64,000 bases of DNA from an uncultured Chloroflexia bacterium (lineage in GTDB: Bacteria > Chloroflexota > Chloroflexia > Thermomicrobiales > UBA6265). Under the pieces are notes generated by a model, which worked only from the letters and a program-made list of their open reading frames with translations, searched no databases and had not been told where the DNA came from. Below, piece after piece: positions 1 through 64,000 of this stretch. The DNA lies in assembly GCA_963741965.1 (NCBI GenBank), contig CAVUKC010000002.1:2345869-2409868 (forward strand), in the 5' to 3' direction. How positions within the stretch are numbered: the stretch's first letter is position 1; every line of letters begins with the position of its first letter. The position numbers and the translations under genes were made by a program.

Positions 1-862
1 GCAGGAACGCCTCGCCGTCCTCCCGCGTCAGGTTCGCCACCGACCGCACCACGCGCTCGCCCCACATGATCTCGTACGGAAAGCTCGGGATGTCGCTCAT
101 GTGAATCCCGGCACACACCACGGTGCCGCCCTTGCGCACCGCTCTGAGCGCCTGCGGTACCAGCTCCCCAGCTGACGCGAAGATGATCGCCGCGTCCAGC
201 TCCTCGGGAGCGGGCGCATCGGACGGCCCCGCCCACGCCGCGCCCATCTCCCGCGCGAACGCCTGCCCCTCGGTGTCGCCGGCGCGGGTGAACGCCATCA
301 CGCGCCTGCCCTCATGGGTCGCCACCTGCGCGATCAGGTGCGCCGCCGCGCCGAACCCGTAGAACCCCAGCACCCGGGCGTCGCCCGTCATGCGGTACGC
401 GCGGTAGCCGATCAGCCCGGCGCAGAGCAGGGGAGCGGCGGCGAGGTCCGGGTACCCCTCCGGGATCGGGAAGCAGAACCTCTCGTCGGCGACGGTGTGC
501 TCGGCATAGCCGCCATCCAGCGTGTAGCCGGTGAACCGCGCGAAATCGCACAGGTTTTCCTGCCCGCTGGTGCAGTAGCGGCACTCGCCGCACGTCCAGC
601 CGAGCCACGGCACGCCCACGCGCCGCCCCGGTTCGTATCGATCTGCACCAGGCCCGATCTTCGCCACCGTCCCGACGATCTGGTGGCCAGGGATCACGGG
701 CAGCTTCGGGTCGGGCAGCTCGCCGTCGACGAGGTGGAGGTCGGTGCGGCACACCCCGCAGGCGTGCACCTTCAGCAGCACCTGACCCTCGCCCGGCTCC
801 GGGATCGGTCGCTCCTCCAGCTTCAGCGGCTCGCCGGGCCGTTCCAGCACCATCGCGCGCAT
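1..862 (-). CDS. Zinc-dependent alcohol dehydrogenase (partial; C-terminus lies beyond the left window edge)
   Basis: Own minus-strand translation from the ATG at 862: MRAMVLERPGEPLKLEERPIPEPGEGQVLLKVHACGVCRTDLHLVDGELP...VIPGHQIVG...GECRYCTSGQENLC. This shows the catalytic and structural Zn motifs of the MDR family. GGGAGG sits 7 nt upstream. It is missing from the ORF track because it runs off the edge; the listed 312..896 and 314..901 ORFs are off-frame artefacts. Confidence 0.9.
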   Translation of the reverse strand, partial: MRAMVLERPGEPLKLEERPIPEPGEGQVLLKVHACGVCRTDLHLVDGELPDPKLPVIPGHQIVGTVAKIGPGADRYEPGRRVGVPWLGWTCGECRYCTSGQENLCDFARFTGYTLDGGYAEHTVADERFCFPIPEGYPDLAAAPLLCAGLIGYRAYRMTGDARVLGFYGFGAAAHLIAQVATHEGRRVMAFTRAGDTEGQAFAREMGAAWAGPSDAPAPEELDAAIIFASAGELVPQALRAVRKGGTVVCAGIHMSDIPSFPYEIMWGERVVRSVANLTREDGEAFL

Positions 863-1072
863 GAACACACCTCCCGTGTGGGGATCTCACGATCATCGTA
901 GACCAGGCTGGGTATCAACCGCGTCCACTTCGAACGTTCGGCGTGTCAGCTTCATGTATGCGGCTGCCGTGCACCATGGTGGCCCCGGCACAGGAATACG
1001 ATAGGGATGGAAGGGGGATGGCTCGAATATGCCGCGCTTCTCTGGTGCGGCATCGTGCAAGGAGCGTCAACC

Positions 1073-1792
1073 ATGAAGGCACTCCGTCCGATCCTCTTCG
1101 TGTACGTCCTCGCATGCGTCGCTGTCGACGCCTTCCGCCTCGTCCGGGCGTGGTACCTGCGCTGGGGCGCCACCGATGATGAAGTCCTCCGCCACATGCC
1201 GCTCGACGGGCACGTCCCGCGCCCACGCCTGGACTCCACCATGGCGATCACGATTGATGCCCCGCCCGAGCGGATCTGGCCGTGGCTGGCGCAGATGGGC
1301 GATGCGCCCCGCGCCGGCTACTACAGCTACGCCTGGATCGAGCGCCTGCTCGGCATGGACATCGAGAACTCGCAACGCATCCTGCCGCAGTACCAGCACC
1401 TTCGGGTCGGAGACGCGATCGACCGGGCCGGCACGATGACCGTGCTCGCCGTCGAGCCGAGCCGCCACCTCGTGCTCGGTCCACCGGAGTCGGTCGATAC
1501 GGTTGCGGCGAGCTGGGCGTTCGCGCTCTACCCGGTCGATGCGCACCGCACGCGCCTCGTCACCCGCGTACATGGCGCCTGGAGCTACCTCCGGATGCTG
1601 CGCGACACGCCGCCGACCGCGTGGCCGTTCTACCTGCTGATCGAGCCGGGCGCGTTCCTGATGGAGTGGAAGATGCTCCGCGAGATCAAGGCGCGCGCCG
1701 AGCAATACCAGGGTGAGTGGATGCCGATCGAGGACGAGGACCGGGACCTGACGGGCGCGAGACCGACGCCGATGCGTCGCGTTGCGAGCTGA
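1073..1792 (+). CDS. SRPBCC (START/polyketide-cyclase-like) family protein with an N-terminal membrane anchor
   Basis: In-frame part of ORF 1007..1792. AAGGAG lies 8 nt before the ATG at 1073. N-terminal hydrophobic helix MKALRPILFVYVLACVAV; the body resembles SRPBCC proteins (PERIWPWLAQMG...YYSY). Confidence 0.65.
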   Translation: MKALRPILFVYVLACVAVDAFRLVRAWYLRWGATDDEVLRHMPLDGHVPRPRLDSTMAITIDAPPERIWPWLAQMGDAPRAGYYSYAWIERLLGMDIENSQRILPQYQHLRVGDAIDRAGTMTVLAVEPSRHLVLGPPESVDTVAASWAFALYPVDAHRTRLVTRVHGAWSYLRMLRDTPPTAWPFYLLIEPGAFLMEWKMLREIKARAEQYQGEWMPIEDEDRDLTGARPTPMRRVAS

Positions 1793-1827
1793 CGTGACGC
1801 CGGTGCGAGTTCGGTAGCTGCCGGCCC

Positions 1828-3344
1828 GTGGACCGCGGAAACCGATATCTCTCGCGCGGCGCCGGTGCGGACTCCGGTCCGCTGGAAACGGTGTCGGAGA
1901 TGAACGACGACGATGATGGTCAATATCGCTCCCACCCTGTACTGACGCGACGGCAGTTCCTCGCGGGCACGCTCGCGACCGCGGGGGCCCTCGGTGCTGG
2001 GTTCCATTCAGCCGAGGCTGCCTCCGCGACGGCGATCTTTCGCGGCCCTACCACCAAACCCACGGTGGCGCTGACATTCGACTGCGGCTCCGATACGGGC
2101 TACGCCGCCTCGATCCTCGACACGTTCGCCCGCGAGGGCGTGAAGGGCAGCTTCGGCATGACGGGGACGTGGGCCGAGGCGAACCCCGCGCTGGTGCGGC
2201 GGATGGTGTCCGAGGGCCACCAGCTCATCAACCACACGTATTCCCACCCGTCCTTCACGGGCTACTCCGACCCCTCCGGGCCAATCTCGAGCACGGCGCG
2301 CAAGGATCAGATCACTCGGTGCGAGCGCGTGGTCGCCGACATCGCCGGCGTGGCCATGAAGCCGTACTTCCGCCCGCCCTACGGCGATTACGACGACAGC
2401 GTGCTGGCCGACGCCGGCGCGATCGGCTTTACCTCCTGCGTGCTGTGGTCACTGGACGGCTTCGGCTGGAAGGGGCTCACCCAGGATCAGATCGTCAACC
2501 GCGTGGCCAGCAACCACGGCAACGGTTACATCTACCTGTTCCACGTCGGCGCCGCATCACAGGAGGGGCCGGCCCTGCCGCGCATCATCTCGACGCTTCG
2601 CGGCAAGGGGTATGGCTTCGCCACGGTCACCGGGCTACTCGGCGGTGGTGGCACGCCGCCGGCCGCGAAGTTCGTCGCGGGCGACACCGTCAAGGTGACC
2701 GCCGGCCTCTACCTGCGAACCGGTGCGGGTAGCGGCTACTCGGTGATCACCACCATGCCGACGGGCACGGTCTGCACCGTGGTGAGCGGACCCACGGTTG
2801 CCAACGGCTACTCGTGGTACAAGCTCTCGACCCCGTACGGGCAGGGATGGGCGGCCGGCGAGTACCTCGCGAAGACGAGTGGCGGCACCACCCCGCCGCC
2901 CGTCGCAACATTCGTGGCGGGTGACAAGGTGAAGGTCACGGCGGGCCTCTACCTGCGAACGGGTCCCGGCACCGGCTACGGCGTGATTGTCACCATGCCT
3001 ACCGGAACGGTGTGCACCATCGTGAGCGGAGCCAAGTCCGGCGAACGGGCTCACCTGGTACCAGGTGGACTCCGCCATACGGTCGCGGCTGGTGTGCGGG
3101 CGAGTACCTGACGCGCATCTCTTCCGCGAGCGGCTACCCAGCTGGCACGAAGCTGAAGGTGACGGCGGGGCTCTACCTGCGTACCGGCCCGGGGTTCGAT
3201 ACCGGCGTGATCACCACCATGCCGACCGGCACGATCTGCACCGTGGTCAGCGGGCCGCAATCGGCCAACGGGCTCACGTGGTATCAGGTGGACACGTCGT
3301 ACGGCCGTGGCTGGGCGGCCGGGGAGTACATGACTCGGGTGTAG
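1828..3344 (+). pseudogene. Secreted polysaccharide deacetylase (NodB domain) with three C-terminal SH3b repeats, interrupted by two +1 frameshifts
   Basis: Tat-like signal TRRQFLAGTLATAGALGAG. NodB motifs TFDCGSD and HTYSHP. Frame 1 stops at 3111, frame 2 reads ANGLTWYQVD, and frame 3 (ORF 3012..3344) carries the rest of repeat 2 and all of repeat 3. The start is uncertain (GTG 1828 or ATG 1900). Confidence 0.8.
2671..3341 (+). repeat. Three tandem ~225-240 nt coding repeats, one per SH3b domain
   Basis: Units begin at 2671, 2911 and about 3135 (ttcgtcgcgggcgac / ttcgtggcgggtgac / tacccagctggcacg). Each encodes ...KVTAGLYLRTG.G.GY.VI.TMPTGT.CT.VSG...W...YG.GWAAGEY. Confidence 0.8.
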
Positions 3345-3363
3345 GGGCGGGTGGCGTCGCGGC

Positions 3364-4686
3364 TCACGGAGCCACAGGCAGGGTGAAGCACACGGTCGTG
3401 CCCTCGCCGGGATCGCTCGCGAGGTGGATCTCGCCGTCCATCGCCTGCACCAGCGATCGCGCGATCGGCAGGCCCAGCCCGGTGCCGCCGGTATGGCGAG
3501 TGCGAGAGCGATCCGTCCGGTAGAAGCGGTCGAAGACGAACGGCTGGTCCGCCGGGTCGATGCCGGGGCCATGGTCCCGCACGCAGATCTCCACGTGCCT
3601 GTCGTGTTGCCGCGCCGAGACCGTCACCGTGTCGCCGCCGGTCGTGTACTTCACCGCGTTGTCGATCAGGATCCGCAGCACCTGCTCCACCAGCGCCGTG
3701 TTGGCGGTCGCGTGGACATGCTCGGGCGATTTCGAGACAAGCCTGACGCCAGCGGCCCTCGCCTGCGGATCCAGCGACCGGATCGTTGCGTCGATCGCCT
3801 TCGGTACGTCGACCCGCTCGAGCACCAGCTGGGTCGGGCCGTCGCCGTACTTCGCGAGCGCGAGGAGATCGTTGACGATGGCCGTCATGCGGTCGATCTC
3901 CTCCAGAATCCCCTTCATCTCAGTGCGGACCTCTTCCCGGGTGGGGTCTGGCAGGCGCTGCACCATTTCCGCGTTGGCGCGCAGCACGGTGAGCGGGGTG
4001 CGCAGCTCGTGGGAGGCGTCGGCGACGAAGGTGCGCTGGCGATTGAACGCCTCGTCGATCGGCCGCATGGCGCGCCGGGCGAGGAACAGACCGGTCGGCA
4101 GCGCGATCAGCGTGCCGAGCCCGATGCCGACCATGCTCGCCACGCCCACGAGGCGAAGCTCCGCGTCGTGCTGTCGCTCCGAGCGGGTCGCCTGGATCGC
4201 GCCGACCACCTCGCCGTGCTCCTCGACCGGCTCGGTGCGAACGCGGATGTCCTCGCCGTCGATCGTGACGGTGCGGGTGTCGTTCTCGCCGTCCAGCGCC
4301 TTCTGTACCGCCGGCATCACCGGGATGCCCTCAACCATCACGCCACGGTCGTTGTGGACCATGCCGCCGCTGGCGTCGAACACGAACAGCAGCGTGTCGC
4401 CGCTCTCGAGGATCTCGTGGCTTTCGTCGTCCTCGCCGTCGTTGTCGTCGTTCCCGCCCTCGTCCTCGCTCGCTGTCGGCTGGGGGGCGGGGGCGGCATT
4501 GCCCGCAGCCAGCTCCGGCTCCCAGACGATCCCGGCCGCCTTGATCCGATCCTCCAGCGCGGCGTCGGACTCCCGGATCAGGCTCTCGCGCAGCAGCAGC
4601 CAGGTGCCGCCGCCGACGATCGCGATCACGAGCACAACCACGGTGACGTTGAGGATGGCGAGCTTGCGGCTGACGGAGGCGAACAT
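3364..4686 (-). CDS. Sensor histidine kinase (2 TM, HAMP, HisKA, HATPase_c)
   Basis: ORF 3364..4686. H-box FVADASHELRTPLT; N, G1 and G2 boxes (IDNAVKYT, DHGPGI, GGTGLGL). The acidic periplasmic loop contains GGNDDNDGEDDESHE. Confidence 0.92.
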   Translation of the reverse strand: MFASVSRKLAILNVTVVVLVIAIVGGGTWLLLRESLIRESDAALEDRIKAAGIVWEPELAAGNAAPAPQPTASEDEGGNDDNDGEDDESHEILESGDTLLFVFDASGGMVHNDRGVMVEGIPVMPAVQKALDGENDTRTVTIDGEDIRVRTEPVEEHGEVVGAIQATRSERQHDAELRLVGVASMVGIGLGTLIALPTGLFLARRAMRPIDEAFNRQRTFVADASHELRTPLTVLRANAEMVQRLPDPTREEVRTEMKGILEEIDRMTAIVNDLLALAKYGDGPTQLVLERVDVPKAIDATIRSLDPQARAAGVRLVSKSPEHVHATANTALVEQVLRILIDNAVKYTTGGDTVTVSARQHDRHVEICVRDHGPGIDPADQPFVFDRFYRTDRSRTRHTGGTGLGLPIARSLVQAMDGEIHLASDPGEGTTVCFTLPVAP

Positions 4687-4693
4687 CGCGGCC

Positions 4694-5371
4694 CTACTTC
4701 CGGATCACGTAGCCGGCGCCGCGCACCGTCTCGATCACCGCCGGGGCGTCCGGGCAGGCCGCCGCGATCTTGCGCCGGATGTAGTGGACGTAGAGCTCGA
4801 CCACGTTGCCCTGCGGGTCGGCGTCGTAGCCCCAGACCTTCTCCAGCAGCTGGTCGCGGTCGAGAATCTGCCCGCGGTTGCGGACCAGCGTCTCCAGCAG
4901 GGTGTACTCCCGACGAGTGAGCGGAACCGTCGATGCGCCGCAGGTGACCTCCCCGCTGGCGAGGTCGATGTGGATCGGGCCGATCTCGATCACGTCCTCC
5001 AGCAGCGGCCGGTCGACGCGGCGGGTGAGCGCGCGCAGGCGAGCGATGAGCTCCTCGAAGGCGAATGGCTTGCCGAGGTAGTCGTCGGCACCGGCGTTGA
5101 GCCCCTCCACCCGCTCGTCCAGCTCGGTGCGGGCGGTCAGCATGAGCGTCGGCGTGGAGACCCGCGCCGCGCGCAGCTCCCGCAGCAGCTCGACGCCGTC
5201 GAGACCGGGCAGCATCCGGTCGAGGACGATCGCGTCGTAGCTGCCAGTCAGCGCGAGGTCGAGCCCGGCGTCGCCGTCGTGGGCGACGTCGACATCGAAC
5301 CGCTCCTGCGAGAGCACACGGGTCATGAGCTGGGCGAGGCGGACCTCGTCCTCGACGATGAGAATGCGCAT
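4694..5371 (-). CDS. OmpR-family response regulator
   Basis: MRILIVEDE...DAIVLDRMLPGLDG...LMLTA...KPF, followed by a winged-helix C-terminus (YVHYIRRKI...TVRGAGYV). It ends 7 nt upstream of the kinase start. Confidence 0.95.
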   Translation of the reverse strand: MRILIVEDEVRLAQLMTRVLSQERFDVDVAHDGDAGLDLALTGSYDAIVLDRMLPGLDGVELLRELRAARVSTPTLMLTARTELDERVEGLNAGADDYLGKPFAFEELIARLRALTRRVDRPLLEDVIEIGPIHIDLASGEVTCGASTVPLTRREYTLLETLVRNRGQILDRDQLLEKVWGYDADPQGNVVELYVHYIRRKIAAACPDAPAVIETVRGAGYVIRK

Positions 5372-5380
5372 GGATCCAGT

Positions 5381-6124
5381 CTAGCGGCTGCGGAAGCGGG
5401 AATCGGCAGTCCCGAACCGATCGTACGGCACGTGGCTGGCCGGCACCATGGCGCGTGGCTGCTGTCGGTCGTGCCGGGTGAGCACGCGGTAGGCGACGAG
5501 GAAGACGAGACTGGCCGCCGTGGCGAGGTAGAGGAGCTGGATCGGCAGCGAGCCGCTGTCGGTGCCGGCGCCGATGCCGTGGGCAAGCCCTGTCGCATAG
5601 ATCGGAAATGCGAGCCAGTGCATCGCCCGCCATGCGCGGTAGCCAATCAACCGGCGCGCGGTGAAGCTGGCGCCGAGGATGACGCCGACCTCGGCGGTGA
5701 CGGTGCCGAGCCCGGTCCACGGCTCCCGCACGTGCGAGGCGAACGGCACCAGCAGCTCCCTGGGGCCGAAGTTGACGGTTGGGTCGATCGCCAGGCTGAG
5801 GATGTGCAGCGTCAGGAAGCCGTACCAGAGGTGGAAGCCGTAGGCATGCAGGCTGTAGGTGAGCCCGCGCCCGCCGGCGGTGTTGAGCAGGCGGGTGGTG
5901 AGACCGAGGCCCAGCACCATGATCAGCCAGGTCAGCAGGTAGAGCACCAGGCCGGAGGCGCGCGCGAGGTACCACGAGAGCGGGCTGGGCGACCAGCCGA
6001 ACAGGGCAGAGGCGAGCAGCATCGCGGTGATCACGATGCCGCCGATGAGCAGGAGGGCGCCAGCCAGCGCACCATCCAGCTCGGGTGGGTCGACGACTTT
6101 CTTCGGCAGCTTGCGGGTAGTCAT
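5381..6124 (-). CDS. Ferric-reductase-like (FRD/MsrQ-type) bis-heme membrane protein, transmembrane domain only
   Basis: Six predicted TM helices. Two His pairs have the spacing typical of the family (HAYGFHLWYGFLTLH and HWLAFPIYATGLAH). There are no FAD/NAD domains. It overlaps the ApbE stop by 4 nt. Confidence 0.7.
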   Translation of the reverse strand: MTTRKLPKKVVDPPELDGALAGALLLIGGIVITAMLLASALFGWSPSPLSWYLARASGLVLYLLTWLIMVLGLGLTTRLLNTAGGRGLTYSLHAYGFHLWYGFLTLHILSLAIDPTVNFGPRELLVPFASHVREPWTGLGTVTAEVGVILGASFTARRLIGYRAWRAMHWLAFPIYATGLAHGIGAGTDSGSLPIQLLYLATAASLVFLVAYRVLTRHDRQQPRAMVPASHVPYDRFGTADSRFRSR

Positions 6125-7053
6125 GGGTTCGGTCCCTGGAGAAACGTGAGCCGGTTGTCGCGGTCGACACAGACGGCGGCGGTGCTGCCGGCGGTCTCGA
6201 GCGGCTCGTTTCGTGCGGCGGCGACCATGATCGCCTTGGTGGCGACCTCCGCCTCCGTCACGCTCGGTGCGAATGCGGTCACCGACACGATGTCGCTTTC
6301 CAGCGACGCGCCGGATGCCGGGTCGATCAGGTGGTGACGGGCGTCGCTGCCCGTGCCCCAGTGCCGGCGATTGGGCGACGAGGTCGCGACGCCGGCGAGC
6401 GAGTCGCTGTCGATGCGGATGACGGCGAGATCGGTGTCCGGCCGGGTCGGATCCTCGATCGAGACCGTCCAGGCGTCGCCGGACGGCTGCATTCCCCAGA
6501 CGCGGATGTCGCCACCGGCATCGACGTAGCCGCCCGGCCAGTGCGCAAGCCGCTCCGCCAGCCGATCGACGAAGGCGCCCTTCGCGATCCCGCCGGCGTC
6601 GATCCGCATGCCGACCGGCAGCGCGACCAACCTTCGCTCGCGGTCGATCTCAACGCTGAGCCAGGCGTCGACCCCGGCAGCCGGGCGTGGTGCCAGCGCG
6701 ACTCGGGGTGTGGCGCGAACCCGGTCGATGGTCTCGGTGTAGCCCGCAGCTTCGAGCGCGGGCAGGACGGACGGGTCGAACCGGCCACCGGTGCGGATCA
6801 CCGCGTCGCGCATGGTTACCAGCAAATCGAGAAACTCGGCGTCAACGCCGGTCTGCCTGCCACCGGCAGCGTTCAGCCGCGAGAGCATGCTCTCCGGCAG
6901 GAACCGGCTGAAGCGGCATTCCCACTCTTCCGCCAGCGTCCGGGCGAGCTCGAGCGCCTGCTCGAGCTCGCCCGGGTCGATAGCTACACCGCCGACGGTG
7001 ATGGTGGTGCTCATCGCCGTGAATGACCCGCGGCGGAGTGGGGAAGTGGTCAT
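6121..7053 (-). CDS. apbE: ApbE-family FAD:protein FMN transferase
   Basis: FTAMSTTITV near the N-terminus, GGIAKGAFVD, and DAGGDIRV..., typical ApbE blocks. There is an ATGA start/stop overlap with the upstream gene at 7050-7053. Confidence 0.85.
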   Translation of the reverse strand: MTTSPLRRGSFTAMSTTITVGGVAIDPGELEQALELARTLAEEWECRFSRFLPESMLSRLNAAGGRQTGVDAEFLDLLVTMRDAVIRTGGRFDPSVLPALEAAGYTETIDRVRATPRVALAPRPAAGVDAWLSVEIDRERRLVALPVGMRIDAGGIAKGAFVDRLAERLAHWPGGYVDAGGDIRVWGMQPSGDAWTVSIEDPTRPDTDLAVIRIDSDSLAGVATSSPNRRHWGTGSDARHHLIDPASGASLESDIVSVTAFAPSVTEAEVATKAIMVAAARNEPLETAGSTAAVCVDRDNRLTFLQGPNP

Positions 7054-7415
7054 GAGGATCGGGTCCGCACGTGCGCGACCTCGTTCTGCTGGACAACCTG
7101 CACCTGCTGGATCTGGCCGTTCCCGTCGATGGCCCAGACGATCGGATTGGCGCCGGTGCTGGCGGTGTCTGCCTGCGCTGCCTGGTGGTCAGACGGTGCC
7201 GAGAGGATGAACGACCCGAGAATCGCGACGAAGCTCGCGACTGTGCCGGCGAAGAACGCCCGGCGCGCCGTGTGCTCCCGGCGGATGCGCTCGCCGGTCC
7301 GCCGCTGCCCGGCAGCGCCGAGCGGGTCGGTCAGGCGGCGCACCCGGACGGCTTTCTGCAGCATCGGGTCAACCGGCTGTTGTCGAGCCGCGCGGTGGTG
7401 GCCCCGGTCAGTCAT
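7050..7415 (-). CDS. Small single-pass membrane-anchored protein of unknown function
   Basis: Start taken at MTDRGHH (ATGACTGA overlap with the upstream gene's stop at 7408-7415). One TM helix (AFFAGTVASFVAILGSFIL), then an extracytoplasmic tail of about 45 aa (PIVWAIDGNGQIQQVQVVQQNE). Confidence 0.5.
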   Translation of the reverse strand: MTDRGHHRAARQQPVDPMLQKAVRVRRLTDPLGAAGQRRTGERIRREHTARRAFFAGTVASFVAILGSFILSAPSDHQAAQADTASTGANPIVWAIDGNGQIQQVQVVQQNEVAHVRTRSS

Positions 7416-7731
7416 CGTACTCTCCTTCGTGCTCGTCATTGTCGTACCCGTTGTGGTCGCTTTCATGTTCGTAGCTGTCGTCATCGTTGTACGCGTTGCC
7501 GGTGTTGACGGTCTGGCTGTCGGCGGGGATCGCGACGGTCTGTCCGTCCGCCGTCTTCACGAGGTTGACCAGCGGCATCTGGGTAGGCGTTGTGGTAGAG
7601 ACGGCGGCCGTATTGCCATTGGTGGCGTCAGCCTCGCTGGATGTCAGGAACTGCTCGCGCGAGACCAGGACGGTGAACACGATGGCGAGGGTGAGGATGA
7701 TCGAGATGCCAAGTGCGCGGCGGTGCTGCAT
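7408..7731 (-). CDS. Small single-pass membrane protein with an Asp/Glu/His-rich C-terminal tail
   Basis: GAGGAG lies 8 nt before the ATG at 7731 (MQHRRALGISIILTLAIVFTVLV). The C-terminus is NDDDSYEHESDHNGYDNDEHEGEYDD. First gene of the minus-strand operon 7731->3364. Confidence 0.5.
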   Translation of the reverse strand: MQHRRALGISIILTLAIVFTVLVSREQFLTSSEADATNGNTAAVSTTTPTQMPLVNLVKTADGQTVAIPADSQTVNTGNAYNDDDSYEHESDHNGYDNDEHEGEYDD

Positions 7732-7938
7732 GGAGATGCTCCTCGGTGTGTACGCTTGGTGGACCTCAATGCGGTCCACGGTCTTCACGCTACCGGCGGG
7801 AGATTAGGTGCAGATTAGACCCGGCGGGCATCGATGATGCGGTGCACGGCCAGTCTTGGGCCTGACACGGTGCCGGTGCAGGATACTGTTCGGCAGATGC
7901 GGACGGGGCGACCCGTCGATACCGCGCGAGGGAGCGAA

Positions 7939-8433
7939 ATGGCGAACATGCAGGAGCTGATGGACGAGATCGAAGCCTGCTGGCGGCAGGTGCGCGAGGA
8001 TGTCGCGGACATGGATCTGTCGATACCCGTCTACCCGGACCCGCTTTGGACACTGCGCGACGTGCTGATCCACTGCGCGGCCTGGAATGACGAGGCGACG
8101 AAGGGAATCGAGGCGTTCCAGCGCGGCGAGACGTATGTCACTGACACCGGCGCGGCGACGTTCGATGCCGGGCTCGACGCGATGAACAACCGGGTGGTGG
8201 AGGCGTCGCGGTCGCTGTCGGAGGACGAGGTGCGCCGTAGGTGGATCGCCGCGCAGGATCGCTTCACCGAGGCGGTGCGAACGCTCAATCCGGATGCGCT
8301 GGGGCGGGAGATCACCTGCCCGTGGGGAGAGCGCGAGACGGTGGCCGCGATGGTGCGGGACGAGCTTGGGCACGAGAGCGGCCACATCAACGACGTGCTG
8401 ACGGCGGTAAGCGGTCAGGAGGAGGCAGGATGA
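7939..8433 (+). CDS. DinB/ClbS-like four-helix-bundle protein
   Basis: GGGAG precedes the ATG at 7939. W..RDVLIHCAAWNDE and ELGHESGHINDV resemble DinB-superfamily / DUF1706-type proteins. The family assignment is tentative. Confidence 0.55.
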   Translation: MANMQELMDEIEACWRQVREDVADMDLSIPVYPDPLWTLRDVLIHCAAWNDEATKGIEAFQRGETYVTDTGAATFDAGLDAMNNRVVEASRSLSEDEVRRRWIAAQDRFTEAVRTLNPDALGREITCPWGERETVAAMVRDELGHESGHINDVLTAVSGQEEAG

Positions 8434-9170
8434 GCGAGACGGGCAAGGTGGCGCTGGTGACCGGCGCGTCGCGCGGTGTGGGAGCGGCGACGGCGCGGCT
8501 CCTTGCCGAGCGAGGCTACGACGTGGTGGTCAACTACCGGAACAAGGCGAAGCGCGCCGAGGCGGTGGTGGCCGAGGTCGAGGCGGCCGGCCAGCGGGGC
8601 TGGATCGTGCAGGCGGATCTCACTGACGCTGACCAGACGTCGGCGATGTTCGCGCAGATCGGTCGGGATGCCGGTCGGCTCGACCTGCTGGTGCTCAACG
8701 CGAGCGGCGGGCTCGAGAAGGGCATGGCGGAGGACTACGCCATGCTGGTCAATCTCGACGCGCAGGTTCGCGCGCTCGAGCTGGCACTGCCGCTGATGCG
8801 GGAGGGTGGCCGGGTGGTGTTCGTGACCAGCCATCTCGCGCACTTCCACGGCGAAAAGCCGGTCTACCCGGCGTACGAGCCGGTCGCGGCGAGCAAGAAG
8901 GCGGGTGAGCGGGCGCTGCGGGAGCGGATTCCGTCGCTGGGCGTGCAGGGGATCTCGCTGGTGGTCGTCAGCGGCGACATGATCGACGGGACGATCACGC
9001 CGAAGCTGCTCGACCGGCAGTCGCCGGGGGTGATGGAGGCGCGTCGACAGGAGGCGGGCGACCTGCCGACGGTGGAGGAGTTTGCCGAGGCGATCGCGGA
9101 GGCAGCGATCGACGACAGCCTGGAGAGCGGTGAGACGGTCTACGTCGGCAGCACCGAGTGGGAGCTGTAA
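8430..9170 (+). CDS. Short-chain dehydrogenase/reductase (SDR)
   Basis: VALVTGASRGVGAA (TGxxxGxG), NASGG, and a Rossmann pattern. ATGA overlap with the previous gene. Confidence 0.9.
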   Translation: MSETGKVALVTGASRGVGAATARLLAERGYDVVVNYRNKAKRAEAVVAEVEAAGQRGWIVQADLTDADQTSAMFAQIGRDAGRLDLLVLNASGGLEKGMAEDYAMLVNLDAQVRALELALPLMREGGRVVFVTSHLAHFHGEKPVYPAYEPVAASKKAGERALRERIPSLGVQGISLVVVSGDMIDGTITPKLLDRQSPGVMEARRQEAGDLPTVEEFAEAIAEAAIDDSLESGETVYVGSTEWEL

Positions 9171-9181
9171 ACGATTCGAGC

Positions 9182-9489
9182 GTAGGGGCGGACCTCGTGT
9201 CCGCCCGAATGGCGTCGCAACTGCCAACCGGACTTGCCGCCAGCCGCCTCCTCGTCATCCTGAGCCGTGATCCGGCGCAGCCGGTCGCGTGTCGAAGAGC
9301 CTGTCCTGAGCGAGGGCCGGAGGCCCGAGTCGAATGGAGTCCCCGCGCGAAGCGCCGGCAGCGCAGGCTGCCGCATGTCCAGTTGCCACCATTGCACCTG
9401 GATTCTGCCCTGCGGGCAGCGGCTCCGCCGGGGGATCCTTCGACACGTCTCGGCGCTGTCGCGCCTCATCGGCTCAGGATGACAGACTC
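9182..9489. repeat. Composite REP-like intergenic repeat (hairpin module plus CTGCCCTGCGG.. and GCTCAGGATGACAG modules)
   Basis: It starts with GTAGGGGCGGACCTCGTGTCCGCCC (8-bp stem GGGCGGAC/GTCCGCCC). Internal gtcatcctgagcc and ggctcaggatgacag lie in opposite orientations. The segment ttctgccctgcgggcagcggctccgccgggggatccttcgaca matches 45080-45130 and 36965-37020. Confidence 0.7.
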
Positions 9490-10662
9490 CTACCAGTCCG
9501 TGACGGAGGCGTCGTCTCGGTGGAGGAGGCGCAGGTCCGGCGCCTGGTACGGCTGGGCGAGCGCGGCATCCTCGTCGAGCTCGACACCGAGCCCCGGCGA
9601 GCCGCCGCTGTAGAGGTTGCCGCCCTCCAGCCGCATGTCCGTCTTCACCACGTTTGCGATCACATCCGGCCGCCAGACCAGCTCCTGCACCGCGAACAGC
9701 GGCGTCGAGAGGTCGAAGTGCAGGCATGCCGCCGTCGACACCGGTCCGAGCGGGTTGTGCGGCGCCTGCTCGATGTAGTGCGTCTCGCACCACGCCGCCA
9801 CCTTCTTCGCCTCGGTGAGTCCGCCACAGATGCAGAGGTCGACGCGGCAGTAGTCCATCAGGTCCTGCTCGATCAGCGTCTGCCAGTCCCACTTGCTCGA
9901 CAGCTGCTCGCCGGTCGCGATCGGCGCCGAGATGTGCTGCCGCAGGTAGCCGAACAGCGAGGCGTTCTCGGCGCGGAGCGGGTCCTCGACGAAGAACGGG
10001 CGCATCGGCTCCAGCGCGCGGGCCATCTGGATCGCGTAGGTCGGCGTCGTGCGCTGGTGGAAGTCGACGCAGATCTCGATCTCCGGGCCGAGCGCCTCGC
10101 GCAGCGCCGCGAAGGCGTCGACCGTCCACTGCATCGCCTTCGCCTGCTCGTAGATGCCCTCGCGCTCGCCGCTGCTGCCCTCGCCGGCGCCGTAGCGGAC
10201 GAACTGCCAGCCCTCGGCAACCCGCTCCTTCGCGAGCGCGACCATGCTGTCGATGCCGGCCTGGCCGTCCGACCCGCCGCGCTGCTGCACGTGACAGTAG
10301 CAGCGGGCGTAGTCACGCGTCTTGCCGCCGAGCAGGTCGTAGACCGGCACCCCGAGCGCCTTGCCGCGGAGGTCCCACAGCGCGATGTCGATCGCCGCCA
10401 GCGCGCCCGCATGGACGTGCCCGCCGCGGAAGAACTGGCCGCGCCAGAGCGTCTGCCAGATGTGCTCGATGCGGCTCGGGTCCATGCCGATCAGGTGCGG
10501 CCGCCAGGTCTCGATCAGCCCGCTGATCGCCAGCTCCTTGCCGTTGATGCCGGACTCGCCAAGCCCGGTCACGCCCTCGTCGGTGTAGATCTTCACGAAG
10601 GTGAAGTTGCGGCCGCGCTCGGGCGCGTGGACGATGAACGTCCGGACGTCGGTGATCCTCAT
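9490..10662 (-). CDS. Enolase-superfamily enzyme, D-mannonate/galactonate-dehydratase-like (mandelate racemase / muconate lactonizing family)
   Basis: True start is MRITDVRTFIV, with GGAGGT upstream. AIDIALWDLRGKALGVPVYDLLGG, and the metal ligands in VDFH, EDP and TGE contexts. The N-terminal 118 aa of listed ORF 9490..11019 are non-coding read-through. Confidence 0.9.
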   Translation of the reverse strand: MRITDVRTFIVHAPERGRNFTFVKIYTDEGVTGLGESGINGKELAISGLIETWRPHLIGMDPSRIEHIWQTLWRGQFFRGGHVHAGALAAIDIALWDLRGKALGVPVYDLLGGKTRDYARCYCHVQQRGGSDGQAGIDSMVALAKERVAEGWQFVRYGAGEGSSGEREGIYEQAKAMQWTVDAFAALREALGPEIEICVDFHQRTTPTYAIQMARALEPMRPFFVEDPLRAENASLFGYLRQHISAPIATGEQLSSKWDWQTLIEQDLMDYCRVDLCICGGLTEAKKVAAWCETHYIEQAPHNPLGPVSTAACLHFDLSTPLFAVQELVWRPDVIANVVKTDMRLEGGNLYSGGSPGLGVELDEDAALAQPYQAPDLRLLHRDDASVTDW

Positions 10663-10852
10663 GGTGCGGCACCTCCGGTGCTGATGTCGGGGACGGCTGG
10701 TATGTGCCGCATTGTGTCGCCGGGGACAGAAGCGGTCAACGGCAGGCGGCGGACTTGACATCGCGGTGCGGGCGGGGTCGAATGCCGGCACCGGAAGCTG
10801 CGAGCCGCCTGAGCGCGGTGTCGCGTCCTCGCCTCGACACAAGGAGCTCATC

Positions 10853-11671
10853 GTGGTTGCACGCGCAGTATCGAGCTGGTCACTCCACCGCACGCTGGGC
10901 CGCTTCGTGGCTGATGACTCCGCCGCGCGCGGTGGGAAGTTCATGGACACTCCGGCATCGACGGAGGGACTCTCCCTGCTTGAGCTCCCTGCCGCGCTTC
11001 GCGAGCACGGGTACGACACGCTGCAAATCGTCCACTTTCACATCCCGTCGCGCGAGCCGGCGTACCTGGCCGAGCTGCGGGCGGCACTGGCCGAGTCGAA
11101 CATCACCCTCGACGCGCTGCTGGTCGACGACGGCGACCTGACGGCTCCCGATGCCGATGCGGCGGAGCATTGGATCGGCGAGTGGCTGGATGCGGCGGTC
11201 GCGCTTGGCGCGAGGCGAGCGCGTGTCGCGGCAGGGAAGGCGGACCCGACCCCGGAGACGATCCGCGAGAGCGGGACGAGGCTCGCCCGGCTGGCCGCGA
11301 GCCACCCCGACGTCCGCGTGGTGACCGAAAACTGGTGGGGAATGCTCCCGGACGCCGATGCGGTGCACGCGCTGCTGGAGCAGACCGGGGATTCGGTGGG
11401 GTTGCTGATCGACCTCGGCAACTGGAGCGGTCCCGACAAGTACGACCAGCTGGCGCGGATCGCCCCGCTCGCCGAGACCTGCCATGCCAAGTGCCGGTTC
11501 ACCGAGAGCGGTCCGGATCGCGAGGACTACCGGAAGACGTTGCAGGTGCTGGCGGACGCGGGGTACGACGGGCCGCTGGCGCTGATCTACGATGGGCCGG
11601 ACGACGACGAGTGGGGCTGCCTCGACGTCGAGTACGGCATCGTCACCGAGGTGTTCGGCCAGCACCCGTAG
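10853..11671 (+). CDS. Sugar phosphate isomerase/epimerase (xylose-isomerase-like TIM barrel)
   Basis: AAGGAG lies 6 nt before the GTG at 10853. Family-like pattern (VVTENW, LIDLGNW, ETCHAKCRF). Its TAG stop is embedded in a REP hairpin. Confidence 0.8.
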   Translation: MVARAVSSWSLHRTLGRFVADDSAARGGKFMDTPASTEGLSLLELPAALREHGYDTLQIVHFHIPSREPAYLAELRAALAESNITLDALLVDDGDLTAPDADAAEHWIGEWLDAAVALGARRARVAAGKADPTPETIRESGTRLARLAASHPDVRVVTENWWGMLPDADAVHALLEQTGDSVGLLIDLGNWSGPDKYDQLARIAPLAETCHAKCRFTESGPDREDYRKTLQVLADAGYDGPLALIYDGPDDDEWGCLDVEYGIVTEVFGQHP

Positions 11672-11692
11672 GGACCGACCTTGTGTCGGTCC
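11668..11692. repeat. REP-like hairpin variant GTAGGGACCGACCTTGTGTCGGTCC
   Basis: Same architecture as 9182, 36905 and 45014, with compensating changes in both arms (GGACCGAC/GTCGGTCC). It contains the stop codon of the upstream gene and probably doubles as a terminator. Confidence 0.65.
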
Positions 11693-11749
11693 GAAGTGCA
11701 GAGCCCTGCTCGCAACGATCATCACCGTTTGAAATTAGGACAGAGCCAG

Positions 11750-12790
11750 ATGAAGATCACCGCCGTCGAGACGACGTTGCGCGAGGTACCGGTGAAGCAT
11801 CCGTTCCGATGGCGCGAGGGTCTGCCCGGCTCCGGCACGAGCAACGTCGTGATGGACCTCGTGATCCAGACCGACGAGGGCGTCAGCGGTCGCGCCGAGG
11901 TGAGCCACGGCACGATCATGCAGGACATCGTCGACCGTCGGCTGCGCGAGATGCTGGTCGGACGCGATCCGCTGCTGCGGGAGGACCTGTTCAAGCGCGT
12001 GCTGGAGCTCGACCGGCTGGAGGAGATCCCGATCTACGGGCTCGGCGTGGTCGACATCGCGCTGTGGGATCTCGCCGCCAAGGCGGCCGGGCAGCCGCTC
12101 TACAGGGCAATGGGAGGCTATCGCGATCGTATCCCGGCGTACGCCAGCACCGTGACCTACGAGACGGTCGAGGAGTATCTCGACGTCGCCGACCAGTGTC
12201 TCGCGGCCGGGTTCCGGGCGATCAAGCTGCATGCGTGGGGTGACGCCCGCAGGGACGGTCACCTCTGCCAGAAGCTGCGCGAGCACGTCGGCGACGAGAT
12301 CGCGCTGATGTACGACGGCTCGGCCGGGTTCGACCTGGTCGACGCGATCTGGCTGGGCCGCGCGCTCGGCGAGGCGGACTACACCTGGTACGAGGAGCCG
12401 ATGCGGGAGTTCAGCATCGAGTCGTACCGGCGGTTGCGGGAGAAGGTCGAAGTGCCGCTGCTGGTGGGGGAGACGTCGGACGGCATCCACTACAACATCG
12501 CCGACTTCCTCACCTTCGGCGCTGGTGACCTCGTGCGCACCAGCACGCACTACAAGGGTGGCATCACCGGCGGGCTGCGGATCGCGCACCTGGCGGACGC
12601 GTTCAACACCCGCGCCGAGGTCCACGGCGGCGGACTGGCGAACCTGCATCTCGCCTGCGCGATCCCGAACACGACGTGGTACGAGTCGCTGGTGATGAGC
12701 AACCCGATCGTCGTGGAGCCGGGCATCGGGCCGGACGGCATGATCTCGCCGCCGGATGCGCCCGGCATCGGCTGGGACGCCACGCCGTGA
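11750..12790 (+). CDS. Enolase-superfamily enzyme (mandelate racemase / muconate lactonizing family), second paralog
   Basis: MKITAVETT..., VVDIALWDLAAKAAGQPLYRAMGG, KLHAWG, YDGSAG, YEEP, VGE. Confidence 0.9.
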   Translation: MKITAVETTLREVPVKHPFRWREGLPGSGTSNVVMDLVIQTDEGVSGRAEVSHGTIMQDIVDRRLREMLVGRDPLLREDLFKRVLELDRLEEIPIYGLGVVDIALWDLAAKAAGQPLYRAMGGYRDRIPAYASTVTYETVEEYLDVADQCLAAGFRAIKLHAWGDARRDGHLCQKLREHVGDEIALMYDGSAGFDLVDAIWLGRALGEADYTWYEEPMREFSIESYRRLREKVEVPLLVGETSDGIHYNIADFLTFGAGDLVRTSTHYKGGITGGLRIAHLADAFNTRAEVHGGGLANLHLACAIPNTTWYESLVMSNPIVVEPGIGPDGMISPPDAPGIGWDATP

Positions 12791-12844
12791 CGACGAGCTG
12801 AAGCGAGAGCCGGTTCAAACACACCGAAGCCCAACGCTACCTCT

Positions 12845-12889
12845 CGTTTCGAGCGAAGCGGCGCAGCCGCCGCGTGGAGAGATGACAGG
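12845..12889. repeat. REP-like module pair (CGTTTCGAGCGAAGCGG ... GAGAGATGACAGG)
   Basis: Related to the TCGAAATGACAGG modules at 37008, 37049, 40724 and 40871. Confidence 0.5.
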
Positions 12890-12903
12890 CGTGCGCAGCG
12901 TCT

Positions 12904-13293
12904 CTAGTGGCCGTGCTCCGCGGCTTCGGCGGCGTCCGCTTCGGCCTTGGTCTTGTGCACGGTGCCGTCCGGGTGCTCGGGCGGGGAGTAGATCGTGTAG
13001 ACCTGCAGCGGCGTGTCGCTCGAGGTGTTGACGATGTTGTGCTCCGTGCCCTCCGGAATGATGACGATGTCGCCATCGGCCAGCCTGTGGTGCTCGCCGT
13101 TCAGGATCGCCTCGCCCTCTCCGGCTTCCACACGGAAGAATTGGTCGCCATGCTCGTGCGTCTCCGTGCCGATCTCCTCGCCCGGCTGCAGGGTCATCAG
13201 CACCAGCTGGAGGTTCGGCGCGGTGTAGAGCACCTTGCGGAAGTTGGTGTTCGCCAGCGTGTCCTTTTCGATGTTCGTCGTGTACCCGGCCAT
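12904..13293 (-). CDS. Cupin-domain protein
   Basis: Start at MAGYTTNIEKD. Cupin motifs GEEIGTETHEHGDQFFRVEAGEG and GDIVIIPEGTEHN. Confidence 0.85.
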   Translation of the reverse strand: MAGYTTNIEKDTLANTNFRKVLYTAPNLQLVLMTLQPGEEIGTETHEHGDQFFRVEAGEGEAILNGEHHRLADGDIVIIPEGTEHNIVNTSSDTPLQVYTIYSPPEHPDGTVHKTKAEADAAEAAEHGH

Positions 13294-13420
13294 GTGCGTG
13301 CCTTTCGTTGATGCGACATTCCCGTTCCATTGTTGCACCACGGTGGTACCGGGACGTGCAGCACGTTCCACAACGGACGGGTACGATATCCACATGCGAA
13401 AACCTGCCCGTACCTCAAGC

Positions 13421-14227
13421 ATGTCCGAACAGCGACGGTCACGGAAGAGAGGACCACGAGCGCGGTATGGGTACTACCTGCGGTCCGTGTGGTCACTGCT
13501 GGCGGGCTTCAGTCACCCGCTGCGGATCCTGCGCGTGTTCAGCCCGCTGCCGAGGAGCGGCGTCACCACCGTCCGGCTCCGGCGGACCGGCGTGAGTTTT
13601 CGCGTGCGCGGCGCCACCGACGTCTGGAGCGTCAAGGAGACCTGGCTCGACCGCTTCTACGAGCGGTACGGGTTCGTCATCGGGCCAGGCTGGGTGGTGG
13701 TCGACATCGGCGCCGGGATCGGTGAGTTCACCATTCTGGCAGCGCATGATGCCGCGCGGGTGGTCGCGTTCGAGCCCAGCCCGGCGTCGTTCGCGCTGCT
13801 GCGGGAGAACCTCGCGCTCAATGGGGTCACGAGCGTCGATGCCATCGAGGCGGCGGTCGGGGCGACCAGCGGGACGGTCTCGATCGACGTCGATGGCGAT
13901 CCGCTGACGGCGCGGAGCGGAACTGCCACTTCGGGCGGTGTGATGGTGCGGTCGTTCTCGCTGGCGGACGCGATGACGGAGGCGGGGATCGAGCGGGTCG
14001 ACCTGCTCAAGCTCGACTGCGAGGGCGCCGAGTACGACATCCTGCGCGGGGCGGGAAAGGATGTGCTGGCACGGGTCGAGCGGATCGTGATGGAGTACCA
14101 CGACCTCGACGACGCCCACGAGCGCGAGAGCCTGGTGCGGTCCCTGAAGGATGCCGGGTACGAGGTCGAGACATTCCCCAATCCGGTGCACACCTGGACC
14201 GGCTACCTGCGTGCCTGGCGAGCGTAG
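13421..14227 (+). CDS. FkbM-family SAM-dependent methyltransferase
   Basis: VVDIGAGIGEFT (SAM motif I), LLKLDCEGAEYDIL (FkbM signature). An alternative start lies at 13394. Confidence 0.85.
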   Translation: MSEQRRSRKRGPRARYGYYLRSVWSLLAGFSHPLRILRVFSPLPRSGVTTVRLRRTGVSFRVRGATDVWSVKETWLDRFYERYGFVIGPGWVVVDIGAGIGEFTILAAHDAARVVAFEPSPASFALLRENLALNGVTSVDAIEAAVGATSGTVSIDVDGDPLTARSGTATSGGVMVRSFSLADAMTEAGIERVDLLKLDCEGAEYDILRGAGKDVLARVERIVMEYHDLDDAHERESLVRSLKDAGYEVETFPNPVHTWTGYLRAWRA

Positions 14228-14301
14228 ACAGCGAACGTCCCTATCGCTATCAGGCTCCGCCAACCTGGCAATTCGACCGGCTCCCACGACGTGGGTGGAG
14301 T

Positions 14302-14352
14302 GGAGACATCGCGTCATCCCCGGCGCCGTGTCACAAACAACGCGATGTCTCC
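14302..14352 (+). promoter_or_regulatory. Perfect 12-bp inverted repeat (GGAGACATCGCG-N27-CGCGATGTCTCC) upstream of the heliorhodopsin gene
   Basis: Seen directly. It lies 75 nt after the FkbM stop and 83 nt before the heliorhodopsin ATG. It could be a terminator, an RNA structure or a dimeric operator. Confidence 0.35.
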
Positions 14353-14434
14353 ACGCGAGAGCCTGATGGTCGGGTTTGACAGGCCCAACTGGTACGATGG
14401 TGCTGAGGATTCCGATCGAGACAGGAGCACCGCC

Positions 14435-15229
14435 ATGGCGCAGCACGCAGGTACCGTCGACACCGCCGCCGATGTCGGGAATGCCGCCGGCAGTCTCCGC
14501 GTCTACAACCTCGTGATCGGGCTGATCCACCTCGCCCAGGCGATCGCCATGCTCTGGCTCAGCAACGACTTCACGCTGCCGGTCACGCGAACCTTCCTCA
14601 CCGGCCCGCCGGGCACCGCACCTTCGCAGGAGGCGTGGTTCGACGTGCGGCTCGGCCCGGCGGTGGCGGCGTTCCTGTTCATGGCGGCGATCGACCACCT
14701 GCTGATGGCCGCGCCGGGCGTGAACCGCTGGTACAACAGCATGCTGGCGCGGGAGCGTAACGATGCCCGCTGGATCGAGTACTCGGTGAGCGCGTCGCTG
14801 ATGATCGTGCTGATTGCGATGATCACCGGTGTCTCCGACATCGGCGCGCTGATCGCGATCGCCGGTGTCAACGCCTCGATGATCTTCTTCGGGCTGCTGC
14901 AGGAGGTCTTCACCAGCCCGAGCGACCGCCGCGTGAACTGGATGCCGTACATCTACGGCTGCTTCGCCGGGGCGGTGCCGTGGGCGATCGTGGCGCTGCA
15001 GGTCGCGTCTTCCGAGGATCGCGGCGCGGGTCCGCCGACCTTCGTCTACGGCATCATCGTCTCGCTCTTCCTGCTCTTCAACTCGTTCGCGGTCAACATG
15101 GTGCTGCAGTACAAGCGGGTGGGGCCGTGGCGGAGCTACGTCTATGGCGAGCGAGCGTACATCCTGGTCAGCCTGGTCGCCAAGTCGCTGCTGGCTTGGC
15201 AGGTGTTCGCGAACATCCTGATCGACTAG
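14435..15229 (+). CDS. Heliorhodopsin (7-TM retinal protein, inverted topology family)
   Basis: AGGAG lies 7 nt before the ATG at 14435. Blocks RWIEYSVSASLMIVLIA, GVNASMIFFGLLQE, FVYGIIVSLFLLFNSFA and GERAYILVSLVAKSLLAWQVF. Schiff-base Lys K250, Glu E115, His H32 and H88. Confidence 0.9.
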   Translation: MAQHAGTVDTAADVGNAAGSLRVYNLVIGLIHLAQAIAMLWLSNDFTLPVTRTFLTGPPGTAPSQEAWFDVRLGPAVAAFLFMAAIDHLLMAAPGVNRWYNSMLARERNDARWIEYSVSASLMIVLIAMITGVSDIGALIAIAGVNASMIFFGLLQEVFTSPSDRRVNWMPYIYGCFAGAVPWAIVALQVASSEDRGAGPPTFVYGIIVSLFLLFNSFAVNMVLQYKRVGPWRSYVYGERAYILVSLVAKSLLAWQVFANILID

Positions 15230-15370
15230 CCGCTCGCCAGTGGGTGGCGAATGGTTCTCGCGCCACCGATGTGCGAAGTGATTCACAGGATGGGGCCGTG
15301 ACGCCGTCGCGGTGCGTCTACCATGGGCGTGAGCGAGGCGGATTTGCATACAGGGAGGCAGCAGCGCGCT

Positions 15371-16312
15371 ATGGCGGTTCATACCCTCAGCCCGAGCCGG
15401 GAGTCGCTTCACGGGACGTTCTCTTCACGATGGCAGCCGGTGCTGACTATCGACTCAGGTGACTCTGTCGTCGTGGAGACGCTCGATGCCCGCTGGTCGA
15501 TCGAGGACCCGCAGGACGGCGTTCCCGGCAGGCGGTTCGAGCCACGAGACCCGGAGCGCGACAACGGCCACGCGCTCTGCGGACCGATCGCGATTCGTGG
15601 CGCGCAGTCCGGCATGACGCTCGCCGTGCGGATCGACGAGCTGGTGCCTGCTCGATGGGGCTGGACGGTTGCGGGCGGCTGGGACAATGGCATCAACGAG
15701 CGACTCGGGTTTGGTGAGGGCACCGACGACCTGCGCATGATGTGGGATCTCGATCTCGAAACGGGTGTCGGCACGAACCAGTTCGGGCACCGGGTGCGGC
15801 TCGCGCCGTTTTTCGGCGTGATGGGGATGCCGGGGAGCGATCCGGAGCCAGTGCCGTCGCGGCCGGCGCGGGTCAACGGCGGGAATATCGACTGCAAGGA
15901 GCTGACGGTCGGCGCGACGCTCTACCTGCCGATCGCGGTCGAGGGCGGACTCTTCTCGGTCGGCGACGGGCACGCGGCGCAGGGTGACGGCGAGGTGAGC
16001 AGCACGGCCATCGAGTGCCCGATGGCGTCGTCGCGCCTGACGCTGTCCCTGCGGGATGACCTGCCCCTCTCGACGCCGATCGCGCGGACACGGGACGCGT
16101 GGATCACCTTCGGGTTCGATGCCGACCTCAACGAGGCGACGCTGATCGCGCTGGAGGCGATGCTCGACCTGCTGGAGCGGGAGCGCGGGGTGACACGCCT
16201 GCAGGCGCTGGGACTGGCGAGCGTGGCGGTCGATTTCCGCGTGACGCAGATCGTCAACGGCGTGCGCGGCGTCCACGCGATCCTGCGCGACGACGCGGTC
16301 AGCTCTGGATGA
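15371..16312 (+). CDS. Acetamidase/formamidase-family amidohydrolase
   Basis: GPIAIRGAQSGMTLAV, GGNIDCKELTVGATLYLP, GDGHAAQGDGEV, all characteristic FmdA/AmdA blocks. Confidence 0.85.
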   Translation: MAVHTLSPSRESLHGTFSSRWQPVLTIDSGDSVVVETLDARWSIEDPQDGVPGRRFEPRDPERDNGHALCGPIAIRGAQSGMTLAVRIDELVPARWGWTVAGGWDNGINERLGFGEGTDDLRMMWDLDLETGVGTNQFGHRVRLAPFFGVMGMPGSDPEPVPSRPARVNGGNIDCKELTVGATLYLPIAVEGGLFSVGDGHAAQGDGEVSSTAIECPMASSRLTLSLRDDLPLSTPIARTRDAWITFGFDADLNEATLIALEAMLDLLERERGVTRLQALGLASVAVDFRVTQIVNGVRGVHAILRDDAVSSG

Positions 16313-16359
16313 TATCCGTGGAGCGATTTATTCGGAGACTCCGAAGGTTGTGACCGCCG

Positions 16360-16476
16360 CGCGACCACCGGGCTGGAACAGCGCGGCCAGCCCCTACGTT
16401 CCCAATCGGCATTTCCGGCAGGGAATCGATCGGCAATGCGCAGACGACCAAGGCCGAACAGACGCCGGGCACAGGA
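16360..16476. repeat. Intergenic repeat modules CGCGACCACCGGGC and CGGGCACAGGA (left flank of the DegT gene)
   Basis: Exact 14-mer at 16360-16373 and exact 11-mer at 16466-16476. Both recur in the same order and orientation at 17766-17803. Confidence 0.65.
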
Positions 16477-16504
16477 CCCGGCGCTACGGATTGGGAAGGG
16501 CGCG

Positions 16505-17704
16505 TCAGCGCCAGGCGGTGGCGATCTTCCGGAACGCGGCGATCACCTGATCGAGGGTCTCGTCGTCAGCGAGCAGGAGTGTCTGCGGGAGCCAGACGGT
16601 CGTTTCGCCCGCTGCGTCGGCATGTGGGATCGGTCGCTCGGCGGCGTCCGCTCCGAAGCGATCGCGGATCGCCCGCTGGACAGCCTCGATGCGCGGCAGC
16701 GCGATGTAGCCCGCGCTTGCCGGGACGCCCTCGGCCTTGAGCGCCGCGAGGAACGCCGCGCGGTCCCGGTCGCCAAACGCCGCCGGGTCGTAGGTGAGCT
16801 GGTAGAGGTGCCATGCGCAGCGGTTGACGCGCTCGTCGATGCGCAGCGGCGTCAGACCGGGGATTTCCGCCAGCGCTTCGGTCAGGCGGGCGGCGGCGCG
16901 GTCGCGACGATCCATCTGCTCCGGCAGCCGCTCGAGCTGCGCGAGCAGGATCGCCGCCTGCCACTCGGTCATGCGCAGGTTCCGCCCGACCATCGCGTAG
17001 TCGAACATCCCGACACTCTCCGGCGTGCGGCCGGCGTTGTGGATCGACCAGACACGCCCGTGCAGCGTCGCGTCGTTGGTGACGACCGCGCCGCCCTCAC
17101 CGCCGGTGATGTTCTTGCTCTCCTGGAAGCTGAAGCAGCCGAGATCGCCGATGGTGCCGACGCCCTGTCCGTTCCATCGCGCGCCCCACGCCTGGCAGGC
17201 GTCCTCCAGCACGGGCAGCCCGGCACGGCGCGCGACGTCCATCACGCCGTCCATGTCCGACGGCAGCCCGCCGATGTGCACCGGCACGATCGCCTTCGTC
17301 CTCGGGGTGATCGCGGCCTCGATGCACGCCGGGTCGATGGTGTTGGTGGTCGGGTCGATGTCGACGAACACCGGCCGGGCGCCCATGGTGAGAATGGCGC
17401 TGGCGGTGGCGATGAAGGTCCACGCGCTGGTGATCACCTCGCCGCCGGCGCCGACCCCAAGCGCCTCCAGCGCGGCCTCGAGCGCGAGGGTGCCGCTTGG
17501 CGTGCAGACGGCGTGCTCGGCGCCCTGAAACGTGGCGAACTCGGTCTCGAAGCGCTCGACCTTGTCGCCGGTGATCGAGCCCCAGTGGCCGGAATCGAGC
17601 ACCTCGAGCAGCAGCTCGCGCTCGCGGTCGCCGTGGACGGGCCAGGCGGGCATGGTTCCGGTGACGGCTGGCGCGCCGCCGTCGATGGCGAGGGGGTCGG
17701 TCAT
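16505..17704 (-). CDS. DegT/DnrJ/EryC1/StrS-family PLP-dependent sugar aminotransferase
   Basis: Start at MTDPLAIDGG. TPSGTLALEAAL, FVDIDP.T, GCFSFQESKNITGGEGG (PLP lysine context). Confidence 0.9.
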   Translation of the reverse strand: MTDPLAIDGGAPAVTGTMPAWPVHGDRERELLLEVLDSGHWGSITGDKVERFETEFATFQGAEHAVCTPSGTLALEAALEALGVGAGGEVITSAWTFIATASAILTMGARPVFVDIDPTTNTIDPACIEAAITPRTKAIVPVHIGGLPSDMDGVMDVARRAGLPVLEDACQAWGARWNGQGVGTIGDLGCFSFQESKNITGGEGGAVVTNDATLHGRVWSIHNAGRTPESVGMFDYAMVGRNLRMTEWQAAILLAQLERLPEQMDRRDRAAARLTEALAEIPGLTPLRIDERVNRCAWHLYQLTYDPAAFGDRDRAAFLAALKAEGVPASAGYIALPRIEAVQRAIRDRFGADAAERPIPHADAAGETTVWLPQTLLLADDETLDQVIAAFRKIATAWR

Positions 17705-17765
17705 GGTCGCTCCGGTGCATGCTGCGAGATTTGTCACAGCGATCGTTGTGGCGCTACGCGACCAC

Positions 17766-17825
17766 CGGGCGGATACCAGACCTCGGGCACAGGAACCGAG
17801 GCTACAGGAGTCCGCCCATACAGAT
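17766..17825. repeat. Intergenic repeat modules CGCGACCACCGGGC and CGGGCACAGGA plus half a REP hairpin (right flank of the DegT gene)
   Basis: 17766-17779 and 17793-17803 are identical to the modules at 16360 and 16466. They are followed by ggagtccgccc, a half hairpin. Confidence 0.65.
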
Positions 17826-17914
17826 TGTCACCGTTGATTCGGTACCATGTCGGGTGCCGGCAGTTCCCGGCATGATAGGGGTCGCGATGCGTACCGTCGA
17901 GCATTGGAGATGAC

Positions 17915-18424
17915 GTGATCGAGGTCTTGCTGATTGCCGGCCGATCTGGCGTGGGGAAGACGACAGTGAGCTACGAGGTGTCGGAGTGCCTCCGTGTGCA
18001 CGACATCCCCCATGCGCTCGTCGATGGCGACAATCTGGACGCCGTGTACCCGCCGGTCGACGGCCCGGCGCTGACGGAGCGCAACCTGGCGGCGATCTGG
18101 AAGAACTACCGGCTGCTGGGCCACGATCGATTGATCTACGTCAACACCGTGAGCGTGCTGGAGGATGCGATGATCCGCCGCGCGATCGATGAGGATGTGC
18201 GAATCTCGGGCGTGTTGCTGCAATCCACGGATGCCGCCGCGCTCGAGCGCCTCGCGAGACGGGAGATCGGCACGACGCTCGACGTGCATCTGGAACGAAG
18301 CGCGGCGGCCTCCGCGCTGCTGGAAGCTGACGCGCCAGCGTGGGTACACCGTGTCCCGACCGACGGGCGCACGGTGCGTCAGATCGCCGTGTCGATCCTG
18401 CATCTGACGGAGTGGATCGCATAA
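17915..18424 (+). CDS. P-loop NTPase / small-molecule-kinase-like protein
   Basis: GTG start. Walker A GRSGVGKTT near the N-terminus. The size and layout resemble AAA_33 / adenylylsulfate-kinase-like proteins. Function is uncertain. Confidence 0.6.
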   Translation: MIEVLLIAGRSGVGKTTVSYEVSECLRVHDIPHALVDGDNLDAVYPPVDGPALTERNLAAIWKNYRLLGHDRLIYVNTVSVLEDAMIRRAIDEDVRISGVLLQSTDAAALERLARREIGTTLDVHLERSAAASALLEADAPAWVHRVPTDGRTVRQIAVSILHLTEWIA

Positions 18425-18431
18425 AGCTCGC

Positions 18432-18722
18432 CTATGCGAGGTGGCGGTCTTGCCGGTAGACGCGGTAGGAGAGCCAGGCGAGCAGCGCCGCCCAGAGGCC
18501 GATCAGCCCGAAGAACCGGAGCTGCGGGGCGAGGGCGAACGGGAGCATGATCGGGACGGTGATCAGGTACGCCTGGAATGCACGGCGGGCGTCCCACAGC
18601 ACCATCACGCCGCTGAACCCCCAGATCGCGAAGGTCAGCGCGGTCAGGGGCACCACAAGCTCGCCGGCGGCGCCCGGCAGGCCTCGCTGGACGAGGATCA
18701 CGGCGCCGGTGATGCCGAGCAC
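18432..18722 (-). CDS. Small integral membrane protein (3 TM), unknown function
   Basis: ORF 18432..18722 is hydrophobic throughout and is the last gene of the minus-strand run 21056->18432. Confidence 0.5.
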   Translation of the reverse strand: MLGITGAVILVQRGLPGAAGELVVPLTALTFAIWGFSGVMVLWDARRAFQAYLITVPIMLPFALAPQLRFFGLIGLWAALLAWLSYRVYRQDRHLA

Positions 18723-18783
18723 CAGCGTGCCCAGCAGGCTGAGAAACAGGATCAGGCGTCGCAGGGTAAGGCTCCTCGGGAAG

Positions 18784-19323
18784 TCATGGGTGGTCTTGGT
18801 TCGTGATGTCGAGATGGTACCTAAGCTCTGTCACCGTTGTAGCGCCAATCGATTCGGTTCTCGTAGCGCCATCTGGCCGCCATCCGTAGGTGTCATAGAA
18901 GCGTCTGCCCCGTTCGTTGTCGATCAGAACCCACAGGATTGCCGCCGTGAATCCCTGTTCGCAGAGGTGTGCTACTGCGGCATCCATCAGAGCTCGACCG
19001 ATTCCCCGGCGATACATGCCCGGATCGACGTAGATGGCGGCCAGGTTGCTTGTGGTGTCCGGCAGCGTGGCATCGTCTGTCGGACCGCAGCTGCAGAAAC
19101 CCGCCACTCGATGGTCGACTACGGAAACGAGCGTGACCGCCTTGGGAATCTCGCGCGTCAGCACGTCATGCCAGAAGCGCGTCCGTGCCTCAATAGAGAG
19201 CTCATCCAGGAAGGCTTGAGGCAGCAGATCTCGATAGGCGTGCTGCCAGCTTTCCACGTGGACCCGCGCGATCCCGGCAGCATCTGTGGCGATCGCTTGG
19301 CGGATCGTCACCTGCGACGACAT
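18784..19323 (-). CDS. GNAT-family N-acetyltransferase
   Basis: AAIYVDPGMYRRGIGRALMDAAV (acetyl-CoA motif A, R/Q-x-x-G-x-G/A), followed by RFYDTYGW. Confidence 0.85.
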   Translation of the reverse strand: MSSQVTIRQAIATDAAGIARVHVESWQHAYRDLLPQAFLDELSIEARTRFWHDVLTREIPKAVTLVSVVDHRVAGFCSCGPTDDATLPDTTSNLAAIYVDPGMYRRGIGRALMDAAVAHLCEQGFTAAILWVLIDNERGRRFYDTYGWRPDGATRTESIGATTVTELRYHLDITNQDHP

Positions 19324-19357
19324 CCTGCGGCTCCTTGTCGCGAGGCAGTCGTTGCCG

Positions 19358-20575
19358 TCAGGCCTCGACCGCGGCCTGGCTGCTGCTCTCGCCGGCGGTG
19401 AATGGGTTGTCCCACACGAAGCCCGCCTCGGCGAATCGGCCCGGCGAGAACGGCGCGAGATCGATGTCGACCGCCGCTCCCGCCAGCATGCCCGCGACGA
19501 TGTCGCCGACGGCCAGCGCCCACGAGAAGCCGTTGCCGTTGAACCCGGCGGCGACGGTCAGGTGCTGGAGCTCCGGGTGCCGGCCGATCAGGGGGAGGCC
19601 ATCGGCGGTGAACCCCATGATGCCCGCCCAGCAGCGCATCACGCGGACGCCCGCCAGTGACGGGAAGAGCGTCACGAGTGTCCTGCCGATGCCGGCGAGG
19701 ACATCCGGGGTGACGGACTCGACCTCCATGCCGAGCCCTTCCTGCTGGTCGAGCCGCCGGTAGCCGCCGCAGACGACCTGCCCGCCGGCGGTCTGGCGGC
19801 CGTATTCCTTGTCGAAGTTGGTGTCGAAGGGGCAGGGGATCGTGCCGGGCGCGACCACCTCGGTCGCGAGGATCTGTCCGCGCGCCGGCACCAGCGCGCC
19901 TTTCGGCAGCTCCAGCAGGTGCGGCGTCCACGCGTTGGTGGCGAGCACGATCTCGTCCGCGAACCAGTCGCCTGCGCTGGTGGTCACGCCGGTGACGCGG
20001 TCCCCCTCGGTGATCAGCCCGGTGACGTCGGCGCCGATGACGAGCTCCGCGCCGAGCGCGGCCGCGTTGTCGGCGAGCCCGTGGACGAGGTCGAACGGCC
20101 AGAGGTGACCGCGATCGGCGCCGAACTCGACGGCGACCACCTCGTCGCCGAGGGCCGGAATGCGTTGGCGCGCGGCATCGAGGTCGAGCAGCTCGACGTG
20201 CTGACCGGCGGCCTGCTGCATCGCGACCGTCTCGACCAGGTGTTCCCGCTCCGCCTCGGTGGTGGCGATCGTGACCGCGCCGGTCTTGCGGAACTGGATG
20301 CTGGTGTCGAGCTCGCGCTCGATCTCCTGCATCATCTGCCAGTTGCGGCTGGTGACGGCGTAGACGGCGGCCGATCGCTCCGCGTAGAGCGGCGATCCGG
20401 CGCCGGTGTTGCCGCCGTTGCGGCCGGAGGCGCCAGAGGCGATGCCGCGGCGTTCGAGGAGTCGCACCGTTTTGCCCCGCTTCGCCAGGCGGTAGGCGAT
20501 GGAGCAGCCGATCACGCCGCCACCGACAATGAGCACGTCGCTGCGACGGTTGCTGGGAGTGACGGGGGTGGACAT
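19358..20575 (-). CDS. FAD-dependent oxidoreductase (DAO family; glycine/D-amino-acid/sarcosine-oxidase-like)
   Basis: DVLIVGGGVIGCSIAYRLAKRG...LLE (GxGxxG), SGRNGG. Confidence 0.9.
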   Translation of the reverse strand: MSTPVTPSNRRSDVLIVGGGVIGCSIAYRLAKRGKTVRLLERRGIASGASGRNGGNTGAGSPLYAERSAAVYAVTSRNWQMMQEIERELDTSIQFRKTGAVTIATTEAEREHLVETVAMQQAAGQHVELLDLDAARQRIPALGDEVVAVEFGADRGHLWPFDLVHGLADNAAALGAELVIGADVTGLITEGDRVTGVTTSAGDWFADEIVLATNAWTPHLLELPKGALVPARGQILATEVVAPGTIPCPFDTNFDKEYGRQTAGGQVVCGGYRRLDQQEGLGMEVESVTPDVLAGIGRTLVTLFPSLAGVRVMRCWAGIMGFTADGLPLIGRHPELQHLTVAAGFNGNGFSWALAVGDIVAGMLAGAAVDIDLAPFSPGRFAEAGFVWDNPFTAGESSSQAAVEA

Positions 20576-20594
20576 GGCGGTCCTCCTGGCGGCG

Positions 20595-21056
20595 TCAGGC
20601 CGTGGTCGCGTCAGTATCCGCTGGAGCGTCGGCTGCGTCCTGGAGACGCTCGCGTACTTCCGTCACCAGATCGTCGATGTCGAACGGCTTGAGCACGATG
20701 CCGACGCGCTTGATGCGGAGGTGGCCCTCGAGCTCGCGGGCGAGGTTGAGCGCGGCGGTGCAGACGATGGTCGGCACGCTGGCGGTGCGCCGGTCCATTT
20801 TCATCTTCTGGAGGAGCTGCCAGCCGTGACTTTCGCCGCCGATCATGAAGTCGAGAATCACCAGATCCGGCTGCAGGTTGACCAGGTCGTCCATCTCGTT
20901 GAACGCGAACGAGGAGAGCGAGACGCGGTATCCCTCATCCTCGAGAATCTCCTTGAAGAGGTCGAGGATCTCCTGCGTATCGTTGACCACGACAATGTGC
21001 GGCGCGGTGACGGGCTGGCCGCTGTGGTCATGGACGTGTTGTTCGGTCGTCGCCAT
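20595..21056 (-). CDS. Single-domain response regulator receiver (CheY-like)
   Basis: HIVVVNDTQEI, DLVILDFMIGG (phospho-acceptor Asp), VCTAA, KPF. No output domain. It lies 19 nt upstream of the oxidoreductase. Confidence 0.85.
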   Translation of the reverse strand: MATTEQHVHDHSGQPVTAPHIVVVNDTQEILDLFKEILEDEGYRVSLSSFAFNEMDDLVNLQPDLVILDFMIGGESHGWQLLQKMKMDRRTASVPTIVCTAALNLARELEGHLRIKRVGIVLKPFDIDDLVTEVRERLQDAADAPADTDATTA

Positions 21057-21173
21057 CGTGAATACGCCTCCTCATCGTCGGCCCGGACACGGAGGGTTGC
21101 GCGATGGTCGGGAGTGCTGACATACCCGCATACTCATGCGTGTGCGGGAACATTGTACCCTAGTCATGACACG

Positions 21174-21187
21174 AATCCGCGCGGATT
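21174..21187. promoter_or_regulatory. 14-nt perfect palindrome AATCCGCGCGGATT in the divergent receiver/dynamin intergenic region
   Basis: Seen directly, 54 nt upstream of the proposed dynamin start. Candidate operator only. Confidence 0.3.
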
Positions 21188-21240
21188 TCGGCCGGGATGA
21201 CGGTCGAGCAGGGGCGAGGATCGGCAGGAGCAACGCCTTG

Positions 21241-23142
21241 ATGCGAGGGATCTTCCGCTTCCGGGGACGCCGCGACGGCGCGCCGGAGGACACGTCGGTG
21301 ATCTTGTCCAGCCGGCAGCAGGAGCTGCTGGCGGAGGAGTCACGGCTGCTCGAGCGCCTCGCATCGGTCCTCGCGGCGTTCCCGGCGACGGAGGAGGACC
21401 GCGACGAGCTCCGCCGCACCCGCGAGCAGCTGGGCGACCTCTTCCTGCTCGTGATCGTGGGCGAGTTCAACGCCGGGAAGTCGGCGTTCATCAACGCGCT
21501 GCTCGGTGCCGAGGTGATGCCCGAGGGTGTCACCCCCACGACCTCGGTGATCAACCTGCTGCGGCACGGCGCGGAGCCGTCCGAGACAATGCTGCCGGAC
21601 GGCATCATCCAGCGTACGTGGCCGGCGCCGATGCTGGACGAGATCACCGTCGTCGACACCCCCGGCACCAACGCGATCATTCGCGAGCACGAGGCGCTGA
21701 CCCAGCAGTTCGTGCCCCGCGCCGACCTCGTGCTGTTCGTGACCAGCGCCGACCGCCCGTTCAGCGAGAGCGAGCGGGAGTTCATGGCGACGATCCGCGA
21801 GTGGGGCAAGAAGATCGTCATCATCATCAACAAGGTGGATCTCCTCCGGGACGCCACGCAGCGCGAGCAGGTGGTCGCCTTCGTCCGGGAGAACGTGGAG
21901 CGCCTGCTCGGGTTCAGGCCGGAGATCTTCCCGGTGTCGGCCATGCTGGCGCAGCAGGCGAAGGCGCTGGTGGAGCGCAACCCGGACGAGCGGGACCGCC
22001 TGTGGGCGGCCAGCGAGTTCGAGGCGCTGGAGGACTACATCGTCGAGACGCTCGACGAGGAGGGGCGGGTCCGCCTCAAGCTGCTCAATCCGCTTGGCGT
22101 CGCCGAGCACCTCACCGACCGGTACCTCACCGCCACGCACGACCGCCTCACGGTGCTGGAGGAGGACCTGGTGACGATCCACAAGATCGACCGCCAGCTG
22201 GAGCTGTACCGGGGGGACATGCACCAGCAGTTCACCTTCTACCTCACCCGCATCGAGAACATCATCCACAAGATGAACGCCCGGGGCGACGAGTTCTTCG
22301 AGGACACGATTCGGATCGGCCGCGTGTTCGACCTGATGAATACCGACAAGATCCGCAACGAGTTCGACCGCAAGGTCGTCGGCGACACCGAGCGCGACAT
22401 CGATCGCACCATCGACGAGCTGATCGACTGGATGGTCGAGCAGGATCTGCACCTCTGGGAGACGGTCAACGACTACATCGACCGGCGTCGCCTCAACAAG
22501 TACGCCGACGAGCTGATCGGCGAGGTCGGCGGGCAGTTCCGTTACGACCGCCGCGAGAAGCTCGATTCCGTCTCGACGCGCGCACAGGAGGAGGTTGTGC
22601 GGTACGACGCCGATGCGCACGCGCGGCAGCTTTCCATGTCAGTGCGCAACGCGGTCGCCGCCGTCGCGGTCGCGGAGGCGGGCGCGGTCGGGCTCGGCGC
22701 GCTGGTGGTGGCCGCGGCCAGCACGGCGGCGGTCGACGTGACCGGCATCCTCGCCGCCAGCGTGCTCGCCGGTGTCGGGCTGTTCGTGCTGCCGGTGAAG
22801 CGGCGGCAGGCGCGCAAGGAGTTCCACACCCGCTCGAGCGAGCTGCAGGAGCGGCTGGTCACCGTGATGCGGGAGCAGTTCGAGCACGAGCTGAACCGAT
22901 CCATCAACCGGATCGAGGAGGCCGTCGCGCCGTACACGCGCTTCGTGCGGTCGTCCCAGGCGGAGATGGAGCAGATGCGCGATGACCTGACGGGTGTCCG
23001 CAACGAGCTGCGGTCGCTCCGCCACCGCATCGAGGGCGCGCCGCCGGAGACGGTGCTGCCGCCCGCAAGCACGGCGGATACACCCCCGAACGGCACGGCA
23101 GGACCGATCGCGCTTCCTGAGGGAACGACGCGAGACGCATAG
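21241..23142 (+). CDS. Bacterial dynamin-like protein (BDLP-type large GTPase)
   Basis: G1 GEFNAGKSAFINALLG, G3 VVDTPGTNAI, G4 IINKVDLL. A hydrophobic hairpin near the C-terminus (AVAVAEAGAVGLGALVVAAASTAAVDVTGILAASVLAGVGLFVLP) is followed by a helical tail. The start is uncertain (21136-21241). Confidence 0.9.
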   Translation: MRGIFRFRGRRDGAPEDTSVILSSRQQELLAEESRLLERLASVLAAFPATEEDRDELRRTREQLGDLFLLVIVGEFNAGKSAFINALLGAEVMPEGVTPTTSVINLLRHGAEPSETMLPDGIIQRTWPAPMLDEITVVDTPGTNAIIREHEALTQQFVPRADLVLFVTSADRPFSESEREFMATIREWGKKIVIIINKVDLLRDATQREQVVAFVRENVERLLGFRPEIFPVSAMLAQQAKALVERNPDERDRLWAASEFEALEDYIVETLDEEGRVRLKLLNPLGVAEHLTDRYLTATHDRLTVLEEDLVTIHKIDRQLELYRGDMHQQFTFYLTRIENIIHKMNARGDEFFEDTIRIGRVFDLMNTDKIRNEFDRKVVGDTERDIDRTIDELIDWMVEQDLHLWETVNDYIDRRRLNKYADELIGEVGGQFRYDRREKLDSVSTRAQEEVVRYDADAHARQLSMSVRNAVAAVAVAEAGAVGLGALVVAAASTAAVDVTGILAASVLAGVGLFVLPVKRRQARKEFHTRSSELQERLVTVMREQFEHELNRSINRIEEAVAPYTRFVRSSQAEMEQMRDDLTGVRNELRSLRHRIEGAPPETVLPPASTADTPPNGTAGPIALPEGTTRDA

Positions 23143-23187
23143 CGCGAGACTGCTGCGCATCGCACTCATCTGAACAGGAGCGACCGG

Positions 23188-24324
23188 ATGCGACGCGCCA
23201 TCGCCACGACCCTGCTCGCGTGCCTCGTGGCGGCGATGTTGCCTGTGTGGCCCGTCTCGGCGCAAACCCCGGAGGCGACTGAGGCGCCGCCGTTCCTGCC
23301 GTGGAGCGTGACCGACGTGCGCTCCTTCGAGGTCGACGGCACACCGGTGGCGCTGTCGCCCGATGGCCGCTGGATTGCCGGCACCGGACCGGGCGAGACC
23401 AGCATCTGCGCCTGGTCGGTCGAAACGCTCGAGCCGACCTGCGCCGGCCACGACCTTGATGTTCAGGCGCATCCCATCAGTGGGGGGCTCGCGTGGGCGC
23501 CAGACAGCTCCGCGGTCGCGTTCATCAATGGCGACTGGCGGGATCTCGAGCCGACCGACGTGATGCTCTTCGATGTCGAGCGCGGCTGGCTGCGCAACAT
23601 CACCCAGACCGCGATCTCGGGGCGCCTGCTGATTCACACCGGACCGGCCTGGACGGCGGACAGCTCCCGCATCGTCTATGCGGAGACCGACCCCGCAGCC
23701 ACGGACTCGCCGCCATCCATCATCTACTACGATCGGCGCCTGACCATCGGCGTGCCCGTGCCCCTGGAGGACGCGTTCTCGATCTACGCCCCGGTGGTGA
23801 CGCTTCCGGATGATTCGGTGCTGTTCCGCATCGACACCGCGCCGGAGGGAATCGAGAACGCCGGTATCTGGCGGGTGGATCCGGATGGCGGCAACCTGAG
23901 CCGGGTGTTCGGCGGCGAGGACGGGCCGCCTGTCATCGACCGACCGGTCGTGACCGGTGTGTCCGGGAACGGTGCGTATCTCACGGTGGCGTCGCAAACG
24001 GCGATCGAGCGCCTCGCGATCTCCGACGCGTTCTACCTGGTGACGGTGGATTCCGGCGAGGTGCGGCCAGTGACCCTGGATGATGGTCAGGTGGTGAGCC
24101 AGCCGGTGTTCGGGAGGGCCGCTCGCTTCCTGCTTGTGCAGGACGGTGCCAGGCACGGGGTCTCCCTGCGCGTGATGGAGCCGTCGTCGGAGGAGACGCA
24201 GGTGCTGGATGGCGTCGTGCTCACCGGCGCCTGGCTGCGGCAACCGGCGACGTGGGCCGCGAACGGAACGGTGCTGATTCCCGATGGCCACGGCGGCACG
24301 CTGCTGCGGCTCACGTGGGGATAG
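23188..24324 (+). CDS. Secreted PD40/TolB-like beta-propeller repeat protein (paralog 1)
   Basis: Signal peptide MRRAIATTLLACLVAAMLPVWPVSA|QTPEAT. PD40-type repeats LSPDGRWIAG, AWAPDSSAVAF, PAWTADSSRIVY. Confidence 0.75.
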   Translation: MRRAIATTLLACLVAAMLPVWPVSAQTPEATEAPPFLPWSVTDVRSFEVDGTPVALSPDGRWIAGTGPGETSICAWSVETLEPTCAGHDLDVQAHPISGGLAWAPDSSAVAFINGDWRDLEPTDVMLFDVERGWLRNITQTAISGRLLIHTGPAWTADSSRIVYAETDPAATDSPPSIIYYDRRLTIGVPVPLEDAFSIYAPVVTLPDDSVLFRIDTAPEGIENAGIWRVDPDGGNLSRVFGGEDGPPVIDRPVVTGVSGNGAYLTVASQTAIERLAISDAFYLVTVDSGEVRPVTLDDGQVVSQPVFGRAARFLLVQDGARHGVSLRVMEPSSEETQVLDGVVLTGAWLRQPATWAANGTVLIPDGHGGTLLRLTWG

Positions 24325-24397
24325 CCGTGTGGGCGATCGGCCGCTATCGCGCGATACTGGTGCCCGGGACCGTGATACCAGCGGCGCGTGCGGTGGG

Positions 24398-25603
24398 ATG
24401 AGGACGAGGATGATGCACATGAATCTTCGTGCGGGTGTGCAAGCTCTGTTGGTGCTGGCGGCGATGCTGCTCCCACCGATGCTGGCGAGTGCGCAGACCC
24501 CGGAGGCGACTCCGGTTGGCTCCGGCTCGGAGTGGCGGATCGCGGACATCAATCGGCTCGTCACCGATGGCCAGCTGGTGGCCATCTCCCCGGATGGACA
24601 GTGGATCGCCGGGGTGAGCCCGTCGCGCCAGTTCTGCATCTGGGATGTCGCGACGCTGACACCGACCTGCGTCGACGCGGAGCTGCCGATCCGGCCGGAG
24701 ACCATCGCCTGGGCGCCGGACAGCACCGCCGTGGCGTTCGCGCTGGATGCCGTCCGCCAGGGGCATGAGAGCGATATCTACGTCTATGAGATGGCCGACC
24801 GGACGCTGACGAACCTCACCGACGACGGCGTGGAGGGATCGCTGCTCAACACGCCGTCCGGGACGCCACTCGATGACGTGCCCGCGTGGTCGCCGGACGG
24901 CTCGCAGATCGCATTCGCGCGGTCCGAGCGTGGCGAGGACGCCGGATCCACCACGATCATGCGCATCGACCGGGCAGGAGGCGCGCCCGAGGTGGTCTAC
25001 CGCCTGCCGGTCGAGGAGCCGCTCGTGGTCTGGCTGCCGATAGCGTGGCTGCCGGACGGCGACCTCGTCTTCTCGCAGATCTCGGCCAACCTGCATGACG
25101 ACCGCAACGGCATCTGGCGGGTGCCGGCCGCTGGCGGGGATGCAACGTTGGTGTTGCCGGGATCCGACCTCGCTGACGTGCCCGGTCCGGAAATCGCGAG
25201 CGTCGATCGCGACCGCGGCGTCGCCATCGTGTTCTCACGATTCCTGCTCGGCAGATTTGGCGCGCAGGCGGACCAGCCGCTCTTCTGGATCGTCGATATG
25301 GCGAGCGGGGAGCATCGGGAGTTGCCTGCGCTGGAGGGCACCGATTCACCCGTTCAGACCAGGATCTTCGGGGCGGATTTTGCCCCGGACGGGATGAGCG
25401 TGATCGCATGGTCGACCGCTGCTCCATCGGGATACGCGCTGGTGATGATCGACATGAGCACTGGCGCCGTGACGAACCTCGATCTGCCGGAGCAGCAGGA
25501 GCCGATCCCGCCCCTTCAGCCGCAGTGGGTGGCAGGCAACGAAGTGATGCTGACATCCCCCTCTGGTGCCTGGCTGCTCACGCTGGAACACGACGGCTCG
25601 TAG
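24398..25603 (+). CDS. Secreted PD40/TolB-like beta-propeller repeat protein (paralog 2)
   Basis: Signal peptide ...LLVLAAMLLPPMLASA|QTPEAT. ISPDGQWIAG, AWAPDSTAVAF, PAWSPDGSQIAF, FAPDGMSVIAW. Colinear similarity to the preceding gene. Confidence 0.75.
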   Translation: MRTRMMHMNLRAGVQALLVLAAMLLPPMLASAQTPEATPVGSGSEWRIADINRLVTDGQLVAISPDGQWIAGVSPSRQFCIWDVATLTPTCVDAELPIRPETIAWAPDSTAVAFALDAVRQGHESDIYVYEMADRTLTNLTDDGVEGSLLNTPSGTPLDDVPAWSPDGSQIAFARSERGEDAGSTTIMRIDRAGGAPEVVYRLPVEEPLVVWLPIAWLPDGDLVFSQISANLHDDRNGIWRVPAAGGDATLVLPGSDLADVPGPEIASVDRDRGVAIVFSRFLLGRFGAQADQPLFWIVDMASGEHRELPALEGTDSPVQTRIFGADFAPDGMSVIAWSTAAPSGYALVMIDMSTGAVTNLDLPEQQEPIPPLQPQWVAGNEVMLTSPSGAWLLTLEHDGS

Positions 25604-25620
25604 CCGGAAAAGGAGCAGCG

Positions 25621-25866
25621 ATGGGTTCGCCATATCACGACGACGACACCGAGCATGAGCACGACCCGGAGCCGATGTGGGATCTGGAGGACATGGGTGA
25701 GGAGCCGTTCGGTCCGCCGTTCCGGCGCGGTATTCCGCTCTGGGTAGTGGTGATCACGGTGATCATCGTGCTCGGCCTGCTGATCCTGCTGGCCTGGCCG
25801 CTGGTGGCCGAGCTGCTCGACCGTGGCGGGGATTCCGGCGGGTTCCCCACGCCGGGACCGGTGTAG
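25621..25866 (+). CDS. Small single-pass membrane protein with an Asp/Glu/His-rich N-terminal tail
   Basis: AAGGAG lies 5 nt before the ATG at 25621. MGSPYHDDDTEHEHDPEPMWDLEDMGEE, then the TM helix IPLWVVVITVIIVLGLLILLAWPLV. Confidence 0.5.
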   Translation: MGSPYHDDDTEHEHDPEPMWDLEDMGEEPFGPPFRRGIPLWVVVITVIIVLGLLILLAWPLVAELLDRGGDSGGFPTPGPV

Positions 25867-26011
25867 GAGCGTATCTGGTGACCTCTCCTGCTGTGGTGTC
25901 TACGTAACTCGCCGTCCGGTTTCGGCTTCTCACGAAACGGAACTGGATGGCGTTGCGTTGGTATGGGCAATGGGGGCCCTCCAAACCAACGTCGTGTTCT
26001 CGCACCGGTGG

Positions 26012-26025
26012 ACGCATCGATGCGT
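26012..26025. promoter_or_regulatory. 14-nt perfect palindrome ACGCATCGATGCGT upstream of the triple-SH3b gene
   Basis: Seen directly, 48 nt before the ATG at 26073, flanked by the direct repeat GTGGACGCA. Candidate operator only. Confidence 0.25.
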
Positions 26026-26072
26026 GGACGCACCACAACAACACACGCACACCGATGTGCGGGAGAGACACC

Positions 26073-26873
26073 ATGTATCGTCGACAGTTTCTCAAGGCAG
26101 CTATTGGAAGCAGCGTCGCCGTCGCCGCCGGGCAGGTGAGCGGAATCGCCCCGCTGTTCGGCAGCGCCGCGGCGCAGAACGGGGACCAGCAGCGGACGGT
26201 TCAGGTCGACCGCCTCAACCTCCGCTCCGGGCCGGGGCTCGGCTACGACGTCGTGACCGTGCTCTCGTACGGGGACGTCGTCTCGATCGCGGGCGGCACC
26301 CAGTGGGCCGACGGATACGAGTGGGTCGAGGTTGCGGTGTACGGCTCGCAGGCGCACGGTTGGGTCGCGGCCGAGTACATCGGCACCAATGCCGGGGACT
26401 GGGGGAGCGCCACACCGGGCGCGACGCGGATCGTCAATACGGACGTGCTGAACCTGCGCCTCGGGCCGGGGCTCAGCCATGACGTGATCACCGGGCTGGC
26501 GTACGGAACCGAGGTGGTCGCCACCGGGAACTCCCTGCTGGCCGATGGATACGACTGGTGGGAGGTCGATGTCGAGTCGCGTGGGCTGACTGGCTGGGTG
26601 GCGTCCGAGCTGCTCGCCAGTGGCCCGGGTACGGGCCCTGCCGGGTCGCCGAAGGACCGGGTGCAGGTCGCCGATGGACCGCTCCACGTGCGCTCGGAGC
26701 CGGGTTTGGACGGTGAGGTGTACTACAGCGCGCCGTCCGGCGCCTACGGCACCGTGATGGATCCAGACTTCGTCGAGGCCGATGGCTACACCTGGGTCTA
26801 CGTGCAGCTCGACGACAACGCCGTCATCGGCTGGATGGCCCTGGCGTACCTGTCATACATCGACGTCGCCTGA
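26073..26873 (+). CDS. Tat-signal secreted protein with three SH3b (bacterial SH3) domains
   Basis: MYRRQFLKAAIGSSVAVAAG (twin-arginine motif). Three repeats of L(N/H)(L/V)RSGPG...V......G....(W/Y)..V.....GWVA.E(Y/L). Confidence 0.75.
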   Translation: MYRRQFLKAAIGSSVAVAAGQVSGIAPLFGSAAAQNGDQQRTVQVDRLNLRSGPGLGYDVVTVLSYGDVVSIAGGTQWADGYEWVEVAVYGSQAHGWVAAEYIGTNAGDWGSATPGATRIVNTDVLNLRLGPGLSHDVITGLAYGTEVVATGNSLLADGYDWWEVDVESRGLTGWVASELLASGPGTGPAGSPKDRVQVADGPLHVRSEPGLDGEVYYSAPSGAYGTVMDPDFVEADGYTWVYVQLDDNAVIGWMALAYLSYIDVA

Positions 26874-26948
26874 CCGGTGGGGTCGCATGGCTGGGGAGGT
26901 GATCGCCGCGGAGTCGTCTCCCCTGCCGGCACCCCGGCGCTGGAGCAT

Positions 26949-27821
26949 CTAGCGCGATGGAGCCGGCGTCGGCAGCACCGCGATGACCGCGTCGCCGAAG
27001 GCGGGGATATGGTCGGCGAGAGATGCCTGCACCTGTGACGTGATGGTCGCCGAGTCGGAGACCGAGCGAGTGCCATCGATCATCACGCTGAGATCGGCAT
27101 ACACCTTGTGCCCGTGCCAGCGGGCGCGGACGTCCCGAACCCCCGTGACGCCATCGACGTGTGTCGGCGCGTGTTCGACCTTCGCGAGAATGTCCGGCTC
27201 GATGCCATCCAGCAGGCGGCGGAAGACCGATGTGCCAGCGTCCTTGAGGATGAACAGGATCGTCACGGTGATGAGCAGGCCGACGATGGGGTCGAGGATC
27301 GGCATGCCGGTGGCGACGCCGACGACGCCGATCAGCACCGCCAGCGAGGTGAAGCCATCGATGCGGGCATGCTGCCCGTCGGCGATCAGCGCCGCTGACC
27401 CGATCTCCCGGCCGGTGCGGATCTGCAGGAGCGCGACCGCTTCGTTGCCGATGAACCCGACTACCGCCGCCGCGGCGACCCACCAGAGGTGGTCGATCGG
27501 TTGCGGATCGATGATCTTGCGGATGGACTCCCATCCGGCGACAGCGGCCGAGATCGCGATCGAGAGCACGATGATGATGCCGGCGAGGTCCTCGGCGCGG
27601 CCGAGACCGTAGGTGAAGCGGCGGCTGCTCGCCCGCCGGGCAAGGGCGAAGGCGATGAGCAGCGGAATCGAGTTGGCGCCGTCGCCGAGGTTGTGCACGG
27701 TGTCGGCGAACAGCGCCGTCGACCCCGAGAACCAGACGATGACGATCTGGATCACCGTGGTGATGCCGAGCGAGACCAGCGCCCACTTCGTCGCCCAGAA
27801 GCCGCGTTCGTGCGACTCCAT
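26949..27821 (-). CDS. Cation diffusion facilitator (CDF) metal efflux transporter; the intact ORF lacks the His-rich N-terminus
   Basis: CDF signatures HNLGD (TM2) and HARID (TM5), plus a C-terminal cytoplasmic domain. The same frame continues upstream without a start codon, reading HPHDHDHGHSHGPGGHTHEHRSGAIGWLQHTFAHSHDVHEKVDDA. Confidence 0.85.
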   Translation of the reverse strand: MESHERGFWATKWALVSLGITTVIQIVIVWFSGSTALFADTVHNLGDGANSIPLLIAFALARRASSRRFTYGLGRAEDLAGIIIVLSIAISAAVAGWESIRKIIDPQPIDHLWWVAAAAVVGFIGNEAVALLQIRTGREIGSAALIADGQHARIDGFTSLAVLIGVVGVATGMPILDPIVGLLITVTILFILKDAGTSVFRRLLDGIEPDILAKVEHAPTHVDGVTGVRDVRARWHGHKVYADLSVMIDGTRSVSDSATITSQVQASLADHIPAFGDAVIAVLPTPAPSR

Positions 27822-27945
27822 GGCGTCATCGACCTTCTCGTGAACATCGTGGCTGTGCGCGAAGGTGTGTTGCAGCCAGCCGATCGCGCCGCTCCGGTGC
27901 TCGTGCGTGTGCCCGCCAGGACCGTGGGAATGTCCATGATCGTGG

Positions 27946-27967
27946 TCGTGCGGATGTCGTGCGGATG
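27946..27967 (-). repeat. Perfect 11-bp tandem duplication (plus strand TCGTGCGGATG x2; coding strand CATCCGCACGA x2) inside the His-rich 5' region of the CDF gene
   Basis: Copies at 27946-27956 and 27957-27967. It lies between the ATG at 27985 (MSHGHDHPHD, AGGAGA upstream) and the CDF body. Removing one copy fuses both into one frame. Confidence 0.9.
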
Positions 27968-28074
27968 ATCATGACCGTGGCTCATGTTCCTGCTTCTCCT
28001 GCGCAGCGGCACACCCTGTGCCCGCCTTCCGGCACCAAACCGGCCTTGCCCGGAACGTCCGCCTCCGGTGACCG

Positions 28075-28371
28075 CTAATGGATGAACCGATCCAGTGCCT
28101 CCTTGAGGCGGTCCCATTCCTCGTTGGCCATGCCGTTGCTCGCGGCGCCGCGAAGGCAGGATTCGACGTGGTCCTCCAGCACGATGCGCGAGGCGCGGTC
28201 GATCGATGCGCGCACCGCGGCGAGCTGGATGAGGATGTCCGGGCAGGAGCGATCCTCCTCAACCATGCGCTTGATCGAGGTCACGTGGCCCGCCGTGCGG
28301 GCAAGCTGGTCGATGACTGCCTTGCGCTGCCTGTGCGGGTGATGCTCGCCGTGTGCTTCATCCATATGCAT
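28075..28371 (-). CDS. CsoR/RcnR-family (DUF156) metal-sensing transcriptional repressor, x-C-H-C fingerprint
   Basis: RKAVIDQLARTAGHVTSIKRMVEEDRSCPDILIQLAAVRASIDRASRIVLEDHVESCL fits the family. Cys in SCPD plus H and C in DHVESC. His-rich N-terminus MHMDEAHGEHHPH. Start at 28371 or 28365, not 28401. Confidence 0.85.
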   Translation of the reverse strand: MHMDEAHGEHHPHRQRKAVIDQLARTAGHVTSIKRMVEEDRSCPDILIQLAAVRASIDRASRIVLEDHVESCLRGAASNGMANEEWDRLKEALDRFIH

Positions 28372-28418
28372 ATCCCCCCTGGGGGGATCATGATACCGCA
28401 TGCCTTCGACGATGAGAA
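28372..28418 (-). promoter_or_regulatory. Candidate promoter (-35 TTCTCA, 17 nt, -10 TATCAT) with an overlapping G/C-tract palindromic operator ATCCCCCC(A)GGGGGGAT abutting the repressor's start codon
   Basis: 17-nt palindrome at 28372-28388. -10 at 28390-28395 and -35 at 28413-28418 (minus-strand reading). CsoR/RcnR operators are known to be G/C-tract inverted repeats. Confidence 0.5.
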
Positions 28419-28476
28419 GGGTCCATAGCGGTTGCAGGGCACGTCCTTGTCGCCGCGCGGGCGGAGGCTCATTCGG

Positions 28477-29763
28477 TCAGGCTGGCTCTTCAATCGTCAC
28501 CGGCTCCGGCTCAGCGACGTGGTCCCGCAGGTGCGAGGCGCGCAGGTAGATCGCGACCACCGGCGCGAAGACGAGCCCGGTCGCGGCGAGAGCGGCGCGA
28601 ACGCCGTAGCGGTTGCCCGCCCAGCCAAGAGGCGGCCCGCCACCGATCTCGCCGAGAGAGGCGACTTGCTCGCGGAAGGAGATCACCGTCGCGCGGGTGC
28701 GCGGGTCGATGTTGCGGTTCATCCAGGCGATGCCGACCGGACGGGAGACGCTGCTGAGCAGGCTGCGGAGCCAGTACATCCCGAGCGCGAGCGACAGGGA
28801 TCCCGCCAGCGCGAAGACCAGCGTCGCGACCACCCGCCCGGCAGCAAGCATCGCCAGCAGCTTCGTCGGCGTGCCCGGCTCGAGCGCATCGGGGTGGAAC
28901 CGCTTGAGCGCCTCGGTGGCGAGGATCGAGAGGACGCTGCTGACGAGGGCGATCGCGCCGAACCAGACCACCATGTTGTTGCCGACGGGCAGGTCGGGGA
29001 AGCCGACGTTGTCGATGAGGTGCTTGGCCCACAACCGGTCGAACGCCTCACTGGCGGCGCCGAGCAGCAGCGATGTGGCGAGCAGCACGCGGACGACGGG
29101 CCGGCTGCGGGCGATCGCCATGCCCTCGCGGAAGATCCCGGCCATGTGCCCGATGGTCGATCGTTCCTCGCGTGGTGTTGGGCGGAAGCGGGTCTCGGGC
29201 ATGAGGCGGAGCAGCACGAGTGAAAGCACGACGAAGCCCGCGCCTCCCAGGATGATGGGGAACTGGATCGAGACGAGGCCGAGCCCGGTTCCGAGCAGGA
29301 TGCCCCCGAAGGTGCCGGCCAGCTCCGCCTGCGTGCCGCGCAGCAGCACCCGGCCGACGCTGGCATCGCCGACCTCGTCGGTGATCCACGCCTCGGTGGC
29401 GCCGCTGGTGAAGGTGTAGCCGATGCCCCAGAGCACCTGCGCCGCGAGGATGGCGAGCAAGGTGGGGAAGCTGCCCTCGACGATGAACCCGGCACCGATC
29501 AGCACCAGCCCGATGCGCACCGAGAGCCGGCGGCTGTAGAGGTCCGCAACGATACCGGTCGGGATCTCGAAGAGGACAATGACTGTCTCGAGCGTGGTGC
29601 CGACCAGCACGAGCTGGAGCGGCGAGAGCCCGACCGTCTCGACGTGGTAAAGCAGGTTGACGGTGAAGACGGCGGCGTACAGCAGCGCGCTGGCGCCGCT
29701 GAGCAGCAGGTAGACCGGTATCGCCTGAGCGGCGGAGCCGCGGCGCGGGGATGATGGAAGCAC
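28477..29763 (-). CDS. MFS transporter
   Basis: 12 TM pattern. EIPTGIVADLYSRRLSV (MFS motif-A-like loop). GTG start. Confidence 0.85.
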   Translation of the reverse strand: MLPSSPRRGSAAQAIPVYLLLSGASALLYAAVFTVNLLYHVETVGLSPLQLVLVGTTLETVIVLFEIPTGIVADLYSRRLSVRIGLVLIGAGFIVEGSFPTLLAILAAQVLWGIGYTFTSGATEAWITDEVGDASVGRVLLRGTQAELAGTFGGILLGTGLGLVSIQFPIILGGAGFVVLSLVLLRLMPETRFRPTPREERSTIGHMAGIFREGMAIARSRPVVRVLLATSLLLGAASEAFDRLWAKHLIDNVGFPDLPVGNNMVVWFGAIALVSSVLSILATEALKRFHPDALEPGTPTKLLAMLAAGRVVATLVFALAGSLSLALGMYWLRSLLSSVSRPVGIAWMNRNIDPRTRATVISFREQVASLGEIGGGPPLGWAGNRYGVRAALAATGLVFAPVVAIYLRASHLRDHVAEPEPVTIEEPA

Positions 29764-30122
29764 GGTGAGACGCTCTCCGGATCGGTGTCAGGGACACGAC
29801 CATGGCGCTGGCGGGTGTGCCCTCCAGCGGGTCAACGGTGGTGTGACGGTCCCGGCACCTGATCCGGCGAACCGGATGGAGCTGGTCTCAGCTCGCGGGG
29901 TGGTGGGACACGTGCATGGTGAGTCTTGGCATCGAGATATGCTCCCGGCACGGATCACGGAGGTCCTCGTCCGAGTATAGCGACGGTGGGGACCGGTGCA
30001 TATCCCTTGCCCCTCGGCGGGGCTGTTGACGCGGTGCCAAACCTGCTACGATAGCGTGTAGCAACTGTCCGTACACCGTGGCGGATCAGGCGATTCGCGC
30101 CGCGGACGGAAGGAGATGGAGC

Positions 30123-30827
30123 ATGCGTTGGAATAGCCATCCGGGACGGGCGCTGATCGTTGTTGTGTCGATGCTTGTCCTCTTGCCCGGCATCGCCGGG
30201 GCGCAAACACCGTCCCAGAGCACGCCGATCGCCTCGCCGCAGGCGCCGGAGCAGGGCATCTGGGAGAACCTCACGGGGGTGCAGCAGGCGGTGATGCGGA
30301 CCTGGGGCGATGTCCCGGTCGGGACGCCGGCGCCAGGCGAGACACCGACGCTGCGCTTCGTCACCGGGCTGGTCGCGCAGTTCGACAGCGAGGAGCACGC
30401 GGCGGCGAGCGTGGAGCCGATCCAGCAGTGGATGGCGGCATCGCTGCAGGTGAATCTCGTTGAGGTCGACCTGATGATGAGCGACGTCGAGGTGACCGAT
30501 CTGGGCGATTCGGCCTCAGCGGTGACCGCGACGGGAACCGCCAACGGGATGCCGTTCAGCCTCGCGGTGGTCGTCGTGCAGGACGGTGATCGGGTGGTGG
30601 TGAGCGGTGGCTCGGTGATGGCGGACCAGGACATGCTGCCGATCAGCCAGGCACTGGTCAATGACATGCTCGGGCGCGAGCCCAGCGGCGAGGAGTCGCG
30701 AGACAACGTCGGCCGGTTCACCGGCGGGCTGTGGAGCATCTTCCCCGAGTCGGGAGCGGAGGTGCTGGACGGCATGCGCGGCCAGGGTGACCTGCCGATC
30801 TACCATCTGGCGACGCCGGAGAGCTGA
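30123..30827 (+). CDS. Secreted protein of unknown function (paralog family member A, divergent)
   Basis: AAGGAG lies 9 nt before the ATG. Signal peptide ...VLLPGIAGA|QTPSQ. It shares FVTGLVAQFDSEEHAAAS and FTGGLWSIFPE with 32351 and 33206. Confidence 0.6.
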   Translation: MRWNSHPGRALIVVVSMLVLLPGIAGAQTPSQSTPIASPQAPEQGIWENLTGVQQAVMRTWGDVPVGTPAPGETPTLRFVTGLVAQFDSEEHAAASVEPIQQWMAASLQVNLVEVDLMMSDVEVTDLGDSASAVTATGTANGMPFSLAVVVVQDGDRVVVSGGSVMADQDMLPISQALVNDMLGREPSGEESRDNVGRFTGGLWSIFPESGAEVLDGMRGQGDLPIYHLATPES

Positions 30828-30920
30828 TCTCCGTCATCACGAGCGTACGACGAGACGAATGCACGAAGCCCCACCCATGTTTCACGGTGGGGCTTCTTCG
30901 GTATTCGGGCCGGGGCGATG

Positions 30921-32123
30921 CTACTCGCCGAGGACGGCCTTGCCGATCATGCCGACGGCGACGTCGTCCAGCGGCGGGTTGCCGAGGCCTGCGCGGGCGT
31001 CCCGGAAGTAGCGCTCCAGCGGGTGCTTCCGCTGCAGGCCGACCGAGCCGACGACGCGAAGCGCCTGGTCGGTGATGTCGATCGAGTTGTTCGTCACGAT
31101 CACCTTCGCCCCGGCGAGTTGCCAGCCGAGCTCCCGGCGCAGCTCCGGGTGGTCCTCCCACTGCTGCACGGCGCCGTACAGCGCGGATCGCGACTCCAGC
31201 AGCTTGAGCTCGATCTCCGCGACCCGCGCCTGCACGTTCGGCAGGGTGGCGATCGTCTTGCCGCCCATCGCCGCCGGCTTGCGGGTCTTGGCGAACGCGA
31301 TCGTGAAGTCCCGCGCGGCCACGCCAACGCCGAGGTAGACGGCGCTGGTGAGGATGCTCCACGGGCTGTTGCTGGGCTTGCCGGAGACCGGCAGGCGGTG
31401 ATCGCCGGGAACGATGACATCGGTGAGCACGAGGTCATGGCTGCCGGTGGCGCTCATGCTCATGTTGTCCCACGTCTCCTCGATCTTCACGCCAGGAGTG
31501 TCCATCGGTACGAGGAAGCTCGCCTTCTCGACCGGCTCGCCGTTCTCGGTGATCGTCGCGCCGACGCCGACGTAGCCAAGGGCGGGCGAGAGGGTCGTCC
31601 ACGTCTTGTGGCCGTTGAGCTTCCAGCAGTCGTCGGGCGTGCGCTCGGCGGTGGTGGCGAAGAACCCACCGCGTGAGGGGCTGCCGAGTCCCGGCTCGCT
31701 GGCGGCGGTGTTGTAGAGCGCGCCGTTGTTCACCACGTCGGCGATCATCTTCTTGCGGAGGTCGTCCGGCCAGTCGGTGCTGGTGGCGACACCGTAGATG
31801 TGGCCAAGGTGCATGCAGATCGCCAGCGCGACGGAGCCGTCGCCGCGGGCGAGGCGCTCCTGCGCCATCATCGCCTCCAGCGCGGTCGCGCCCATGCCAC
31901 CCTGATCCTCGGGGATGGTGAGCGTGTGGTAGCCGGCGTCGATGAGCGCCTTGAACGTGTCGTGCGGGAAGGTGTTGTCCTTCTCGTGCGCGGGGGCGTT
32001 CTTCGCGGCGATCGCCGCGAGTGACTCTGCCATCTCGATAATGCGCTCCTGCCGCGCGTTCTGCGGGAACTGCGGACCCGGCACCGGCGGCAGCGCGGTG
32101 TCCGGGAGGGTCGATGTCACCAT
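30921..32123 (-). CDS. Acyl-CoA dehydrogenase-family flavoprotein
   Basis: GGAGAT RBS. Family layout (GGMGA..., W.LNG.K.W.T, ERYFRDARAG). Confidence 0.85.
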   Translation of the reverse strand: MVTSTLPDTALPPVPGPQFPQNARQERIIEMAESLAAIAAKNAPAHEKDNTFPHDTFKALIDAGYHTLTIPEDQGGMGATALEAMMAQERLARGDGSVALAICMHLGHIYGVATSTDWPDDLRKKMIADVVNNGALYNTAASEPGLGSPSRGGFFATTAERTPDDCWKLNGHKTWTTLSPALGYVGVGATITENGEPVEKASFLVPMDTPGVKIEETWDNMSMSATGSHDLVLTDVIVPGDHRLPVSGKPSNSPWSILTSAVYLGVGVAARDFTIAFAKTRKPAAMGGKTIATLPNVQARVAEIELKLLESRSALYGAVQQWEDHPELRRELGWQLAGAKVIVTNNSIDITDQALRVVGSVGLQRKHPLERYFRDARAGLGNPPLDDVAVGMIGKAVLGE

Positions 32124-32350
32124 CCTGTATCTCCATTCAACATGCGTATGGCGTCACCCGGATGCGGGTGTTCACGCCGGGACTCCTGCATGAACCTAGC
32201 CACCGCCTCGCCGGATTGTCAACGTGAGAACGGTGCGCCACTGGCATCAATATCGCGGGGATGGGACCATGAGTGTTCGCGCGATGGATCGATCCATCGC
32301 AACGTGCGCGGTCCCGAGGACTTCGGGGGCGTTCGGAAGGAACGAGAAGG

Positions 32351-33040
32351 ATGCGCCTGTTCAGATTGCTTGCGCCGGTGCTGCTGGCGTTCACGATGGT
32401 GCTGGGAGCGGTGTCGGCGGTTGCCGCGCAGGACCAGACGGAAGCGACCCCCGAGGACATCCCCGCGGGACTCGAACAGTGGTACACGCGGACGTACAGC
32501 GCCGACATCTTCAGCATGATGGACCCGGCGAGCCCGGAGGCGATGCCGGAGGGCTGGTTCCTGCTCAATGCCAACGTGCTGACGTTCGACAGCGAGGAGA
32601 ACGCGAAGGCAGGCGCCGACCAGCTGCTCGCCGAGCTCGATTCCGAGGTTGACGATGCCGAGAGCGATCTGCAACTTGAGGATGCCGAGCTGGATCTGGA
32701 CTTCGACTACACCGCGAAGAAGGCCAGCCAGGAAGAGGACGGCATGACGTCGGTCGTCATCGAGGCCGTGGCGCAGGACGGCAATAACGTGTACGCCGTC
32801 ATCGGCATCACGCTCGGCCCTGACCCGTCCCAACTCACCGAGTACGCGATGCAGACGATGCACGACGCCGAGGCGAGTGATGACGCCGAGACGTTCAACG
32901 CCGATGGCGCATCCGAGGGTGGACTCTGGGCGATGCTCCCGGCTGCCGAGGATATTCAGTCGCAGGAGTCCACGCTGACGATCGTCGAGGACGCGATCTA
33001 CTACCCGGCGCCGGAAGGCGAGTCGACCCCGGCGGCGTAG
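32351..33040 (+). CDS. Secreted acidic protein of unknown function (paralog family member B)
   Basis: Signal peptide MRLFRLLAPVLLAFTMVLGAVSAVAA|QDQTEATP. Motifs NVLTFDSEENAKAG, DGNNVYAVIGITLGPDP, DAEASDDAETFNADGASEGGLWAMLPAAED. Confidence 0.6.
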   Translation: MRLFRLLAPVLLAFTMVLGAVSAVAAQDQTEATPEDIPAGLEQWYTRTYSADIFSMMDPASPEAMPEGWFLLNANVLTFDSEENAKAGADQLLAELDSEVDDAESDLQLEDAELDLDFDYTAKKASQEEDGMTSVVIEAVAQDGNNVYAVIGITLGPDPSQLTEYAMQTMHDAEASDDAETFNADGASEGGLWAMLPAAEDIQSQESTLTIVEDAIYYPAPEGESTPAA

Positions 33041-33205
33041 AACCGACATCTCAGCGACAATGGCGAGCCCCCACCTCGGCGAAGCCCGCCGGGATGGGGG
33101 CGTCGTGTTGCCTGACGCGTTTCACGACAAGGCGTCATGGTCGTGTATGCTCCCGGACTCATGATGGCCCCGGCTGATGCGCCGTGGCGAAAGGACATGT
33201 TTCCC

Positions 33206-33928
33206 ATGCGGATATTCAGGACCATCGTGCCGGCGCTGCTGGCGCTGGTCATGCTCGGCGGGGTGACGATACCTGCGCTCGCGCAGGATGAACCGACGCA
33301 GTTCGAGGATATGGACGGGTTGCAGAAGGCATACGCGCGCACGTTCCAGGCGGACGTGGCGGCGATGATGGAAACCGCGACCCCACAGGCCGGGCCGAGC
33401 GGGTGGTTCGCGCTCGTCGCCATGGTGCTGGAGTTCGACTCCGAGGATCATGCCGCCGCTGGTGTCGAGACGCTGATGCACGAGATCGAGCAATCCGGTT
33501 TCGCCGGCGAGAGCGGCGAGGCGCACGACGTTGAGCTCGACGTCGACATGGAGCACGTCGCCCGGGAGGCCGAGCAGACCGTGGAGGGGTTGACCACGAC
33601 CTCGGTGGTGGCGCTCGCCCGTGATGGCGCATACGTCTACGCCGTGGTGGGTGTCACCTTCGGGGATGACCCGGTGCCGCCGGTAACGTCGATGCTGACC
33701 GGTCTCGGTGACGCCGAAGCGAGCGATGACGAGGAGACGTTCCGCGAGGACGGCACCTCCGAGGGCGGTCTCTGGGCGAAGATGCCGGCGGCCGACGACG
33801 TGAGGGCCGAGGTGCCGGCGCTCGTCGAGGTGACCGACGAGACCCTCTACCCGGAGCTCTCGTCACCGGCGGTCAGCACGCCGGTGCGGGTGACGCGGCC
33901 CGTCATCGAGAGCACGCCGGCGGGGTAG
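33206..33928 (+). CDS. Secreted acidic protein of unknown function (paralog family member C)
   Basis: Signal peptide MRIFRTIVPALLALVMLGGVTIPALA|QDEPT. Motifs MVLEFDSEDHAAAG, DGAYVYAVVGVTFGDDP, DAEASDDEETFREDGTSEGGLWAKMPAADD. Confidence 0.6.
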   Translation: MRIFRTIVPALLALVMLGGVTIPALAQDEPTQFEDMDGLQKAYARTFQADVAAMMETATPQAGPSGWFALVAMVLEFDSEDHAAAGVETLMHEIEQSGFAGESGEAHDVELDVDMEHVAREAEQTVEGLTTTSVVALARDGAYVYAVVGVTFGDDPVPPVTSMLTGLGDAEASDDEETFREDGTSEGGLWAKMPAADDVRAEVPALVEVTDETLYPELSSPAVSTPVRVTRPVIESTPAG

Positions 33929-33997
33929 CGAGGCCTACCAGGAGTCCGGGAGTATCGACGTCGACAGCGCCGGGAGTGTTCGCTCCCGGCGCTGCTG

Positions 33998-34733
33998 TCA
34001 TGCGCGCGGGGTTCCGCCGGTCTCGATGTCGGCGGCAAAGTGGTCGGGGAGACCGTCTCGCGGCCCGTATCGCCGCGGCGGCCGAGGCGACGTCGTAGTC
34101 GACGCGCCGCATGGTGGCTCCGATGTCGGTCCGGCATGATCTCCAGCAACAGCCAGCCGGCGCGGGGATCGCCATCCTTCGGCTTGCCGACGCTGCCGGC
34201 GTTGATGAAGCGCACGCTCCCGATGGCGCGGTCCCACGGGATGTGCGTGTGGCCGAAGATGAGCACGTCGCATCGGCGACGCCGGCGATCCGCGCCAGCG
34301 AGCGCTCGTCGCGGTCCGCGAAGAGGTACTCGTTCATGCGGCGCGGGCTGCCGTGCACGAGCCGCAGGCGGTGCCCCTCGGTCTCCAGCCGGATCTCCGG
34401 CGCCAGTGTCCGCAGCCACGCCTTGCGCTCGGCATCGACGTGCGCGCGGGTCCACATCAGCGACTGCTGGCCGCGCTCCCGCTCATCGGCGTCCTTGTAG
34501 GCGCAGCCGCAGTCGTCCCGGTCGTAGCCGACGCCGTCGTCGTAGTTCCCCATGATCGTCGGGATGTCGCGCTCGCGGACGAGGTCGATCACCTCGTTCG
34601 GGCTTGCGCCGTAGCCGACGAGATCGCCGAGGCAGTACAGCGCGTCGACCTTACTGGCGTCGATGTCGGCCAGCACGGCGCGAAGCGCCTCGATGTTGCC
34701 ATGGATGTCGCCGAAGATCGCGATGCGGGTCAT
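33998..34733 (-). pseudogene. Metallophosphoesterase (YfcE/calcineurin-like) carrying three frameshifts
   Basis: Intact N-terminus MTRIAIFGDIHGN...LGDLVGYG...GNYD. The rest is split over three frames: CDVLIFGHTHIPWDRAIGSVRFINAGSVGKPKDGDPRAGWLLLEIMPD / TDIGATMRRVDYDVASAAAAIRAA / GLPDHFAADIETGGTPRA*. Shifts lie near 34270, 34130 and 34058. Confidence 0.8.
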
Positions 34734-35827
34734 GACGCTGCCCCCTGCGGCGCGAACAGGCGATTCCGGAGCCAGAGGGCGACGTAGACGAGCCCGATCA
34801 GGGCCGGGACCTCGATCAGTGGGCCGACGACGCCGGCGATTGCCTCACCCGAGCTGATCCCGAACACGCCGATGGCGACGGCGATCGCCAGCTCGAAGTT
34901 GTTGCCGGCGGCGGTGAAGGCAATCGCCGTCGTCTCCTCGTAGGAGAAGCCGAGCCGCCACGCCCAGGTGAAGGCGACGCCGAACATGATGCCGAAGTAG
35001 ACGAGCAGCGGCAGCGCGATGCGCAGCACGTCCATCGGCAGCTCGAGGATGCGGTCGCCCTGCATCGAGAACATGATCACGATGGTGTAGAGCAGGCCGA
35101 GCAGCGCCGTCGGGCCGATCTTCGTCAGGAAGCGGTTCTCGTACCAGTCGACACCGTTCCGGCGCACCAGCAGGTACCGGGTGAGCGCCCCGGCGACGAG
35201 CGGGATACCGAGGAAGATACCGACGTTGAGGGCGATGTCGCCCATCGAGACGTCCAGCGCGGTGGTGTCGGCGCCGAACCAGCCGGGCACAACGTTGAGG
35301 AAGAGCCAGCCGAGCACCGAGTACATCAGAATTTGGAAGAGGGAGTTGATCGCGACGAGGATGGCCGCGACCTCGCCGTCACCACAGGCAAGCTGGTTCC
35401 AGATCAGGACCATGGCGATGCAGCGCGCGAGTCCGATGAGGATGAGCCCGGTGCGGTAGTGCGGCTCATCCGGCAGGAACGCCCACGCCAGCGCGAACAT
35501 CAGCACGGGGCCGATCACCCAGTTGAGCGTGACGGAAAGCCCCATCAGCCTGCCGTTGGCCGCGAAGGAGCCGAGCTTGCCGTACTTCACCTTCGCGAGC
35601 ACGGGGTACATCATCCAGAAGAGGCCGATCGCGATCGGCACGGAGACCCCGGCGACCTTGACCCGATCGAGGTCCTCGCCGAGACCGGGGAAGAGGCGGC
35701 CGAGCACAATTCCGAGCGCCATCGCGGCGAAGATCCACAGCGGCAGGAAGCGATCGATCACGCCGAGTTGCGTGGAGCCCTCGCGCTGGCGCTCGACTGC
35801 GGTGGTGACGGGTGCGGATGCCGACAT
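34730..35827 (-). CDS. acr3: ACR3-family arsenite efflux permease
   Basis: FLPLWIFAAMALGI, LIGLARCIAMVLIWN (conserved Cys), FTAAGNNFELAIAVA, all hallmark ACR3 blocks. ATGA overlap with the downstream phosphoesterase. Confidence 0.92.
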   Translation of the reverse strand: MSASAPVTTAVERQREGSTQLGVIDRFLPLWIFAAMALGIVLGRLFPGLGEDLDRVKVAGVSVPIAIGLFWMMYPVLAKVKYGKLGSFAANGRLMGLSVTLNWVIGPVLMFALAWAFLPDEPHYRTGLILIGLARCIAMVLIWNQLACGDGEVAAILVAINSLFQILMYSVLGWLFLNVVPGWFGADTTALDVSMGDIALNVGIFLGIPLVAGALTRYLLVRRNGVDWYENRFLTKIGPTALLGLLYTIVIMFSMQGDRILELPMDVLRIALPLLVYFGIMFGVAFTWAWRLGFSYEETTAIAFTAAGNNFELAIAVAIGVFGISSGEAIAGVVGPLIEVPALIGLVYVALWLRNRLFAPQGAAS

Positions 35828-36021
35828 GGCTCAGTTTCCTGACGTTGCTCGATGCGAGTGACGCGCGTACGCGCCGTCTACCCCCAAGTATAGATGAATG
35901 TCTATGCAACAACAGGAGCTCCCTGCCGGGTTCATGATGATTTCATAGTCCGCCGTGTACGCTTTGGGGCACCGGACCGTCGGGGACGGATAGACAATCA
36001 TCGGCACGGGGTGGAATTACG

Positions 36022-36816
36022 GTGGGGACGGACATTCAGGCGATACTGCTGGATCTCGACGAGACGATTCTCTTTGACCATGCAGCCAACGAGACGGCTT
36101 TCGCCGCAGTCGCCGCGCGTGCGGAAGCGGTCGTGGGGGTGGAGCCGTCCGGCCTGGTCGCGGCGATCCGGGCGGAAGCGGCCGCGCTGTGGCAGGAGGG
36201 GCCGGACCCCGCGTGGTGCCACGACATCGGCACCAGCGAGGTCGAGGGGCTGCGGGCGCGGTTCGAGGGAGAGGACCCGCGCATGGTGGCGATGCGGGCG
36301 TGGGGACCAGGGTTCCGACGACGGAGCTGGCAGCGGGCGCTGGCGCGGTGCGGTGTCGAGGACGACGCGCTGGTAGCTGACCTCGATGCCCGGTTCGAAC
36401 AGGAACGAGCGGCGACCAACCCGTTCATCCCCGGCGCAGGGGAGGCGCTGGACCGGCTCGCGCAGCGGTACCGGCTGGCGATCGTCACCAACGGCATCCC
36501 GGACGTCCAGCGCGAGAAGCTGGTTCGCACCAACCTGATGGACCGGTTCGAGGTGGTGGTGATCTCCGGCGAGCTGGGGTTCGGCAAGCCGGACCGGCAC
36601 ATCTACGACGAGGCGCTGCGGCAGATGGACCTGCCCGCCGAGGCGTGCGTGATGGTCGGGGACAACTTCCGGCGGGATGTCGCCGGTGCACAGGCGATCG
36701 GCATCCGCGGGGTGTGGATCTCCTGTGGGAAACCCGTTCCCGAGGGCGATGTCACCCCGTTCCTCGTCGTTGACTCGCTCGCAGAGCTGCCGGTGCGCCT
36801 GATTCCACAGGGGTAG
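36022..36816 (+). CDS. HAD-superfamily hydrolase (subfamily IA-like)
   Basis: ILLDLDETIL (DxD motif I), VTNG (motif II), GKPD...VGDNFRRDV (motifs III/IV). GTG start. Confidence 0.85.
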   Translation: MGTDIQAILLDLDETILFDHAANETAFAAVAARAEAVVGVEPSGLVAAIRAEAAALWQEGPDPAWCHDIGTSEVEGLRARFEGEDPRMVAMRAWGPGFRRRSWQRALARCGVEDDALVADLDARFEQERAATNPFIPGAGEALDRLAQRYRLAIVTNGIPDVQREKLVRTNLMDRFEVVVISGELGFGKPDRHIYDEALRQMDLPAEACVMVGDNFRRDVAGAQAIGIRGVWISCGKPVPEGDVTPFLVVDSLAELPVRLIPQG

Positions 36817-36904
36817 CGTGCGCGGATCAAGGCAAGGGTCGCCAGCCTCCATTTAGGTAGGCCCGGGCGTCTTCGAGGCCGCCATCACCCCCCATTGGTG
36901 TCTC

Positions 36905-37062
36905 GTAGGGGCGGACCTTGTGTCCGCCCGCTCCGGCGAATCCCATCTGCCAGGCAAGAGATCTCTCGACTCAGGGCAGGCGCTTCGGCGCATGCGCGCC
37001 CCGTCGGCTCGAAATGACAGGTTGGGTTGGGGACCCGCGGGTGCTCCAGTCGAAGTGACAGG
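36905..37062. repeat. Composite REP-like intergenic repeat (hairpin, CAAGAGATCTCTCGAC, and two TCGAA(A/G)TGACAGGTTGGG modules)
   Basis: GTAGGGGCGGACCTTGTGTCCGCCC at 36905-36929, CTCGAAATGACAGG at 37008-37021, GTCGAAGTGACAGG at 37049-37062. Confidence 0.7.
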
Positions 37063-37302
37063 TTGGGGGAGCGCCTGTTGACCGCCGACATCCCATCTGC
37101 GAAGATGAGCCCACAACCGCAATCCATGAACGGCGTTGGGACCATGCGAGGTGTGGGTGTGCCACCAGGGCGCCCGCTCTCGCGCGACGAATGGGTTTGA
37201 GCCGGCTCCGGCGGCCATGCCGGGACCGAGACGAGCCAGTTGCCGTCTCGCCGACCGGCATCGGGTCGGCAGGCGGACGGCATCCACGTCAAGGAGGACC
37301 GC

Positions 37303-38625
37303 ATGAGCGTCGATCGTACGTCCGGAATCCCGTCGGGCATCCTCGAAATCCTCACGTCCCGCCGTCAGGCGCTCAAGGGCGCCGCCGCGGCGACGGCCTT
37401 CGGGTTCCCGCTGATCCGTGCCTCCCGCGCAGCCGCGCAGGATGCCACCACCGTCACCTGGTTCGCCGGGCGCGATACCACCGGCTTCACACCGCAGCAG
37501 GTGGAGCAGTTCAACGCCGAGCACCCGGACATCCAGATCGACTATCAGGAGCAGGGCGCGGTTACCACCGATCTGCACGACAAGTTCGTCACCGTCGCCA
37601 CAGCGCAGGATTCCACAGCCGACATCGTCTCCATGGATGTCCCATTCGTGCCCGAGTTCGCGGCCGCCGGCTGGACGCTGCCGATGGAGGACTACCTCAC
37701 CGAGGACGAGCGCGCGGAGTTCTTCCCCGGTACGATCGACGGCGCGACCTACGACGGGACGCTCTACGCGATCCCCTGGTTCAACAACGGCCCGGGTCTC
37801 TTCTACCGCAAGGACCTGCTCGATGATGCGGGGATCGATGTGCCGGCGACGTACGACGATCTCGTCAGTGCGTCGAAGGAACTCGCCACCGGCGATATCT
37901 CCGGCTACATCTTCCAGGCGGTCCAAACCGAGGGCGGCGTCATCAACTTCCTCGAGTACCTCTGGGGTCACGGCGGCGAGCTGCTCGATGAGAACATGCA
38001 GGTGATCCTTGGCGATGACTCCGCCGGCGTCGATGCGATGACGCGGCTCGTCAACTACATCTACACCGACAAGATCTCGCCCGAAGCGTGCCTGACAATG
38101 ACGACCGCGGCCGATGCGGAGAACGTCTTCGCCAGTGGCAAGGCGGTGTTCCTGCGCTCGTGGATGACGGCGACCAGCGCGATGCTCGGCGACGAGTCGC
38201 AGGTCAAGGACGTGTGGGATGTCACCACCCTGCCGTCGGCGGACGGCTCAGCGCCGGGTCCGGGCTGCCTCGGCACCTGGAACCTCGGCATCTCTGCCTA
38301 CTCCGAGAACGTCGACGCCGCCGTCGAGGTGATCAAGTGGTTCACCTCGCTGGAGCAGCAGACCGCGCGCTACCTCGGCAACGGCAACCTGCCGGCACGC
38401 CCGGCCGTGTTCGAGGACGCCGACGTCACGGCGAAGTACAGCTACGTGGACCGGCTGGCGCCGGCGTTCGAGGCGCTCAAGCCGCGCCCGGTGACGCCGT
38501 ACTACAGCCAGATGTCGGCGGACGCCCTGCAACCGAACTTCGGCGCGGCGATGACGCAGCAGAAGACGCCGGAGCAGGCAATCAGCGACATGGCCGACGG
38601 CCTGCGCGCGGTCATCGGCGGGTGA
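37303..38625 (+). CDS. ABC transporter substrate-binding protein (carbohydrate type, family 1) with a Tat-like signal
   Basis: AAGGAGG lies 5 nt before the ATG. TSRRQALKGAAAATAFGFPL. The body is typical of sugar SBPs (IPWFNNGPGLFYRKDLL). Confidence 0.9.
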   Translation: MSVDRTSGIPSGILEILTSRRQALKGAAAATAFGFPLIRASRAAAQDATTVTWFAGRDTTGFTPQQVEQFNAEHPDIQIDYQEQGAVTTDLHDKFVTVATAQDSTADIVSMDVPFVPEFAAAGWTLPMEDYLTEDERAEFFPGTIDGATYDGTLYAIPWFNNGPGLFYRKDLLDDAGIDVPATYDDLVSASKELATGDISGYIFQAVQTEGGVINFLEYLWGHGGELLDENMQVILGDDSAGVDAMTRLVNYIYTDKISPEACLTMTTAADAENVFASGKAVFLRSWMTATSAMLGDESQVKDVWDVTTLPSADGSAPGPGCLGTWNLGISAYSENVDAAVEVIKWFTSLEQQTARYLGNGNLPARPAVFEDADVTAKYSYVDRLAPAFEALKPRPVTPYYSQMSADALQPNFGAAMTQQKTPEQAISDMADGLRAVIGG

Positions 38626-38706
38626 TTCCTGCCGGGTGACGGCGAGTCATGACATGAGCGGTCGCGGGCGGCCCCTGATGACCGCCCGCGACTGTTGGAG
38701 CGACGC

Positions 38707-39672
38707 ATGGCAGTCAGCAGTGGAAACAGCGCGCGCTCTGACCTGACGATGCCTCGGGCGGGCCGGCGGTGGTCACGGCAGGGGCGGTCCGAGGCGCTGC
38801 TCGCGATGTGGTTCGTGCTGCCGGCGATGCTCACCATCGCCCTGATCGCGTTCCTGCCGCTCGGTCGCGCGTTCTGGCTGAGCCTGTGGCAGATCAACCT
38901 GCGGTTCGCCAACACGCCGCGCGTCTTCGTCGGTCTGGGGAACTACTGGGACATCCTCCAGGACGACCGCTTCCACAACGCGCTCAAGGTCAGCGGGGTG
39001 ATCGCGTTCTCGTCGATCGTTGCCGAGCTGGTGCTCGGGATGATCTTCGCGCTCGCGATCAACCGCGGCTTCATCGGCCGCGGGCCGGTGCGCGCCGCGG
39101 TGCTGGTGCCGTGGGCGCTCACCACGGTGGTCTCCGCCAAGATGTGGCAGCTGATGTATCAGACCGATTTCGGCATCGTCAACCGCATCCTGATGGACCT
39201 GCACTTCATCTCGAAGCCGATCCCGTGGCTGGCGAGTCCCGACTACGCGCTGTGGTCGCTCGTGGTCGCCGAGATCTGGAAGACCACGCCCTTCGCCGCC
39301 CTGCTGCTGCTCGCCGGGCTCCAGCTCATCCCCAGCGATCTCTACGAGGCGTCCTCGCTGGACGGCGCGTCGGCGTGGTCCACCTTCTGGCACATCACGC
39401 TGCCGCTGCTGCGGCCCACGCTGCTGGTGGTGCTGCTGTTCCGCTTCATCGACGTGGCGCGGATGTTCGACCTGCCGTTCGTGCTGACCGGCGGCGGGCC
39501 GGGGTTCCAGACCGAGACGCTGACGATGTACACCTACCGGGTGCTGTTCACGAACCTCCAGTTCGGCATGGGCTCGGCGCTGGCGGTCACGGTGTTCCTC
39601 GTCGTGCTGGCGTTCAGCTTCCTGTTCATCAAGGTGCTGGGAGCGCCGGTCGGTGGCGGAGGGAGCCGGTGA
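38707..39672 (+). CDS. Sugar ABC transporter permease (MalF/UgpA-like)
   Basis: EAA loop YEASSLDGASAWSTFWHITLPLLRP. 6 TM. Confidence 0.9.
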   Translation: MAVSSGNSARSDLTMPRAGRRWSRQGRSEALLAMWFVLPAMLTIALIAFLPLGRAFWLSLWQINLRFANTPRVFVGLGNYWDILQDDRFHNALKVSGVIAFSSIVAELVLGMIFALAINRGFIGRGPVRAAVLVPWALTTVVSAKMWQLMYQTDFGIVNRILMDLHFISKPIPWLASPDYALWSLVVAEIWKTTPFAALLLLAGLQLIPSDLYEASSLDGASAWSTFWHITLPLLRPTLLVVLLFRFIDVARMFDLPFVLTGGGPGFQTETLTMYTYRVLFTNLQFGMGSALAVTVFLVVLAFSFLFIKVLGAPVGGGGSR

Positions 39673-40532
39673 TGGACGAGCACACGCGCCGCCGCTGGCG
39701 GCATGGTACGAGCGAGGGCGCGTTCTGGCTCCTGATCGTCCTCATCGTGCTCTTCTGCACGCTGCCGTTCGTCTGGACGGTGATCACCTCGCTCAAGACG
39801 CTGTCGGAGATCTACGCCTCCCCGGCGACGTACCTTCCCCACGCCCTCACGCTCGACCACTGGGAGGAGGTGCTCACCCTGACGCGCTTCACCCGGTCGC
39901 TCCTGAACAGCGCGATCGTGGCGTCCAGCGCCACCGTGATCTCGCTGCTGGTCGGGTCGACGTGCGCGTATGCCATCGCGCGGCTGCAGTTTCCGGGCAA
40001 GAACGTCGTGCTGGCCGTGGTGCTGGCGGTGGCGATGTTCCCCGGCATCGCCATCCTGAGCCCGCTCTACCTGCTGTTCCGGGACTGGGGGCTGATCAAC
40101 ACGCGGCTGTCGCTGATCCTGCCGTACGTGACGTTCACGCTGCCGGTGTGCATCTGGACGCTGACAGCGTTCTTCCGGGACCTGCCGCTGGAGGTCGAGG
40201 AGGCGGCGCGGGTGGACGGCTGCACGCGGTGGCAGGTGTACCGGCAGATCGTGGTGCCGCTGGCGGCGCCGGGGGTGTTCACGACGGCGATCCTGCTGTT
40301 CATCGCGGCGTGGAACGAGTTCCTCTTCGCGAGGACGTTCCTCAGCGATCAGGCGCTCTACACCGCGCCGGTGGCGGTGGCGCAGTTCGAGGGCGCCGAC
40401 ATTGCCGCCGCGCGGCCATGGGGGGAGATCTCGGCGGCGGCGGTTGCGACAACGCTGCCGCTCGTACTGCTGGTGCTCGTCTTCCAGCGCCGGATCATCT
40501 CCGGCCTCACCGCCGGCGCGATCAAGGGGTGA
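39672..40532 (+). CDS. Sugar ABC transporter permease (MalG/UgpE-like)
   Basis: The real gene is the last 287 codons of listed ORF 38769..40532. EAA loop EEAARVDGCTRWQVYRQIVVPLAAP. The TGATG junction gives a 1-nt stop/start overlap. No ATPase gene follows. Confidence 0.9.
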   Translation: MDEHTRRRWRHGTSEGAFWLLIVLIVLFCTLPFVWTVITSLKTLSEIYASPATYLPHALTLDHWEEVLTLTRFTRSLLNSAIVASSATVISLLVGSTCAYAIARLQFPGKNVVLAVVLAVAMFPGIAILSPLYLLFRDWGLINTRLSLILPYVTFTLPVCIWTLTAFFRDLPLEVEEAARVDGCTRWQVYRQIVVPLAAPGVFTTAILLFIAAWNEFLFARTFLSDQALYTAPVAVAQFEGADIAAARPWGEISAAAVATTLPLVLLVLVFQRRIISGLTAGAIKG

Positions 40533-40582
40533 GGCCGGGGACGCCTCCGTGCCCACGATGTCGCTCGCAGCGCGTCCGTATT

Positions 40583-40884
40583 CTGTCATTTCGACCGGCG
40601 TGCGCGCAGCGCACGAAGTGGAGAAATCTCTTGTGACGATGACTGCCATGCTCGGTACCTGACGCGATCAACGCAAGAGATTTCTCGACACGGCGGCGTT
40701 GCCTGCGCGGCGGTCCGAGCCGGCTCGAAATGACAGGTGGTGTGGGCTGCGGCGCTGAGCGGCGGGACGCCATTGCCGCTGAACGTTACCTTACCGCGCG
40801 GAACGTTGGTAGGGGCGCTCCACTGGCAGCGCCGGCAAGGCGCTTCCGCTACGGTGGTGGGCGCACGCCGGTCGAAATGACAGG
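40583..40884. repeat. Cluster of REP-like modules (three TCGAAATGACAGG copies, one inverted, plus a 13-bp inverted repeat GAGAAATCTCTTG/CAAGAGATTTCTC)
   Basis: CTGTCATTTCGACC at 40583-40596 (inverted), CTCGAAATGACAGG at 40724-40737, GTCGAAATGACAGG at 40871-40884, IR arms at 40621-40633 and 40674-40686. Confidence 0.7.
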
Positions 40885-40911
40885 ACGAGTCTGCGGAGAT
40901 TCGACGCAAGC

Positions 40912-40942
40912 AGCCGCCCGGGACGTCGTCCCGGGCGGCTGT
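40912..40942 (-). terminator. GC-rich hairpin downstream of the catalase gene
   Basis: Perfect 14-bp stem CAGCCGCCCGGGAC / GTCCCGGGCGGCTG with a 3-nt loop, 28 nt after the catalase stop. The U-tract is weak. Confidence 0.55.
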
Positions 40943-40969
40943 CGTCGCGCGTGATGGCGATGGAGGGCG

Positions 40970-42541
40970 CTAGACGCGCTGCTCCTCCATGGCGTCCATC
41001 TTCGACATCTTCTCCATCTCGGCCATCTTCGCCTTGATGCCGTCGCGGACGCGGTTGGCGAGATCCTCATCGACCTGGGTGAAGTGCTCGAGCATCCGCT
41101 CCTGCAGCGGCTCGGGGCACTGCGAGAGACCGTTGGCGAGGTTCAGCACGAGGTCGTCGCGCTCCCAGTCCTCGAGGATGTTCCGGTAGTGATTGCCCGC
41201 CTGGCCGTAGTTGTTCGTCCGGTCGATCGGCGCCTTCACGACGTCGCCCTCGACATGCGGGCTGTAGAGCGTGTAGGAGTCATCCGCCTCGGAGAGACCG
41301 GCGAGGTAGGACGGCTCGTAGTTGACCGACTGGTCCGCACCCCGGTTGTCGACGCCATACGACATCTGCCCGCCCTCCTGGTTGGTGCGGGTCGGCGCCA
41401 CCGGGCGGTTGACCGGCAGCTGCAGGTAGTTCGGGCCGACGCGGTAGCGCTGGGTGTCGCTGTAGGAGAAGGTGCGACCAACCAGCATCTTGTCGTCGGA
41501 GAAGTCGAGGCCGTCCACCAGCACACCGGTGCCGAAGGCGATCTGCTCGTTTTCGTCGAACTGGTTCTCCGGGTTCTCGTTGAGCGTCATCATGCCGACC
41601 GGGAGCAGCGGGAACTGGTCCTCCGGCCAGGTCTTGGTGTCATCCAGCGGGTCGAAGTCCAGCTCCGGGTGATCGTCGTCGCTCATGATCTGGACGAAGA
41701 GCTCCCACTTCGGGTAGTCGCCGGCCTCGATCGCATCGTAGAGGTCCTTGGTGTGGCTGCCGAGCGTGTGCGACTGGACCTCGGCGGCCTGCGCCGCCGT
41801 GAGCGACTTGACGCCCTGCTGGCTCTTCCAGTGGTACTTGACGATGACGCCCTCGCCCTTCGCGTTCACCATGCGGTAGGTGTTGACGCCGAAGCCGTCC
41901 TGGTGGCGGTAGGTGGCCGGGATGCCGCGCGGCGAGAAGACCCACATCAGCATGTGCATCGCCTCGGGCGACTCGGCCCAGAAGTCGAACGCGCGCTGGG
42001 GCACATTGGCCTCGTTGGTGACCGGGTCGGGCTTCTGCGAGTGGATGAAGTCCGGGAACTTGATCGCGTCGCGGATGAAGAACACCGGCAGGTTGTTGCC
42101 GACGAGGTCCCAGTTGCCGTCCTCGGTGCGGAACTTGACGGCGAAGCCGCGCGGGTCACGGGCGACCTCGGAGGAGTCGCGCCCACCGGCGACGGTGGAG
42201 AAGCGGACCGTGACCGGGGTCTTCTTGCCCTTCTCCTGGAAGAGCCTGGCGCGGGTGTAGGTGCTGGCGGGCTCGTCACCGATGGTGCCGTAGGCCTCGA
42301 AGACGCCGTGGGCGATGGTGCCGCGGGCGTGGACCACGCGCTCGGGGATGCGCTCGCGGTCGAAGTGGCTGATCTTCTCGAGGAACTGGTAGTTCTCCAT
42401 CGTGGCGGGGCCGCGGCTGCCCACCGTGCGGAGATCCTGGTTGTTGTGGACCGGATGCCCCTGCCGGGTGGTCAGCACCGGCTTCTCCGCCTTTGCCTTG
42501 CCATTCAGTTTTCCGTTTGCCTTGCCGTCACTCATGTCCAT
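40970..42541 (-). CDS. katA: Monofunctional heme catalase (small-subunit type)
   Basis: [15 protein letters not shown] (distal His), [25 protein letters not shown] (proximal Tyr context). AAGGAG fits the second ATG (42535) better than the first (42541). Confidence 0.95.
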
Positions 42542-42645
42542 GCTCCTTCATGCGGGGTGCGGACAACCCATTCAACCGCGTGACCACGTCAGAATCGTGT
42601 GAGAATCAGGGGAGGTCAGGTGGGGGTGGGCATCAGCACCGCGTG

Positions 42646-42672
42646 TTATATGCACCCCCAATTGTATATGAA
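42646..42672. promoter_or_regulatory. AT-rich imperfect inverted repeat TTATATGCA-N9-TGTATATGAA in the catalase / nucleoside-hydrolase divergent region
   Basis: This is the only AT-rich patch in the 200-nt intergenic region. It could hold a -10 element or a Fur/PerR-type box. No exact consensus match was seen. Confidence 0.25.
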
Positions 42673-42741
42673 GTGCCGTGGCGGTGTACGACCACGCGAG
42701 AGCGGTCAGGCATGCCGTGAATCTCCGTTCAGGCAGCAAGT

Positions 42742-43689
42742 GTGGAGGTAGCCATCGTGAGTGACGAGCGGTTTTCGGTGATGCTCGATACCGACATCGG
42801 TACCGATGTTGACGACTGTCTCGCGCTGGCGGTGCTGCTGGGCTCGCCGGAGATCGACCTCGCCGGGGTCACGACCGTCTACGGCGACGTCGCGCTGCGT
42901 GCGCGAATGATCCGCAAGCTGCTGCACCTTGCGGGACGCGGTGACGTGCCGGTGCACGAGGGCATCCGGGAGCCGCTGATGCGCAACCGGCCGGTGTTCT
43001 GGCCGGGGCATGAGGGCGTGGGGCTGCTGGAGCAGGGCGACGAGGAACGGTTCGGGCAGGGACCGGACCAGCACGCCGTGGATTTCCTGATCGAGCGGGT
43101 GATGGGCGCACCCGGGACGATCCATCTGCTCGCGGTCGGGCCGCTGACCAATGTCGCGGCGGCGATGATCCGCGAGCCGGAGCTGGCGCGCAATCTGGCG
43201 CAGCTGACGATCATGGGCGGGCTCATCGCCACGTGGACGAGCGGGCACGGCCCGGTGGAGCACAACATCCGGTGCGACCCCGAGGCGGCGCGAGTGGTGT
43301 TTGCCTCTGGCGCGCCGATCTCGCTGGTGCCGCTGGACGTGACCTTGAAGACGGTGATCACGAGGGAGGATGTCGCGGCGATCCGGGCGGTCGGCACACC
43401 CTTCCATGACGCGGTGGCGGAACAGGTCGCGCTCTACCCGCCGTTCGAGGAGCGCGGCGGGCAGACCTTCCTGCACGACCCGCTGGCGGCTGCCGCGCTC
43501 GTCCGGCCCGATCTGCTGGAGTGGCACGATCTGGAGGTCGATGTCGAGCTGGCGGGTCGGCTGACGACCGGGATGACGGTCGCGCGGCAGCCGGGGCAGG
43601 AGGTGCCGGCGACGGCGAGGGTCGCGATGGCCGTCGATGCCGTGGCTGCCGAGCGGTTCATCATCGAGCGGATCCGCGCCCACACCTGA
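42742..43689 (+). CDS. Inosine/uridine-preferring nucleoside hydrolase family protein
   Basis: VMLDTDIGTDVDDCLALAVLL (DxDxxxDD fingerprint). Start is ambiguous (GTG at 42742 or 42757). Confidence 0.9.
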   Translation: MEVAIVSDERFSVMLDTDIGTDVDDCLALAVLLGSPEIDLAGVTTVYGDVALRARMIRKLLHLAGRGDVPVHEGIREPLMRNRPVFWPGHEGVGLLEQGDEERFGQGPDQHAVDFLIERVMGAPGTIHLLAVGPLTNVAAAMIREPELARNLAQLTIMGGLIATWTSGHGPVEHNIRCDPEAARVVFASGAPISLVPLDVTLKTVITREDVAAIRAVGTPFHDAVAEQVALYPPFEERGGQTFLHDPLAAAALVRPDLLEWHDLEVDVELAGRLTTGMTVARQPGQEVPATARVAMAVDAVAAERFIIERIRAHT

Positions 43690-43791
43690 TCGCTTCATGG
43701 CATGGGCGGAATTGACAGGAAACCCTCGTAGCCGTCATGCTGCCGCGGAGTTCCATTGATTGTGGCGTAATTTCTTCGGGTGTGGGGGGAC

Positions 43792-44907
43792 ATGACGGTG
43801 GGAGCAACGGGACGGGTATCGCGACGTCACGCGATCGGCGCGGGGATCGGGGTGGCGGGCGCGTTGGCGATGAGCCGGGTAACCGCACAGGGGGCGACCC
43901 CGGTCGCATCGCCGGTGGCCGAGCTGCGTGTGCGGCGCAACGCGAGGGATCTCAGCGCGGATGAGAAGCGGGCGTTCACGGACGCGATTCTGGCGCTCAA
44001 GGCGAAGCCATCGCCGTGGGACGACCGTGTCAGCACCTACGACCAGTTCGTGACCTGGCATCGTGATGCCTTCCACTGCGACCTGATGGCGGCGCACATG
44101 GGCCCGGCGTTCTTTCCGTGGCACCGGCAGTTCCTGCGACTGTTCGAGCAGCAGCTGCGCGAGGTCGACCCGAGTGTGACGCTGCCGTACTGGGACTGGA
44201 CGGTCGACAACACCACGGACGCCTACATCTGGCAGGACGACTTCATGGGCGGCTCCGGCGATCCGAGCCAGGATCACGCCGTCATCGACGGGCCGTTTCG
44301 CAAGGGCGCGTGGGAGATCACCGTTTTCGACGAGGCGGACGACGAGCGGATGCCGTTCCTGGTCCGCGATCTCGGCAGCGGCAAGCTGGCGCCGGACCTG
44401 CCGACGGCGGCGCAGCTGGAGGAGGCGCTGGCGATCCCGAACTACGACGCCGCGCCATGGAACGAGCTGGCGGACCCGGCCGACAGCTTCCGGAACTTCC
44501 TCGAGGGCTGGCGCGACTGTGTGCCGCAGGACTGCTACGCGGACCCGACGAAGCACCCGGATTGCCCGGGCGACCACATGATGCACAACCGGGTGCACCT
44601 GTGGGTGTCCGGCGAGTTCATCTTCGCGCATCAGGGGGCGCATCAGCAGGAGCCGGAGCCGCTGGGGACCATGGCGATGAACGCCTCGCCGAATGACCCG
44701 GTGTTCTTCCTGCACCACGCCAATATCGACCGCTTGTGGACCGAGTGGATGCGGCGGCACGGGAGGGTGTTCGCGCCGGAGTCCGGGGCGATGCACGGGC
44801 ACAACCTGAACGATGCGATGTGGCCGTACTCGGAGATCGGGATGACGGTGACGCCGGCGATGATGCTCGACAGCGTCGCGCTCGGGTACGTCTACGACAC
44901 GGACTGA
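43792..44907 (+). CDS. Tyrosinase / type-3 copper polyphenol oxidase with its own Tat signal peptide
   Basis: VSRRHAIGAGIGVAGALAMSRVTA. CuA His in WHRDAFH...FFPWHRQF, CuB His in HNRVHLWV...FFLHHANIDRLW. Confidence 0.9.
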   Translation: MTVGATGRVSRRHAIGAGIGVAGALAMSRVTAQGATPVASPVAELRVRRNARDLSADEKRAFTDAILALKAKPSPWDDRVSTYDQFVTWHRDAFHCDLMAAHMGPAFFPWHRQFLRLFEQQLREVDPSVTLPYWDWTVDNTTDAYIWQDDFMGGSGDPSQDHAVIDGPFRKGAWEITVFDEADDERMPFLVRDLGSGKLAPDLPTAAQLEEALAIPNYDAAPWNELADPADSFRNFLEGWRDCVPQDCYADPTKHPDCPGDHMMHNRVHLWVSGEFIFAHQGAHQQEPEPLGTMAMNASPNDPVFFLHHANIDRLWTEWMRRHGRVFAPESGAMHGHNLNDAMWPYSEIGMTVTPAMMLDSVALGYVYDTD

Positions 44908-45013
44908 CCGGGTACAGCATCTGCTCGCCCGCGCGACCGGAAACTTCCGGCGCGGGAACGAGCGCGAGGGCAAGAGGAACGACGTGTGAGTGTTCGTCAT
45001 GCCGCATCCAGTT

Positions 45014-45214
45014 CGTAGGGGCGGATTCCGCAGGATATCCGCCCGGTGGTCGCGCAGCGGCCACGATGATTCCCACGAATCGATTCTGCCCTGCGGACAG
45101 GCGCTTCGCGCGGGGACCCTTCGACAAGCTCAGGGTGACGTTGCGGTGGGGTGAACTCGCTGTTCTGCCTTCAGCTCCTGCAGCGAAAACGGGCGGATAC
45201 GGGGTCCGCCCCTA
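45014..45214. repeat. Composite REP-like intergenic repeat bounded by two hairpin modules in inverted orientation
   Basis: GTAGGGGCGGATTCCGCAGGATATCCGCCC at 45014-45044, the internal ctgccctgcggacaggcgcttcgcgcggggacccttcgacaagctcagggtgac, and GGGCGGATACGGGGTCCGCCCCTA at 45191-45214 (reverse orientation). Confidence 0.7.
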
Positions 45215-45228
45215 TGGATTGGTTAATG

Positions 45229-45780
45229 CTACGAGCGGTTCTTGTTGCCCCAGGTGCCGTAGCTGACGAGCTCCTCGAGCGGCTTGCGGCCGGGCTTCGG
45301 GCCGGTCGGGCGCGGGTCCTTCGATGTCTTGTAGGGGCCGACCACCATGACGGAGTGGAGCACCATCTCCTGCGGGATGCCGAGGATGTCCTTGGCGACG
45401 CCCTCGTTCTCGGCGAACCACGCGGTGCCGGCACCGATGCCGAGCATCTCGGCGGCGATCATGATGCGCTCGCTGACGCGGCCCTCGTCGTAGGCCTCGT
45501 GGACCTCGTTCTCGCCGGGGAAGACGAGCGCGATCGCGAGCGCGCCGTCGGCGACCCAGGTGATGTTCGGGCGCAGGTCGGAGAGCTTCTTGAGGACATC
45601 CTTGTCCTCGACGACAACGAAGCGCCACGGCTGGGTGTTGCGCGAGCTGCCGGACCAGCGGGCGATCTCGAGGATCTGGTTGAGATCGTCGTCGCTGACG
45701 GCGCCGGGCTCGTACTGGCGGACCTGCCGGACCTTGCGGATGGCCTCGAGAGCGCTGGCGGTGCTGGTGACATCGGGCAT
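45229..45780 (-). CDS. Nitroreductase-family protein
   Basis: GAGGAG RBS. Start MPDVTSTASALEAIRKVRQVRQY. SSRNTQPWRFVVV (FMN-binding signature). Listed ORF 45229..46710 is an artefactual extension. Confidence 0.85.
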   Translation of the reverse strand: MPDVTSTASALEAIRKVRQVRQYEPGAVSDDDLNQILEIARWSGSSRNTQPWRFVVVEDKDVLKKLSDLRPNITWVADGALAIALVFPGENEVHEAYDEGRVSERIMIAAEMLGIGAGTAWFAENEGVAKDILGIPQEMVLHSVMVVGPYKTSKDPRPTGPKPGRKPLEELVSYGTWGNKNRS

Positions 45781-45884
45781 GGGGCTTCTCCTCGTGTCGC
45801 GTTTCGAACGTGCCTGTGTCGGCATCATAGCGTCATGAGACAGGACGGCAAAATCCTGGCCACCGGTTTGTGACCCTCGATTCG

Positions 45885-46679
45885 TCAGTGGCCGACGCCC
45901 TGGTAGCGGTTGAGGGCCTTGCTCCACAGCCAGGCGGTGACGGCGACGACGAGCGCGCTCACCAGCGGTGTGGCGAGGCCGAGCCAGCGCCATGGCGTGT
46001 CGCGGCCAAGCAGCAGCAGCGCCGGGAAGTAGCTGATGAAGGCGTAGGGGACCACGACGGTGACCAGCCCGCGGATGACGAGGTTGAAGACGTCGAGCGG
46101 GAACTTCGCGAAGTCGACCATCAGCGCGACCATCGTCGGCAGCGCGCTCTGCGCGGACGGCTCCCAGAAGCCGATCATGTTGATCACGTAGTTGAGCGCG
46201 CCGATCATCACCGCGCTCGCCGCGATCGTCATCAGCAGGAAGGGCACTGTCCACCACGCGAGCACCAGCTCGGAGCGACTCATGCCCATCCACAGCACGA
46301 CGATGCCGAGGACGAGCTGGCCGAGCCCGTGGATGGAGGCGATCGCGGTGGCGGACTGCAGCGCCGGGGAGATCGGCCGCACCAGCACGCGGTCGAACTC
46401 GCCCGAGTTGACCTTGCTGCGCAGCATCCAGGGACCGTCGCAGAAGAGCTCGGTGAAGCCCTTCGGGATCATCGCGAGGCCGTAAAGCATCGCGACGTTC
46501 CAGACGGTCCAGCCCTCGACCTCCGGGATTTGCGCGAACAGCGCCGAGATGAAGACGAGCCCGGCCGCCTGCTGGAGCATCGCGCCAACGATGCCGATCC
46601 AGAAGTCGGCGCGGTATTCGACGGTGGCGCGGAGCTGGGCGAGCTGGAGCGTGAGGTAGAGCCGCGCGTTGCGGCGCAT
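45885..46679 (-). CDS. ABC-2-type transporter permease (DUF990-like)
   Basis: Six TM helices. YRADFWIGIVG at the N-terminus is typical of this permease family. Confidence 0.8.
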   Translation of the reverse strand: MRRNARLYLTLQLAQLRATVEYRADFWIGIVGAMLQQAAGLVFISALFAQIPEVEGWTVWNVAMLYGLAMIPKGFTELFCDGPWMLRSKVNSGEFDRVLVRPISPALQSATAIASIHGLGQLVLGIVVLWMGMSRSELVLAWWTVPFLLMTIAASAVMIGALNYVINMIGFWEPSAQSALPTMVALMVDFAKFPLDVFNLVIRGLVTVVVPYAFISYFPALLLLGRDTPWRWLGLATPLVSALVVAVTAWLWSKALNRYQGVGH

Positions 46680-46714
46680 CGCGGCGAGTGGCGGCAGGGA
46701 TGACGTTCATCGGC

Positions 46715-47533
46715 TCACCCTCCCTGGATCTCGACGGCGTTGAACGCCGCCCGCCACGCCCAGTTGGCGAACACCCAGAGCGCGACGAGCCAGGCGAGCT
46801 GGAGGCCGACCAGCCACGCGGCCTCCCATGCGTCCGCCTTGCCGAGGTAGAGCGTGACCGGGGTGGCGACGATGCCGCGCATCGGCAGCACCTCGGCGAT
46901 GGCGCGCAGCCAAACTGGCAGCAGGTCGATCGGCACGAGCGTGCCGGCGAGGATGGCGATCACCGCCTGCTGCGACCACATCAGGCCGACGCCATTGAGC
47001 GTCCAGAAGGTGAGCAGCGAGATGCTGAAGACGATCAGCGCCTTGGTGACGAAGCCGATGAGAACGGTGACCACGAAGAGCGCGGCCATGCCGGGCGAGG
47101 CGGGCGGTGCGATGTCGAGCACGAAGACGCCGAGAAGCAGCGTGAAGACGAGGCTGATGATGCCCTCGGTGATCGAGAAGCCGGCCGCCATGGCGAGCTG
47201 GGTGCCGCAGTAGTTGAGCGGGCGCACCAGCTCCCGCACGATCTCGCCGGTGCGGATCGCGCCCATCATGGCGGAGCCGACGCGCCAGCCGACGAGCGCG
47301 TTGATGCCGTAGGCGAGCAGCACGTAGGTGCGCATGTCCTCCCACGTGTATCCGGCGATGAGGTCGCGCCCGGAGAACGCTGCCTTCCACAGGGAGTAGA
47401 GGATGAACACCCAGATGAAGGTGATGGCGATGTTGAAGATCGTGGTCACGCGGTAGGCGATCGCCTGCTGGAACGAGGTCATCGCGATCGAGAGGTACTT
47501 CGGCCACGGATCGACGCGGGCGCGCTCGCTCAT
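46715..47533 (-). CDS. ABC-2-type transporter permease, second subunit
   Basis: Start MSERARVDPWPKYLSIAMTSFQQAIAYRVTT, with an ATGA overlap with the ATPase stop. Six TM helices. Confidence 0.8.
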   Translation of the reverse strand: MSERARVDPWPKYLSIAMTSFQQAIAYRVTTIFNIAITFIWVFILYSLWKAAFSGRDLIAGYTWEDMRTYVLLAYGINALVGWRVGSAMMGAIRTGEIVRELVRPLNYCGTQLAMAAGFSITEGIISLVFTLLLGVFVLDIAPPASPGMAALFVVTVLIGFVTKALIVFSISLLTFWTLNGVGLMWSQQAVIAILAGTLVPIDLLPVWLRAIAEVLPMRGIVATPVTLYLGKADAWEAAWLVGLQLAWLVALWVFANWAWRAAFNAVEIQGG

Positions 47534-48594
47534 GATGTCGCCTCCCCGACGGCGTCGAAGCGGAGCGAGCCCTCGTAGAGCTGGCGGATGATCGACTCCG
47601 CGGTCGGCTCCTCGATGCGGATGTCGGCGATCGGCAGGGCGGTGGCGAGATCGCGAATCAGCTCGCCGGAGGTCGCCTCGCGGCTGTCGAAGGCGATGGT
47701 GACGGTGGTGTCGTCGGGCTGCTCCACATGCGCGTGGGTGTGTCGCCGGAGCGCGGTGGTGGCGGTCGATGCGGCGTCCGGCGCCTCCTCGGCGAAGGTG
47801 AGGTGGAGGCGCTGCTCCCAGCCGAAGCGACGGGTGACGTCTCTCAACGCGCCGTCGTAGACGATCGTGCCCTTGTCGATCATCACCATCCGCTCGCAGA
47901 GCTCCTCGATGTCGCCGAGGTCGTGCGAGGTGAGCATCACCGTGAGACCGCGCTGCTGGTGCATGTAGCGGATGAACTCGCGGAAGCGGGCCTTCACGGC
48001 GACGTCGAGACCGATGGTGGGCTCGTCGAGGTAGAGCACCGGCGGCGAGTGGATCAGCGAGGCGGCGAGGTCGCAGCGCATGCGCTGGCCGAGCGAGAGC
48101 TGGCGGGCGGGAACGCTCAGGAGCGGGGCGAGGTCGAGCACGTCGACCAGCTCGGCGACGGTGCGGCGGTAGGTGTCGGCGGGGACGTCGTAGATGTCGC
48201 CGATGAGGCGGAAGGACTCCTGCACGGCGATGTCCCACCAGAGCTGGGTGCGCTGGCCGAAGACGACGCCGATGTTGCGGGCGTTGGCCATGCGCTGCTC
48301 GAACGGCGTGAGCCCGCAGACGGTGACCTCGCCCGCGCTCGGGACGAGGATGCCGGTGAGGAGCTTGACGGTGGTGGACTTGCCGGCGCCGTTGGGGCCG
48401 ACGTAGGCGACGCTCTCGCCGGGGGCGATGGTGAGGTCGATGCCGTCGACGGCGGTGAAGGTGTCGTAGCTGGGACGGACGAGGTGGCGGAGCGCCCCGG
48501 CGAGACCGGGCTGCTTGCGCGGGCGGCGGAAGCGCTTGGTGAGTCCGCGCGCCTGGATGATCGGCTCGGTCGGAGTCGGGGTCGGGTCAGTCAT
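47530..48594 (-). CDS. ABC transporter ATP-binding protein
   Basis: Start MTDPTPTP. Walker A GPNGAGKST, signature LSLGQRMR, Walker B VLYLDEPTIGLD, and a C-terminal extension of about 110 aa. Confidence 0.9.
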   Translation of the reverse strand: MTDPTPTPTEPIIQARGLTKRFRRPRKQPGLAGALRHLVRPSYDTFTAVDGIDLTIAPGESVAYVGPNGAGKSTTVKLLTGILVPSAGEVTVCGLTPFEQRMANARNIGVVFGQRTQLWWDIAVQESFRLIGDIYDVPADTYRRTVAELVDVLDLAPLLSVPARQLSLGQRMRCDLAASLIHSPPVLYLDEPTIGLDVAVKARFREFIRYMHQQRGLTVMLTSHDLGDIEELCERMVMIDKGTIVYDGALRDVTRRFGWEQRLHLTFAEEAPDAASTATTALRRHTHAHVEQPDDTTVTIAFDSREATSGELIRDLATALPIADIRIEEPTAESIIRQLYEGSLRFDAVGEATS

Positions 48595-48855
48595 GGTCGG
48601 GCTGCGCTCCGCCGGGTAAGCGTGGTCGATGGGTCGTGTTCCATGACCGTACCGCAAACGTACATGTAGGGCCAGCGCGGGAGCGGCGCCGCCTGATGAT
48701 CCATTGGGGCCACCTGGGTCAGGCCCATGCAATCACCGCCGTGCCAGAGGGGCGGCGCCGGCACGCCACGTGGCTCCTCACGTGCCCGTCTGCCGAGGTA
48801 GAGCTTCACCTGGGTGGGGAGAGTTGGTTCACCACAGCTGAAGAGGAGCGACATG

Positions 48856-49200
48856 TCATGAGGAGATGAGTTTGCGAGTGCTCCAAAATGCCCATAGATA
48901 GGTCGCGGCAATAGCTGTAAGGAAAAATCCTATCCCGTTCCAAATGAGAAAATAGGCGGGGATCAAGGCGCCTATCCCGCATGCGAGCCAGATCCATCGG
49001 TGAGAGGACGGAATATCCGACGTTATGACGACGGAGGCGAGCCCCACAGCAAAGGGGAGCCCGAACCCGAGGAAGATAAGCAACGCTCGCATTGGATCTG
49101 AAACGTTGCCAGCGATGGCAACGATAGCGACGAGCATTATCCCTATTCCGCTGGCCCACCCGACGATGAATCCATAATCACCAGGCGCATTCGATCTCAT
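48856..49200 (-). CDS. Small integral membrane protein (4 TM) encoded in the low-GC islet
   Basis: ORF 48856..49200. Hydrophobic, with low-GC codon usage unlike its neighbours. It follows the Cys-rich secreted protein gene. Confidence 0.55.
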   Translation of the reverse strand: MRSNAPGDYGFIVGWASGIGIMLVAIVAIAGNVSDPMRALLIFLGFGLPFAVGLASVVITSDIPSSHRWIWLACGIGALIPAYFLIWNGIGFFLTAIAATYLWAFWSTRKLISS

Positions 49201-49230
49201 TGCGCGTGGATACCGTCCCCTCAGTTGGAA

Positions 49231-49274
49231 GTCTATCCTGAGAAAGAGAGTAGGAGTCTCCTCTCAGGATAGAC
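49231..49274 (-). terminator. Intercistronic hairpin (13-bp perfect stem GTCTATCCTGAGA/TCTCAGGATAGAC, 18-nt loop) between the Cys-rich protein gene and the small membrane protein gene
   Basis: Seen directly. It begins 9 nt after the upstream stop and ends 31 nt before the downstream ATG. It may be a partial terminator or a processing site. Confidence 0.4.
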
Positions 49275-49282
49275 AGCGGACG

Positions 49283-49960
49283 CTAGTTCCAGTTGCCACC
49301 GCATTCGAGATGGCCGCCGGGCACGATGCCACCGTAGATACTGCAGTAGTGATCCCACGCACCACCCGGCCATCCGTAGAATGTGGCGTCAAGCGTGTGG
49401 TAGCAGGACCCGTCGTAGAAATCGAACGTACATCTATTCCATGTTGAAACCGAGCTTGGCCCGTCGCCAAGCATGCCCCAAGCCACGGATTCGATCAGCC
49501 AACCGTCCGGAAAAACTCGACACACCGGTGATGGTGACGATCCACCGTAAACCGTCGATCCATCGTCGTAGTACTGCATATATGCGAATGCCTCGGTTAG
49601 AACGATGCCACAGCAGTCATGGTGTTCGGTCCACGCAGCTCCTTCATGCCACGTGGAAGCTACACGACTCATGCTACTCGTCTTCTTATCGACGCTCGTC
49701 ACGACGAGCTGACAGTTCTGAGTGACTTCCACGACCATGACGCTTTCGGATACCGATGCGTCGTTGCTTTGTCCAAACGTGGTTTCCGGAAAATCGCAAA
49801 CCGTTTGGTCTGCCTGCTTCGAGAGAGTTCCTTGGCCCACCACATCGCCGGAAGCAACTTGCGCCTTGGCGATGATCGATCCGGTTGGCGACATCATAAC
49901 AATGAGCACTACAAGGGCGGCAAGCGTTGATAGATGAAGCATGGAAACGCGTCGGTGCAT
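49283..49960 (-). CDS. Secreted Cys/aromatic-rich protein of unknown function (low-GC islet)
   Basis: GGAGAG lies 4 nt before the ATG at 49960. Signal peptide MHRRVSMLHLSTLAALVVLIVMMSPTGSIIAKA|QV. The mature part has 9 Cys and many W/Y/G. I recognise no family. Confidence 0.6.
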   Translation of the reverse strand: MHRRVSMLHLSTLAALVVLIVMMSPTGSIIAKAQVASGDVVGQGTLSKQADQTVCDFPETTFGQSNDASVSESVMVVEVTQNCQLVVTSVDKKTSSMSRVASTWHEGAAWTEHHDCCGIVLTEAFAYMQYYDDGSTVYGGSSPSPVCRVFPDGWLIESVAWGMLGDGPSSVSTWNRCTFDFYDGSCYHTLDATFYGWPGGAWDHYCSIYGGIVPGGHLECGGNWN

Positions 49961-50405
49961 GACGCTCTCCACAAGACTCGCCAGGAGGGGTGCCGAACGA
50001 CGGCAATCCTCTGGCCCGAACTGTTAGCCGTTGTGTCGCACGACGCAAACGAATATACCCGGGTGTATCGGTAGTTTATCACGACACATATAAATGCTCA
50101 ACAGCTGCTGTTAAGGAGCGACCTCGGAGCCACTACATCGTATGGTGGAGCTACGATGCACCATTCATGATGATGGCCATGCCCAGCCGTGGTCACGCTT
50201 CGCGGGAGGGCGTGAGACCCGCATGTCGCTCGAGCCGTGGTGACTTTTCAGAATCGTGCTTGAGAGTGGGGACATCGCCGGCACTCCGTCCCTCTCACCC
50301 CTGTCCGCCAGTTGATTCCGGCCATCCATCATGTCGATGTCGATGCGCTCGTATTGCGGCATGATGTCGTGAACCGATGTGCTCCCGTATGGAACAGGTG
50401 AGGTG

Positions 50406-50996
50406 ATGATGCCGGATTGCGCACCGCACCAGACGAAGACGCCCGGGGTCGAGCATGACCCGCCGGTGGACGACGAGGCTCTGCTGAGCAGGGTCGCGGA
50501 CGGTGACTCGCGCGCGCTGCGCCATCTCTACGAGGCGCACGCCGGCTGGATCGCCGCACGCCTGCGGCAGAAGCTGCCGGCGCACGCTGTCGAGGATGTG
50601 TTGCAGGAAACCTTCCTCGCTGTCTGGCGCGGGGCCGCGCGGTATCACGGCACCAGCGACGTCGGCGGCTGGATCTGGGGCATCGCCCGACTCCGGTTGG
50701 CGCGCTGGTACCGGGATCACGGCCGGGAGCCCGCCGGGATGGTCGAAGAGTGGGTGCCGAGCGGGGAGGATCCCGCCGGGGATGCCATCGACCGGATGGA
50801 TCTCGAGCGGGCGTTCGCGACGCTGGGCGACCGCGACCACGACGATCGACGGCTGGCCGAAGCGTACTACCGCGAGGACCGGCCGGTGAAGGAGGTCGCC
50901 GCGCGGCTCGGTATCCCGGCCGGCACCGTCAAGAGCCGGTTGTTTCGCATTCGTCGCCGCCTGATCGCGGCGCTGGAACGAGAGCCTGGGCAATGA
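50406..50996 (+). CDS. ECF-type RNA polymerase sigma factor (sigma-70 regions 2 and 4)
   Basis: Region 2: LYEAHAGWIAARLRQKL...VEDVLQETFLAVW. Region 4: VKEVAARLGIPAGTVKSRLFRIRRRL. GAGGTG RBS. Confidence 0.85.
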   Translation: MMPDCAPHQTKTPGVEHDPPVDDEALLSRVADGDSRALRHLYEAHAGWIAARLRQKLPAHAVEDVLQETFLAVWRGAARYHGTSDVGGWIWGIARLRLARWYRDHGREPAGMVEEWVPSGEDPAGDAIDRMDLERAFATLGDRDHDDRRLAEAYYREDRPVKEVAARLGIPAGTVKSRLFRIRRRLIAALEREPGQ

Positions 50997-51007
50997 GGGA
51001 GCGACCT

Positions 51008-51745
51008 ATGGATACGCGATCAGTTGCACCGCCGCCCGATATCGACCTCGACCGGGTCTGGAACCGGGTGACCGGGGAGATCTGGGCGAGCGAGCCGGGC
51101 CGGCTGGAGCGCGCCGCGACGAGGTTGCTGGGATCGCCGGCCCTGGCGCGCGCGCTGGTGACCACGCCGTCGCTGGTGGCGGCGTGGCTGCTGGCAAGCG
51201 TGCTGGTGCTTGCACTGGGCGTGGTTGTCACCAACGCAACGGCGGAGCCGTGGGTGCCGCTGCTGGCCCCGGTGGTGGCGATAGTTGGCGTGTCGTTCGT
51301 CTATGGCTCGGGCGCTGACCCGGCATGGGAGATCGTGCGGACGGTGGCGCTGCCACGACGCATGGTGCTGCTGGTGCGGGTGACGGCGGTCTTCCTGACC
51401 AACATGGCGATCGCGCTGATCGCGGCGCTGCTCACGCCGATGGCCGGGTCGATCGTGGTGCTGTGGCTGCTGCCGATGGTCGGGTTGTCGATGATCGCGC
51501 TGGCGTTCGCGACGTGGACGCAGTCGCCGGTGTTCGGGGCGGCGAGCGGGTTGGCGATCTGGTTCGCGGTGGCGCTGCAGAGCCTGACTCGCGCCGGTGA
51601 TGTCACCGCCTTCGTGCGGGATGACGTCATTGCCGGGATGGCGCCGCTCTACGTGCTGGCGACGGTACTGGCGACGGTGCTGGTAATGCTGGGATCGGGC
51701 GGGCTGCCCGGGCAGGATCGATGGGAGTCGATGCGATGGTCATGA
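51008..51745 (+). CDS. Multi-pass membrane protein in the anti-sigma position (no zf-HC2 motif)
   Basis: It begins 12 nt after the sigma stop (an alternative ATG at 50993 overlaps it). A cytoplasmic N-terminus of about 45 aa is followed by 5-6 TM helices. Confidence 0.5.
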   Translation: MDTRSVAPPPDIDLDRVWNRVTGEIWASEPGRLERAATRLLGSPALARALVTTPSLVAAWLLASVLVLALGVVVTNATAEPWVPLLAPVVAIVGVSFVYGSGADPAWEIVRTVALPRRMVLLVRVTAVFLTNMAIALIAALLTPMAGSIVVLWLLPMVGLSMIALAFATWTQSPVFGAASGLAIWFAVALQSLTRAGDVTAFVRDDVIAGMAPLYVLATVLATVLVMLGSGGLPGQDRWESMRWS

Positions 51746-52551
51746 CGAGGACACGAGCGACGGAGCAGCGGATGATCGAGGTAGGTGTGGATCTGGAGGG
51801 CGTGGGGCACGCGTTCGGGCGGCACACGGCGCTGGAAGACGTCACGCTGCATGCCGGCAACGGCGTGTTCGGGCTGCTCGGGCCGAACGGTGCCGGCAAG
51901 AGCACGCTGTTGCGGATCATGGCGACGGTGCTGAAGCCCTCGCGGGGCGAGGTGCGCCTGCTGGGCCTGAACCCGCAGGACGGGCATGAGCTGCGCGCGA
52001 TCCGGCGGGAGCTGGGCTATCTGCCGCAGCAGTTCGGCTACTACCCCAACTTCACGGTGTTCGAGTTCATCGAGTACTTCGCGCTGCTGAAGGAGATGCC
52101 TCCCCGGCAGGTGCGGCCGGCGGTCGCGAGCGCGATCGAGCGTGTCGGGCTGGAGGACCGGGCGAAGGCGAAGATGAAGTCGCTCTCCGGCGGCATGCTT
52201 CGGCGGGTCGGGATCGCGCAGGCGATCGTCAATGAGCCGGCGCTACTGCTGCTGGACGAGCCGACGGTGGGGCTGGACCCGGAGCAGCGAGTGCTGTTCC
52301 GACGGCTGCTGCGGGAGATCGGGGAGCGCTCGGCGGTATTCGTGAGCACGCACCTGGTCGAGGACGTCGCGGCGGCGTGCAGTGACGTGCGGGTGCTGGA
52401 CGCGGGTCGGGTCATCTACGAGGGCGACGCCGGAGATCTCAAGCGCATCGGCGCCGGTGCCAGCGAGGCGGACGCCGCCGGGGACTCCGAGATCGAGCGC
52501 GGCTACAGCGCGGTGCTGCTCTCCGCGCGAGGCTCCAGGGAGGTGCGGTGA
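51742..52551 (+). CDS. ABC transporter ATP-binding protein
   Basis: Walker A GPNGAGKSTLL, signature LSGGMLRR, Walker B LLLLDEPTVGLD. ATGA overlap with the upstream gene. Confidence 0.9.
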   Translation: MTRTRATEQRMIEVGVDLEGVGHAFGRHTALEDVTLHAGNGVFGLLGPNGAGKSTLLRIMATVLKPSRGEVRLLGLNPQDGHELRAIRRELGYLPQQFGYYPNFTVFEFIEYFALLKEMPPRQVRPAVASAIERVGLEDRAKAKMKSLSGGMLRRVGIAQAIVNEPALLLLDEPTVGLDPEQRVLFRRLLREIGERSAVFVSTHLVEDVAAACSDVRVLDAGRVIYEGDAGDLKRIGAGASEADAAGDSEIERGYSAVLLSARGSREVR

Positions 52552-54047
52552 TGAGCCAGGCGGGAATGACGAGAATGAAGGCAGGCCATCGTGTTCACTT
52601 GCACGCGGGCGCACCGGGACGGTTCTCGCGAATGGTCGGGCTCGATTTTCGCCATGGGTACGGTGTGTGGATCGTGCCGGTGCTGATCGCGCTGGGCTGT
52701 CTGTACTCCATCCGCGTTGACGAGCCGAACACGCCGATGTGGGGGTATCGCTCGGTGCGCCTGGCATGGACCTTCGCGGCGCTGGGACCGATCGGGGCGG
52801 CGTGGGGCTCGTGGCTCGCCGGGCGGGAGCGGCGGGCACGCACGGAGACGCTGATCGCCTCGACGCCGACGCGGCCGCTGGTGCGCGACGCCCGTGCGCT
52901 CGTGGTGCCGGTGCTCGGCAGCCTGCTGGCCTACATCGGGATCGCCGCGTTTGTGCTCGGCCGGACCGCGATCCAGACGGCGTGGGGCCAGCCAGTGTGG
53001 CCGATCGTCATCTATGCCGGGTCGGTGATCGCCGCCTACACGATCGTCGGCACCATTGCTGGGCTGCTCGTACCCGCGCGTGTCACCTCACTCGTCGTCG
53101 GGATCGGTCTCTTCCTGTTCACGACACTGAGCTTCACCTATCTCGATACCCAGTCGGCCTACCGATACCTGGCGCCGTTCCGGTGGGTCGGCGACCCGCA
53201 CGCGTACGACGACGTGCTGTTCTACGGAGATCGGAGTGGCGGTCAGCTGCTCATTGCCTACGCGTTGGCGCTCGGGGCGGTTCTGGCCACCATCGCGGTG
53301 CTGCTTTTCGCGAGGGTTGGCCGCAAGGGTGGGATGCTCGTGGGATTGGCCGCCGCGATCGTTCTCGTCCCGTCGATCGACGCGGCCATCACCCCCATCG
53401 GGAGCCCGGCGACATACCGGATTGCAGCGCTGGCGGATGTCGACGTGGCCCCGCGGGGACCGGTCGAGGACCCGACGCTCGTCTGCGCCGGTGATGTGGT
53501 CGAGACGTGCGTGCACAAGGCGTTCGAGGGGGATGTGCCGGCGGTGGCGGCGCGGGTGGAGGAGGTGCTGGCACCGGTGATCGGTCTTTCCGGCGTGCCG
53601 ACGCGCTTCGAGCAGCGGGCGGACGTGCCATCGGACGGCACGGTGGCGCGGTTCACTGCCACCTGGTCGTGGAGCGATCCGGTTGGGGCCATCGACGATG
53701 TGATCGTGTCGACGTTGTTCGTCGCCGACGGACACTCGGCTTCGTCGGATCGACCGAAAGCCCAGACGCCGGCGCAGATCGCGATCGCGCTCGGGCTGGT
53801 GCGGCATGCGGGCGGCGCTGGGATGATGCCGGTCGACATTTCCGGCTACGAGTTCCCGGGTGGCGATGGTCGCCCGAACGAGTCAGAAGTCGAGGCGTGG
53901 CGGGAGGATCTCCAGGGCATTCAGGCGGCGATCTCGACGGCGGCCGATCGCTTTTCGGCGCTGCCGCCGGAGGAGCAGCGGGCGTGGCTGGAGGCGCACT
54001 GGGATTCGCTCCGCTCCGGTGAGCTGACGCTGGAGGATTTGCCGTGA
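52551..54047 (+). CDS. Large membrane protein (about 6 TM plus a ~200-aa extracytoplasmic C-terminal domain), putative ABC partner
   Basis: GGGAGG lies 7 nt before the ATG at 52551, and the start overlaps the ATPase stop. I recognise no family. Confidence 0.55.
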   Translation: MSQAGMTRMKAGHRVHLHAGAPGRFSRMVGLDFRHGYGVWIVPVLIALGCLYSIRVDEPNTPMWGYRSVRLAWTFAALGPIGAAWGSWLAGRERRARTETLIASTPTRPLVRDARALVVPVLGSLLAYIGIAAFVLGRTAIQTAWGQPVWPIVIYAGSVIAAYTIVGTIAGLLVPARVTSLVVGIGLFLFTTLSFTYLDTQSAYRYLAPFRWVGDPHAYDDVLFYGDRSGGQLLIAYALALGAVLATIAVLLFARVGRKGGMLVGLAAAIVLVPSIDAAITPIGSPATYRIAALADVDVAPRGPVEDPTLVCAGDVVETCVHKAFEGDVPAVAARVEEVLAPVIGLSGVPTRFEQRADVPSDGTVARFTATWSWSDPVGAIDDVIVSTLFVADGHSASSDRPKAQTPAQIAIALGLVRHAGGAGMMPVDISGYEFPGGDGRPNESEVEAWREDLQGIQAAISTAADRFSALPPEEQRAWLEAHWDSLRSGELTLEDLP

Positions 54048-54120
54048 TGGTTCGATGTGGTCGTAACGCGGGAACGGACCTCGCACACGAGGTGCGGGGC
54101 TGCAGGTTGGAGTCGCGGTC

Positions 54121-54819
54121 GTGAGCAGCATGCTGGCGCGCGCGTCGGACGCCACGATCCAGGTTCGCTGGCGGCTGCTGCGCGGGTACGTGCTCTCGCG
54201 GCGGCTGCCGGGGAGCTGGCTGCTGATGCTCGCTCTGCTGGGCGCGGTCATCTGCGGCGGCGGGTGGGGGCGCGAACACGAGCCGATGTCGCTGTGGCTG
54301 CTGACCTTCCTGCTGCCGATGGCGACGGCATCGGTGATCGGGGTCAGTCTCTGGTCGCCGTTCGGTGAGACCGAGCGCGCGGCTGGGACCTGGTTGCCGC
54401 TGGCGCGCTCGCTGCATCTTGCGTCACTGCTCGTGGCGGTGCTGCTCGTCAACCAGGTGGCTGAGACGATGTGGGTTCCGAGCGGTGACAGCCAGCCGTG
54501 GGCGGCGTACCTGCTGCGGCACACCACGCTGTTGATCGGCATCGCGTTGCTGGCGGCGCGCGTCATCGATTCACGGTTGAGCTGGGTCGCGCCGGCGGTG
54601 GTAGCGCTGTCCGGCGTGGCGATGGGGCTCAGCCGTGTCGAGCGGGCCGTGGCCGAAGGGCAGTCGGTGACGTTCTTCCACGACTCCTGGCATCCGATGC
54701 TGCGCCCGGCGGATTCGACGGTGTCGCAGGTCGTGGCGATCGGCGTGTTTCTCGTGGGAGTCGGACTGGTGGTTTGGTCGGGCGAGCGCCTGGTCGATCC
54801 GGAGGATGCTGCGGGGTAG
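54121..54819 (+). CDS. Integral membrane protein (6 TM), unknown function
   Basis: ORF 54121..54819. Hydrophobic, same strand, and the last gene of the sigma-led cluster. Confidence 0.5.
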   Translation: MSSMLARASDATIQVRWRLLRGYVLSRRLPGSWLLMLALLGAVICGGGWGREHEPMSLWLLTFLLPMATASVIGVSLWSPFGETERAAGTWLPLARSLHLASLLVAVLLVNQVAETMWVPSGDSQPWAAYLLRHTTLLIGIALLAARVIDSRLSWVAPAVVALSGVAMGLSRVERAVAEGQSVTFFHDSWHPMLRPADSTVSQVVAIGVFLVGVGLVVWSGERLVDPEDAAG

Positions 54820-55406
54820 CGGGAGGTGACGCGATTTCCTGCTCCGCCGGCTGCGGTCGAAATGGGACAAGCGACGACTCAGGCGATGGCTGCGAGCGTG
54901 AGATGCGCGCTCGCTGAGGCATGTTGATCTGATGCGCAACCGAATCGGCACTGGACACGTTATCGTTATAGAGGGAAACGGTTGCTGCCGGGGTGGCGCA
55001 GCCGTGGTATCCCACGGGACTGACAACAACACACCAGGGTGGGGAGACGGACTCTCATGATGCGAGAGCCCGACTGACCGTGACGTGGCGCGCACCTCAG
55101 GTGCGACCCGGCATCGATCGCGCGCTGCCGTGCACGGGAACGCTCCCAGACAACATCACCGAAATGGATGCAACGCGTCGCTGCGATGCGACGGTGCGTT
55201 GCTTTCGATCGCGCGAACGACGGATGGGGAGGACGAGCATTGCTTGCGGACCGCGCATACGCTGACATGGTAGACGAGCCCGATCGAGCCGAGCCCGTGA
55301 ACCGGATCGGTCGGATGGCTGGTATGCTCCGCAACGCCGTGCTGCCCGATGTCCATCCGTAGATGCCACGATCGCTGGAGAGGCGACGAGGCGCGAATTC
55401 TGGGGG

Positions 55407-57081
55407 GTGAGCCGGTATGGGCGGCTCCTCGCCCGCCTGGCGTTGATCGTCGCGGTCGCGCTGCTCCTCGGCGCGATCGGGCTCCTCACCTTTCGCGCCG
55501 CCTACGCCGACCGGGTCTACCCGGCGGTGGCCGTGGGCGACGTCAATGTCGGCGGGATGACGGTTGAGGAGGCTGGCAGCGACGGTCCGGCAGCGCGCGG
55601 GCGAGCTCGAGCAGGGCACGATCAGCTTCACGTACGACGGCCAGACGTGGACGCCGACGCTCTCGGAGATCGGAGCCGTGGTCGACGTGGACGCCTCGGT
55701 GGAGGCGGCCTACGACCTTGGGCGCGCGGACAACCCGGTGTCACGGCTCGACTTCACCAACCAGCTCCTCCACGGCGACCAGCGGGTGCCGCTGCGCACC
55801 ATCGTCGATCGCAACGTGTTGGCGAGCTGGTTCGCGTCGGTCAACGCCGACATCGATCATCGCGCGGTCGACGCGTCGCTGGTGGTCGATGGGGACGAGG
55901 TGCGCATCGCACCGGACCACACCGGCACCGTGGTTGATGAGGCGGCGGCGACCCAGATCATGCTGGACGCGCTGACCGATCTGGACCCGGTTGCGGTGAA
56001 GCTTCCCACGCGCACCGAATACCCGAAGATCGTTGCCGCGGATCTGGACCAGCCGCGCGCCGAGCTGGTGGCCGCGCTCGACAGCCCGTTGCGAACGGTG
56101 TTCGAGGGGCAGAAGTGGGAAATCCCGGCCGCCGAGCTGGCCCACTATCTCACGGTAGAGACTGTCTACGTGGGCGGCGAGGCCAGCGTGGAACTGGCCT
56201 TCAAGCACAACGAGCTGGCGTCGTACCTGCGAACGACGTTTTCGAGCCGGGTCAATCGGATGCCGGAGGACGCGCGGATCGCATGGAGCGCGAAGGAGGG
56301 AGGACTGATCGCGCTGGAGCCGAGCGTGGACGGCGCGGCGCTGCGGTCGGACGCCTTCGCGGATGCCGTCGTCGAGAGCTTCCTGGGTGACCAGGCGCCG
56401 GTCGACATCCCGGTGGTGGTGACGAAGCCGAAGATCGACTCCAACAACCTCGCCGCGCTGGGGATCGACGGGCGTCTCGCGCGGGGAACGTCCAACTTCG
56501 CGGGTGGAGCGTACAACCGGGACAACAACATCTACGTTGGAACGGAGCTGCTCAACGGCGAGCTGATCGCGCCCGGCGAGGAGTTCTCCTTCAACGGCGC
56601 GGTGGGGGAGATCACCTACGACAAGGGCTATCTCGATGCCGGCGTGATCGAGAACGGGATCATCGGTCGGAACGTCGGCGGCGGCATCTGCCAGGTCTCG
56701 ACGACGGTCTTCCGCGCGGCGTTGTTCTCCGGCATGCCGATCACCGAATGGTGGCCGCACACCCTGCGCCTGCTGGGCTACGAGCGCGACGGCTGGACGG
56801 CGGGGTACGACGCGTCCATCCTCCAGTCGGGCTCCAATCCGGCGAACTGGGGCGATTTTCGCTTCAGGAACGACACGGATGGCTACATGCTCGTGCAGGC
56901 GTGGACCGAATACCCGTACGTGATCGTCGAGATCTACGGCAACGACGACGGCCGCAAGGTTGATGTTGGCGACGCGCAGTTCCGTGCGGATGGCAAGCAG
57001 TACGTCGCCTGGTTCACGCGTGTGGTGACCTACGCGGACGGCACCGTCAATGAGCACGTGTTCGAGAGCGACTACTCGTAG
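55407..57081 (+). pseudogene. VanW-family protein with an N-terminal membrane anchor, interrupted by one frameshift near codon 53
   Basis: Frame A (GTG 55407): MSRYGRLLARLALIVAVALLLGAIGLL...YPAVAVGDVNVGGMTVEE. Frame B (55564 onward): LAATVRQRAGELEQGTISFTYDGQTW... through the VanW core GGGICQVSTTVFRAALFSG. Confidence 0.8.
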
Positions 57082-57233
57082 GCGCGCTCGATCCTGGGGG
57101 TGTCATCGAGGAGCAGGGGCCAGAGGAACTGTCGTAGAGGATGCTGCCGGTCATGCGTTCCTGTCGCCTCGAGTCAGGCCGATGCCGAATCTCGCCGCAG
57201 GTTCCAATCTGGCAGCAAGCGGACAGGGACACA

Positions 57234-57267
57234 ATGACGCCGATGGGAGGAGGCCCATCGGCGTCAT
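57234..57267. other. Perfect 14-bp stem hairpin ATGACGCCGATGGG-AGGAGG-CCCATCGGCGTCAT in a 596-nt intergenic region
   Basis: Seen directly. The loop is a Shine-Dalgarno-like hexamer. There is no adjacent credible ORF. Confidence 0.4.
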
Positions 57268-57613
57268 CGGGGAGTGTGTTCCGGCACGGGGAGGGGCAGC
57301 ACAACCCTCGTTGGTCCCGCCCGGCAGAACAGGGAGTGGGAATGGTTGATTGCGGCAGCGAGACGCAGAACGGAAGAGGCCCGTTGCGTGGGGTCAGGAG
57401 GAGATGCTGCGCTCGCTGCCGCCCTGTTGCGAGAATCCCGATGTGCGCCATCGGATTTCCCGTTGGCACTACCTTAGCGGACGTCCGCGTAGAATGCAAG
57501 TGTTGATTAGTCAATAGCTGACTAGCGGGAACGATGGATGGTGTCCAGGCCGTGAACCGATCCCGTAACAGGGTCGATCCTGTGAACGTGTCAGGTTGCT
57601 GTATGGAGTTGGT

Positions 57614-57653
57614 GCGAGCCCGTCGTGGGGACATGTCCCCACGACGGGCTCGC
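57614..57653 (-). terminator. 40-nt perfect palindrome (20-bp stem) downstream of the alpha/beta hydrolase gene
   Basis: GCGAGCCCGTCGTGGGGACA|TGTCCCCACGACGGGCTCGC, 25 nt after the stop at 57678, with CTCTTTC on the plus side. Confidence 0.6.
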
Positions 57654-57677
57654 CTCTTTCACCGGTCATCACACTGC

Positions 57678-58493
57678 TCAGCTTCCGGCGATGTGCGTCT
57701 CCAGCTCCTCGAGGAAGCGGTCGGGATATTCCAGGAAGCAGGCGTGGTCGCCGGGCAGCTCGAGCAGCTCGGCCCTGGGGGCGGTGGCGACGATATCCTC
57801 GACGATGGTCCTGTCGGTCTCCGCTGAATCCGCTCCCCGGACGGCGAGGATCGGCACCTGGACGGCGCGCAGCTTCTCGATGGAATCGGTGTGCGCCGTG
57901 ATGGTATCGAGCGTGGACAGCACCTGGCGGTTGCGCACCATGAGCGGCCAGCGGGGGTGTGCCGTGAAGTCCGTCTCCGGGGTGCCCAGCCCGGCGCGGA
58001 TGAGAAACGCCTTGAGATCGTCAACGGTGATCGTGCGGGACGCGTACATGTGATCGAACGCCTCCTCCCGCTGGCGGGCATCGAGCGCGTGTCCGGTTGC
58101 CCGCAGGATCCACGACGCAGCCGGCTCGATCAGGGTGAGGGTGCGGACGCGCTCCGGGTGCTCGAGCGCGAAGGCCAGCGAGATGAGCCCGCCGAGAGAC
58201 CAGCCGACGAGATCGAAGCGGTCGAGACCGAGCGTGTCCACGGTCGCCAGCAATGCATCGCGCTCCATGGCGATGCTGTAGTCGGGCGGGATGGGCTGTG
58301 CCGCCTCGACGAGCTCGACGCACCGAACCTGGACGCGGATCACCGTGTGATGCGCGGCGAGGCGTTCAGCGTGCCCCTGCCAGGAGGCCCATCCGGTGAG
58401 GATGCCCGGCATGAGGACGATCGGGTCGCCGGTGCCGGTGACCTCGTGAAGCAGCGGTTGGGTGGTGACGCTAGACGTCCGGGTGACGTTCAT
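57678..58493 (-). CDS. Alpha/beta-fold hydrolase
   Basis: Nucleophile elbow VGWSLGG, and a C-terminal GDHACFLE (catalytic His context). Confidence 0.85.
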   Translation of the reverse strand: MNVTRTSSVTTQPLLHEVTGTGDPIVLMPGILTGWASWQGHAERLAAHHTVIRVQVRCVELVEAAQPIPPDYSIAMERDALLATVDTLGLDRFDLVGWSLGGLISLAFALEHPERVRTLTLIEPAASWILRATGHALDARQREEAFDHMYASRTITVDDLKAFLIRAGLGTPETDFTAHPRWPLMVRNRQVLSTLDTITAHTDSIEKLRAVQVPILAVRGADSAETDRTIVEDIVATAPRAELLELPGDHACFLEYPDRFLEELETHIAGS

Positions 58494-58581
58494 GGGGTGC
58501 CTCCTGTCGTGGTGCGCGCGCGATCGTGCCGATTGACATCACTGTGGCAGGCGCGTCTCGTCACCGCATCGGGTGATCACC

Positions 58582-60141
58582 CTATTTTTCGAACACATGG
58601 ACGTTGATCAGGTCGTGCTCCATCGCGAAAAGCGCGGCGCCCGCGCGCGTAGAGACGCCGATCTTGTCGTAGATGTGCTGGATGTGGTGGTCGGCGGTCT
58701 TCGGCGAGATGGAGAGCGTCGCGCCGATCTCCTTGTTCGACATGCCGCGAGCCGCGAGGCGCAGCACCTCGACCTCCCGGTCGGTGAGGCCGCCCGGCCA
58801 CACGCGATGCAGGGCCGGCGCCTGCTGTCCGACGACGGCGAGCAGCGCCTCCACGACATCCAGGTCGAGACGGTTCGCACGCGCGTCGGCGGCAAGCTCG
58901 ATCGCCGCCTCGTCGGGCGTTCGGGCGGGTCGGTGAGGACGATCGTGGGTGATAGCGTCCCAGGAATCGGCAGCGGCGAGAATGCGTGCGCCGACCGGGA
59001 TCGCGCTGCCGGACGCGCCGCGGTGGTAGCCGGAGCCGTCGAGGCGCTCGTGGTGCATGCCAGCGACTGTTGCGAGGCCGGCAAGGGCAGGTGATCGCAC
59101 CAGGATGCGCTCGGTGTGGTAGGCGTGCAACCGCACCTGCTCCCACTCGTTGCTGGCGAGCGGGCCGGGCTTGTCCCAGATGCCGCTGGGCACGCCGACG
59201 CGGCCGAGATCATGCAGATACCCGGCGAGACAGGTGTGGGCGACCTCGGGCTCGGGGAGCTTCATCTGGCGCGCGGTGGAGTCAGCGAGGGTGGCAACGC
59301 CGGTCGAGTGCCCGTGCAGCCACGGCGATTTCAGGTCGGTGATGTCGGCGAAGGCGCGCGTGATGCCGTCGATGCGGGCCTCGGGAACGCGCCGGTGCGG
59401 CTCCGGCTCGGCCTCCAGCACGGCGAGGAAGGGGTCGGTGGTGTCGATCGCGGCGAGCATGGGTGTTCCGTGTGCCACGAACGCGGCGGCAATGGTGGGG
59501 TCGAGCGCGGTGCCGGCGCGGTGGCGGATTGTCTCGATGGCGTGGTCGGGCTCTCCGGCCTGGGCGAAGACCATCGCCTGCCCGGCAACCTGCGCGAACC
59601 GTGACGCCAGCGCAATCTCCTCGCCTCGCGCGGCGGGTGTGCCTGTACCGTCCCAGCGGGCATAGATCGTGTCGAGGCCTTGCTGCACGCCAGCGGGCAG
59701 GCCCAGGCGATCGGCGGTGCGGACCGCGACCTCGCAGTTGGCGCGGTAGAGCCGCCGGGGGAACGCCGGGCCGGCGCGCATCACGCTGAGCACGGCGCGG
59801 ATGCGCGCCGGCGGCGGCGAGGTGCGGGCGACGCCGGTGAGCATGAAGACGAGCGTGTCGCGGAGGCTGGCGTCGTCTACCCGGGCACCGGCGGCGCGGA
59901 AGCCGATGTCGTCACCACCGGCGATGGCGGCGGTCTCGTGGGCGTAGGCGGTGCAGCCGATGTGCTGAAGCAGCGCGGTGTAGTAGACGTCCGCGACCTC
60001 GTGCTCGGGGAGGCCGAGCTGGCGGGCGAGACCGGTTGCGAGCAGGCAGGTGCGGATCGCGGTCTCAGGGGGCTGGCCCATGCCGAGATCGGTCACCTGG
60101 GAGAGGGCGGCGAGGATCTCGGCGAGTCGCAGGTCGGCCAT
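58582..60141 (-). CDS. Tandem HD-domain protein (degenerate HD plus an HD-GYP-like domain) fused to a LuxR-type HTH
   Basis: Second domain: HGHSTGVA...AGYLHDLGRVGVP...HHERLDGSGYHRG. First domain has LLQHIGC in place of HD. C-terminus: LTDREVEVLRLAARGMSNKEIGATLSISPKTADHHIQHIYDKIGV. Confidence 0.85.
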   Translation of the reverse strand: MADLRLAEILAALSQVTDLGMGQPPETAIRTCLLATGLARQLGLPEHEVADVYYTALLQHIGCTAYAHETAAIAGGDDIGFRAAGARVDDASLRDTLVFMLTGVARTSPPPARIRAVLSVMRAGPAFPRRLYRANCEVAVRTADRLGLPAGVQQGLDTIYARWDGTGTPAARGEEIALASRFAQVAGQAMVFAQAGEPDHAIETIRHRAGTALDPTIAAAFVAHGTPMLAAIDTTDPFLAVLEAEPEPHRRVPEARIDGITRAFADITDLKSPWLHGHSTGVATLADSTARQMKLPEPEVAHTCLAGYLHDLGRVGVPSGIWDKPGPLASNEWEQVRLHAYHTERILVRSPALAGLATVAGMHHERLDGSGYHRGASGSAIPVGARILAAADSWDAITHDRPHRPARTPDEAAIELAADARANRLDLDVVEALLAVVGQQAPALHRVWPGGLTDREVEVLRLAARGMSNKEIGATLSISPKTADHHIQHIYDKIGVSTRAGAALFAMEHDLINVHVFEK

Positions 60142-60297
60142 GGCACAGCCTTTCCACGGATGCCGGAATTGATGCGAGACGAGTAACGGTTGCGCCCATG
60201 GTCACACACCGCTGTGCGTGCTGATGGATCAGCGTAGCTCGCTGATGCCAGGAGGGGAATGGCGCATGCGGTACCAGGGCCGGTGGACGGTACGGCG

Positions 60298-61152
60298 CTA
60301 GCGGACGACGAGCATGGAAACCGTGCTGGTCCGCAGCACGGACGTGGTGGTGCTGCCGACCATCAGCGTGCGGATCCGTGAGTGGCCGTAGGCGCCCATC
60401 ACCAGCAGGTCGATGCCTTCGGACTCGACGGTGGCGGGGATGATGTGGTCGGGATCACCCTGTGCAACGATCTCCGTGACGGTGTACCCGACATCGCGGA
60501 GGCGAGCCGTTGCCGTTTTCAGCCGCTGTCGCTCGGCCTCCGTGCCCTCGCCGACCATGAGCACGTGTCCCTCGGCGTCCGTCAGGATCGGGTTGCGTAC
60601 CAGGGCGTCGATCGCCTTCTCCGCACTGGCTCCGCCGTCGTAGGCGACGAGGAACCGGCGGATTGGCCGGAACTGCTGCGCCGCGATCACGATCGGGCGC
60701 TGGCTCGCGCGGATGATTCGCTCGAGGTTTCGCCCGAGATGCTGTGCGGCCTGGTCTTCTGCCTCGCCGCGGCGGCCGATCACCACGAGGCGGGCATCCG
60801 CCCCGTGGGTGTGGATATGATCGACCAGCTCGCCGTGCGCGAGCCGCTGCAGCACCTGCCTCGCCCCACCTTCGCGCACGCGATTGGCGGCTTCTTCGAG
60901 GAGATGTCGTCCGGCTTCCTGCGAAAGCCGGTTGCGTTGCTCATCCAGCTCGACCAGCTGCCGGAGAAGGGTCTCGCGAGTGTCGACGCCGAGACGACCA
61001 CTGCGGTCCGCGGCAACCGCAGGGTCGGCAGCGTGGCGTTCGAGCACGTGAAGCAGCTCGACGGTCTCGCCCAGGCGTGTAGCGGCCCAGGCGGCGTGGT
61101 CGCAGACGCTTACGGCGTAGCGAGAGCTGTCGATGCATGCGAGTATCGTCAT
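60298..61152 (-). CDS. Tandem universal stress protein (two UspA domains)
   Basis: Two Usp modules. The second ends in the canonical MGAYGHSRIRTLMVGSTTTSVL. Confidence 0.9.
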   Translation of the reverse strand: MTILACIDSSRYAVSVCDHAAWAATRLGETVELLHVLERHAADPAVAADRSGRLGVDTRETLLRQLVELDEQRNRLSQEAGRHLLEEAANRVREGGARQVLQRLAHGELVDHIHTHGADARLVVIGRRGEAEDQAAQHLGRNLERIIRASQRPIVIAAQQFRPIRRFLVAYDGGASAEKAIDALVRNPILTDAEGHVLMVGEGTEAERQRLKTATARLRDVGYTVTEIVAQGDPDHIIPATVESEGIDLLVMGAYGHSRIRTLMVGSTTTSVLRTSTVSMLVVR

Positions 61153-61163
61153 CCTGCTTCTCC

Positions 61164-62655
61164 CTAGTGACCCGGCGCGAGATCGTATGCCTCGACCTTG
61201 TCGTGGATCGCGAGCCTGTCGACGATCGTGGTGCTTGCCTCGTTCATGCCGATGATATCGACATCGGTGGCGTCACGCCGGAACCGCAAGCACGACCTTG
61301 TCCAGCGCGGCCACGGCCGAGAGGTCCCAGAAGTGGGCGTGGCTGACATCGATCACGACCTGCTCCAGCGCCTCGTCGAAATCGAACGCATCGATGAACT
61401 GGTCGGCCGAGGCGTAGAAGACCTGACCGGTGACGGTGTAGGTACGCCTTCGTCCATCGTCGGACATCGACGAGCCGACATCGAAGATCTGGCCGATCTT
61501 CCAGGCGAAGAAGATCCCGCTCAGCAGGACGCCGACCAGCACGCCGATCGCGAGATTATGCGTGGCAACCACCACGGCGACCGTCGAGAGCATCACGACA
61601 CTCGAGGTGCGCGGGTGGGTGCGGAGGTTCCCGAGGGAGGACCAGCTGAAGGTTCCGATCGAGACCATGATCATCACCGCGACCAGCGAAGGCATTGGCA
61701 CCTTTCCGACGGTGTCTCCCAGCCCAACCACGAGCACGAGGAGGAACGCGCCAGCCACGAACGTGGACAACCGCCCGCGTCCGCCAGCCTTCACGTTGAT
61801 GACCGACTGCCCGATCATCGCGCACCCGGCCATGCCGCCGATGAAGCCGGTGACGACATTGGCGATACCCTGTCCGGAGCACTCACGAACCTTGTTGCTG
61901 GAGGTATCGGTGAAGTCGTCGACGATCGAGGCGGTCAGCAGTGATTCCAGCAACCCGACCACGGCCAGCGGCACGGCATAGGGCAGGATGATCCGCAGGG
62001 TTTCGAGGTTGAAGGGAACATCCGGTATCAGGAAGACGGGCAGCGACGAGGGCAGCTCGCCCATGTCCGAGACGGTACGCACGTCGATGCCGAAGGTGAC
62101 GGTGACGATCGTAAGGATGACGATGCTTACCAGCGGCGATGGCACGGCGGTGGTGACGCGCGGCAGCAGGTAGATGATGGCAAGCCCTGCCGCGACGATC
62201 GGGTAGGTCTGCCAGGAGACGCCGCGAAGCTCGGGGAGCTGGGCGAGAAAGATGAGGATCGCGAGCGCGTTCACGAAGCCCGTCATCACCGAGTTGGAGA
62301 CGAACCGCATCACCCGGGCAAACCCGAGATACCCCGCGGCGAGCTGGATCAACCCGGTCAGGATGGTCGCTGCAAAGAGGTATTCGAGCCCATGTTCCTT
62401 CACGAGGTCGACGAGCAGCAGGGCCATCGCGCCGGTCGCGGCGGAGATCATGCCGGGGCGACCACCGGCGAAGGCGATGATGACCGCCATCGAGAACGAG
62501 GCGTACAGCCCGATCTTCGGATCGACGCCGGCGATGATCGAGAAGGCGATCGCCTCCGGGATCAGGGCGAGGGCCACGACCATACCGGCGAGGACGTCAG
62601 CGCGGATATTGCCGAACCACTCGGCCCGCCAGCCACTCCATCTTTCTACATTCAT
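61164..62655 (-). pseudogene. SulP-family anion (sulfate/bicarbonate) permease with a STAS domain, frameshifted in the last ~35 codons
   Basis: Body ORF 61273..62655 ([15 protein letters not shown]...) stops at ...[11 protein letters not shown]. The STAS end [31 protein letters not shown] continues in ORF 61164..61349. Confidence 0.85.
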
Positions 62656-62680
62656 GCTGCTGTGCGCTCCACAACGTTAC

Positions 62681-62712
62681 CCCGGGGCCGGTCGAACTCG
62701 ACCGGCCCCGGG
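62681..62712 (-). terminator. GC-rich hairpin between the glycosyltransferase and SulP genes
   Basis: Perfect 15-bp arms CCCGGGGCCGGTCGA-AC-TCGACCGGCCCCGGG, 114 nt after the glycosyltransferase stop and 26 nt before the SulP start. Confidence 0.55.
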
Positions 62713-62825
62713 ACTGCTCATCCTCAGGTACGTATCTCGCAAGGGATGTCGATCCGGGATGGATCAGACTGGGCAACCATACCAGACTTTGCCTGAATCG
62801 CCTCGCGACGAGGGCATGGTGAAGC

Positions 62826-63845
62826 TCAGGAGCTTCGGAACGAGATGTCCGATTCACCAGCACTTGACGCGAGATTCGCCGAGCTGCGCTCCGGGTCCCC
62901 GTTGCGGGTGCCATCCCACTGGGAGCGCAGCTCGTTGAGCGCCGCGAAGCAGACGGCGTCGAGGTCGGCGCGGCCGGTGGTGGCGTTCTCGTCATGGAGA
63001 TGCCACTTGGCGCCTGTACGGTGGTGGAAGATGACGTTCCCCTGGAAATCCGACTGCTCCAGCGCGGCGGTCATCCGCCGTGGTCCATGTGGGGTGACCT
63101 TGGGAAAGTACAGGCTGTGCGGGCGTCCCTCGGGCATGGCGTACGGCTGTTCAAGCCGGCGCCAGGCGAAGTGGAACGTCTCCTTGTCGCCGTAGACATA
63201 GCGGTAGTAGAGATCGGACCAGGCGTTGTAGTGCACCGCGAGGCTGAGAGGGACCCAGCACCGCTCCTTGTCGATCACCACCTGACCGCTCTCCACCTCG
63301 AGCTCGTCCCGGTAGGGCACGTCGAAAAGGGCCCACACGGGGGATGCCGGCAGGTGGGAGTGATTGTCCGGCCAGAAGATCGCGCCCGACGCCGCGTACT
63401 CCGGTGTCTCAAGCAGGGTGGCGGGGTCGATGAGCGGGACGTTGTCGGCGTCGAGGAGGATCACGTGGCGGAACGGGGACCAGAGTGCGGCGTAGGCCTT
63501 GCACTCCCACGGGCCGAGGCGTCGCATCGGGTGCTGGCGGCGGACCGAGCAGGCGTCAACCAGCTCGACGTCGAACCGCGCGAGCAGGCGACGCATGACC
63601 GGTGACATCTCCGCGCTGCCGAGGTGCCAGATCTGGATCGGCAGGGAGCACTTTAGGACCTTGCGCAGGATGGTGAGCGTGACCCACGCGTTGGTGAGGG
63701 CTGGCTCGCCACCGGCGACCATGACGATGCCCGCGCCGCTCAGGGGCGGCGGGCTTGTCGCCAACGCGTTCCGCGTGGCCTCGTCCTGTCGCTGGTGAAG
63801 CTCGGCAAGCGTGTCGGCGCTCGGCGCGAGCGGTCGGCGATCCAT
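62826..63845 (-). CDS. GT-A fold glycosyltransferase resembling the eukaryote-type GT71 / Mnn1-like alpha-mannosyltransferase family
   Basis: [38 protein letters not shown], DxD-type [17 protein letters not shown]. The assignment is from recalled family motifs only. Confidence 0.55.
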
Positions 63846-63877
63846 GGTCTGACGGTCTCCTGGTCCGCGTGTACCGG

Positions 63878-63915
63878 CTCGTGCGAGAGGGCGTCGTCAG
63901 GCCCTCCCGCACGAG
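63878..63915 (-). terminator. Hairpin (15-bp stem, one mismatch) after a minus-strand gene that ends near 63969
   Basis: CTCGTGCGAGAGGGC-gtcgtcag-GCCCTCCCGCACGAG. It lies between the truncated upstream gene and the glycosyltransferase start. Confidence 0.45.
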
Positions 63916-64000
63916 CGATTATCGCAGCGTCGCAGGATCTCGGTCTCGCGCTGGGTAGAGCGACCGGATCAACGCTTCCGGGCGCCGATGGTGATGAGCT

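Follow-up and report, generated by a model that had tools for sequence, protein, structure and literature searches.

The window analysed here, a stretch of DNA of 64 kb, carries on its plus strand (positions 14435-15229) a gene whose product can be regarded, with near certainty, as a heliorhodopsin (HeR). As an explanation of the locus as a whole, to which a probability of about 0.7 is assigned, it is proposed that this gene encodes a functional HeR of the Thermomicrobiales, which acts as a slow-cycling light sensor and regulates a partner protein encoded elsewhere.

The coding sequence starts with ATG, ends with TAG and encodes 264 amino acids, exactly where an earlier reading of this DNA, made from the sequence only, had placed a complete heliorhodopsin gene. 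The deduced protein matched the Pfam family PF18761 (Heliorhodopsin) along the entire profile (1-242 of 242) with a score of 328.7 bits, the cutoff being 26.7, and it scored 314.5 bits with the NCBIfam equivalog NF038020 ('heliorhodopsin HeR'), for which the cutoff is 100; the profile-HMM search which the sequence-only reading had suggested thus gave scores far above both cutoffs. Among proteins of solved structure, the best matches found by HMMER were the 48C12 entries 9LJJ, 6SU3 and 6UH3 (E ~2e-69), followed by TaHeR 6IS6 (E 5e-60); aligned to 48C12 over 243 positions, the deduced protein shows 50% identity. The four sequence blocks of 48C12 cited in the sequence-only reading occur letter for letter in the PDB sequence of 48C12.

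Seven hydrophobic segments were found in the sequence, and an AlphaFold2 model (pLDDT 78.2), for which 32 aligned clade members served as input, contains seven long helices and, in the AB loop, a beta-hairpin of residues 47-72 (strands 47-54 and 64-72). When this model was compared to the PDB with Foldseek, the ten best matches were all heliorhodopsins (TM 0.75-0.84), and type-1 rhodopsins followed far lower, with E-values of 1e-4 or worse and 9-17% identity. Membership in the type-1 rhodopsins was also considered and rejected, as no match to PF01036 was found at E <= 0.01 and the positions of D85 and D212 of bacteriorhodopsin (bR) are occupied by Glu and Ser. Lysine and arginine residues are distributed unevenly, 11 in the loops on the N-terminal side versus 3 on the opposite side, which, according to the positive-inside rule, fits a predicted topology with the N-terminus in the cytoplasm, as in the rest of the family. 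Curated HMMs, homology to solved structures, the predicted fold and the mapping of residues all agree, and the initial assignment of the product to seven-transmembrane heliorhodopsins is upheld.

In the HMMER alignment to the 48C12 chains of the PDB, residues H32 (codon at 14528-14530), H88 (14696-14698), E115 (14777-14779) and K250 (15182-15184), all encoded on the plus strand, fall on H23, H80, E107 and K241, respectively. The same correspondence had been drawn without any database, and the position given there for the codon of K250 is correct. Neither K250, the putative retinal Schiff-base lysine, nor E115, its predicted counterion, is displaced from the equivalent position of 48C12, and both are invariant, together with H32, H88 and S246, in the alignment of the 32 clade members. 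The pattern of a single glutamate counterion is seen in E115, in S246 (S237 in 48C12), a serine where type-1 rhodopsins have their second carboxylate, and in S119 (S111), with A84 in place of the stabilising S76. The polar set of the Schiff-base cavity (H32, H88, N25, Y100, N109, R112, Y116, E157 and E239) is identical to that of 48C12, where N25 and Y100 correspond to N16 and Y92. K250 is part of helix 7 and E115 of helix 3, and S246, S119, H32, H88, N109, R112, Y116, E157 and E239 surround the Schiff-base cavity as they do in 48C12.

Altogether, 35 of the 42 structurally important residues of 48C12 named in PMC7049168 are identical in the window HeR. Six are substituted, namely S76->A84, S112->A120, I170->A180, Q213->M222, L227->V236 and Y179 of the 48C12 dimer interface, the last of which falls in a gap. 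A84 and M222 are invariant among the 32 clade members, A120 and A180 nearly so; Met at position 213 of 48C12 is a frequent variant (PMC7049168). Since two residues which contact the counterion or the retinal in 48C12 are replaced (S76->A84 and Q213->M222), spectral and kinetic details may differ from those of 48C12.

The regulatory mechanism proposed for the window HeR is drawn by analogy with characterised members of the family and is, taken by itself, held with moderate confidence. All-trans retinal would form a protonated Schiff base with K250, E115 serving as the counterion, and would be isomerised by green light. The proton would then shift only inside the protein, toward the cluster of histidines and water, without net transport, and the photocycle would be slow (seconds), as is characteristic of the family. 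A long-lived photointermediate might change the cytoplasmic surface of the protein and, in this way, modulate a partner protein by direct contact. Such control by actinobacterial HeRs has been demonstrated with three partners, which are glutamine synthetase (PMC9529153), a photolyase (PMC9769723) and an exporter of the ABC type (PMC11109279). The partner of the window HeR is probably encoded elsewhere, because no partner gene is linked to it in cis, and the retinal may be the product of genes at another place in the genome or be acquired from the surroundings.

It is also possible, though rather doubtful, that the protein carries two chromophores, retinal and an externally acquired xanthophyll, the latter serving as a light-harvesting antenna at a lateral fenestration that opens between helices E and F; this arrangement is compatible with the sensor model. 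Xanthophyll binding of this kind has been proposed for most HeRs, and the motif put forward for the carotenoid site (bioRxiv 10.1101/2025.11.27.691015) calls, in 48C12 numbering, for an aromatic residue at both 162 and 206, a small one at both 166 and 210, G169 and N207; the window HeR fits it at six positions of six (Y172, C176, G179, F215, N216 and A219). Moreover, the fenestration of 48C12 is narrowed by I170 (PMC7049168), a residue replaced in the window HeR by the smaller A180, and the lack of carotenoid genes nearby suits an antenna of external origin. However, the same motif occurs in 91.3% of HeRs (bioRxiv 10.1101/2025.11.27.691015) and so does not distinguish the window HeR, and the proposal comes from a preprint that argues from structures, from motifs in the sequence and from docking, and in which the binding of carotenoids to HeR was not demonstrated.

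The window HeR is an ordinary, already catalogued member of its family, from a lineage known to carry HeRs. The exact protein is already present in NCBI and ENA, and 7,357 database proteins match it at E <= 1e-20. The best 120 of these 7,357 are 66-100% identical to it; the named entries among them belong to Thermomicrobiales, Chloroflexota and soil metagenomes, and several are labelled 'heliorhodopsin HeR'. A scan of one genome per species yielded 22 HeR loci, with 65-88% identity in MAGs of Thermomicrobiales, Chloroflexia and Sphaerobacteraceae, and 48-58% in MAGs of Dehalococcoidales and actinobacteria. Plasmid collections contained only two distant HeRs (42-43% identity), both annotated as 'heR: heliorhodopsin HeR', and no match was found in phage collections. 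The labelled entries, even those on plasmids, indicate that the gene is recognised by routine annotation. Within the collection of papers searched, none mentions heliorhodopsin together with Thermomicrobiales. What novelty is left is confined to the clade-specific pair A84/M222 in the pocket, in addition to the question of partner and retinal source, which is common to most HeRs. The coherent HeR clade of soil-type Thermomicrobiales, with invariant A84 and M222, could be sampled for spectral or kinetic diversity, and, as the physiology of HeRs is understood only in part, every HeR from an organism amenable to experiments may be worth studying. The locus itself yields no new clue to HeR function, and its importance beyond correct annotation is slight.

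The HeR gene is preceded by a gene of an FkbM-domain methyltransferase (13235-14227, plus strand; PF05050, 72.7 bits), which probably starts at ATG 13421, and followed by a gene of the acetamidase/formamidase family (FmdA_AmdA; 15323-16312, plus strand; PF03069, 100.3 bits), with a likely start at ATG 15371. Farther downstream, a DegT/DnrJ/EryC1 aminotransferase is encoded on the minus strand (16505-17737; PF01041, 361.8 bits). The names of all three, as first proposed, were confirmed by Pfam, and the spacer between the FkbM stop (14227) and the HeR gene measures 207 nt, as stated there. The spacer of 141 nt originally given between HeR and the formamidase holds if the latter starts at ATG 15371, which is preceded by GGGAGG (15353-15358), and shrinks to 93 nt with ATG 15323 as the start. 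More distant genes of the window encode two enzymes of the MR_MLE enolase superfamily, a xylose-isomerase-like TIM barrel protein, a cupin, a P-loop kinase-like protein and a DAO oxidoreductase, as predicted with Pfam. An SDR is located 5 kb from HeR, whereas the distance to an alpha/beta hydrolase and to ABC-2 transporters exceeds 30 kb.

The Pfam scan included 59 ORFs covering the whole 64-kb window, 12 of which had no Pfam match, so that a novel enzyme is possible among them. Within this scope, no gene was found for polyprenyl or phytoene synthase, phytoene desaturase, lycopene cyclase, Blh (BCD), an RPE65-type oxygenase or a type-1 rhodopsin, in agreement with the sequence-only reading, which had noticed no crtE/B/I/Y or blh-type genes in the window. 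The same scan revealed no photolyase, glutamine synthetase, MerR, TerC, DegV or DUF2177 in the 59 ORFs. [quoted passage not shown] Searches with Rfam (at the gathering threshold) and ARAGORN detected no RNA element in the 64 kb.

The neighbourhood was compared among 26 related loci, namely 22 genome loci, which were searched by tblastn with 20 genes of the window, and four long contigs, which were searched with Pfam. Neither FkbM nor FmdA was found beside HeR in any of the 26, several of which encode HeRs 77-88% identical to that of the window and include the downstream sequence. DegT homologues are located divergently upstream of HeR in two loci (L003 and L005), with a P-loop gene downstream of HeR in L003, and a cluster of MR_MLE and TIM-barrel genes of the sugar-acid type lies upstream of HeR in L001 only. 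These three loci are the closest relatives, with HeRs of 83-84% identity. Since the side of the DegT/P-loop pair on which HeR is found differs between the window and L003, the recurrence of DegT and of the MR_MLE cluster looks like residual, eroding synteny with local rearrangement, and not like an operon.

The long contigs (L023-L026) carry HeRs 71-82% identical to that of the window, and the neighbours there are entirely different: a CN_hydrolase (upstream, divergent) and an acetyltransferase in L023, an alpha/beta hydrolase and LacI in L024, an aminoacyl-tRNA synthetase (tRNA-synt_2 family) and an SMR exporter in L025, and S15 peptidases in L026. Ten further ORFs flanking HeR were assigned to SH3/glucosaminidase, molybdopterin oxidoreductase, PNPOx/F420H2-quinone reductase, SMR, glyoxalase, GFO_IDH_MocA, and S8 and S15 peptidases. 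In the related loci HeR is usually set apart from its neighbours.

A functional module of FkbM, HeR, FmdA and DegT was considered and rejected, as FkbM and FmdA never recur in the loci compared, and DegT (L003, L005) and the MR_MLE/TIM-barrel cluster (L001) do so only in the closest relatives; this is also the outcome of the co-occurrence comparison of FkbM, formamidase and DegT genes which the sequence-only reading had proposed. A mobile cassette was likewise rejected: no direct or inverted repeats bracket HeR, and a 15-bp hairpin upstream of it, described below, is single-copy in the window and absent as a conserved element in relatives.

Not being conserved, the neighbours in the window point to no partner. 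According to the survey of Chazan et al. (bioRxiv 10.1101/2021.02.16.431466), blh is rare near HeR genes, its genome-wide co-occurrence with them is mostly found where another rhodopsin is present, and DegV and DUF2177 are the only characteristic HeR neighbours. Of 448 helR genes, only 38.6% were predicted to share a promoter with a neighbour (Cho et al., PMC11109279). A solitary HeR without retinal genes is the expected case, because published surveys show the same. The expectation that each new genomic context would be informative is thus not borne out by this locus, where the context is not conserved and a solitary HeR without blh follows the published norm.

A bolder proposal, which can be given only a slim chance, is that HeRs of the Thermomicrobiales type form a distinct functional subgroup. 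They would be distinguished by the invariant Ala at the S76 position, by the counterion, and the invariant Met at the Q213 position, by the beta-ionone ring, and would always be solitary, with a neighbourhood that differs in almost every genome. Such proteins might act on a lineage-specific partner encoded in trans, possibly in nitrogen or amide metabolism, as FmdA might hint, or might depend wholly on retinal or xanthophyll scavenged by these soil bacteria.

It is very unlikely that HeR regulates the FmdA/AmdA amidase encoded downstream, placing the release of ammonia under the control of light by analogy with the pair of HeR and glutamine synthetase. [quoted passage not shown] However, that gene has a divergent orientation and its family is unrelated to FmdA, and the absence of an FmdA homologue from all 26 related loci, including those with highly similar HeRs and sequenced downstream regions, speaks against a link between the two.

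The genes of FkbM, HeR and FmdA are all on the plus strand, and a consensus scan found neither a sigma-70 promoter nor a plus-strand terminator. The repeat search revealed a perfect 15-bp inverted repeat in the spacer between FkbM and HeR (14300-14354, plus strand), with the arms GTGGAGACATCGCGT and ACGCGATGTCTCCAC separated by a loop of 25 nt; it occurs once in the window, and the spacer folds better than its shuffled versions (z = -2.3). The only terminator-like site of the consensus scan lies inside this hairpin, on the minus strand. The hairpin is a candidate for a terminator of FkbM that has no U-tract or for a structure of the 5'-UTR. A TTGACA hexamer resembling a -35 element (14376-14381, plus strand) is located 54 nt upstream of the HeR start codon, with no good -10 element at a distance of 16-18 nt, and constitutes weak evidence.

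On the other side of the gene, 14 nt after the HeR stop codon, a G+C-rich hairpin of 7 bp (GGUGGCG / CGCCACC; 15243-15267, plus strand), also without a U-tract, is a weak candidate for a terminator, and the region downstream of the stop is no more structured than shuffled sequences (z = +0.65). Neither of the two hairpins is conserved in relatives. Several relatives carry strong hairpins of their own flanking HeR. A search for k-mers with one mismatch in 16 upstream regions, compared with shuffled sequences, found no shared motif beyond the Shine-Dalgarno sequence. Judging from the sequence, HeR is likely to be transcribed as a monocistronic unit. Its transcriptional isolation, claimed in the sequence-only reading, is no more than plausible: the hairpin at 14300-14354 is the sole positive sign of a boundary, while the same-strand arrangement and the lack of a recognisable promoter or plus-strand terminator do not speak for it.

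A Shine-Dalgarno-like AGGAG (14423-14427, plus strand), read from the sequence, is located 7 nt upstream of the HeR start codon, and GGAG-type motifs occupy the same position before the equivalent start in orthologous loci. The start at 14435 is also backed by comparison, as close homologues are mostly 264 aa long and are aligned over 100% of the query, and in-frame stops occur shortly upstream of the equivalent ATG in orthologous loci, at a distance of 6 nt in L001. A longer reading frame from the in-frame GTG at 14291 was rejected, as the lengths of homologues, the stops in orthologues and the conserved ribosome-binding site favour 14435.

By the measures of sequence evolution, the HeR gene is native and maintained under purifying selection, because its dN/dS amounts to 0.21-0.30 in comparison with six orthologues and its GC content at the three codon positions (0.61/0.47/0.88) resembles that of the rest of the window and is typical of its genes. 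That the gene is decaying, or encodes an orphan apoprotein with neither chromophore supply nor function, is accordingly very improbable. The lack of a retinal pathway among the Pfam-scanned genes of the 64 kb might be taken as a sign of decay, and the HeR orthologue of L001 contains an in-frame TGA; the latter, however, may be a sequencing error, the coverage of that contig being ~1x. Against decay stand the intact ORF with all key residues kept, the low dN/dS and the persistence of the gene across many Thermomicrobiales MAGs. Genomes with HeRs commonly lack blh (bioRxiv 10.1101/2021.02.16.431466), which points to another source of retinal.

Least probable of all is a role in proton transport, driven or gated by light, as in the viral V2HeR3, a member of the same family from HeR subfamily 2: proton transport was shown for this viral protein (PMC9448325), but viral subfamily-2 HeRs are marked by Glu at the position of 48C12 L202, have lost P172 as well as N138, and carry His at 162/166 (PMC7049168), whereas the window HeR possesses residues of the subfamily-1 type (L211 at the L202 position, P182 for P172, N146 for N138, and Y172 and C176 at 162/166), and ion transport is not expected because the diagnostic subfamily-2 residues are absent.

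Among the known systems, the window HeR is most similar to 48C12, which was found on a freshwater actinobacterial fosmid (PDB 6SU3, 6SU4, 6UH3 and 9LJJ) and has the same fold (TM 0.78-0.84). Residues K241, E107, H23, H80, S237, S111, N101, R104, Y108, E149, E230, P172, W173 and N138 of 48C12 are all kept, and the cluster of Q26, S242 and W246 is conserved as well. The two proteins differ in their hosts, Actinobacteria versus Chloroflexota, and in Y179 of 48C12, which has no counterpart in the window HeR. TaHeR of a Thermoplasmatales archaeon (PDB 6IS6, 7U55 and 7CLJ) belongs to the same family and shares the fold (TM 0.78-0.82), but it is archaeal and more distant than 48C12, with ~40% identity in the structural alignment.

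For the function, the closest models are AbHeR with glutamine synthetase, TfHeR with photolyase and OcHeR with the OmrDE ABC exporter, members of the same family that modulate a partner through contact, by way of a photoproduct with a long lifetime. These HeRs are encoded in operons with their partners, whereas the window HeR has no gene of a partner group next to it and its neighbourhood is not conserved; the arrangement of operon-linked regulatory HeRs, an adjacent partner on the same strand under one promoter, was not found at this locus. Sensory rhodopsin II with its transducer HtrII is more remote, as the window HeR does not match PF01036, shares only 11-13% identity with it, has the opposite predicted orientation in the membrane, is accompanied by no transducer gene and resembles it only distantly in fold (TM ~0.6), but the principle is analogous: a slow-cycling retinal protein signals via a partner.

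Signal-transduction genes were found on both sides of the heliorhodopsin (HeR) gene of the window (14435-15229, plus strand): a histidine kinase (HisKA/HATPase) together with an OmpR-type response regulator (3367-5380, minus strand), located 9 kb upstream, and a lone receiver-domain protein (20598-21071, minus strand), located 5.4 kb downstream. Bulzu et al. (PMC8612252) noted histidine-kinase components at distances of up to 10 kb from HeR, and in one related locus, L004, a response-regulator homologue (41% identical) is encoded approximately 1.1 kb downstream of the HeR gene. The proximity of the two-component genes to HeR in the window is probably coincidental. An oxidative-stress and pigment-type cluster, encoding a catalase (557 bits), a nucleoside hydrolase, a tyrosinase-domain protein and a nitroreductase, occupies positions 40973-45900; it lies 26-30 kb from HeR, and no link between the two was established.

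Among the relatives, an SMR (Multi_Drug_Res) gene is located directly downstream of HeR and convergent to it in two loci (L009, 2630-3019, and L025, 7862-8191, both on the minus strand of their contigs), while PNPOx/F420H2-dependent quinone reductase-like genes adjoin HeR in L007 (4621-5157, plus strand) and L008 (1465-1983, minus strand). These recurrences are small, two loci each, and both kinds of gene are absent from the 64-kb window.

A calcineurin-like metallophosphoesterase gene of the window (33847-34844, minus strand) appears to be frameshifted: its N-terminal half (GDIHGN...) is read in the frame 33903-34844, where the Pfam match spans residues 40-172 only, and its C-terminal half (GHTHIPW...GWLLLEI) is read in another frame, 33847-34482. 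The split points to a pseudogene or, alternatively, to an error in sequencing. A stretch of 1.6 kb (48732-50373), flanked by an ABC-2 transporter operon (minus strand) and an ECF sigma factor gene (plus strand), has a G+C content of 55-57%, compared with 67% for the window. No convincing ORF with high GC3 was found within it, its two longest ORFs gave no match in Pfam, and searches for Rfam families and tRNAs gave no match either. This stretch may be of foreign origin, or it may be what is left of a decayed element.

The closest orthologue in the genome collection (L001, 6363-7154; 84% identity) carries an in-frame TGA within the HeR gene. Since the coverage of this contig is about 1x, the stop may have arisen in assembly, in which case the gene would not be a pseudogene. 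The MAG JBGTNF01 (Thermomicrobiales isolate JTS-RE381) contains two distinct HeR genes (L002, 240-1037, and L008, 346-1149), whose products share 80% and 76% identity, respectively, with the window protein, suggesting paralogues of one genome or a mixed bin. A more distant HeR, 54% identical to the query, is encoded at 10001-10759 of locus L015, on a 480-kb contig in a MAG labelled 'uncultured Alphaproteobacteria' (69% G+C). If the label is right, L015 would be a case of HeR in a diderm host, although HeRs have been reported to be confined to monoderms; the MAG may instead be a misclassified bin.

Follow-up and report, generated by a model that had tools for sequence, protein, structure and literature searches.

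The question raised by this locus is where a short low-GC islet in the genome of an uncultured Chloroflexia bacterium came from, and what its two genes might do together. The window analysed is the whole 64-kb stretch of DNA in which the islet lies. A sequence-only reading had picked out the islet from the G+C content of single 60-nt lines, and had compared its genes, one for a secreted Cys-rich protein and one for a small membrane protein, with a toxin or bacteriocin gene followed by a read-through immunity gene.

Composition and surroundings of the islet

Sliding-window GC, GC3, and tetranucleotide analysis all marked the islet as an outlier, bearing out the claim of low GC, and the original line counts could be reproduced exactly (40/60 at 48001; 28, 29, 36, 31, and 26 at 48841, 48901, 49441, 49681, and 50041, respectively). 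The lowest-GC 1.5-kb window of the whole 64 kb starts at 48851 and has a GC fraction of 0.555, compared with a mean of 0.674 (sd 0.021); the significant dip on which the earlier claim had been staked is present, with z of about −5.7. At about 48800–50110, the islet is the strongest composition outlier in the window (55% GC versus 67%), and in 300-nt windows GC is 54–60% over 48650–50450 compared with 65–73% on both flanks. It is also the top tetranucleotide outlier, with an L1 distance of 0.478 (mean 0.239, sd 0.038). Because GC3 also drops, to 0.61 and 0.60 in the two islet genes from 0.84–0.96 in six flanking genes, the low GC of the islet does not come from amino-acid composition.

Two zones could be distinguished. 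The core of the presumed foreign cassette (48800..50110, strand not assigned) is a sharp low-GC block of 47–57% in 100-nt windows and coincides with the segment homologous to the cassettes of relatives. In alignment with the L001 and L011 cassettes, homology starts at a promoter-like block and ends at the stop codon of the partner gene, such that the composition borders of the cassette are its homology borders. Beyond the core lies a shoulder of intermediate GC (50111..50405, likewise unstranded; 55–64% to about 50380 in the 100-nt profile). No alignment was found between this shoulder, upstream of the promoter-like block, and the relatives' cassettes, nor does its 65-aa ORF have a counterpart in L011. 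The shoulder is probably the host's own intergenic sequence and the promoter region of a divergent ECF sigma gene, outside the imported unit.

An ECF sigma/ABC module does adjoin the islet on the plus strand, as first described, and is host-like in composition across 50406..54047 (GC3 of 0.84–0.90). It comprises the ECF sigma factor (50406–50996), a 250-aa membrane protein without Pfam family that overlaps the sigma stop codon (50993–51745) and could, as a guess, be an anti-sigma factor, an ABC ATPase (51721–52551), and a 499-aa membrane protein, also without Pfam family (52548–54047). Directly downstream of the pair and on the same minus strand is an ABC-2 exporter operon (45885..48594) with a host-like GC3 of 0.95–0.96. 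It contains an ATPase (47530–48594), an ORF without match that is presumed to be a second permease (about 46715–47480, frame tentative), and a permease matching PF06182 (45885–46679). A terminator scan gave no terminator-like site between the cassette and this operon. The nearest homologues of the flanking ABC ATPase retrieved by a genome-contig scan were only from Bacillales, at 45–49% identity. The wider neighbourhood in the window is stress- and envelope-related, with a catalase, a nitroreductase, ABC exporters, a VanW-like PG-binding protein, and Usp.

The two genes and their putative control elements

The gene for the 225-aa secreted precursor (P0001) lies at 49283..49960 on the minus strand, as judged from its ORF, alignments, and AF2 model; its signal-peptide coding part (codons 1–33, 49862..49960, minus strand) was read directly from sequence features. 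Residues 1–33 form a predicted Sec-type signal peptide, with HRR in the n-region, a hydrophobic core, and a cleavage site between AKA and Q. The small-x-A motif followed by Q aligns among relatives, and the cleavage site between A and Q is conserved. The mature protein is 192 aa long, rich in W/Y/G, and acidic (pI about 4.3; mostly 4–5.7 in the family), and has nine Cys. It consists of an N-terminal module (C55, C83), a variable linker at about residues 95–102, and a C-terminal W/Y/G-rich module, in which C147, C177, C206, and C220 are conserved within the clade of the window protein. The minus-strand precursor, its signal peptide, its nine mature Cys, and the C terminus originally quoted for it were all confirmed. 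Across the family, the number of Cys is typically even and their positions are rewired between clades, a pattern of extracellular disulfide-rich proteins, and we infer that the protein is exported and carries disulfides. The AF2 model (pLDDT 88.5, pTM 0.80) is all-beta with 14 sequential beta strands; pLDDT is about 50 over residues 1–30, and beta structure begins at residue 40.

That this protein fits no family, as had been stated, held up in sequence-profile and fold searches alike. No family match was obtained in Pfam, NCBIfam, PHROGs, or PADLOC, Pfam screening of 30 family members gave nothing consistent, and a PDB profile search by sequence gave no match. Searches of the model against PDB and BFVD folds gave only poor matches, with TM below 0.3 and a best value of 0.41 when normalised to a small target. 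No conserved catalytic motif was evident in the family alignment. A beta-gamma-crystallin or Ca-binding reading of the YYDDGS stretch was rejected by eye on unfit motif spacing and the absence of a fold match.

The partner gene (48856..49200, minus strand) encodes a 114-aa protein for which the four TM helices noted earlier are supported by hydropathy and an AF2 model (pLDDT 84, pTM 0.74; helices at residues 7–31, 36–58, 64–84, and 90–113). The positive-inside rule predicts an N-in/C-in topology, whereby the short conserved motifs S-D-P (loop 1) and W-N-G-x-G-F (loop 3) would face outward, in loops only 3–8 residues long, and R-R-W-x-W would face inward; the C terminus carries Y-L-W-A-F-W-S-T-R. 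Searches with the partner in Pfam, NCBIfam, PHROGs, PADLOC, PDB sequences, and PDB/BFVD folds gave no match, and nothing consistent was seen when 12 family members were run against Pfam. Pairwise dN/dS is 0.09–0.20 for the secreted-protein gene and 0.12–0.42 for the partner gene. Together with the confident AF2 models, these values indicate that both ORFs are real genes under purifying selection, and they give no sign of diversifying selection.

Between the two genes, on the minus strand, is a stem-loop (49231..49276) of about 20 bp with one bulge, whose 13 perfect bp (arms at 49231–49243 and 49262–49274) are those already noted at 49231–49274. Its RNA has an MFE of −42 kcal/mol (z = −4.2 to −4.4), and 0/200 shuffles fold as well. 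The stem is strong and lacks a U-tract: no T-run follows it, the terminator scan did not call it, and it is therefore not an intrinsic (rho-independent) or canonical leaky terminator. The hairpin may rather set the ratio of the two products through protection of mRNA 3′ ends or partial attenuation than through full termination. L001 (z = −6.2) and L011/L014 (z = −2.4 to −2.8) likewise have a hairpin between the two genes, but one of different sequence, such that position but not sequence is kept in the nearest lineage; the L008/L017 lineage has none at the corresponding position.

Upstream of the secreted gene, a putative sigma-70-type promoter was read by eye from the alignment at 50073..50101 on the minus strand (TTGAGC, 17 nt, TGaTAAACT, an extended −10), where it aligns with TTGCAA, 16 nt, TGcTATTAT of the L011 lineage. 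In a consensus-threshold promoter scan it scores below the cut-off; if functional, it would place the transcription start about 7 nt downstream of 50073. The presumed 5′ leader contains a conserved block, TCGTGCGACA, with the short inverted repeat GTCG-TG-CGAC (50034..50043, minus strand). This block is invariant in the window and in L001/L011/L014, occurs upstream of the secreted gene in 6/6 loci of that lineage, and has one exact copy in the window; no enrichment was seen for the motif alone. It is a possible operator or leader element. Across 44000–55000, no Rfam elements were found except one sub-threshold match inside the ABC operon.

Relatives of the pair and origin of the islet

The secreted and partner genes occur side by side in six or more lineages, and the flanks of the pair are unrelated in each of them, which strengthens the earlier claim that the two form one unit. 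The pair was found in L001/L011–15, L002–6, L008/9/17/18/19, L016, and L020, and the identities of the two proteins co-vary (0.66/0.61, 0.47/0.41, 0.40/0.32, 0.76/0.72, and 0.94/0.97). Common to the cassettes are the promoter-like block, the 5′ motif, and, in the nearest lineage, the position of the hairpin. Each gene is single-copy in the window and in the relatives' loci, and neither orphan partner genes nor multiple copies were seen in the window or the fetched loci, most relatives being on short contigs. In the distant members L010 and L101, the same downstream position is taken by non-homologous genes for small polytopic membrane proteins, the turnover expected of immunity-type partners. 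Both families are very rare (3–6 clusters in 5.8 billion, 42 representatives in 1.84 billion, and 11 partner clusters in 5.8 billion), and a genome-contig scan with the family alignment found nothing. The nearest named relative comes from a Thermomicrobiales MAG; no relatives were found on plasmids, phages, or IMG/VR viral contigs.

Foreign composition, co-inheritance across unrelated flanks, and a shared promoter/leader block together argue, at the level of sequence, that the islet is a self-contained cassette of two genes and about 1.3 kb that was acquired horizontally. With genomic islands and integrative elements it shares a sharp compositional discontinuity, accessory cargo, and differing insertion contexts. 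Unlike these, it is only 1.3 kb long and has no integrase, tRNA target, convincing att-like repeats, or phage, plasmid, or viral relatives, and it looks like a naked gene cassette or "islet". The lack of an integrase, tRNA, or convincing border repeat had been pointed out previously and was substantiated here: the 64-kb window contains no tRNA, and a domain scan of the ten larger ORFs within about 10 kb showed neither an integrase nor a transposase. A candidate repeat bracketing the cassette, ACAGCTG..AGGAGCGAC, was rejected, having p = 0.24 against real window pairs (p = 0.015 against shuffles).

Those same absences would suit a pair ancestral to the host lineage, with its low GC arising from selection (e.g. 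on expression or mRNA structure) or odd local mutation. The cassettes of other hosts also lie 3–8 GC points below their flanks (L001, L011, L008, and L017, where flanks are adequate), and low GC could therefore be intrinsic to the genes. Such an origin is nevertheless very improbable, given that the GC3 gap of about 0.25–0.35 to every neighbour is far past normal within-genome variation in the window, that the context is unrelated in each lineage, that composition and homology borders coincide, and that GC3 of the cassette equals that of relatives (0.57–0.65) in hosts of 59–62% GC.

Candidate functions of the pair

The best-fitting explanation of the pair is that one gene encodes an exported effector and the other its cognate immunity or handling protein, a reading to which we assign a probability of roughly 0.35. 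Here, the cassette-borne promoter would drive the gene for an acidic all-beta protein from a family not described before, exported by Sec and stabilised by disulfides, followed by the intercistronic stem-loop and a dedicated four-helix membrane protein that co-diverges with it. The secreted protein would act outside the cell against competitors as a large, bacteriocin-like protein toxin; the partner would stay in the producer membrane and protect the producer or handle the effector, in the manner of immunity proteins, and the hairpin would hold the level of the upstream message above that of the downstream one. This whole toxin/immunity function is drawn by analogy. Of the original toxin-and-immunity proposal, the gene order stood, since a bacteriocin/immunity operon likewise has a structural gene for an exported product ahead of a gene for a small membrane protein, both on one strand and inherited as a unit, and the patchy distribution and foreign origin also fit. 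The remainder fared less well: neither protein resembles a toxin, bacteriocin, or immunity family in sequence or fold; unlike most membrane-targeting bacteriocins, the mature protein is acidic and not cationic; the marks of an arms race (diversifying selection, orphan immunity genes, and multiple paralogous pairs) were not seen in pairwise dN/dS or in the window and the fetched loci; and read-through at a terminator is at odds with the missing U-tract.

Comparison with known systems gives partial likenesses. Sec-dependent bacteriocins are paired with membrane immunity proteins in enterocin P-type class II loci and in lactococcin 972 loci, and the immunity proteins of pore-forming colicins have 3–4 TM helices. 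Like the cassette, Sec-dependent pairs have a signal-peptide structural gene and then a small polytopic membrane gene on the same strand with a stem-loop between, and are accessory, patchy, and horizontally moved without need of a dedicated exporter. The cassette product differs from those bacteriocins in lacking any sequence or fold relationship to them and in being much larger (192 aa), acidic, and all-beta, with 3–4 predicted disulfides. For the lactococcin 972 family (PF09683), no Pfam match was found at E ≤ 0.1 for the window protein or at E ≤ 1 for 30 family members. Immunity to lactococcin 972 comes from an ABC transporter and a membrane protein that are encoded alongside it and transferred together with it, whereas the ABC transporters flanking the islet are host-like (GC3 of 0.90–0.96) and missing from the relatives' cassettes. 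With class III-like large bacteriocins the secreted protein shares a size of about 20 kDa, Sec-type export, and two modules with a variable linker, as in targeting-plus-killing layouts. Known class III bacteriocins are peptidoglycan hydrolases (M23, amidase) or helveticin-type proteins; no lytic or helveticin domain was found by Pfam in 30 family members or by NCBIfam, PDB sequence, and fold searches.

Among the Foldseek matches of the secreted protein, the best is Zea (Lmo2686) of Listeria monocytogenes, a secreted RNA-binding protein of small size (PMC6907008). The match (PDB 4k15; E = 1.5e-3, probability 1.0) has a TM of only 0.27 (query) or 0.41 (target), an rmsd of 11 Å, and 9% identity, and the PDB profile search gave no sequence match to it. 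The two proteins have in common that they are bacterial, small, secreted, and rich in beta structure, although Zea is not Cys-rich, and on the model comparison it may serve as a lead rather than a match. We know of no relationship between Zea and a 4-TM partner.

Two other functions have to be weighed against an effector with its immunity protein. The pair might be a surface or sensing module. Rather than being released against other cells, the secreted beta protein would then stay at the 4-TM partner or signal by way of it, with the partner serving as anchor, receptor, or transducer. The two would make up an extracytoplasmic sensor or a device for envelope maintenance, and adjacent HTH or ECF-sigma regulators would read its output or control its expression. 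In three lineages (L002, L008/L009/L017, and L101), the gene immediately upstream of the pair encodes a GerE/LuxR-type HTH protein, which in L002, where it is a fragment, is membrane-anchored. An ECF sigma gene with an overlapping gene of no assigned function adjoins the pair in two (the window and L008/L017/L019), and purifying selection, the tight co-divergence of both genes, and the stress- and envelope-related neighbourhood are all compatible with sensing. These regulators are, however, not orthologous between lineages and are absent from L011 and L007, the sigma module of the window lies outside the imported unit, the short outward loops of the partner offer little surface for a stable receptor, and a foreign, patchy, accessory distribution would be unusual for envelope housekeeping. 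We consider this a serious rival to the effector reading, if somewhat less likely. A shared ECF module was itself rejected, as the sigma factors of the two lineages are 26% identical and only generically similar and the genes following them are unrelated; a LuxR remnant in the islet was likewise dismissed when tblastn of the relatives' upstream regulators against it returned nothing.

Less likely than sensing, and improbable, is ligand binding or scavenging, in which an up-and-down beta barrel or sheet would capture a metal, a glycan, or some small hydrophobic compound extracellularly and exchange it with the membrane partner. Analogies are the lipocalin-like YceI with cytochrome b561, and CopC with CopD. 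As in YceI/b561, a gene for an exported up-and-down beta protein adjoins one for a four-helix membrane protein. In the model, 14 long strands follow one another as a meander, and the weak Foldseek matches are mostly up-and-down barrels (GFP-like, lipocalin, LolA, FABP-like Ycf58, CpeS lyase, and porins). The family has conserved aromatic, Gly, and Asp positions (W154, Y130, D132-D133-G-S), and the window clade a His/Cys-rich stretch, WTEHHDCCG. Yet HHDCC is not conserved family-wide, no calycin-like barrel (lipocalin, FABP, YceI, or avidin) was matched with a TM above about 0.5, and, unlike YceI/b561, the pair has no Pfam match to YceI or b561, nor to lipocalin, CopC, or any CBM family. The partner alignment has no conserved His, Cys, or Met fit to ligate metal or haem.

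If the effector and immunity reading is carried to its full extent, the cassette would represent a new class of protein antagonism in Chloroflexota-type bacteria, with a Sec-exported, acidic, disulfide-locked beta toxin whose fold is not in the PDB and a 114-aa four-helix immunity protein, moving as a naked 1.3-kb promoter-to-stop cassette without a mobility gene; this we put forward as speculative. Whatever its function, the locus illustrates a tiny cassette moving between genomes without recognisable mobility machinery, and it joins two unannotated, very rare families with confident predicted structures and no solved analogue in a compact entry point (two genes, 1.3 kb) to the function of microbial dark matter. 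If the pair forms a surface sensor, a new extracytoplasmic domain would be tied into regulation of the LuxR and ECF types. Were an antimicrobial role true, the secreted protein would, to our knowledge, be among the first protein toxins described from the Thermomicrobiales/Chloroflexota neighbourhood, and both its fold and the very small determinant of immunity that comes with it would be new features.

Composition and layout of the islet

In windows of 300 nt, GC falls from 65–73% to 54–60% across ~48650–50450. At 100-nt resolution, this appears as a sharp low-GC block at ~48800–50110 and a shoulder of 55–64% GC reaching to ~50380, with GC back to the host level at the ECF sigma gene. No other 1.5-kb window in the 64 kb is as poor in GC as the one beginning at 48851 (0.555; mean 0.674, sd 0.021), and this stretch also deviates most in tetranucleotide usage (0.478; mean 0.239, sd 0.038). 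GC3 values of the two islet genes are 0.61 and 0.60, versus 0.84–0.96 in six neighbours on both sides, and the dip is therefore a difference in codon usage, not a side effect of unusual amino-acid composition. The low-GC islet claimed in the sequence-only reading was thus recovered by sliding-window GC and by tetranucleotide usage, its G+C counts for individual lines were all reproduced exactly, and the observation as a whole was confirmed in all particulars.

Both genes are on the minus strand. As read from the alignment with relatives, they are preceded by a promoter-like block (50101–50073; TTGAGC, 17 nt, TGaTAAACT), which scores under the threshold of a consensus promoter scan. This is followed by a leader with an invariant TCGTGCGACA (50043–50034), a ribosome-binding site (GGAGAG), the gene for the 225-aa precursor (49960–49283), a stem-loop (49276–49231), and the gene for the 114-aa membrane protein (49200–48856). 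A terminator scan gave no terminator-like site 3' of the latter, and an ABC-2 exporter operon of host composition continues downstream on the same strand. On the other side, the divergent genes encode an ECF sigma factor, a 250-aa membrane protein whose gene overlaps the stop of the sigma gene, an ABC ATPase, and a 499-aa membrane protein; all four have host composition, matching the ECF sigma/ABC module that had been described as abutting the islet on the opposite strand.

Just upstream of, and overlapping, the putative −35 box is a terminator-like palindrome (50097–50115, minus strand; CTTAACAGC AGC TGTTGAG, then an A/T-rich tail), which may be an insulator against upstream transcription or a remnant of the donor context. 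The closest homologues of the ATPase of the ABC-2 exporter (operon 45885–48594, minus strand) were Bacillales (Fictibacillus, Neobacillus, and the Bacillus cereus group; 45–49% identity) among the best 80 of 543 matches, in a scan with search patterns derived from the query; none of these 80 was from a closer relative of the 67% GC genome. A sub-threshold match to the Rfam DUF3085 RNA motif (47163–47236, minus strand; 26.6 bits versus a gathering score of 40.6, E = 0.36) falls within the coding region of the ABC permease and is probably due to chance.

The two proteins and the hairpin between their genes

At the N terminus of the precursor, P0001, a basic n-region (HRR) is followed by a hydrophobic core and then by an AKA|Q cleavage site, and a small-x-A|Q motif can be aligned in relatives. 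For structure prediction, AF2 was run with a 30-sequence alignment (mean pLDDT 88.5, pTM 0.80); residues 1–30 are of low confidence, and ordered beta structure begins at residue 40 as an up-and-down meander in which 14 strands follow one another in sequence, many with a length of 10–15 residues. In the family alignment, an N-terminal module in which two Cys (C55 and C83) are near-invariant is joined by a linker of ~8 to ~60 residues to a C-terminal W/Y/G-rich module, whose four conserved Cys are partly rewired in position between clades. The number of Cys per member is typically even (6 in most, 8 in the window's clade), and the family is acidic (pI mostly 4–5.7); for the window protein, the values are 9 Cys and pI ~4.3. 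The Cys-rich precursor with signal peptide was correctly recognized from the sequence. We infer a stable, extracellular protein with predicted disulfide locking. Scrambled, frameshift-like C termini were seen in the family members P0005, P0007, and P0009 and at locus L019 (349–969, two tblastn segments in different frames), representing either decaying copies or low-coverage assembly errors.

The AF2 model of the membrane partner (pLDDT 84, pTM 0.74; 12 sequences) has four helices (7–31, 36–58, 64–84, and 90–113), all of them hydrophobic, as expected of the four-TM protein proposed earlier. By the positive-inside rule, the topology would be N-in/C-in, with the short conserved motifs S-D-P and W-N-G-x-G outside and R-R-W-x-W inside. 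The 114-aa sequence is absent from a collection of 15 billion proteins that does include P0001, encoded next to it on the same 2.43-Mb contig; the profile search gave a best match of only 65% identity, and the gene was probably left uncalled in the annotation of the source genome.

Neither protein matched Pfam, NCBIfam, PHROGs, or PADLOC, PDB profile searches with both were empty, and no Pfam family recurred among 30 secreted and 12 partner members scanned singly. Foldseek of the secreted-protein model against PDB gave no match at E < 1e-3. Its best match was 4k15 (TM 0.27/0.41, rmsd 11 Å), the Listeria secreted RNA-binding protein Lmo2686/Zea (PMC6907008), and the others were up-and-down barrels with TM ≤ 0.27; a BFVD fold search was likewise without a meaningful match. 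The partner resembles only generic four-helix bundles. Both proteins represent new and rare families for which no structural analogue has been solved, their architecture is of a familiar kind, and the earlier failure to place the Cys-rich protein in any family held through all these searches.

The stem-loop has 13 perfect pairs, as had been noted, and is extendable to ~20 (MFE −42 kcal/mol, z ~ −4.3; 0 of 200 shuffles fold equally well). At L001, a locus of the nearest lineage, a strong hairpin (z = −6.2) of wholly different sequence occupies the matching intercistronic position, which argues that structure, not sequence, is conserved; the L008/L017 lineage lacks a hairpin there. Of the hairpin-with-read-through arrangement proposed before, the strong stem stands, but the U-tract is missing, and a leaky intrinsic terminator is the less likely reading. 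The hairpin would rather be a transcript-stabilising or attenuating element fixing the ratio of the two products.

Distribution and origin of the cassette

The secreted family is very rare: in 5.8 billion sequences, a single-sequence search gave 3 clusters and a profile search 6, and a set of 1.84 billion yielded 42 representatives. The partner family has 11 clusters; the sole relative with a name is a hypothetical protein from a Thermomicrobiales MAG. Homologous pairs were found in at least six lineages (window; L001/L011-15; L002-6; L008/9/17/18/19; L016, with a partner lengthened to 222 aa and an hhalign probability of 90%; and L020, where a contig end cuts the upstream gene). In the distant L010 and L101, the downstream slot is taken by a non-homologous small polytopic membrane gene, and in L007 by a 580-aa gene. 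Pairwise identities of the two proteins co-vary between lineages, and purifying selection acts on both genes (dN/dS 0.09–0.42). Flanks differ in every lineage: L011 has Mrp/ParA, a histidine kinase, and IS110, L008/L017 have a regulator of LuxR type and an unrelated ECF sigma, and the window has ABC and ECF sigma. DNA homology with the nearest lineage runs from the promoter-like block to the partner stop codon, and these limits are those of the sharp GC block. The cassette is a foreign, self-contained, co-inherited operon for a predicted-exported beta protein and a small membrane protein.

Its GC3 (0.60–0.61) equals that of relatives in 59–62% GC hosts (0.57–0.65), which suggests that the donor had moderate GC and that the cassette has ameliorated little since its acquisition; at 64–66% protein identity, the actual donor is outside the sampled relatives. 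The window contains no tRNA, the ORFs scanned within ~10 kb include neither an integrase nor a transposase, and searches of plasmids, phages, and viral contigs yielded no relatives. An imperfect direct repeat (ACAGCTG, 3–6 nt, AGGAGCGAC; 48834–48852 and 50101–50122) brackets the imported unit exactly, as one copy is 4 nt past the partner stop and the other immediately 5' of the −35 box, its first base overlapping the box. As an insertion mark it was rejected, with p = 0.015 versus shuffles but p = 0.24 versus real same-spacing pairs from the window; the borders are, as first stated, without integrase, tRNA, or a direct repeat above background.

The sole mobility gene seen near any cassette copy is an IS110-family transposase fragment (L011:14196-14717, minus strand) in the Thermomicrobiales MAG lineage, ~3 kb from the pair on its downstream side. 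The gene of the distant member P0042 is ~6–8 kb from a defence-island-flavoured cluster (DUF6615, 8xMP, and a weak ThsB-TIR match; L007:2118-3726), on a 2.26-Mb contig where most genes are without Pfam domains.

Possible functions of the pair

Three readings were considered. At a probability of roughly 0.35, the secreted protein would be, by analogy, an exported antagonistic effector and the partner its cognate immunity or handling protein. Gene order, the accessory and patchy distribution, partner turnover in distant members, the intercistronic hairpin, and the stable disulfide-rich build are consistent with this; the protein is, however, acidic and without a toxin-like domain, and neither diversifying selection nor orphan partners were seen. 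The islet and its unit, as first interpreted, are real and foreign, whereas their toxin/immunity function is analogy only.

In three separate lineages, the secreted-protein gene is immediately preceded by a gene for a GerE/LuxR-type HTH regulator (L002:2-367; L008:54-644; L009:240-911; L017:423-1088; L101:236-508); these regulators differ in type (membrane-anchored, receiver-like, or 90-aa stand-alone). An ECF sigma gene, its stop overlapped by an unannotated downstream gene, adjoins the pair in two lineages, divergently in the window (50406–51745, plus strand) and downstream of the pair elsewhere (L008:2545-3400; L017:2652-4287; L019:1662-3297); the sigmas of the two lineages are 26% identical, their downstream genes are unrelated, and the recurrence may be coincidence or a functional theme. 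These neighbours would suit a surface or sensing module coupled to HTH or ECF regulators, which we consider somewhat unlikely, as the regulators are not orthologous, are missing from some lineages, and have host composition in the window. The least probable of the three is a ligand-binding barrel for which the membrane protein would act as hand-off partner; the weak barrel-type fold matches are its sole support. The effector/immunity reading thus ranks highest, and by analogy there is a reasonable chance that the pair is a new protein toxin/immunity pair. As a piece of dark matter, the islet is compact and testable.
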